From Macrostomum hystrix (Eukaryota > Animalia > Platyhelminthes): a stretch of DNA of 64,000 nt. The stretch covers positions 1,302,001 to 1,366,000 of the forward strand of contig CATNEN010000029.1 in the NCBI GenBank assembly GCA_950097015.1, in the 5' to 3' direction. The translations under genes and the position numbers were made by a program. Below, piece by piece: positions 1 through 64,000 of the stretch (positions within the stretch are counted from its first letter, which is position 1; every line of letters starts with the position of its first letter). The notes beneath the pieces are model-generated. The model worked only from the letters and a program-made list of their open reading frames with translations. It was not told where the DNA came from and searched no databases.

Positions 1-270
1 CCATCCTGAATAGGGAAGAATCCTATCCTGAATAGGGAAGAATCCTGAATAGGGAAGAATCCCATCCTGAATCGGGACGAATCCAATCCTGAAAAGGGAA
101 GAATTCCATCCAGAATAGGCAAGAATACATCCTGAACAGGGAAGATTCCCATCCTGAACAGAGAAGAATCCCATCCTAAACAGGGAAGAATCATATCCTG
201 AACAGGGAAGAATCCTATCCTAAACAGGTAAGAATCCCATCCTGAACAGGAAAAAATCCCATCCTGAATT
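1..270. repeat. Degenerate ~22-bp minisatellite (CCATCCTGAATAGGGAAGAATC), in a kinase intron, truncated by the window edge
   Basis: ATCCTGAA core recurs at 3, 25, 42, 64, 86 and onward. Confidence 0.9.
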
Positions 271-304
271 CTCTGAAAACACAGAGAAGCACAGCATTGC
301 CAAC

Positions 305-2035
305 CTGCATAGGTAAGCGTCCCGCAAATAGTCCTGGTGATCTGACCCCGCCTCAGCCATTTGCACAGTCCAAAGTCCACCAGCACCAAATGGCCAGCAG
401 CGTCCAGTACAACATTCTCCAGTTTGAGATCGCGGAAGATCACGCCTCGGCTGTGCAGGAAGTCCAGGCAGCAGGCCAGCTCTGCGGTGTAAAATCTGGC
501 CAGCTGCTCCGAGTAGCGGCCGTGCCGGCGCCAGTCGGCGAAGAGCTCGCCGTTGGGCAGGAACTGCAGCAGCAGGTAGAGCCGCTTCCTAGTCTGCCAG
601 TGGCACTGCAGAGCGGCCACGAATGCCGAATGACCAACGGCCAGCTGGACGCCAACTTCGTCTTTGCTCTGGTGGACAACGCCATGGCCCTGGGTAAGTA
701 GGCGCGCTTTGTCAATCACCTTCAAAGCGTACAGCTGCTTGTCGTCCTCAGAGCGGACTTTTAACACGTTGCCAAACGCGCCGGCAGCAATAACGTCTAG
801 CACCTGAATAGGTGAATAGGGCCAAAAAGTAATGAATTGTGATATTCTTTCAGAGCGGTTGACATCCCTGCCTCTCGCACCAAGGTCCCTGAGCTCGAAT
901 CCGCACTCATTTTAGGCGCAGCAGCACAGAGAAGGCTTGGGGATTCGAACCCTCAAGGTACAACGAGAGTGTAAACTGCCTGACAATGAGAAAGTCAGGG
1001 CTCAGGGTCGACTGTCACCAAATCATGGATACAATGGACAATATTATACATCTGTGGGGGGCCTTGCCTCGAGATCGCCCAACTCGTGCGGACCCGGCCG
1101 CACGGGAAACTCCGGTAAGAACAGGGACTCGATGAACGGCACCGGCCATTTGGACTTCGATCCGCCGAACGGGTCGCCCAGCGTCGATCGTTGAATTCGC
1201 CTACGGCTGCCGCGGTTCCATCGGTCGGCTAGTTCAGCAGCGGACGCTGACTGCTCTGTCGCTACCGCTGATACAGCAGGAGGGGCATCATGCTAGAAGG
1301 GTTGGATAAACACACTGAGCTTGTTAACGAATCTATTAAGTCTTGGGTGTTTAGTTTAAGTACTGGTCCGTGCCGGGATGAGACAATTCCCAGATGAGGC
1401 TATTCTCCGATAAGCCTATTCTCAGATAAGCCTATTTTCAAATGAGGCTATTCTCAGATGAGGCTATTCTCAGATGAGACTATTCTCAGATGAGGCTATT
1501 CTCAGATGAGGCTATTCTCAGATGAGACTATTCTCAGATGAGCCTAATCTCAGACGAGGCTTGGTGAGAGATGGCTAAGGGCAAATCCCAAATGCACAGT
1601 TAAGTGTACACTTGCTAGACCCAGTATATGTGATTATGAGCCTGTATGCATATGCATATCTTCAAAAGGACCCTGCGTCATCCTGTGTAACCAGGAGTGC
1701 GAAATCCCCAGACTCAAATCCTAAGCAATCCTTACTAGCATTGGCTGCAGAACAATCTGCTGTTGCTGCTGCAGCTGCACAAAGCCCTGCTCCGGATGCG
1801 GCGGAGTTGTTGACATTTGCGTCTCGTTGGCGCCGCTAACCAGCTCATCAGCATCAATGACGCCGTCGGTTGTCATCGCGCAGCCGGCGGCTCGGCCGCT
1901 GTGCGAGCGGAAGCTCAGCCTCGAGGCCCAGCGACGAATTCGGCGAAATGACGACTGTCGCAGCCGATAGAGCGAGGCGAAGCTGTGCTCGCGTGTGCCA
2001 CTGCGCTCATAGCCTACACCGTGTCGGTTGCCCAT
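305..2035 (-). CDS. RSKR: Ribosomal protein S6 kinase-related (RSKR/SGK494-like) AGC Ser/Thr kinase, 5' part; continues beyond the left edge
   Basis: Exons 2035-1736 (MGNRHG..., 100 codons, donor GTAAG), 1292-1068 (75 codons ending WPVPFIESLFLPEFPVRPGPHELGDLE) and 803-305 (VLDVIAAGAFGNVLKV..YALKVIDK..IFRDLKLENVVLD..LVDFGLCK..TICGTLTYA); phases 0/0/1 are consistent. Gly-loop, VAIK-like, RDLKxEN and DFG motifs are present. The pre-kinase WPVP.F..LFLPEFP motif is one I recall from RSKR/SGK494. Confidence 0.85.
851..1002 (+). mobile_element. SINE family 1 copy (tRNA-derived head, 3' stem-loop), in a kinase intron
   Basis: Shares CTCTCGCACCAAGGT, GAGCTCGAATCCGCA, GAGAAGGCTTGG and TGCCTGAC.ATGAGAAAGTCAGGGC with copies at 33685-33898 and 58880-59060. 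Confidence 0.7.
1393..1560. repeat. 16-bp minisatellite (AGGCTATTCTCAGATG), kinase intron 1
   Basis: Units start at 1445, 1461, 1477, 1493 and so on. Confidence 0.9.
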
Positions 2036-5000
2036 GACAACCACCAATCAGGGCCACTTCGTTCTTTGTTCAGTTAAAGCAAAAACTTGATTTGTTTGAA
2101 ATGCTTTCTGATTTAATTCATTGCTGCAACTCTGTAACAAGAACACAGATTTGAGATTGGCAAGAAACTAGGATTCGTATATATCAAAGCGTTTGTGATT
2201 ATGCTTGTAGATTATCCAGCTAAAGAGGGTCTAAACCTAGTACTTGTACTTGAACACATACTCTTCAGTAACTTTATTTTGTAGCAACTTTAGCCATCAT
2301 ATGCTCTTTTATATGCATTTGTAATTAGTATACATGCAAACGTTTTTGTAAAAAAACTAGAAAGTAATAGTGCTAATATAATTCGCATTTGCAAGGCAAA
2401 CTACTCATACCATTAAAATTTTCTGACTTTCTTAAAAAAAGACCAGATTACTTTGCAAGTTTTATATACTGTTGTCTGGTTTTTGGTTACTGTGAGACAT
2501 GTTATTTATTTTTTAACTCAAGGCTTTCTATTGATAAATTAGCTAGAACTGGAAGTGTTTTTTAACTAAAGTATCCTAGAAAAGTTTTAGGTTTATTCTG
2601 GCATTGCAATAGGAATAGGCCTAGCTAATTTTGAACATATCTAGGCCTACATGAAATACAACACAAAAATTAATAACTCAAGTTTTTTGTGTAGGATACT
2701 AGATAGTACTTATTTTTTTGTCTGACATACTGACATTCTGTCATATTGAAACAATTATTTGCCTTGCCCTTATAATCATTCAGTATTAGCTTTGAGAGGT
2801 AGAAGATATTTAACCTGGTATCAATCACAGATAATTAAACAAGAACATTATATGATAACATATTCTCATTTTCAGAGCTTGACATTGTATTCTTAGGCCT
2901 AGTCATGCAAATATAGTTGCCTTGTAGTCAAACCCCTTCCTAGGAAACAGGCCAAAGAGAGGCACTCATTGAGAATGCTCTTAAACAGGGCATCAGACTC
3001 AGAGGTACCACACATTGCCCTGAATTTGTCCTTGACTTAGGCTTAAGACCTGGGTATTTTGTACAAAAAATGTCATGCTATTTGGCACCTTGGTCGAAAA
3101 TCAAGGTGTCATATTGGAAATCAGGGTGCCAACTGGCACACATTAACTTTTTTGTTTATTGCTTAATTGTTAATCTTAACTAAATTCTCATTATTTATTA
3201 GTTATCAAACATACTTTTCATATTAAAAAGGTTTAAAATGGTCGTGGGACTTGTTACATCATAACAATTTTTTTGTACTGCATCAGAAAATTTTTTGTGC
3301 TATTTTGGCACTGTAGATCCGAATTCGAAGTGTGCAAAAAGCGGAACAATGTCAAGGGCACATCTGTTAAAATCGAAACTTATAATTTGCATTTAGAAAT
3401 ATTTATGTTGTTTTTGTTGGCTCTTATTTTGTAAACACCATAAAACCGACCAGACGAATTTTAAAGAAATCGCAACAAGAACAAGCAGCTTATGAATAAT
3501 AGCAAAGTTATAGGGCTAAGCAAGCTATATATTAGCTTGGACATTAGGTTAGGACGTTAGGTTGGACATTGAACTCGTTTGATTTTGATTCCTTAGTATA
3601 GTATTAATGTCGAAATTAGTATTTGAATAATTCAATAGCTACAAATTTACCATTATTCATTATAAAATTCTTTGTCACAAACTGTAAATCTGTAATATTT
3701 TATAATATAAATAGATCAACGTTTAAGCAACAAGTAGTTCTTCCTAGAATGATTACTTGTTTGAATGTTAATATTTATTGTTTTTTTATATGTAAATCTA
3801 GTTAAACGTAGAATAATATCATTATTTTAATATCTGTGGTGAGTTTCGAATATATAGCACGCATTGTTTATATTTGTTTTACTTATTACTAATAAAATGG
3901 GTACATCTAAAGCTTGCGGCTTTAACCGCTTTTAATGTTTGAGCAATCCGCCTCGCTATCTTCTCATTACCCGTCACTCTGCTCACCTAGCTGTACATCC
4001 TATAGTTTGCGTTACATTGCGTGTTTTACGTACTGAGCGTGTGCACTATCACCACCCCCTAATTCCCGGGGCACGTGCCTACCACGTAGGTTAATATGAC
4101 ATATCTCAGCGTGAGAGGGTGTCGCTGCTGCTCAATTAATTTTTTTCTTCTTCGTTTTGATTTTACCTCTAGTCGTTTTATTTCTTCGTCCAAAAAATAC
4201 ACTGCAATGCTTAATCGCTTTGGGGCTTCGTCGCCATGTTCGTACCGCCACAATTACTGGCTTCCGCCTCATTTTGATCTGGACATTAATCACTGCGAAA
4301 AATTGAAAATCAGGGATTTTGGAATGATTTTTTTTTTGTGATGATTTAGCACTAACGGAGATTATTCGAATACGATGAACTATAGATCCAAGTACATCTA
4401 GAATACAAGTACAAGCATTTTAGATGTTTCTTGCACAGATCACATCCCGCAAGGGTCCGCATCCTCTTCATTCAGTCGAATTTCCACGTTTCTCGATGAT
4501 GTTGCACATTGACCTGATGAATATATATTAGTCTTTTTTAACCATATATAAAATGGCCGATTGCCTCCCAAACCTAAGCCTATAATAACCAAGGGGCCAC
4601 TAGAAGTAAACTACTCCTGGCCTAGCTAGTACTGGTCATTGATGGAAACTTTGCGTCCGTTTTTTCAGAAAGATATTAAATCAATATAGAACTCTTGCCA
4701 ACTCTTGCCATTCAATTATTGTGATACATGCTCGTTTTCTCGTTTGCTTTGATTCCATTTATCGACAAATATCGCACAATTAAATTCTGCGCTATTGTAC
4801 TATCGTAACATGTAGGCTCGATAATTCCATGCCGGATCGGCCCTATACGTTGTCCAGGTTGGGAGAAAACGGATAGATTATTGTAAATTTACTGTGATGT
4901 ACTGTGAATAAGCCAATTACATTTCATTGAGTTTGGCGAACACAGAATAATGCAAATCTACTTAATAATGGAAAAGTTAATATATAATGTGCTAAATATA

Positions 5001-5159
5001 GCAAAATATTTCCCGCACACTTCACATACATTTTTTTTTCGATCTTTCCTCTCATGCCAACCGTCGATCAGATTATACGCATACGTATATGTCGTACGCG
5101 CGTGTATATATAATATGTGTTAGTTATAGTGTGCAATGTACGTACAATATACATTCTGT

Positions 5160-8100
5160 TTAAAGCTCAAAGCGCTTTTCCAATGAAAATGACGTCATTG
5201 TCGGCTCGCAGTCGATTTCCAGTTGATTTGTGTGGTTGATTGTCACAGAAACGACATCATAGATTTGCAGTTCCTGTATCGAGAATAGCGTGCAGCACTC
5301 TCTTTGCACTTTCGAAGCCTCCGGGGCGCTGATTTCACTGTGATCGATTGATCGGCCATTGATTAGAATGGCTAGTTTCACTGGAGTCGACGATTTTGCT
5401 TTGAAGTTAAAACACACCTGGAAGTAAAAAAAGTATAAAATTAAACTGAGAACGTGATGATCTCTTCCCACTTTCTCATCTCATATTTTAGCTTCATTTT
5501 TATCATATCTTGCTTCCGCAATTGTACCTCATTTCTATCACTCCAATTAATTTACCCCAAGGACTTCTTAAGTCGTCTTAAACGACACTTCAGTCGTCCT
5601 TGTCACCCCACTCCAACTCCTCTCGAAATACTCACCTGATCCTGTAGAGAGTAGTAAAATATGCAATTTGTTCAACGCGCTACTTAAAGTAATATTACAA
5701 GAAAATCAAAGCTATTTTGTTAGCTTATTTTTAGGAATGAGTCATGATGACTCATATGCTATTTTTAGAAACAAACTTATGTGACTTGAAACCGGAGAAC
5801 CGGTACTCGACAGCTGTATTGCTCATAACCCCATGATCACTTGAAAAACGAAGCTAAACAAACAAGTTTGACATCGCTGTGCAAATATGTATGCCCTAAG
5901 TAAACACCCGGTCCTAAACCGGTTTTCTCAAAAACTTTTTATAAATACAAGCTAAAATCCGAGCTGAAAATTCAGACTCGGAGTGGTCCAACGGACTTCA
6001 AAACAGCTTTAAGAAGGAGAGGACTCATCTCTGAGGGAAAGACAAGTGGTAAGCGCTGTACGAGACAAAGTTATTTATTGCTAGCAGTCGTTGAATTGAA
6101 CTATATTGAACTATTACGAGAGCCACATATTGTCGATACTTTTAAGAAAGGCCTGCTTATTTCCTAGCGCACATTCCTTGAAGATCTTTCGGATTACAAT
6201 TACAAGTATCTTTCGGAGGTAACAAAGAAGACGCCCTTCAGGAGGACCTATTAGAAAGACACTAGAGAGATTTCAATTGTTTACTAGGGCGCACGTTTCT
6301 ATTGTGAATTCCGAGCTCAAGGAAAGTCTAGAAGTCTAGATCTAGTCTAGAAGTGGGAGTTTTGTGTGCCTGATCAACACGCGATACTCTTCAATCCTCG
6401 TTATCTCTCAATGAAAACTTATGAAACTGTTGCACACCTCTTGAGATTACTTAATTGACATCATTGCGACAAAAGTAAAGCAATTTACTACTTCGTTGTC
6501 GGACACACCTTAGTAGCAATTCTGTAGTCACCATTAGCGTCGATCACCATTGAATACTTTTCCGAGTTGTATGAAAAATATGGCGAATAATAATTGGTCT
6601 CCGGTGCAAATTTAATTGTTCCGGATTCTGAAATTTACAAAGAAAACCCGATATTAACTTGCGGCTATGATGTGTAAGAATTTGTAATGCACAGGGACAT
6701 ACCCGTGGGATTGCACTGCTCTTTGTGAGGCACTGTCAGGCGGATCCAGCTCTGTGGGTGCGGACAGAAGTTTCAGCTTGATGGATTTATCCCATCGTAT
6801 CCCTTAGCAGAGAACTACGCTCGTACCAAGGTAGTTCAATTGACTATTTGGCCCCTTCACAATTTTTTGCGCTGCACCCGAACGGAACAACGCAGGCACA
6901 TGAAACTCAGGAACACTGGGCCAACTTTTGAATCTTCTGGAACAAGAATCAAGTCGCCATGCAGCTCTTCAGAACGTCGAGATATTCAATGTTTCTGGCT
7001 GAAGGTCAGATTTTGCCCATAAGAGCTAGTGTTTTTCATACACCCTTTTACACAAATTAGCACTGCGCCTCAGTGCGACTTTGCCAGGCCTTCAAAATTT
7101 ATCAGCAGGTCACCCGAATGTGCCTGCATCATCTATGTCTTTTGTGGTCACCTACCTTTATCTAGACGGATTTGCTGGACCTTCAAGGGCTACAGCAGGT
7201 GGAAATAGGCCACTATATGGACACCCTGACACGAATTTCTCCAATTTAATTGATCAAGCCTAAATATTAGGCCAAAAATAACAAGGCCAAAAAACAAGCC
7301 AAAAATAATTACTGATTGAATTTTTGGCTTGGTAGTCCTCCAGAAAACGAATGTAATACTTAGACGATATAACAATATAAAATAATAGCGTTATTTTTTT
7401 AACATTCAGTCCTACTGCTGTGTTATCGTTCTCTAGCCCCCTTGTTTAAAGCCTGCTTAGATCGTGTAATCTACCTTAGGGTATTATCTATTTTCCAGCT
7501 CGCTTCGCGCTAAGCCCCCTAGACCCGTCTGGTCCGACCCTGTCAATTCTCTTAATACGCCAATTTATCGATTAACACCGCGCTTGCGTCACCTCCTGCC
7601 TCGGGTTTTCGCTGTCTGCCCCCCCGCACCAGTCCCAGCCAATCAAATCGAATCAGTAAAAATTTACACAGACTAACTTTTAGCTCGATTCAGCGGCATT
7701 CCCTAGTAATTTTCTCGTTTTTAGCTTTTGTAAAACCTAGCTTGTACACAACCTCAAGTTCTCAACCCATGACATTGTGAAGGCTGATCCTTCTTTTGGA
7801 CTTTTTGTCGTCCCCACGTTCTATGAGTCCTCATGTACTATATTTCGGCCTGCTCACCCGATAGCAGCCCGAGCGAATATAATAGTAGCAGGCCACACCA
7901 AGTGTCAGCAGCAGCTGAACAGTCAGTGCTGAAATCAGCCACCAATTTCTTGGCCTCCGGTGCCGCGTCTTTTTGGGGCGCAACTGCCCCAATGTCGCAA
8001 CCGCCTCCGCTGCGGGCTCTCTAACAGGCAGCTCCGGTGGCGATGAATTATCGTCAGCGTTCCCGTTTCTACGGCCAGTCTGTTGCCGGCTTGAACGAGG

Positions 8101-9021
8101 CCATGGCTGACTGAGATCAGGGGCCGGCAGCGTCCTAGCTCTAGTCTGGGCTGCAGCTCTGGTTCCGGCATTGGCTCCAGAGTGGGTTCCAGCGATGGTT
8201 CCTGCATTTCTGCCAGCACTGATTCCAGCATTGGCTCCAGAGTTGGTTCCGGCATTGGCTCCAGCGATGGTTCTGGCATTTCTGCCAGCACTGATTCCAG
8301 CATTGGCTCCAGAGTTGGTTCCGGCATTGGCTCCAGCGATGGTTCTGGCATTTCTGCCAGCACTGATTCCGGCATTGGCTCCAGAGTTGGTTCCGGCATT
8401 GGCTCCAGCGATGGTTCTGGCATTTCTGCCAGCACTGATTCCGGCATTGGCTCCGGCATTGGCTCCAGCATCGGCTCCAGCGTCGGCTCCAGCGTCGGCT
8501 CCAGCGTCGGCTCCAGCATCGGCTCCAGCTTCGGCTTCAGCATCGGCTCCAGCATCGGCTCCAGCATCGGCTCCAGCGTCGGCTCCAGCGTCGGCTCCAG
8601 CATCGGCTCCAGCATCGGCTCCAGCATCGGCTCCAGCATCGGCTCCAGCGTCGGCTCCAGAATCGGCTACAGCGTCAGCTCCAGTGTCGGCTCCAGCATC
8701 GGCTCCAGCATCGGCTCCAGCGTCGGCTCCAGCATCGGCTCCAGCGTCGGCTTCAGTATCGGCTCCAGCGTCGGCTGCAGCATCGGCTCCAGCATCGGCT
8801 CCAGCATCGGCTCCAGCGTCGGCTCCAGCATTGGCTCCAACGTCGGTTCCGGCATTGGTTCCGGCAGCATTATCTAATTCCTGAACCTGAAGTAGCTCCT
8901 GCTTCTTAGTGAGTCCTTCATTGCCTGGCGCATTCTCCGGTACTGACGGAGTCACTGGCGCATCGTTAATGTAAAATGATTCATCCCATGGGTGCACGCG
9001 AGATGGATTGGAGCTTGTCAT
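5160..9021 (-). CDS. TNF-superfamily-like type II membrane ligand, paralog A (529 aa if the repeat is coding)
   Basis: Exons 9021-7858 (basic RPKKTRHRRPR then TM NWWLISALTVQLLLTLGVACYYY, donor GTGAG), 6751-6703 (SWIRLTVPHKEQCNPT, donor GTATGT), 6627-6509 (..YSMVIDANGDYRIATK) and 5417-5160 (VCFNF..CCTLFSIQELQIYDVVSVTI..EPTMTSFSLEKRFEL*). All introns are GT-AG; total 1590 nt in frame. Motifs resemble TNF-domain strands (LxIxxxGxYxIYxQV; CYxGGxxxLxxGDxLSV; TFFG). Confidence 0.7.
6858..7272 (+). repeat. ~410-bp dispersed repeat (possible non-autonomous DNA element), copy 1, in an intron of TNF-like A
   Basis: Colinear with the reverse complement of 39560-39967 (GCTGCACCCGAAC, CGTCGAGATATTCAATGTTTCTGG, GGCCTTCAAAATTTATC, GATCAAGCCTAAATATTAGGC). 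Confidence 0.75.
8161..8865 (-). repeat. Compound 72-bp (about 4 copies) and 12-bp (about 33 copies) tandem repeat inside the TNF-like A first-exon ORF
   Basis: The minus strand reads (GADA)n then (ANAGISAGRNARTIAGANAGTNSG)n; ATGGTTCTGGCA recurs at 72-bp spacing (8267, 8339). Confidence 0.9.
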
Positions 9022-9831
9022 GCTTGTTGATTTATGAGTCAAAGAGAACAGATCGAGCGATTCCTTACAAGGTTGACCTTTCTTTCTAGAGACCCAGCAT
9101 GCTACGTTTCGAAACGGTTTAGTTTATTTATAATAATCGCATTGGAATGTATTGGTAAAAGATATTGGCGCCTGTACCGGTGTGTAGCTGTACATTTTTC
9201 ATGTACACGTTTGTCTTCCTGCAGCTGCATGGCCCTGCTACACCAGTTTCACCTGCATATTCAAACCCTAGTTGTATATAATATACGGATGTTATGTATT
9301 TTTCACCTATTAGCAGATAACATCACTCCAAGTGGTCGAAGCCACGATGAGTAAAATAAACATTTCACAGAACCTTTCAACATGTATAATACATGTTGAA
9401 GCGAATACATGCATTCCAACGGGATAACCGAGAAAAAATGGTTTTGATATTTTGTTATCTCAACTCAATAGACGATTTGGTAGACTACAGATTAAAAACC
9501 TGGCTAGCAAGTTGCTACCTACTCAGGAGCCAGTTGCAACCATCTCTATACCCTCTCCCTTAACAGTAGAAAGATCACGGGGGAATTTCGAATTCCCACA
9601 TTTTTCTTTTTTCTGTATCTCCCAAAAGATTCAACAATCGCCATGAAAATCCATTTCACGGTCAACTTCCAGAATAACAAACATCGGCGTCTTCAAGATA
9701 TTCAACGATTCTCGTCGGGGAGTATGGAGGCAAGAACAAAAAAAAGTCAAAAAAATTCTGCTCATAAAATTTTAGTGTGTATAAAGTAATCATGTCGGCT
9801 ACTATATTGTTGACTATTGTAATTGATTATA

Positions 9832-12800
9832 ATCAACTGCTCAGTATCTTAATCAACTACTCAGAATCTTAATCAACTGCTCAGTATCTTAATCAACTGC
9901 TCAGTATCTTAATCAACTACTCAGTATCTTAATCAACTGCTCAGTATCTTAATCAACTGCTCAGTATCTTAATCAACTGCTCAGTATCTTAATCAACTAC
10001 TCAGTATCTTAATCAACTACTCAGTATCTTAATCAACTACTCAGTATCTTAATCAACTACTCAGTATCTTAATCAACTATACTCAGTATCTTAATCAACT
10101 ATACTCAGTATCTTAATCAACTACTCAGAATCTTAATCAACTGCTCAGTATCTTAATCAACTGCTCAGTATCTTAATCAACTACTCAGTATCTTAATCAA
10201 CTGCTCAGTATCTTAATCAACTGCTCAGTATCTTAATCAACTGCTCAGTATCTTAATCAACTACTCAGTATCTTAATCAACTATGCTCAGTATCTTACTC
10301 AACTACTCAGTATCTTAATCAACTGCTCAGTATCTTAATCAACTGCTCAGTATCTTAATCAACTACTCAGTATCTTAATCCACTACTCAGTATCTTAATT
10401 AACTATACTCAGTATCTTAATCAACTACTCAGTATCTTAATCAACTGCTCAGTATCTTAATCAACTGCTCAGTATCTTAATCAACTGCTCAGTATCTTAA
10501 TCAACTGCTCAGTATCTTAATTAACTATACTCAGTATCTCAATCAACTGCTCAGTATCTTAATCAACTGCTCAGTATCTTAATCAACTGCTCAGTATCTT
10601 AATCAACTGCTCAGTATCTTAATTAACTATACTCAGTATCTTAATCAACTATACTCAGTATCTTAATCAACTACTCAGTATCTTAATCCACTACTCAGTA
10701 TCTTAATCAACTATACTCAGTATCTTAATCAACTACTCAGTATCTTAATCAACTATACTCAGTATCTTAATCAACTACTCAGTATCTTAATCAACTATAC
10801 TCAGTATCTTAATCAACTAATCAGTATCTTAATCAACTGTACTCAGTATCTTAATCAACTGTACTCAGTATCTTAATCAACTATACTCAGTATCTTAATC
10901 AACTGTACTCAGTATCTTAATCAACTATACTCAGTATCTTAATCAACTGTACTCAGTATCTTAATCAACTATACTCAGTATCTTAATCAACTATACTCAG
11001 TATCTTAATCAACTACTCAGTATCTTAATCAACTGTACTCAGTATCTTAATCAACTGTACTCAGTATCTTAATCAACTACTCAGTATCTTAATCAACTAC
11101 TCAGTATCTTAATCAACTACTCAGTATCTTAATCAACTATACTCAGTATCTTAATCAACTACTCAGTATCTTAATCAACTACTCAGTATCTTAATCAACT
11201 ATACTCAGTATCTTAATCAACTATACTCAGTATCTTAAGCAACTACTCAGTATCTTAATCAACTAATCAGTATCTTAATCAACTGTACTCAGTATCTTAA
11301 TCAACTGTACTCAGTATCTTAATCAACTATACTCAGTATCTTAATCAACTGTACTCAGTATCTTAATCAACTATACTCAGTATCTTAATCAACTATACTC
11401 AGTATCTTAATCAACTGTACTCAGTATCTTAATCAACTGTACTCAGTATCTTAATCAACTATACTCAGTATCTTAATCAACTGTACTCAGTATCTTAATC
11501 AACTGTACTCAGTATCTTAATCAACTACTCAGTATCTTAATCAACTGTACTCAGTATCTTAATCAACTATACTCAGTATCTTAATCAACTACTCAGTATC
11601 TTAATCAACTACTCAGTATCTTAATCAACTACTCAGTATCTTAATCAACTACTCAGTATCTTAATCAACTACTCAGTATCTTAATCAACTACTCAGTATC
11701 TTAATCAACTGCTCAGTATCTTAATCAACTACTCAGTATCTTAATCAACTACTCAGTATCTTAATCAACTACTCAGTATCTTAATCAACTACTCAGTATC
11801 TTAATCAACTATACTCAGTATCTTAATCAACTATACTCAGTATCTTAATCAACTACTCAGAATCTTAATCAACTGCTCAGTATCTTAATCAACTGCTCAG
11901 TATCTTAATCAACTACTCAGTATCTTAATCAACTGCTCAGTATCTTAATCAACTGCTCAGTATCTTAATCAACTGCTCAGTATCTTAATCAACTACTCAG
12001 TATCTTAATCAACTATGCTCAGTATCTTAATCAACTACTCAGTATCTTAATCAACTGCTCAGTATCTTAATCAACTGCTCAGTATCTTAATCAACTACTC
12101 AGTATCTTAATCCACTACTCAGTATCTTAATTAACTATACTCAGTATCTTAATCAACTACTCAGTATCTTAATCAACTGCTCAGTATCTTAATCAACTGC
12201 TCAGTATCTTAATCAACTGCTCAGTATCTTAATCAACTGCTCAGTATCTTAATTAACTATACTCAGTATCTTAATCAACTGCTCAGTATCTTAATCAACT
12301 GCTCAGTATCTTAATCAACTGCTCAGTATCTTAATCAACTGCTCAGTATCTTAATTAACTATACTCAGTATCTTAATCAACAATACTCAGTATCTTAATC
12401 AACTACTCAGTATCTTAATCCACTACTCAGTATCTTAATTAACTATACTCAGTATCTTAATCAACTACTCAGTATCTTAATCCACTACTCAGTATCTTAA
12501 TCAACTATACTCAGTATCTTAATCAACTACTCAGTATCTTAATCAACTATACTCAGTATCTTAATCAACTACTCAGTATCTTAATCAACTATACTCAGTA
12601 TCTTAATCAACTAATCAGTATCTTAATCAACTGTACTCAGTATCTTAATCAACTGTACTCAGTATCTTAATCAACTATACTCAGTATCTTAATCAACTGT
12701 ACTCAGTATCTTAATCAACTATACTCAGTATCTTAATCAACTGTACTCAGTATCTTAATCAACTATACTCAGTATCTTAATCAACTATACTCAGTATCTT

Positions 12801-13660
12801 AATCAACTACTCAGTATCTTAATCAACTGTACTCAGTATCTTAATCAACTGTACTCAGTATCTTAATCAACTATACTCAGTATCTTAATCAACTACTCAG
12901 TATCTTAATCAACTACTCAGTATCTTAATCAACTACTCAGTATCTTAATCAACTATACTCAGTATCTTAATCAACTACTCAGTATCTTAATCAACTACTC
13001 AGTATCTTAATCAACTATACTCAGTATCTTAATCAACTATACTCAGTATCTTAAGCAACTACTCAGTATCTTAATCAACTAATCAGTATCTTAATCAACT
13101 GTACTCAGTATCTTAATCAACTGTACTCAGTATCTTAATCAACTATACTCAGTATCTTAATCAACTGTACTCAGTATCTTAATCAACTATACTCAGTATC
13201 TTAATCAACTATACTCAGTATCTTAATCAACTGTACTCAGTATCTTAATCAACTGTACTCAGTATCTTAATCAACTATACTCAGTATCTTAATCAACTGT
13301 ACTCAGTATCTTAATCAACTGTACTCAGTATCTTAATCAACTACTCAGTATCTTAATCAACTGTACTCAGTATCTTAATCAACTATACTCAGTATCTTAA
13401 TCAACTACTCAGTATCTTAATCAACTGCTCAGTATCTTAATCAACTACTCAGTATCTTAATCAACTACTCAGTATCTTAATCAACTACTCAGTATCTTAA
13501 TCAACTACTCAGTATCTTAATCAACTACTCAGTATCTTAATCAACTACTCAGTATCTTAATCAACTACTCAGTATCTTAATCAACTGCTCAGTATCTTAA
13601 TCAACTACTCAGTATCTTAATCAACTACCCAGTATCTTAATCAACTACTCAGTACCTCAA
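9832..13660. repeat. 3.8-kb satellite of 20/22-bp units (CTCAGTATCTTAATCAACTA[TA/GT]) between the two TNF-like genes
   Basis: Continuous tandem array visible directly. Confidence 0.97.
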
Positions 13661-14524
13661 TTAACGACTCAATATCTCACCTTACAACTTAGCAGAAAAA
13701 ATAATAAAGAGCATTGGTTCTGAGTTGTTTGGCTAGCCTCTTGGATCAAAATAAGTTATCTAGGCAGCATTTGTTCTTTATTTTTTCTGATAGTATGTTT
13801 TAAATTGATTTGAAAGAAGAAGATTATCAAATTTACACTTGAATAGCAAAACAGAAAGTTTCGTTTTGCATCAATCGTGATGGCAAGGCTATATTGTTTT
13901 GGCTTAAATAATAGTATATGTACACCAACGAGTTATGAAACAATAATGTAGCATTTTTAATCAATCGGAGTAACTGTGCGCTTCTCAAAATATAAAATTC
14001 ATTCTTATTGTTAATAGCATTGCTGACAGCATCTGATTAAGAAGGACCACAGTTAGATATAAATGACAGGAAACACCGATTTTTTGTAACTTAGTGGTGC
14101 TTCTTTTCACAATCCTGCTCAAAGACGACGGACTATAAAGTTTTCTTAGGATAAGTTTGATCTTAGCTCCTATCTAGGCATCGCAAATTTCATTCCTTAA
14201 TTTGAACTTATATGGATACACAATATTTATGCCCCTCTATATCTCTCTCCCTCTCGTTTTTCTTCCTCTTAGTCGCGTGCGAGGCGCTATTGGCTGATCC
14301 AGACTGCCAGCGTGAGCCTTACGCGGAGCCCTGAGCCAGCCATGTTTTGTTTCCTAACCCTTGCACGCATGTGATTGGCTGTGGCCGGGTAGGCTGGTGT
14401 GCGTCTGCTCTGCCCTCGGTCTGGAAGCCGCCACACTTGTGAGGGAGGCCCCATGAGTTTAGTTAATGTCTGGCTTAAATTTACTCCGACAAACGCCCTA
14501 AAACGCGTTATTGGAGTGGGGTCA

Positions 14525-17500
14525 CTACCGCATTTCAATTTCAAAAAAGGATTGATGTCGAACAATGGTTCGATTATTTTTAGAACTACTAAAAGCCAGC
14601 TTTGAGCGACTTTTCAAATAGCGAATGCCGAATATTGTGCAGTGAGTGTAGATCGCTGTGATGCTCTCCATACAGGTAATCCAGGTGTCTCCGTTGACTA
14701 GCACCGATGTGTCAACCTCGAACAGCGAGTTTTTGTCATGAAAGGTCACCTTAAAATGGAAACGCAAAGGGCATTCCTTAAACTGCGCATTTTTTTCATT
14801 GAATATTACGAACAATGCTTTTTGTACTGCGAATGCGTAAGCTGCCTGACGATGAGAAAGTCAGAGCAGTTCCACATACATTCGTGTGCTCAGAGGGCAT
14901 GAGTAATTGTTGGGGCCTTCTTAGATTTTGTAAAGATAAAAGCATAAATGATAGAAATAATTGCTGAAGGGCTGCTGGCAATGGCAGATTAATTGGCAAC
15001 ACTTGACCCTAAGCCAGCGAGGTGGCAATTTTGGGACATTGGTACGAGAGGCAAACGCGTTAAACGCTCTGCCACTGACCCCCCTTATGTAAAATATCGA
15101 AAAATCTGCACGTTTAACTGTTGCAATAGAAACTAGGAGTACACTTTCTTACTTCTGCATGGATACGGTAAACTGCACTGTGATGAACTTCGATCTCAGT
15201 TTCGCCGTTTTGTTTTTCCCAAAGCTGGTAGTACTCCGTCATTCGCTCACAATAGTTTCTCTTATCTTGCATGCCATGGTTAGTGCAGTGCAGCGGATAA
15301 TTACCTGTGGATTAAATTGCATCCTATAGTTCAAAAAATAACCTGTGACTGTAATACAAATGTGCCTGTCTGTGACTGTAATATAATGTGCCTGTCTGTG
15401 ACTGTAATACTAATTTGCATGTCTGTGACTGTAATATAATGTGCCTGTCTGTGACTGTAATACTAATTTGCATGTCTGTGACTGTAATATAATGTGCCTG
15501 TCTGTGACTGTAATACTAATTTGCATGTCTGTGACTGTAATATAATGTGCCTGTCTGTGACTGTAATACTAATTTGCATGTCTGTGACTGTAATATAATG
15601 TGCCTGTCTGTGACTGTATACTAATGTGCCTGTCTGTGACTGTAATATAATGTGCCTGTCTGTGACTGTAATATAATGTGCCTGTCTGTGACTGTAATAC
15701 TAATGTGCCTGTCTGTGACTGTAATATAATGTGCCTGTCTGTGACTGTAATACTAATGTGCCTGTCTGTGACTGTAATATAATGTGCCTGTCTGTGACTG
15801 TAATATAATGTGCCTGTCTGTGACTGTAATATAATGTGCCTGTCTGTGACTGTATACCAATGTGCCTGTCTGTGACTGTAATACTAATTGTGCCTGTTTA
15901 TGACTGTAATATAATGTGCCTGTCTGTGACTGTAATACTAATGTGCCTGTCTGTGACTGTAATACTAATGTGCCTGTCTGTGACTGTAATACTAATGTGC
16001 CTGTCTGTGACTGTAATACTAATGTGCCTGTCTATGACTGTAATATAATGTGCCTGTCTGTGACTGTAATATATATAATGTGCCTGTCTGTGACTGTAAT
16101 ATAATGTGCCTGTCTGTGACTGTAATACTAATGTGCCTGTCTGTGACTGTAATATAATGTGCCTGTCTGTGACTGTAATACTAATGTGCCTGTCTGTGAC
16201 TGTAATACTAATGTGCCTGTCTATGACTGTAATATAATGTGCCTGTCTGTGACTGTAATATATATAATGTGCCTGTCTGTGACTGTAATATAATGTGCCT
16301 GTCTGTGACTGTAATACTAATGTGCCTGTCTATGACTGTAATATAATGTGCCTGTCTGTGACTGTAATATATATAATGTGCCTGTCTGTGACTGTAATAC
16401 TAATGTGCCTGTCTGTGACTGTAATATAATGTGCCTGTCTGTGACTGTAATACTAATGTGCCTGTCTGTGACTGTAATACTAATGTGCCTGTCTATGACT
16501 GTATACTAATGTGCCTGTCTGTGACTGTAATACTAATGTGCCTGTCTGTGACTGTAATATAATGTGCCTGTCTATGACTGTAATATAATGTGCCTGTCTA
16601 TGACTGTAATATAATGTGCCTGTCTGTGACTGTAATACTAATTGTGCCTGTCTGTGACTGTAGTACTAATTGTGCCTGTCTGTGACTGTAATACTAATGT
16701 GCCTGTCTGTGACTGTAATACTAATGTGCCTGTCTGTGACTGTAATATAATGTGCCTGTCTGTGACTGTAATATAATGTGCCTGTCTGTGACTGTAATAC
16801 TAATGTGCCTGTCTGTGACTGTAATATAATGTGCCTGTCTGTGACTGTAATACTAATGTGCCTGTCTGTGACTGTAATACTAATGTGCCTGTCTGTTACT
16901 GTATACTAATGTGCCTGTCTGTGACTGTAATACTAATGTGCCTGTCTGTGACTGTAATATAATGTGCCTGTCTGTGACTGTAATACTAATGTGCCTGTCT
17001 GTGACTGTAATACTAATGTGCCTGTCTATGACTGTATACTAATGTGCCTGTCTGTGACTGTAATACTAATGTGCCTGTCTGTGACTGTAATATAATGTGC
17101 CTGTCTATGACTGTAATACTAATGTGCCTGTCTATGACTGTAATATAATGTGCCTGTCTGTGACTGTAATATAATGTGCCTGTCTATGACTGTAATATAA
17201 TGTGCCTGTCTATGACTGTAATATAATGTGCCTGTCTGTGACTGTAATACTAATTGTGCCTGTCTGTGACTGTAGTACTAATTGTGCCTGTCTGTGACTG
17301 TAATACTAATGTGCCTGTCTGTGACTGTATACTAATGTGCCTGTCTGTGACTGTAATATAATGTGCCTGTCTGTGACTGTATACTAATGTGCCTGTCTGT
17401 GACTGTAATACTAATGTGCCTGTCTGTGACTGTAATACTAATTGTGCCTGTCTGTGACTGTAATACTAATGTGCCTGTCTGTGACTGTATACTAATGTGC

Positions 17501-19138
17501 CTGTCTGTGACTGTAATACTAATGTGCCTGTCTGTGACTGTAATACTAATGTGCCTGTCTGTGACTGTAATACCAATCTGACTTTTTATATGATTGTGAA
17601 AGGTTGCAATCAAGAAAATCGCAGTGAAGCTACTGACCATTTGTGTAATAAATATTGGAAGTAGTTTTTGGAAACTCAAGCCGAATTCCAATCCAATCCT
17701 GCAAAGGAAGGAGGGGCGGACTCCAAGCATTCGATTTGTCTTTTTCTTATTGTGTACATAAAAGTATAAAATAATTTTTTTACATTTAAGATAATTTCTC
17801 CTTCGTTATCAGATTATTAAATGCTTCTGGACTAATCACACTGTTTAAGGTTGATCCTACGGAAAATCCCAGTCTAAGGATAGATATAATACTGTCTAAG
17901 GTCAAACCCTACTTTCAATGGGTATGCCACTGTCTCTACTGGATAGATGTCACTGTCTCTACTGGATAGATATCACTGTCTCTACTGGATAGATGTCACT
18001 GTCTCTACTGGATAGATGTCACTGTCTCTACTGGATAGATGCCGCTGTCTCTACTGGATAGATGCCGCTGTCTCTACTGGATAGATGCCGCTGTCTCTAC
18101 TGGATAGATGTCACTGTCTCTACTGGATAGATGTCACTGTCTCTACTGGATAGATGTCACTGTCTCTACTGGATAGATGTCACTGTCTCTACTGGATAGA
18201 TGTCACTGTCTCTACTGGATAGATGCCGCTGTCTCTACTGGATAGATGTCACTGTCTCTACTGGATAGATGTCACTGTCTCTACTGGATAGATGCCACTG
18301 TCTCTACTGGATAGATGCCGCTGTCTCTACTGGATAGATGTCACTGTCTCTTCTAACTCACCCTTTCCTTGGTGTTTTTCAGCCAGGACGCATTGCTTGA
18401 GTCTCTGGCACTGCGATTGTTGACAAGGAAGACGCAGCACACAGCGAATAGGGCCACCAGCATCATCTGGCAGAGCAACCACAGGGCCGGCGAAACTGCT
18501 TTCTTGTGCAGACAGGCGGGCCGACTCTCCAGTGCCACGTCGTATACCTGGCTAAGTCGTTGGCTCAGAACGGAGCTGGGCCCCTGACGCTGCTGCTGAT
18601 GCTGCTGTTAAAGCGTTTGCTGAACTGTTTCAGTCAGCACAACAACTAAGTACCACTTATTAATCCCTTGATCTCATGAAAAGCACTGCCATAGACCCAA
18701 TCAAGTATTCTCATAAACCCAATGAAGCACTGTCATTGAAAACATTCTTTAATTGCCCCTTAAAACCCATTTAAAGCACTCTCATTGATCTCATTCAAGC
18801 TCTCCCATAGAACTCAGGCACTCCTATAAGCCGCATCAAACAATCCACTGCATAGACCACATTTAGGCACTCGCTAGACCTTACTCGCTCATCATGCTTC
18901 AACCAAACATAAGAATTGAAATCAATTCTACCAAGGGAATTCTCCGCAATGGCACAACGCATGACAATGGATACATTGGCCTTACCCTATTGGCCGGAGC
19001 CTCATGCCGTGTCCTCTGCGACTGTTTGGCATCGGCGGAACGCCCTGCTCTGATCTTTTCCATTCGCAAGTTTGAATCGTCTTTTCGAAGGTTCACCACC
19101 TTCTCGTTGGAAATCGTGTATAGGTAGCTGCCAGACAT
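14525..19138 (-). CDS. TNF-superfamily-like type II membrane ligand, paralog B (288 aa)
   Basis: Exons 19138-18986 (aaaATG MSGSY.., donor GTAAG), 18604-18362 (TM ALWLLCQMMLVALFAVCCVFLV, donor GTGAG), 17698-17638 (DWIGIRLEFPKTTSNIYYTN, donor GTCAGT), 15304-15153 (..IEVHHSAVYRIHAE, donor GTAAG) and 14782-14525 (FKECP..HCTIFGIRYLKSRSKLAF..QSFFEIEMR*). Total 867 nt in frame. The last exon is 258 nt, as in paralog A. Confidence 0.68.
15020..15088 (-). mobile_element. SINE family 1 5' (tRNA-like) fragment; a separate 3' hairpin fragment lies at 14841-14870 (+)
   Basis: Reverse complement reads GGGGTCAGTGGCAGAGCGTTTAACGCGTTTGCCTCTCGTACCAA, matching the head of the 33685-33898 copy. Confidence 0.55.
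15340..17575. repeat. 26-28-bp minisatellite (GTGCCTGTCTGTGACTGTAATACTAAT) filling intron 3 of TNF-like B
   Basis: Direct tandem array of about 80 units. Confidence 0.97.
17925..18350. repeat. 23-bp minisatellite (CTGTCTCTACTGGATAGATGTCA) in intron 2 of TNF-like B
   Basis: GGATAGA recurs at 23-bp spacing (17941, 17964 and onward). Confidence 0.95.
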
Positions 19139-20171
19139 TTTACTCGGAGCCACTATGCTAAACGACAGATTTTAGTAATGATTCTATTATAGTTGTTAGC
19201 AAAATTCAAGATTATGCCTGAACTATTTAAAAGACTGAAGTTCTCTATCTTTGGCTCTATTATAGTTATAAAAAAAATTTTTTTGCTAATTTTGCTTTGC
19301 TGTGCGTTTGCCTGCCACAGCTAGCACGACTTTAAATGGCTCTTCTGAGCCTGCATCTTCGACAGCAAGCCCCTACAATCTTTGCTTTTGATCGATGCTA
19401 GTGTTGACTTTGTCCTTCACAGTTAAGCATGAGGCTAATTATAATATCGTATGTTGGTCTGGTTTAGTTCGGAAACAAGGATGAGTCTTGCTTGACCTCA
19501 GGGTTCTATCATAAACAAGATTTCAAACCGATTCAACACTATCGTGCTGTGTTTCCTGGCTGTACATATAAAAATGGCACTATGCATCACAATCTGTGGC
19601 TATGTAAACATTTTTTATATTCTCCTAACGAAGTCACTTTCAAGCAGACTTTTTGAAGCCTTTGATTAGTCATTTTAGATTTATACTGCAAGCAACATTT
19701 TAAGGACAGAAAACTGCTTGGGAAAAATTAAGCTACTGTTAGTAGAAAGACAATACGAGCTAAATTACTTCTTTTCTCAAGCCCAAAGAAAGAGTGTAAA
19801 TAGATTTTTTGTATAGAACCTAAAGTTGTCACTATTAAAACTAATATATATAAATTTTGATACAATCAACTACTTTTTTTCTTTTTTCATGGTTTGGTTT
19901 AACCTGGTTATAGCTTTTACTTTTTATAGCTAATCGACTGTCACTAAACACGAATCACGATCACGATACAACTACTTCAACGTAACTCGACATTCCTACT
20001 AAAAAATCAAATATTTATAGCATTGCTAAATACGTAACTAATTATAACCGCCATAAGCCCCATAACATGCAAGCAAGAAAGTAACATGCAAGCTCATCGT
20101 CGTAAAGTTCATAGCAAGCATTACTCAGTATACGCTGTATATTTAACAGTTTCAAACACCTTTCCAGTACC

Positions 20172-20243
20172 TCCTCGATAGTATAGTGGTCAGTATCTCC
20201 GCCTGTCACGTGGAAGGCCCGGGTTCGATTCCCGGTCGGGGAG
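20172..20243 (+). tRNA. tRNA-Asp (anticodon GTC)
   Basis: 72 nt. Acceptor stem TCCTCGA/TCGGGGA, anticodon arm TCCGC-CTGTCAC-GTGGA, T arm CCGGG-TTCGATT-CCCGG; a T-run (Pol III terminator-like) follows a few bases downstream. Confidence 0.95.
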
Positions 20244-21449
20244 AATATTATTTTTGATTTGTTGCTTTTTAGGAAAAAATTATTGTCTCAATTTATATAC
20301 TTACAGTTCTCTTTCATTTTTGCTCGTCAAAAGTATTATATATAATATATAACGCTTTCCGATATGTATTGAAAAAAACAGTATGCGTACTCGTACATGC
20401 TTCGTTGTAAAAACACAGAGGTTTAACTATCCCAGAAAACATGAGTAGAAGTCCACTGGCTCGCAGAAGCAGAACCAATCAACCAATACTTCTTGTAAGT
20501 CATCTTGAATCACAGTATTTATAAATAAATAATTCAGAAAAGAAAGCGGCATATATTTTTATATTTTTGCATATTCTGCAATTCTTATGGTTATTGCGAT
20601 CAGTGGAAAATTAAATAATACATTTTGGAAGTCAAGGCTTCAAGCTATCTGAACTGTTCCAGTACGATCACAAGTAGAAAAAAATATGAATACTCTATAT
20701 CAGTTTTTATCAAACCGAACAAAAACGGTAATTCGGAACACCTATGTGCATTAAGTCTTTCATTTTAGCCTACTATCTATAAAAGTTGTTAGTAGTATTT
20801 TTCACATTGTGTAATCGAGCAATAGTTTTTTCTTGTATGTAGCATTTTAGTTAGTCGATAACACAAACATTGCACATTGTCCAGTTTTCCAGCGAGCGCA
20901 CGATACTATAATAAAGTAAATATAGTCTGCATGTGTATAAAGTATAAGGTATATAAAGTAATAATTAGGTGGGAACCGTCTCAGGTGCAGATCAATTCGC
21001 GATGGTACGACAAGCTACATTTGAATGGCGAGACCAATAGTAATAAACGATAAATAAAACAATTTCCAGCTGTACAACTGTCATTGTAAAAATCAACAAT
21101 ACCTAAAAACATCCCAAAGAGTATAATTACGAATATGACCTATGACCTATTCTTGCATTGGACAAATATTGTCAACAGAGCTTTCTCCGCACAATGGAGA
21201 GCACACGAAAGTGTTATTTATTTTTTAGGTGCCTTACTGAGAGCTGTACGCCCAAAAGCAGTAGGAGCGGTATATATTAGTGCAGTATATATTATAACTA
21301 TCAATTACTTAGTTAAGCTTACTTAGTTAAGTTTATGAAGGGTATCGCTTCTGTCTCTAGCATTAGATTTCAGCCAGCTTTTGTCCTCGCTATTGTTCAC
21401 AGCAAGTCTGCACATTATCCAATGGCCAGGTGTAGACACTATCATATCA

Positions 21450-22020
21450 GACATTGACGAGCCCACTCTATTACAGGCAGAATAATTCTGTACCTTTTTT
21501 GTTGAAAAAATAGCTTGGACAGCCTCAGGACGTCGGGACTATGGGCTACGGGGTGGAGGCGGTCGTGTAGACGGAGAGAATTTCTATGGGTTGTGTGGCG
21601 CTGGGCGACAATGGGGTTGGCGGCGAGGGCAAGCGAACAGAGGGCTGAAAGAGAATAGGAGTACATACTGGCCCCTCAATAGCAGAGGTACGGGCATGGA
21701 GGCGGGCACAATGGTAAATAAGCCAATCACACCGTGGGAGAGGCACAAATTAAAGGCGACTTGAATTCTTGAAGCAGAACTCCCAGACTCTGGCGCATGC
21801 TGGGCGCGCACAGTTTGCTCACGCGGGTACAGTTTGAAGCCAAAAAGCTTCTGAGCAGGGCCATGCATGCTTTCATGCATGAGAGAGAGAGACTTGGCGT
21901 ACAATTTCAAATGAGTGGCCGCGAATGCATCAGTGCAGGGAGGAGAGCTGCAGCCTTGGTGGAACAATTAAGGCATCGCTGCGTGGCGCAAATTTTACTC
22001 CCAACCCCTCTCCCTATTTG
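21450..22020 (-). mobile_element. Possible highly decayed LINE 3' fragment
   Basis: GC-rich patch in AT-rich DNA; the minus-strand peptide HLKLYAKSLSLMHESMHGPAQ loosely resembles the C-terminal region of L2/CR1-type ORF2. Weak. Confidence 0.25.
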
Positions 22021-22225
22021 AAGACAAATTTTAGGACAGAGATTTGAAGTCCTGTCTCCTTCAATCTACCCCAATGGACTCTATAATAAGGGCAAGATTG
22101 AATGTGATCTGAGTAGTTAGAAGTCGCGACGTTTGTCTGCGAAAAAAGCCAAGTATTCGCTGTAAAGTTAATTCTTACCAGTCATGAGTGAAAACATTAG
22201 CTTAGTAATCTCTTCGCAGCCAAAA

Positions 22226-22236
22226 ATGCCAGAGGG

Positions 22237-22277
<41 letters not shown>

Positions 22278-23266
22278 CCAACAGCGCCCAGAAGCCTCGA
22301 CCACTTGGCCGAATTCGAGTTCAAGGCCAGAGGGCGACAGGGTCCAGAAAGTCCGAGGACTTCAGTGTGCAAGGCGAGGCGTACAGCGCTGTCGAGAAGC
22401 TGAACGGTAGCAGCAACAGCAGCAGCAGTCTGCCTCCGATTTCGGGCAGCCAGCAGACGCCGCAGCATCAGCGCCAATCAAGCATACAGTCCACGTCTTC
22501 AGGTAGCCCAACGAGCGACGCATTCCGACTGACCAGGCTGCAGCAGCGGGAGCAGGAGCTTCTAAAGAAGTTGCAGGACTCTGCGGCCAGAGAAAAGCTG
22601 CTTAAAGAACAGGTCGACCGGCTCGAGAAGATGCTGGCCACGGCTCAAACGCTTCTGGAAGACGAGAGGCAGGCCAGACAGGACACGGAGGCGCAGCTGG
22701 CACACTGGTCAGGCAGCGGAGACAAATACCGTCTGCTTTACGAGGAGGAGTGCCGCGCCCATCAGGCCACAGCGCAGCGCCTTGAGCAGCTTCAGGAGCA
22801 GCACAGAGCGGAGTCGGCTCGATTAATGAACCAGCTGGACAGCTTGAAAGAGCAGCTGAAGCTGGCTGAGTCGCGACACGAAGCCGCGCTGGTCCAACTA
22901 AAGCGGGAGCATCAGGAAGCGCTGTCGGAACGGGACAAGCGGATTGACAACCTCAAGAGGCAGGTGGCCGGCGCTCTGGGCACAAACTCGCACGAGCGCC
23001 AGTCGCAGATTGACCAGCTGAACAAAGAGCTGCAGAAGATGGTCGACGAAGTTGAGACGCTTCGGCGCCGGACAGCGGCCGGCGGCAACTGCCAGCAGTG
23101 CCCGACTAAGGATGCAGCGATGCGCGATCAGGGCGAGCAGATTCGGCAGCTGGGCGCGATTTGCCAGAGATTCCGCGGACAGCTCAGCGAGCAAGAGCAG
23201 ATGCTGATCATGCTTCTGGGTAGCAAGAGCAGCGCAGCACCCGGCATGTCGAAGACCAAGCGATAA
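22226..23266 (+). CDS. Intronless polyQ-containing coiled-coil protein of unknown family (346 aa from aaaATG 22226; upstream in-frame ATG at 22184)
   Basis: 1-kb GC-rich open frame with exon-like codon usage, an N-terminal CAG polyQ, a Ser-rich linker and a long heptad-rich E/Q/L/R region. An acceptor-like TCTCTTCGCAG lies just before ATG 22226. Confidence 0.8.
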
Positions 23267-24959
23267 GTCTATTTCATTCGTTCTATAGGGACCAATCAAT
23301 TAAGTTAAGCCTTATTGGCTCATTAATTAAAGTCCTTTGGGATCAATGGATATCAATGTATACTTCTAATTTGTTAAGCTCTTCTTGCCAATTGAATTCT
23401 CAATTGTGACCATTATGATATGTAAACTAAATTTTGTTCTTTTAAAATGTCTTCCTTGTCCAGAGGAATTCTTCGTATTTATTATGATTTCGTAAATTGT
23501 TCTTGTCCTATTTTGGAATATTGTATTTTCTGCAACTCTGCTGTACCTTTCCACAGTGAAAGCACACTAGAAACTATTTTAGTACAAATAACCCGTATCT
23601 ATGTCTGTCAGCTGTCCCTGCTAATTCTGTACTTTCTGTGTACATATTGTCGTTCACAATGTGTACACAGAGTGCTGCAATCCATCGCCCGACACTGCCA
23701 CCGGCGCGGACCATGTTCGCGCGCTGGCTCTGCGGTGCACCATCTGACGCTGCCTCCCTGACTTTGGGGCTAGCGTATTTTGTTGTTGTTGTGGTTGCAA
23801 TGGAAAGATTAGTGCACACGCAAGCTGTGCTTCAATCTCATAGTCATATAGACCATATATAGACCACTAGACCACCATATACCATATAGACTATAGGTGT
23901 AGCCAACAGTGGGGTTCTGCCATAGACAGGAGCATTATGTCACGCTGATGATTCGAAAAGCTTTATTCCACTCTGATTTTTAATTGTCTATGGTAAAATC
24001 TCCACTAATTTTGACACACCTGATTGGCTTGACTATATGAAAAATGTACCACATACCATATGCGGCATTACAATTTACCACAGCACGTAGTAGAAAAGCA
24101 TTTTATCATACAGAAATGACTTAGTCTGTGATAAAACGCACTTGAAGAAATTAGCGAGTGTACAGAAATGAGTTTCTCATTCATGCACGATCAGACAAAT
24201 CGGGACAATAAATTAACTTAGAAGAAAAAAAATATGGACGAAATAACGAAAAACCAAGCAATTGTTAAAAATAAAAATGATTTTCCAACAAGCTTAAGCC
24301 TTTGTCCATGGTCAAAGTCAATGATATTCCTTGACGCAAGAATTATATAGATTTGCACATAAATATTGAAATATTGACAATTATTATTTTTTAGCATATT
24401 GTGTTTAGTGTTACGCGGAATTACAGTTATTACGGAATGCTTTAAACTCCAATTATCAAAACTGATACAGACAATTTGTTCATAGCTTTTTGTGCATCGC
24501 AAAAAGTGGTTTTAAAAGCAGAAAATATACCGCTGCATTTTTTGACTTCCAAAATTTAAAACTTTAACGTTACTAAACGCTGCTTTGCGTCTTTTTTCAT
24601 CGTGTTACATTAAGATGTCAGAAAAATGTCGTAGCTTTCCAACTTAATATAATTTCTTACACTATAGCTTCTGTGGCACTTACACAAAAATTTCCTATAG
24701 CACGTATATTTCCCTCATGGCTATACTCGTACACAGCTCTTACATACAGGAATTGAATTTGATCAGTGATTGTTTCTGTGCTAAATTAGCTCGTGCTTCA
24801 AATGAGTCCAAATCTTCACACTACATTTAGATTACGACAAAGCATGATGATACCAATCATCATAACAATCGCGAATTGCTCGTTCCATTAAAAAGGAATT
24901 AGCAAGCTCTGTCTAAGGAAAGTGTGTATAGGCACCTGCGCTCCGCCTCAGTAAGCCTA

Positions 24960-26460
24960 GCCTCGGTCTACCTAGGCCTAGCACGGTTCTTGGATCTTCC
25001 TGCATGTGTCGAAAAAAAGAAAGGGCCGCTCACCATCAGAAAGTTCTCAACGCTCCGCCTCCTGACACTGGACCTCTAGCGTTTCCGCGGACTTCAAACC
25101 GTCTGCTCCAAACAGCTTTGGTTAATATTCGATCCATTTCTGTCACTGAATTCCACCAAGCGTTGGTCACTTCACTCTCCGATGCCGCAGCCTGTGTTGA
25201 CTAAATCACTCCTCTGGTGCTCAAGCTCCCTTCTCCCTTTTCAATACAAACTTGCTAAACAAGCTGGACTCCATTCTAGGAAGGAACCCAGATTTAGCTA
25301 GCGTTTTGCTTGTCGAACCTCGAAAATGTTTCCATCCATTCCAGCTCAAGTCTATTCTCCAAAACCCTTTGCCTCCCTGAGCTTGATCATCTGCTGCGAA
25401 GCGTTCAAAGCGGTTTCAGACCACGTAGATTTGCTCCGCATCATCATTGAAGCCTGCCATAAGGCTGGTCATAAGGCCGTCTCAATTCTAGACTTGCGGT
25501 AGGCTCTTTCACTCGGTGGCGCGCTCGATTGATCTCTCGGTAATTGTTGCTTGGCCCAGTACGGGTTTCCAGCTGCGCTGATCACTAGCTGTCGCTGACC
25601 TCAACATGGACACGCGTGCCTTCGTCCAGACTCCTGACCGCCGAAATAGACACATCCGATGGAGTTCTTCAAAGTGATATTTTGACCCCTTTTCTTTTAT
25701 TAATTGTTCGTCGATTACATCCTGCGACGCGCGCTAAGATGACGACTACATCATGACCACTCGTCGAGGTCCGCAACACACCTCTGTCACCCTCAATGCA
25801 GAACATCGCAGACGACATCGCCCACACCAGCAAGGACCCGTTTGCTGCTCAACGCGCCGTCACCAGACTTTGCGAAGAAGCCGCCAGCTGACTTGGCTTC
25901 GTGGTCAATGCCCGCAAAACCGAAGTTCTTCCCGTGGGAACCGAAAGCAGTCCATCAATCGCTGCGACTCTCCCGAGTGGTGAGCAGATGATGGCCTGCA
26001 ACGACCTCCCGTAACTCCGTTCCCTCGTCATGACGCCTGAGACCATCATCGCCGATCGAATTGGACGCAAGCATGACAAATTAAGCTTGGACTCTAAAAA
26101 ACAGGGCACAAACTGAAATATTTTATCTGTTCTGCCCCCCCGACACATTTAAGATGAAGTTTTTTCATGCTGCCGTCGAAACTACCCTGCTCTACGGCCT
26201 GGAGGCGGTCACCAACTCCATGGAGGGAAAGAAGCAAGTTTCGATGCCTCGCACAGAGTCCTTCTCCGCTCCGTCGCAGGCGCCAAACCCTCGCTGATGG
26301 CCACGTCCTCACACGCCTGTCAATTATAAAGCTTCAAAAGGCAAACCCGCTTGTCATTGCTCTGCTGCACCAGGCCACTAAATCATTCAGGGGCGCGGAC
26401 GTGCACAAGCCGGCACTCTGAAACTCTGAACTCTCACCTTAAATCTATATGGCCAGTTCC
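24960..26460 (+). mobile_element. Decayed RTE-like non-LTR retrotransposon (reverse transcriptase relic with stops and frameshifts)
   Basis: Remnant RT motifs in order: LDLR*A..SVARS (~25490), DTRAFVQTPD (~25610), GVLQSDILTPFL (~25660; canonical GVxQGDxLxPFLF), ADDIA (~25808) and FHAAVETTLLYGLEA (~26160). Confidence 0.75.
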
Positions 26461-26912
26461 TTGGCGTGAATGCCAGTTTTCTGCGTTTACACGTCCCAAG
26501 TCTATCGCGAGCGCGTGCGCGCTTAGTTTTCCCCAGCGTCCTATTATCATTATTAGTCTCAGTTTTACGTGCCCAGGAAAATAATCGTGCAAAATTTTAC
26601 GAGCCGGATATCTTAGCTACATAACAAAGTTTTTTCGCCAAATAAGTTTAAAATGTCGGCTCCCTTGCTTTACTAATGAGAAATAGCTGTAAGAAGCACT
26701 TCGCGTTAAGTAAATTATGTAAAATATGTCACGATTACTACATAAGGCGGCATCTTTGAAAGTACAGTAAAATTTTGAACGTCAAGTATTTCTAATAAAG
26801 TTTTACTGCACTACTGTGCACAAATCATATGATTTCGCGAGACACATGCCTTATTCGTAACTAACCTTTTCTAAAGTAAAAAACACAGCTAGCTGCTAGG
26901 TCGTCAACCAAA

Positions 26913-54907
<27,995 letters not shown>

Positions 54908-56579
54908 TTCGCACCTCTCTTATGCCGCGCCTGCTTGCGCGCCAGTTTCATGCTATTTTTTACTGTCTGTTTTGCTTCTTCTGTTCAATTTTGGTATTGC
55001 TTCTTGGGGTGAGGTCAGCGGGTTAGATTTTGGGAAAACCACACAGTCACTTTCTAATAATATTAAGACCTTGTTACACTTTATAGTGCATAGCTTGTAC
55101 TCTTGGTATGTACATTAATTGCCATCGAGTGTACATTTTGGCATGTACATTGATTGTGCATTGGATGCACATTTCCCATGTACATAACTGTGCACAAAGG
55201 TGTAAAAATACCATGTACATTTGTTATGTACAATGACCAACTCGCCTTGGATAGCAACTATATGTAGTATTTTGGCTAAGATTCATATAGTAGTCTAATT
55301 AACTGGTCAATTAAACTAGCTGTTCTGTCTATCACTATAATAATTCAGTCAAATATTTTTGTCAATGTAATTGCAACTCTGCATCATTTTTAATTGTCTC
55401 TAATAAGTAGGTGATCGCAATTTCCTCAATCCTTACAGTACAGGTAGGCATTGTGTAGCAGCTGCTTTTAGCTTTTTTTGATTTTATTTTTAATTCTTTT
55501 TCGTGCTGCAACTGCATAACTATGTTAAGCATGGTTCATAGGTCAATTAATTGTCTTCCTAATGAGTTTCAACCTCACTAATGTTGGTTATGATTTAAAT
55601 ATGCTTATTCTAGTCTTGATTTTTTTCTTTTTCTATTGGTTTTTAACTCATATTATTTGTATTTTGCTTCTCAAACGAACTAAAAATCGACGCATTTTTG
55701 TTTCTTCTTTTTTTAGTTTTTTTGCTACGAAGGCCTACTACAACGACTCAGAAAGGTTAACTACGCAAGAAAGGAACTAGCTCTGCTATGGGCTTAGCAT
55801 GTTGCTGCCAGTTCGTTAATTGGCCTTTCAGTCGGGCATTCATTCGCCGCTTAATTATTTTTATTTTCATTCGCAATTCGCCTTTATTTATTAAACCTCA
55901 CCACTCTACTAACAGTAGCGATGTCAAATCTTTTGTACTCATTTTTGCTACTAGTCAGAAGATGGTGCAATCATTTTGTTTGTCAATAGTTATTGTTGAG
56001 TTTTTTGTGTATTAGCAATGGCCCAGCTGATTATCCCAGTATTATTTGCTCGTTCTCTTCCCTTTTTTAACCAACCCTCTCTTTCATTGGTTTCTTGTTA
56101 GACAACTGAATTGTTTTTTTAAACTGCATGTCAGCGATTTTGAGTACTCAGTTCTTTGCATGCTTATCATACTACTCGTGCACTTCTAGTAGTGCCTTTG
56201 TATTTTTTTTCTATCCCAGTTCAATTTTGATAGTCTATTCACCTTGCCTAAGTTCTACTCAAACTATGGTTATACAGTTTAGGTTATTGACATTTCATAT
56301 TTCTGCTACTATTTTCAGTTTGAATATAATGCATATTGAAGCGGTTTATTGTGCAAATTTCTATTAAAAATGCCTCATGAACTGATTTGTGACTGCTGAA
56401 CGTTGCTAACATCTATAATCATATAAATATACTCCTGCTAATTGTCTAAGTTCAGCTCGCCCGTATAACTGTTGTTAAAATACGCTGCGAAAGCAAATAC
56501 TTGACTAATGTAGCTTAACAGTTTTAATGTGCTCTTCGATATGGGTGTGGATTGCTAGTCTATACTCTGAAAAAGTAGC

Positions 56580-58400
56580 TGTTAGTCTAAACAGTGAGAT
56601 TAGAGTGGATTGCTAGTCTAGGCAGTGAGATTAGAGTGGAATGCTAGTCTAGGCAGTGAGATTAGAGTGGATTGCTAGTCTAGGCAGTGAGATTAGAGTG
56701 GATTGCTAGTCTAGGCAGTGAGATTAGAGTGGATTGCTAGTCTAGGCAGTGAGATTAGAGTGGATTGCTAGTCTAGGCAGTGAGATATGAGTGGATTGCT
56801 AGTCTAGGCAGTGAGATTAGAGTGGAATGCTAGTCTAGGCAGTGAGATATGAGTGGATTGCTAGTCTAGGCAGTGAGATATGAGTGGATTGCTAGTCTAG
56901 GCAGTGAGATTAGAGTGGATTGCTAGTCTAGGCAGTGAGATTAGAGTGGATTGCTAGTCTAGGCAGTGAGATATGAGTGGATTGCTAGTCTAGGCAGTGA
57001 GATTAGAGTGGATTGCTAGTCTAGGCAGTGAGATATGAGTGGATTGCTAGTCTAGATATGAGTGGATTGCTAGTCTAGGCAGTGAGATATGAGTGGATTG
57101 CTAGTCTAGGCAGTGAGATATGAGTGGATTGCTAGTCTAGGCAGTGAGATTAGAGTGAATTGCTAGTCTAGGCAGTGAGATTAGAGTGGATTGCTAGTCT
57201 AGGCAGTGAGATTAGAGTGGAATGCTAGTCTAGGCAGTGAGATATGAGTGGATTGCTAGTCTAGGCAGTGAGATATGAGTGGATTGCTAGTCTAGGCAGT
57301 GAGATTAGAGTGGATTGCTAGTCTAGGCAGTGAGATTAGAGTGGATTGCTAGTCTAGGCAGTGAGATATGAGTGGATTGCTAGTCTAGGCAGTGAGATTA
57401 GAGTGGATTGCTAGTCTAGGCAGTGAGATATGAGTGGATTGCTAGTCTAGATATGAGTGGATTGCTAGTCTAGGCAGTGAGATATGAGTGGATTGCTAGT
57501 CTAGGCAGTGAGATATGAGTGGATTGCTAGTCTAGGCAGTGAGATTAGAGTGAATTGCTAGTCTAGGCAGTGAGATTAGAGTGGATTGCTAGTCTAGGCA
57601 GTGAGATTAGAGTGGAATGCTAGTCTAGGCAGTGAGATTAGAGAGGAATGCTAGTCTAGGCAGTGAGATTAGAGTGGATTGCTAGTCTAGGCAGTGAGAT
57701 TAGAGTGGAATGCTAGTCTAGGCAGTGAGATTAGAGTGGATTGCTAGTCTAGGCAGTGAGATTAGAGTGGATTGCTAGTCTAGGCAGTGAGATTAGAGTG
57801 GAATGATAGTCTAGGCAGTGAGATATGAGTGGATTGCTAGTCTAGGCAGTGAGATATGAGTGGAATGCTAGTCTAGGCAGTGAGATATGAGTGGATTGCT
57901 AGTCTAGGCAGTGAGATTAGAGTGGATTGCTAGTCTAGGCAGTGAGATTAGAGTGGATTGCTAGTCTAGGCAGTGAGATTAGAGTGGATTGCTAGTCTAG
58001 GCAGTGAGATTAGAGTGGATTGCTAGTTTAGGCAGTGAGATTAGAGTGGATTGCTAGTCTAGGCAGTGAGATTAGAGTGGATTGCTAGTCTAGGCAGTGA
58101 GATTAGAGTGGATTGCTAGTTTAGGCAGTGAGATTAGAGTGGATTGCTAGTCTAGGCAATGAGATATGAGTGGATTGCTAGTTTAGGCAGTGAGATTAGA
58201 GTGGATTGCTAGTCTAGGCAGTGAGATTAGAGTGGATTGCTAGTTTAGGCAGTGAGATTAGAGTGGATTGCTAGTCTAGGCAGTGAGATTAGAGTGGATT
58301 GCTAGTTTAGGCAGTGAGATTAGAGTGGATTGCTAGTCTAGGCAGTGAGATTAGAGTGGATTGCTAGTCTAGGCAGTGAGATATGAGTGGATTGCTATTC
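56580..58400. repeat. 31-bp minisatellite (GCTAGTCTAGGCAGTGAGATTAGAGTGGATT), intergenic
   Basis: GCTAGT recurs at 56643, 56674 and onward; about 58 units. Confidence 0.96.
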
Positions 58401-58879
58401 CATAGATATATTAAGAAGAGATATGGCCGCCCTCTTTTAGAATTTCTCTAGTCACTACCCGAAACTGTTTATCTTGTCCTTCACTCCAGCGATATAATCA
58501 GTTATCTCTTTATTTCGCTCGTGTTTTCACTATACGTTGTAAATTTTGCTCTTTCAACTTTCCAAGCAGATACTTGGCGGTGGGTGCCTTCTTTATCGAG
58601 ATAGAAGACAGGAAGGACAGTTAAGCTGTCTTATAATTCTAATTATTTCAACTTTGCGGGTGAAAGCACACAGAATGTTTTGGTTTTTGGTCTGTGGCTG
58701 GCTGTGGTGTTCGACCAGATAAACTATTGTTCTACAAATTACGCAAATTAGTTTACTGCCCTGTTGAACATTTTAGAGTCGTCTCAGCCTCAGCCTCTTA
58801 GCTAGTGTCTACAGAAGGTTTTGCATCATTTTTATTACCACGTTTTCTTCGAAATCATATAAGGGTTTTCTGCTGCCTG

Positions 58880-59060
58880 GTCTATGGATGGGTGACAGCG
58901 GTTCACGTGTTTGCTTCTCGCACCAAGGTTCCTAAGCTTGATTCAGCGGCGAGGCCACATTCATTTGGGGCGCAGCCGCGGAGAGAAGGCTTGGACCTCC
59001 AAGGCACAGTAAAATTGTACACTGCCTCACGATGAGAAAGTCAGGGCAGAGGTACACACT
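58880..59060 (+). mobile_element. SINE family 1 copy
   Basis: TTCTCGCACCAAGGT..GAGGCCACATTCATTTGGGGCGCAGCCGCGGAGAGAAGGCTTGG..TGTACACTGCCTCACGATGAGAAAGTCAGGGCAG. Confidence 0.75.
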
Positions 59061-59331
<271 letters not shown>

Positions 59332-60271
59332 TCCTTCTGAGTCCTACTGTCCTACAAATCAAGCTATTTTGTCAGGCCCTGTGTTTGATTTCCCACAGTG
59401 CGCCGTCAACTGTCTCTATAAGTTAGCCGAAAGCCTGAAGACTTTATAAAACTTCCATCAAGTTTTAATGAAGCTTTAGGCTTGCAGGGAGACTAATTAG
59501 CTCGGATATGCAGTAAGTAATATCCAGACCAAACTATTCTCTCACGCCATCATGCAAGCGACCACAATACCTTGTATAACTACTTCTACGAGCTACATTT
59601 ATATCTATCGAGCTATCAGACCAAACTCTTGGCCTCGTATTTTTCTTTTTTTCATTTATTAGGTTCTATATAATCAGTTTCATCTCATTCTTTCCCTTAA
59701 CTGTGGTTGCTTCAGCTTCTGTCTCTGCTTTTCAATATAACTCCAGCCAAGTTGAAGCCAATGAAGCCCCCGCTGAAAACTAAAAAGAGGGCCCCTGAGA
59801 CTGCGTGCTGAGAGTGCGAGAGAATGCTAGTGGAGTAGTGGGCCGACTGCAGGTCGGGCAGCCCACCCCCCTCCACGGCCAGCCACCCCGATGCGCCTCC
59901 ACCAATAAGCCTCCTACTGTCATCCCACTAGCGTACTGAGGCTGAGGGCGATGAGTGTATGTGTGTGTTGGTGTGCACTTTAGCCAGGGGTGGCGCGGTG
60001 TACAGGCAGACAGACTGGTTGGCGGCGCAGAAAAGAAAGAATTCTTTTATTCTCACTGCCTCATTTTCTAAGCGCGACTCGAACAAGGGAGCAAGAACAA
60101 ATATGATGGTATATATGCATAGGAAACAATTCAACATTGCTCTAGTTGCCACCTGCGGCGCTGCTCCATTTTGAGTGCTTGTTTCCCACTTCTCTTTTTA
60201 CTCTTGATCACTACTGTCTGGTCTGGTAAATACAGCAGTAGCAACACTAGCACGAGGTTTCCAAGTTAGCC

Positions 60272-62414
60272 ATGGGAGTTTTGCGAATGTTCGTGGAGAC
60301 GTTCGTCTTCAACACTTCAATGCGTGGCTTCATGAAGCTCTACAAGACGCCACATCGATTCCTGCGCTGCCTCTGGGCATTGTACGCCATCTCCATGTTG
60401 TCTCTGTGGATAACGGCCTGCTACTTCCTCATCGAGCACTACAGGGGGTTCTATGTCACAGTGCAGCAGAGCGAGCGGATTCAGGACATCACGCCGCTGC
60501 CGTCCATAACACTGTGCAGCCAGGCGCCAACGGGAGACCATGCGGAAAAGCTTTGGAGCAATGGCACCATCATGTCGCCGTTGCAACTGCATCAGGCCAT
60601 GAAGCGCAGCATGCGTAATGCGTTCGGCAATGGGAAGGGCCGCCCAATGTCCAAGATTTACGCCGCCAAGGATGTATTCTACGCCGACAAGATATCGACG
60701 TACTTTCAGAACATCCACATCAACGAAGCTCGGCGCATCGGCATGCAGCCAGAAGACCTAGTAGTCTTCTGCCTGATGAAGCACACTCCTAATAACAATC
60801 CCAGCGTTAGTCACGACGAGCTCTGCCGCCTGTCCGTGAAATGGGTCCGGCACCCGCTCTACCTGAACTGCTATACCGTCACTGTTGACTCGATGGACTC
60901 TCTTGATGTTTCATCCGTGTCACTGATTCTGCGGTCGGGAGTTGCTCAGCCTGTACCACTGCAGGGCCACATATTCGATTTGTTTACGCAGTCGCTTGGC
61001 CTGAAGGTCACCCTGCACGAGCCTGGCAGTCATCCGAATATTGACGAGAACGGAATAAGTGTCGGCATGGGCCGCAACACGGAGATCCGCTATACGCTGG
61101 TACAACACAGGCGTTTGAATCTTGGCAACGAGCGCAGCAACTGTCTGGACTCGGAGAAGGTAGCAAAGAAGCCGCTATTGAAGGACTTCGATCAGTCCTA
61201 CAATTACACGTTCGATGCGTGCATGAGCGAGGCCATTGGTAGGCTAATCCTGCTTGAGTGCAACTGCGTGTCCGCTTTTCATCTGGTCACGCGGGTGCCA
61301 ACGAAGAGCACGCCTTTCTGTCATTATCACGAGGCCGAAAATACTTCCAGTTTGCTGGCCAGGTGAGATCATTTTGGAGTTAATTTATTGCTTTTTAAGA
61401 ACCTTTCACTAGAGTTAAACAATGGCGTTAGTTAGCTGATGGCACGATACAATAGTCTAATAGAAATTAAATCAGATTTCCACCTATGTGCTTTGCACCT
61501 GTTGTAGGCATTGCGCACTTGGTAAAATATGAATTCGAAAAATGTTTGCTCAAAGCACATATTTTCGCAGACTCGACTGTGTTCGCAACATTAAACTGCC
61601 GCACCGCATAGCCGAAATACGCTCCACTTCCTGTCTGAACCGGTGCAATTTCAATCGATACGAGATGCAGGTCAGCTCAGCCCAATGGATGCCGACTCAC
61701 TGGCAGATGAGGCTGATCCTGCGACTCGCACCAGCCTGGGACACGATCACTGATCGGCACTCTGGTCAGGCTGAGGCGGAGAAGGCGCGCCGGATGTTAT
61801 TGGAATTTATGGACTCCAGCTCCAGCACGGAGTTAAGAGAGCAACTCATCAACAGTAGCGAAATAGACCTCAGCCGCCTGACATTGGTTACTGTGTCTCG
61901 AGCGACCTACAATACCGTGGTGAAAACTGAGACGCTTCAGGTGACGCTGTCCACACTGCTTGCCCAAATTGGCGGTCTGGGCTCCGTGACAATCGGCCTG
62001 ACCATCACGGTGCTGTTTGAAATCTGCGAGTATATCTATTTGACTACGTTCAACATTTTTAAACACTTGAAAGAGAAGCGGCGCCGAAAGATGAAAGGCG
62101 ACGAGGCGAATGAGGATGACAAGACGCGACTTGAGGACGGCGGAATCGGTGGCGGCGCTGCATTTGATGACAACGTAGATGATATGTTTAACGAGGATAA
62201 TGAGAAGCCTGAGTCAGATTTAGATTCATCGGAGCCAGAAGGCACCAATGAAGCTTTGCCATTGAACACGCTAGGGAGCGACGTGAGTAGCAAGCACAGC
62301 AGACACAGCAGCCAGCACCGAGACGACAAAGAAGTTGGAGAAACCGAAGAAGACAGCAACTCGTTAGAGTGGAAAGCTGAGAAGCGCATTCCCAGGCCCT
62401 TGGCGATGGCCTAA
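60272..62414 (+). CDS. DEG/ENaC (amiloride-sensitive sodium channel family) subunit, 2 coding exons, 644 aa
   Basis: Exons 60272-61362 (donor AG|GTGAG, phase 2) and 61571-62414. Features: TM1 after FVFNTSMRGF, LPSITLC, HPLYLNCYT, GLKVTLHEPGSHP, a Cys-rich thumb (YTFDAC..CNC..C; CLNRC) and TM2 LLAQIGGLGSVTIGLTITVLFEI, followed by an acidic tail. Confidence 0.9.
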
Positions 62415-64000
62415 CCCTGAACTGTACGTCCGAGAATAGTTTTGTTTTTAATTCCGAATTCAGAAACGCGTCTGTTGGCAGCAGTTATAGCGTCGATAAT
62501 AGATTTTAGTTTAATCCTAATAAGCTTAGTGTGCTTGATTCACCCTCAGTCAGAAGTCTAATGATCAAATGAACGAATAATATCAAAGATGTATAGAAGC
62601 TTTACTTGTGTCGTCTTGCATTTTCTCTACTGAAATTAATCTGCGGTATGTCATTGTTTCAATAATAAGTTTCATTGTCCGTATATTAAAATGCATGCTA
62701 ATATTTTAGCTTTCAAATCTTTTTACCTGAATACCTATTATACATTCATCAGGCAACAGGTAGCTTAAACTTAAGTCATACAATTGGATAAGTAAGGTAC
62801 TTACTTCTAAGCCAATAATTTATACCATATTCAAAAAGTACCCAAACTACACTTGTACTATTATTAACATTATTGCGTTTTAAAACTATTGTGCTCAATA
62901 AAACGCATACAGTGTTTTGCTAGAATACAGTAAAAATTACAGTTTATTCGTTTTGCGGGAAAATGGCCTGAGTAAAAGTAAGTAAGAGTCAAAAGTAAAA
63001 GTCAAAGTAAAGGCATGTGTACATTTTTCGATTGCAATCTCTACTAGATTTATTAAAAATAAACTAGGAGCTAATATAAGCGAATAACTCGTACATGTGC
63101 ACTGTATGCGGATCGATAATTTAAACGTGTTTTAGAAAATTTGAATATCATTGCAGCATTGCGTACTGGCAACTGCAATTTCGCCTGTAATTGTAAACCT
63201 CATATAATTACAAGCGTAATTATACTGGATTTCGTGCTGATTTACTAAAAAAAGTTCTTGCTTATTTCTTATTGTTGAAGCACAAGCAGTACATTTTTTA
63301 TCTCTTTTTATCTCATTTATAAAGACTTGCAAATGCGATTAAATATTAATGCATTACATTTTAGCTTTGGCAAAAGTTTGACAAACTATTTACACTATTT
63401 AAATACCATTTGAAATTGGCGAGTAGGCTACCGAATGAATAGCATATTTTTCCATACGGTACCTTACAAATTGCCGCTACCTTCTGTATAATTATGTTGC
63501 AGAAAAAATACAAAGATGAAATACAAAGTTTGGGGTAGTACTTAACCTCTTCCATACCGAGACTTTTTACTGCACTCCGAGAAAATCCGTATGGGTTAAA
63601 CAGCATGCAGTTAAATGTAAACTCAGCAGCCAAGTTGAAAAGCCCAGTTCTATAAAAAAATAGTTAAAGCAGAGCATACTCAGCTTTAGCTGTTGCTTAA
63701 AAATGCTTTTACACTAAATCACTACGCAATTTTGTCGTTTCAAACGAAAAACAAAAAAAATGCGTGCAGGTTCAAAAATACAGACACTTCTTTGTTTTAA
63801 TCATTTGAAAAGGGATTTGCAGTGCAACAATCTAACGCCAGGTAATAATGTGTTTAAATTCTGGAAACAATACATTGATATGTTGCACTTTTGCCTAGAC
63901 TAATTGTATTCTTTATCCTGAGCTATATAGTATTGTTTGACATATTTAATTTAGTGGTTCTTATTATTCGTTATTTGTACAGTTATTGTACAAAAAGCAA

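What the first reader, a model, noticed from the sequence alone, without database searches (positions are those of the whole stretch)
5160..19138. Hidden tandem pair of divergent TNF-superfamily-like ligands
Neither gene is visible as a single ORF. Both splice into type II membrane proteins (basic residues, then a single TM) followed by a short phase 0-to-1 exon (SWIRLTVP versus DWIGIRLEFP), a phase 1-to-0 exon ending in a TNF-type strand (MVIDANGDYRIATK|V versus IEVHHSAVYRIHAE|F) and a last exon of exactly 258 nt with C-T-x-F..L..(D/K)-(V/L) and a terminal aromatic strand. Shared intron phases plus very low residue identity point to an old tandem duplication. TNF ligands are poorly characterised in flatworm-like animals, so a divergent ligand cluster could be an undescribed immune or cell-death signalling module. 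The exon structure is read from the sequence; the TNF assignment is motif-level inference, and a C1q-like jelly-roll is the main alternative.
Basis: partly seen in the sequence, partly recalled or inferred. Interest (0 to 1): 0.82.

Follow-up and report, generated by a model that had tools for sequence, protein, structure and literature searches.

The report
Two neighbouring flatworm TNF-ligand genes
Two adjacent split genes in a macrostomid flatworm genome encode membrane-anchored proteins of the tumour-necrosis-factor ligand family, which adds two members (one very divergent) to a family already reported from related flatworms.

Summary
The exons are real sequence features. Two minus-strand genes, A (9021..5160, 4 exons, 529 aa) and B (19138..14525, 5 exons, about 277 aa), each encode a basic stretch, a single membrane helix and a C-terminal TNF-homology domain.

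- **TNF rather than C1q.** A's last exon alone passes Pfam TNF; no exon hits C1q. A profile of the family's last exons hits solved EDA, BAFF and APRIL.
- **Gene B is not new.** It is the orthologue of Macrostomum lignano A0A1I8IXE1, which UniProt names a TNF_2 domain protein. That orthologue's domain models as a TNF jelly-roll and a homotrimer.
- **Gene A** is an orphan on a long branch. It lacks the first of the family's two conserved cysteines.

- B's last exon most likely starts at 14749 (225 nt), not 14782 (258 nt).
- The shared intron positions hold in all six paralogues whose exon boundaries I mapped, so they do not point to an A/B tandem duplication. That idea is neither shown nor rejected.
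- TNF ligands in Macrostomum were published in 2020, and this scan has already followed up a TNF-ligand cluster elsewhere in this genome.

No RNA run was listed, so splicing and expression remain untested. The joined spliced models were not searched or folded. Verdict: new members of a known kind.

The parts
7858..9021 (-). Gene A exon 1 (388 codons): ATG at 9021, cytoplasmic tail, membrane helix, 6-residue stalk, donor CGG|gtgagc in phase 0
   Evidence: Open frame and donor read. No in-frame ATG lies between the repeat and the membrane helix, so translation has to start upstream of the repeat. This is the least certain part of the model, with no RNA and no homologue.
8188..8862 (-). In-frame 24-nt (8-residue) tandem repeat inside gene A exon 1, encoding Ala/Gly/Asp-rich low-complexity sequence (GADAGADA...)
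   Evidence: Tandem Repeats Finder. Composition: residues 61-300 of exon 1 hold 95 Ala, 50 Gly and 29 Asp. All six frames are open here, so the open frame alone is weak evidence of coding.
7876..7944 (-). Gene A membrane helix WWLISALTVQLLLTLGVACYYYI, preceded by RPKKTRHRRPRN
   Evidence: Best 19-residue Kyte-Doolittle window scores 1.78, next best elsewhere 0.26. Net charge is +7 in the 15 residues before it.
6703..6751 (-). Gene A exon 2, 49 nt, phase 0 to 1, SWIRLTVPHKEQCNPT; likely strand A of the TNF-homology domain
   Evidence: cacag| acceptor and |gtatgt donor. The equivalent exon of B's orthologue lies in the modelled trimer interface.
6509..6627 (-). Gene A exon 3, 119 nt, phase 1 to 0, ending ...MVIDANGDYRIATK (first half of strand C)
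   Evidence: tttcag| acceptor and |gtgtgt donor. The phase-0 intron at this point is shared with the five other paralogues whose boundaries I mapped.
5160..5417 (-). Gene A exon 4, 258 nt including the TAA stop at 5162-5160: VCFNFK...TSFSLEKRFEL (rest of strand C through strand H)
   Evidence: Pfam TNF PF00229, E 1e-5, 25.9 bits against a cut-off of 23. It is the only six-frame PF00229 hit in the 220-Mb genome. hhalign against an 11-sequence family profile without A: probability 88.6%, E 2.6e-6.
18986..19138 (-). Gene B exon 1 (51 codons): ATG at 19138, MSGSYLY..., donor AGG|gtaagg
   Evidence: KMSGSYLY is identical in M. lignano P0002.
18362..18604 (-). Gene B exon 2 (81 codons): cytoplasmic part, membrane helix and a roughly 20-residue stalk with two N-x-S/T sites; donor AGG|gtgagt
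   Evidence: tblastn with M. lignano P0002: 48.6% identity, E 6e-27. Sequence read.
18422..18487 (-). Gene B membrane helix ALWLLCQMMLVALFAVCCVFLV
   Evidence: Best 19-residue Kyte-Doolittle window scores 2.78, next best elsewhere 0.04. Net charge is +3 before it.
17638..17698 (-). Gene B exon 3, 61 nt, phase 0 to 1, DWIGIRLEFPKTTSNIYYTN(G); strand A
   Evidence: tttgcag| acceptor and |gtcagt donor. It matches KKWIGLRLE in P0002 and AWMRLVFD...YTTNG in paralogue C, which has the same phase-1 donor. The P0002 residues of this exon are in the modelled trimer interface.
15153..15304 (-). Gene B exon 4, 152 nt, phase 1 to 0, NYPLHC...IEVHHSAVYRIHAE (first half of strand C)
   Evidence: ccacag| acceptor and |gtaaga donor. 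By eye, the exon 3/4 junction TNG|NYPLHC corresponds to KTA-NYQLKC in P0002.
14525..14749 (-). Gene B last exon as supported by homology, 225 nt including the TAG stop: VTFHDKNSLF...SFFEIEMR
   Evidence: attttaag|GTGACC acceptor. tblastn with P0002: 52.5% identity, E 1.5e-15. P0001 and P0003 alignments start at ...VTFHD. Both family cysteines are present.
14750..14782 (-).
   Evidence: A-rich sequence precedes gcgcag|TTT. No paralogue or orthologue has an insertion here.
9830..13677 (.). Intergenic 20-bp satellite (185 copies) filling most of the 5.5 kb between gene B's stop and gene A's start
   Evidence: Tandem Repeats Finder.

Best explanation
The region holds two same-strand neighbouring genes for type II transmembrane ligands of the TNF superfamily. 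They belong to a family with at least nine loci in this macrostomid flatworm genome.

Each protein has an N-terminal cytoplasmic tail, one membrane anchor and a compact C-terminal TNF-homology domain of about 140 residues, encoded by the last three exons. A conserved phase-0 intron splits strand C. The domain is expected to fold as a ten-strand jelly-roll and to form homotrimers through strands A, C, F and H. The trimers would then cluster TNF-receptor-type proteins on neighbouring cells.

Gene B is the orthologue of M. lignano A0A1I8IXE1. It keeps the two-cysteine pattern that aligns with the cysteines of EDA, BAFF and APRIL. Gene A is the most divergent member. It lacks the first of those cysteines, and its stalk is only 6 residues long, so it would act while still membrane-bound. 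Its cytoplasmic tail carries about 240 residues of Ala/Gly/Asp-rich sequence, most of it in-frame tandem repeat.

Shown here: exon anatomy, family membership by profile, the fold of B's orthologue, and in-silico support for a trimer of that orthologue. Inferred: expression, the exact junctions, trimerisation of A and B themselves, receptor binding and biological role.
For: Anatomy:
- Canonical splice sites and consistent phases.
- A single membrane helix in each gene with positive charge on its N-terminal side.

Gene A:
- Its last exon alone scores above Pfam's TNF cut-off (25.9 bits against 23, E 1e-5), with no C1q hit even at E 10.
- It is the only six-frame PF00229 hit in the genome.
- hhalign against the family profile built without A: probability 88.6%, E 2.6e-6 over 72 columns.
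- A profile of B plus paralogue C finds A's last exon as the best non-self hit among the window's 1854 six-frame segments, E 2.8e-4.

Gene B:
- An exhaustive HMMER search of 1.84 billion proteins with the B+C last-exon profile gave only three hits, all M. lignano.
- P0002 is A0A1I8IXE1, named 'TNF_2 domain-containing protein'. P0001 is A0A1I8G0K9, named 'TNF family profile domain-containing protein'.
- P0001 scores 20.2 bits on Pfam TNF. P0003 scores 28.5 bits on TNF against 14.4 on C1q.
- P0002 aligns to B's exon 2 (E 6e-27), to its last exon (E 1.5e-15) and to the start MSGSYLY. B pairs with P0002 in the tree, with support 87-94.

Family:
- The 12-sequence last-exon profile hits PDB EDA (2e-6), BAFF (8e-4) and APRIL (0.015), and no C1q at E<=1.

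Fold and assembly, on P0002:150-300:
- AlphaFold2 model with pLDDT 68 and pTM 0.62.
- The Foldseek top 50 are all TNF ligands, with EDA-A1 best at 2.7e-5.
- VIA-align: EDA-A1 Z 12.0 (rmsd 2.9, 122 aligned), Eiger 11.2, APRIL 11.2, BAFF 11.1. The first C1q is at rank 16 with Z 10.2.
- Three-copy model: ipSAE 0.59 against a best control of 0.00. The mark was reached by 21 of 30 proteins solved as pairs of one chain and 0 of 23 solved as single chains. The runs share at least 49% of contacts, and partner pLDDT is at least 59. The interface lies on strands A, C, F and H.

Conserved gene structure:
- The intron inside strand C sits at the same place in all six paralogues whose boundaries I mapped.
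Against: - No transcript evidence: no RNA run was listed, so no junction is confirmed.
- Gene B's own exons give no Pfam hit, and neither does its orthologue P0002. The B+C profile reaches EDA only at E 0.1. B's TNF assignment therefore rests on family-level profiles, a modelled fold and UniProt's automatic name.
- The fold and trimer models are of the M. lignano orthologue, not of the window's protein. The model is only moderately confident. A trimer pass may come from the predictor's memory of solved TNF trimers.
- TNF and C1q rows differ by less than 2 Z units.
- Gene A has no detected relative outside this genome, a very long branch, and lacks one of the two family cysteines.
- Gene A's first exon runs through a repeat that is open in all six frames.
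- Gene A's last exon modelled alone gave an inconclusive mix of C1q and TNF matches.
Confidence: 0.8

Rival explanations
1. Gene A is not a working ligand gene. It would be a decaying or mis-modelled copy: a relic TNF-like C-terminal exon set whose apparent first exon is only a repeat-filled open frame. Only gene B would be functional.
For: - A sits on by far the longest branch, 2.05 changes per column against a median of 0.5.
- It has lost the first conserved cysteine.
- It has no paralogue by direct search in this genome and no hit among the four M. lignano proteins recovered here. Word search on exon 1 was blank.
- The repeat in exon 1 is open in all six frames, so it carries no coding signal.
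- No RNA run was listed.
Against: - All four exons are open, with strong splice sites and matching phases.
- The parts of exon 1 on either side of the repeat are in the same frame, running from the ATG to a good membrane helix with a basic N-flank.
- Its last exon is the best Pfam TNF match in the whole genome, which would be odd for a decayed copy.
- The absence of an orthologue was tested only weakly, because the length window of the word search and the B/C-biased profile would both miss it.
Confidence: 0.13
2. The C-terminal domains are C1q-like (or another jelly-roll of the C1q/TNF superfamily), not TNF ligands.
For: - The two folds are nearly the same. C1q heads reach Z 10.2 against 12.0 for EDA with the orthologue model.
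- Cbln4 is the top, non-significant Foldseek row for gene A's half-domain model.
- P0003 has a weak C1q hit of 14.4 bits.
Against: - No C1q Pfam hit for any exon of A or B even at E 10, whereas A passes the TNF cut-off.
- The family profile hits only TNF ligands among significant PDB rows.
- The first 15 VIA rows and the first 50 Foldseek rows are all TNF ligands.
- The architecture is a type II membrane anchor with no signal peptide and no Gly-X-Y collagen stalk. From general knowledge, that is the TNF ligand layout and not the C1q layout.
Confidence: 0.04
3. The exons are chance open frames in repeat-rich non-coding DNA.
For: - The region is full of minisatellites that create long open frames in every frame.
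Against: - None of the domain-coding exons lies in a repeat.
- They match independent sequences from another species at E 6e-27 and 1.5e-15, and a curated Pfam model above its cut-off.
Confidence: 0.01

Closest known systems
Macrostomum lignano TNF ligands: UniProt A0A1I8IXE1 and A0A1I8G0K9, NCBI PAA91604.1, and the set described by Bertevello et al. 2020 (PMC7519573)
   Same: - Gene B is the orthologue of A0A1I8IXE1. They share the same start (MSGSYLY), membrane helix, W-containing strand A, strand C motif and C-terminal strand. Identity is 49-53% over the two largest exons.
- Architecture is the same: type II membrane anchor followed by a TNF-homology domain.
   Different: - The window comes from another macrostomid species.
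- B has about 10 more residues after strand C than the A0A1I8IXE1 model.
- Gene A has no counterpart among the M. lignano proteins recovered here.
Vertebrate EDA, BAFF, APRIL and TWEAK subgroup of TNF ligands
   Same: - These are the best sequence-profile hits (EDA 2e-6, BAFF 8e-4, APRIL 0.015) and the best structural hit (EDA-A1, Z 12.0).
- The family's two conserved cysteines align with the cysteine pair of these proteins. From general knowledge, that pair forms the strand E to strand F disulfide.
   Different: - Identity is only 14-17%.
- There is no collagen stalk as in EDA, and I saw no furin-type R-x-K/R-R site by eye in either stalk (sequences).
- Gene A lacks the first cysteine.
- The receptors are unknown.
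Drosophila Eiger
   Same: - An invertebrate type II TNF ligand.
- Structural match Z 11.2 (rmsd 3.9, 121 aligned).
   Different: - No significant sequence match here.
- Eiger is a single-copy gene in flies, whereas this worm has at least nine loci.
C1q-domain proteins (C1q, cerebellins, adiponectin)
   Same: - Same jelly-roll fold class, with Z 9.5-10.2.
   Different: - No Pfam C1q hit.
- A membrane-anchored type II layout instead of a secreted protein with a collagen stalk.

Membership tests
TNF ligand superfamily (TNFSF) | TNF-homology domain recognised by the curated profile (Pfam PF00229 at or above its cut-off): gene A | tested here: met
   The last exon alone scores 25.9 bits against a cut-off of 23, E 1e-5, covering profile positions 30-124 of 127. 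The genome-wide six-frame score is 23.9 bits. The joined domain was not searched.
TNF ligand superfamily (TNFSF) | TNF-homology domain recognised by the curated profile: gene B | tested here: inconclusive
   - No Pfam hit for any single exon of B or for its orthologue P0002.
- UniProt names P0002 'TNF_2 domain-containing protein'.
- Relatives P0001 and P0003 score 20.2 and 28.5 bits on PF00229.
- The family profile hits EDA, BAFF and APRIL, but the B+C profile alone reaches EDA only at E 0.1.
TNF ligand superfamily (TNFSF) | Type II membrane topology: cytoplasmic N-terminus, one anchor helix, C-terminal ectodomain | tested here: met
   Each gene has one hydrophobic segment (Kyte-Doolittle 1.78 and 2.78, next best 0.26 or lower). 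Net positive charge precedes it (+7 and +3). There is no N-terminal hydrophobic signal. This is a hydropathy calculation only; no dedicated topology predictor was run.
TNF ligand superfamily (TNFSF) | Ten-strand jelly-roll fold closest to solved TNF ligands | tested here: met
   - Tested for gene B through its M. lignano orthologue: pLDDT 68 and pTM 0.62.
- All 50 best Foldseek rows are TNF ligands.
- EDA-A1 scores Z 12.0, and the first C1q scores Z 10.2 at rank 16.
- For gene A only the last exon could be modelled, and the result was inconclusive.
TNF ligand superfamily (TNFSF) | Homotrimer through the inner sheet (strands A, C, F, H) | tested here: inconclusive
   - Three copies of P0002:150-300 gave ipSAE 0.59 against a best control of 0.00.
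- The mark was reached by 21 of 30 proteins solved as pairs of one chain and 0 of 23 solved as single chains.
- The runs share at least 49% of contacts, and partner pLDDT is at least 59.
- Interface residues map to strands A, C, F and H.
- This supports a trimer for the orthologue, but it is a model, it may come from memory of solved TNF trimers, and it is not of the window's proteins.
TNF ligand superfamily (TNFSF) | Binding to a cysteine-rich-domain TNF receptor | not testable with these tools
   No receptor was examined. An earlier scan note (s1-319815) reports candidate minimal TNFR-like genes elsewhere in this genome; I did not check it.
EDA/BAFF/APRIL/TWEAK subgroup | Cysteine pair aligned with the strand E to strand F disulfide of the subgroup | tested here: met
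   - This status is for gene B and the other ten family sequences: both cysteines are present and align with the APRIL, BAFF and EDA cysteines.
- Gene A does not meet it. It has Ser in place of the first cysteine and Cys-Cys at the second site.
- The bond itself was not examined in a model.
C1q domain family | Pfam PF00386 match, secretion signal and collagen-like Gly-X-Y stalk | tested here: not met
   - No PF00386 hit at E up to 10 for any exon.
- The layout is a type II anchor instead of a signal peptide.
- Gene A's repeat has a period of 8 residues (GADAGADA), is not Gly-X-Y, and lies on the cytoplasmic side.

The most novel reading that the evidence does not exclude
Gene A is a lineage-specific, fast-evolving TNF ligand of an unusual build. 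Its TNF-homology domain has lost the family's conserved cysteine pair and sits only about 6 residues from the membrane. It is joined to a cytoplasmic tail of about 360 residues that is dominated by an Ala/Gly/Asp-rich tandem repeat. Such a ligand could only work while membrane-bound, by cell contact, and might signal backwards through its tail.
Probability: 0.2. Interest if true: 0.4.

Novelty: new member of a known kind. Interest (0 to 1): 0.25.

Why it matters
Free-living flatworms keep their own TNF ligands, whereas no canonical ligand gene has been found in parasitic flatworms (Bertevello et al. 2020, PMC7519573). A well-mapped ligand family in a compact macrostomid genome helps in two ways: tracing how the family grew, and pairing ligands with the worm's receptor candidates.

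These two genes add exact exon maps. They show a family-wide intron inside strand C that is useful for finding further hidden members, since single exons mostly fall below Pfam's cut-off. They also add one unusually divergent member. None of this changes the existing picture.

Tried and rejected
- **RNA evidence.** The look-up of sequencing runs on 5100-7950 listed no RNA run, so read laying could not be used.
- **Word searches.** B's last open segment and A's exon 1 (residues 285-403) both returned nothing. This genome's proteins seem not to be in that collection, and the length window excludes full-length relatives of single exons.
- **Gene A against PDB.** phmmer with A's last exon gave no hit at E 10.
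- **Gene A fold.** Its last exon modelled alone had pLDDT 65. Foldseek gave nothing at E 0.001 or better; the weak rows mixed cerebellin/C1q, GITRL, lymphotoxin and BclA. A half domain cannot separate TNF from C1q.
- **P0002 against PDB by sequence.** No meaningful hit.
- **Single-exon Pfam scans of paralogues.** Mostly blank.
- **Conserved kinase neighbour.** I considered this because P0004, in the same cluster as P0001, is named a kinase-domain protein and a kinase gene lies at 3-911. P0004 does not match the window's kinase, so I dropped the idea.
- **More TNF-like genes in the window.** The family profile finds only these two.
- **Joined spliced models.** Everything was done exon by exon, or on database proteins.
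- **Last word search.** Left unused. A's exons are too short to reach full-length relatives within its length window.

Full report
**What is there**

The window is part of contig 29 of a 220-Mb, 42-contig genome. Earlier notes of this scan call it a macrostomid flatworm. That fits my own result that the nearest database proteins are all from Macrostomum lignano, at about 50% identity.

All acceptors are AG, all donors are GT, and the phases fit.

| Gene | Exon | Coordinates | Notes |
|---|---|---|---|
| A | 1 | 9021-7858 | 388 codons |
| A | 2 | 6751-6703 | 49 nt |
| A | 3 | 6627-6509 | 119 nt |
| A | 4 | 5417-5160 | 258 nt with stop |
| B | 1 | 19138-18986 | 51 codons |
| B | 2 | 18604-18362 | 81 codons |
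| B | 3 | 17698-17638 | 61 nt |
| B | 4 | 15304-15153 | 152 nt |
| B | 5 | 14749-14525 | 225 nt with stop |

Gene A adds up to 529 aa and gene B to 277 aa. Each gene has a single strongly hydrophobic segment preceded by net positive charge, as expected for a type II anchor.

The two genes lie head to tail on the same strand, 5.5 kb apart. A 20-bp satellite fills 3.8 kb of that gap. The family profile finds no third member in the window.

**Correction of one exon**

For gene B this depends on an acceptor at 14782, which sits behind an A-rich tract.

I mapped the exon boundaries of five paralogues in this genome: gene C on contig 39, L007, L008 and L009 on contig 38, and gene A itself. In every one the penultimate exon ends in phase 0 after the motif Y-R/V/Y-I/V-x-x-x, followed by a GT. 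The last exon then starts straight after an AG with V/I/T-x-F/Y-x-D. The M. lignano proteins continue the strand in the same way...FAQVTFRDD and ...HSTVTFIDN, and their tblastn alignments to gene B begin at ...VTFHD.

Gene B has exactly this site, ccattttaag|GTGACCTTTCATGAC, at 14749. This gives ...AVYRIHAE|VTFHDKN, an unbroken strand C of the G-x-Y-x-I-x-x-x-V-x-F type. Both choices are in frame, so RNA has to decide, but homology favours 225 nt.

**TNF or C1q**

- **Gene A.** Its last exon alone passes Pfam's TNF cut-off (25.9 bits against 23, E 1e-5). No C1q hit appears even at E 10. It is the only six-frame PF00229 hit in the whole genome. Against an 11-sequence family profile that excludes A, hhalign gives 88.6% probability and E 2.6e-6 over 72 columns.
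- **Gene B, single exons.** They give no Pfam hit, and the word search was blank. I therefore ran the exhaustive HMMER search with a profile of the last exons of B and its paralogue C.
- **Result of that search.** It returned three proteins out of 1.84 billion, all from M. lignano.
  - P0002 is A0A1I8IXE1, named 'TNF_2 domain-containing protein'.
  - P0001 is A0A1I8G0K9, named 'TNF family profile domain-containing protein'. It scores 20.2 bits on Pfam TNF.
  - P0003 is PAA91604.1. It scores 28.5 bits on TNF and 14.4 on C1q.
- **Orthology of B.** P0002 matches B's exon 2 at 48.6% (E 6e-27) and its last exon at 52.5% (E 1.5e-15). It shares the start KMSGSYLY. By eye, it also carries the WIGLRLE and NYQLKC...GVYRINA equivalents of exons 3 and 4, in the same order. 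This supports both the gene model and the orthology. B pairs with P0002 in the tree, with support 87-94.
- **Family profile against PDB.** Profiles of six and of twelve last exons hit only TNF ligands at significant E-values: EDA 2e-6, BAFF 8e-4, APRIL 0.015, and a single-chain APRIL-BAFF-BAFF construct 4e-15. The two conserved cysteines align with the cysteine pair of those proteins. From general knowledge, that pair forms the strand E to strand F disulfide of the EDA/BAFF/APRIL/TWEAK subgroup.

**Fold and assembly**

The joined models of A and B were not to be built. I therefore modelled the domain of B's orthologue (P0002:150-300), using an alignment whose other rows were database proteins and single exons given by reference.

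- **Model quality.** It is moderately confident, with pLDDT 68 and pTM 0.62, and is almost all beta.
- **Foldseek.** The 50 best rows are all TNF ligands, with EDA-A1 best at 2.7e-5.
- **VIA-align, independent of Foldseek.** EDA-A1 scores Z 12.0 (rmsd 2.9, 122 aligned), Eiger 11.2, APRIL 11.2 and BAFF 11.1. The first C1q head comes at rank 16 with Z 10.2. The fold is the TNF/C1q jelly-roll, and the ranking leans to TNF by less than 2 Z units.
- **Three-copy model.** ipSAE was 0.59 against a best control of 0.00. The mark was reached by 21 of 30 proteins solved as pairs of one chain and 0 of 23 solved as single chains. The runs share at least 49% of contacts, and partner pLDDT is at least 59. 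The confident contacts fall on KWIGLRL (strand A, the short W exon), GVYRINA (C), THCTIFGT (F) and TYFEIEMR (H). From general knowledge, that is the classical TNF trimer interface.
- **Limits.** The pass may reflect the predictor's memory of solved TNF trimers, and it concerns the orthologue rather than the window's protein.
- **Gene A.** Its last exon modelled alone (pLDDT 65) gave only non-significant rows mixing C1q and TNF members.

**Family and history**

A family profile finds at least nine last exons of this type in the genome, on contigs 29, 32, 38 and 39. By eye, the three extra loci (L013-L015) show the same strand-C and last-exon motifs.

Gene B's closest relative in this genome is gene C on contig 39, at 39-40% identity in the last exon. 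C has a similar membrane helix and the same order of exons. Three genes of this genome (B, C and L008) pair in the tree with M. lignano proteins P0002, P0001 and P0003 respectively, so these duplications predate the split of the two species.

Gene A is an orphan on a very long branch. Its best identity, 26%, is to B and P0002. Holding A with the B clade costs 0.8 log-likelihood units (p-AU 0.40), so the grouping is neither shown nor rejected. The shared intron phases hold in all six mapped paralogues and are no evidence for an A/B tandem duplication in particular.

**What is known already**

Bertevello et al. 2020 (PMC7519573) reported four M. lignano proteins with high-confidence TNF domains, plus further ligands rebuilt from RNA-seq of M. 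lignano, M. tuba and two Microdalyellia species. Many of them have transmembrane helices. No canonical ligand was found in parasitic flatworms. A 2024-2026 preprint (10.1101/2024.07.27.603686) places all M. lignano TNFSF homologues in one well-supported clade.

This scan has also followed up a five-gene TNF-ligand cluster, and a cluster of minimal TNFR-like genes, elsewhere in this same genome. The present pair therefore adds to a known picture. Gene B is an orthologue of an annotated protein, and gene A is a new, very divergent member.

**Mechanism, with its status**

- **Shown:** exon anatomy, type II hydropathy pattern, family membership, TNF-type fold and a supported trimer model for B's orthologue.
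- **Inferred:** the proteins are made, they trimerise through strands A, C, F and H, and they engage TNFR-type receptors on other cells.
  - Gene B has a stalk of about 20 residues with two N-x-S/T sites and could be shed or act on the membrane. I saw no furin-type site in it by eye.
  - Gene A has only RSGCYR between the membrane helix and strand A, so it would act membrane-bound.
  - Gene A's cytoplasmic tail contains about 240 residues of Ala/Gly/Asp-rich sequence, most of it in-frame 24-nt repeat. Because that repeat is open in every frame, the tail is the least certain part of the model.

**Limits**

- No RNA run was listed, so nothing here shows expression or any junction.
- The joined spliced proteins were not searched, folded or docked.

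Noticed in passing
window 9830-13677; 15343-17577; 17924-18351: Three long minisatellite arrays lie between and inside the two genes. The first has a 20-bp unit in 185 copies and is intergenic. The second has a 26/53-bp unit in about 84 copies, in gene B's intron 3. The third has a 23-bp unit in 18.6 copies, in gene B's intron 2. All show 94-96% matches. Paralogue C on contig 39 also carries a long repeat array in the intron before its last exon. The window holds many more such arrays, for example around 30.4-32.8 kb and 51-54.7 kb.
   Followed up: partly
G000 contig 39, locus L012 354-3684 (minus strand): This is an intact paralogue of gene B ('gene C'). It has a similar membrane helix, the same order of exons (W exon with phase-1 donor, strand-C exon, last exon) and the same intron positions. 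It is the orthologue of M. lignano A0A1I8G0K9.
   Followed up: yes
G000 C38:22830595-22832140 (L007/L008), C38:15684565-15684819 (L009), C32:286613-286858 (L013), C29:6265341-6265559 (L014), C39:20781264-20781467 (L015): These are seven further TNF-homology last exons, counting gene C. L007 and L008 form a head-to-head pair on contig 38. Most of these genes have a G-P-L-x-C motif at the start of the domain, which genes A and B lack or have altered. Two matches carry one stop inside the match as reported; I did not examine this further.
   Followed up: partly
L012 6928-9999 (minus strand), upstream of gene C on contig 39: An open frame of 1024 residues with a CCHC zinc-knuckle motif, which looks like a retrotransposon gag-pol. 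I only noted it and did not analyse it.
   Followed up: no
window 3-911 (-); 26880-50344 (+); 60251-62411 (+): Neighbouring genes by Pfam are a protein kinase exon (PF00069, E 5e-32), a myosin II heavy chain spread over many exons (Myosin_N, Myosin_head at E 1e-155, Myosin_tail_1), and an amiloride-sensitive sodium channel (ASC, E 5e-30).
   Followed up: partly
protein P0002 (M. lignano A0A1I8IXE1), residues 1-48 and about 228-236: The database model reads through about 48 residues upstream of the conserved MSGSYLY start. It also lacks about 10 residues after strand C that gene B and the other family members have, which suggests a different splice choice or a faulty model in M. lignano.
   Followed up: no
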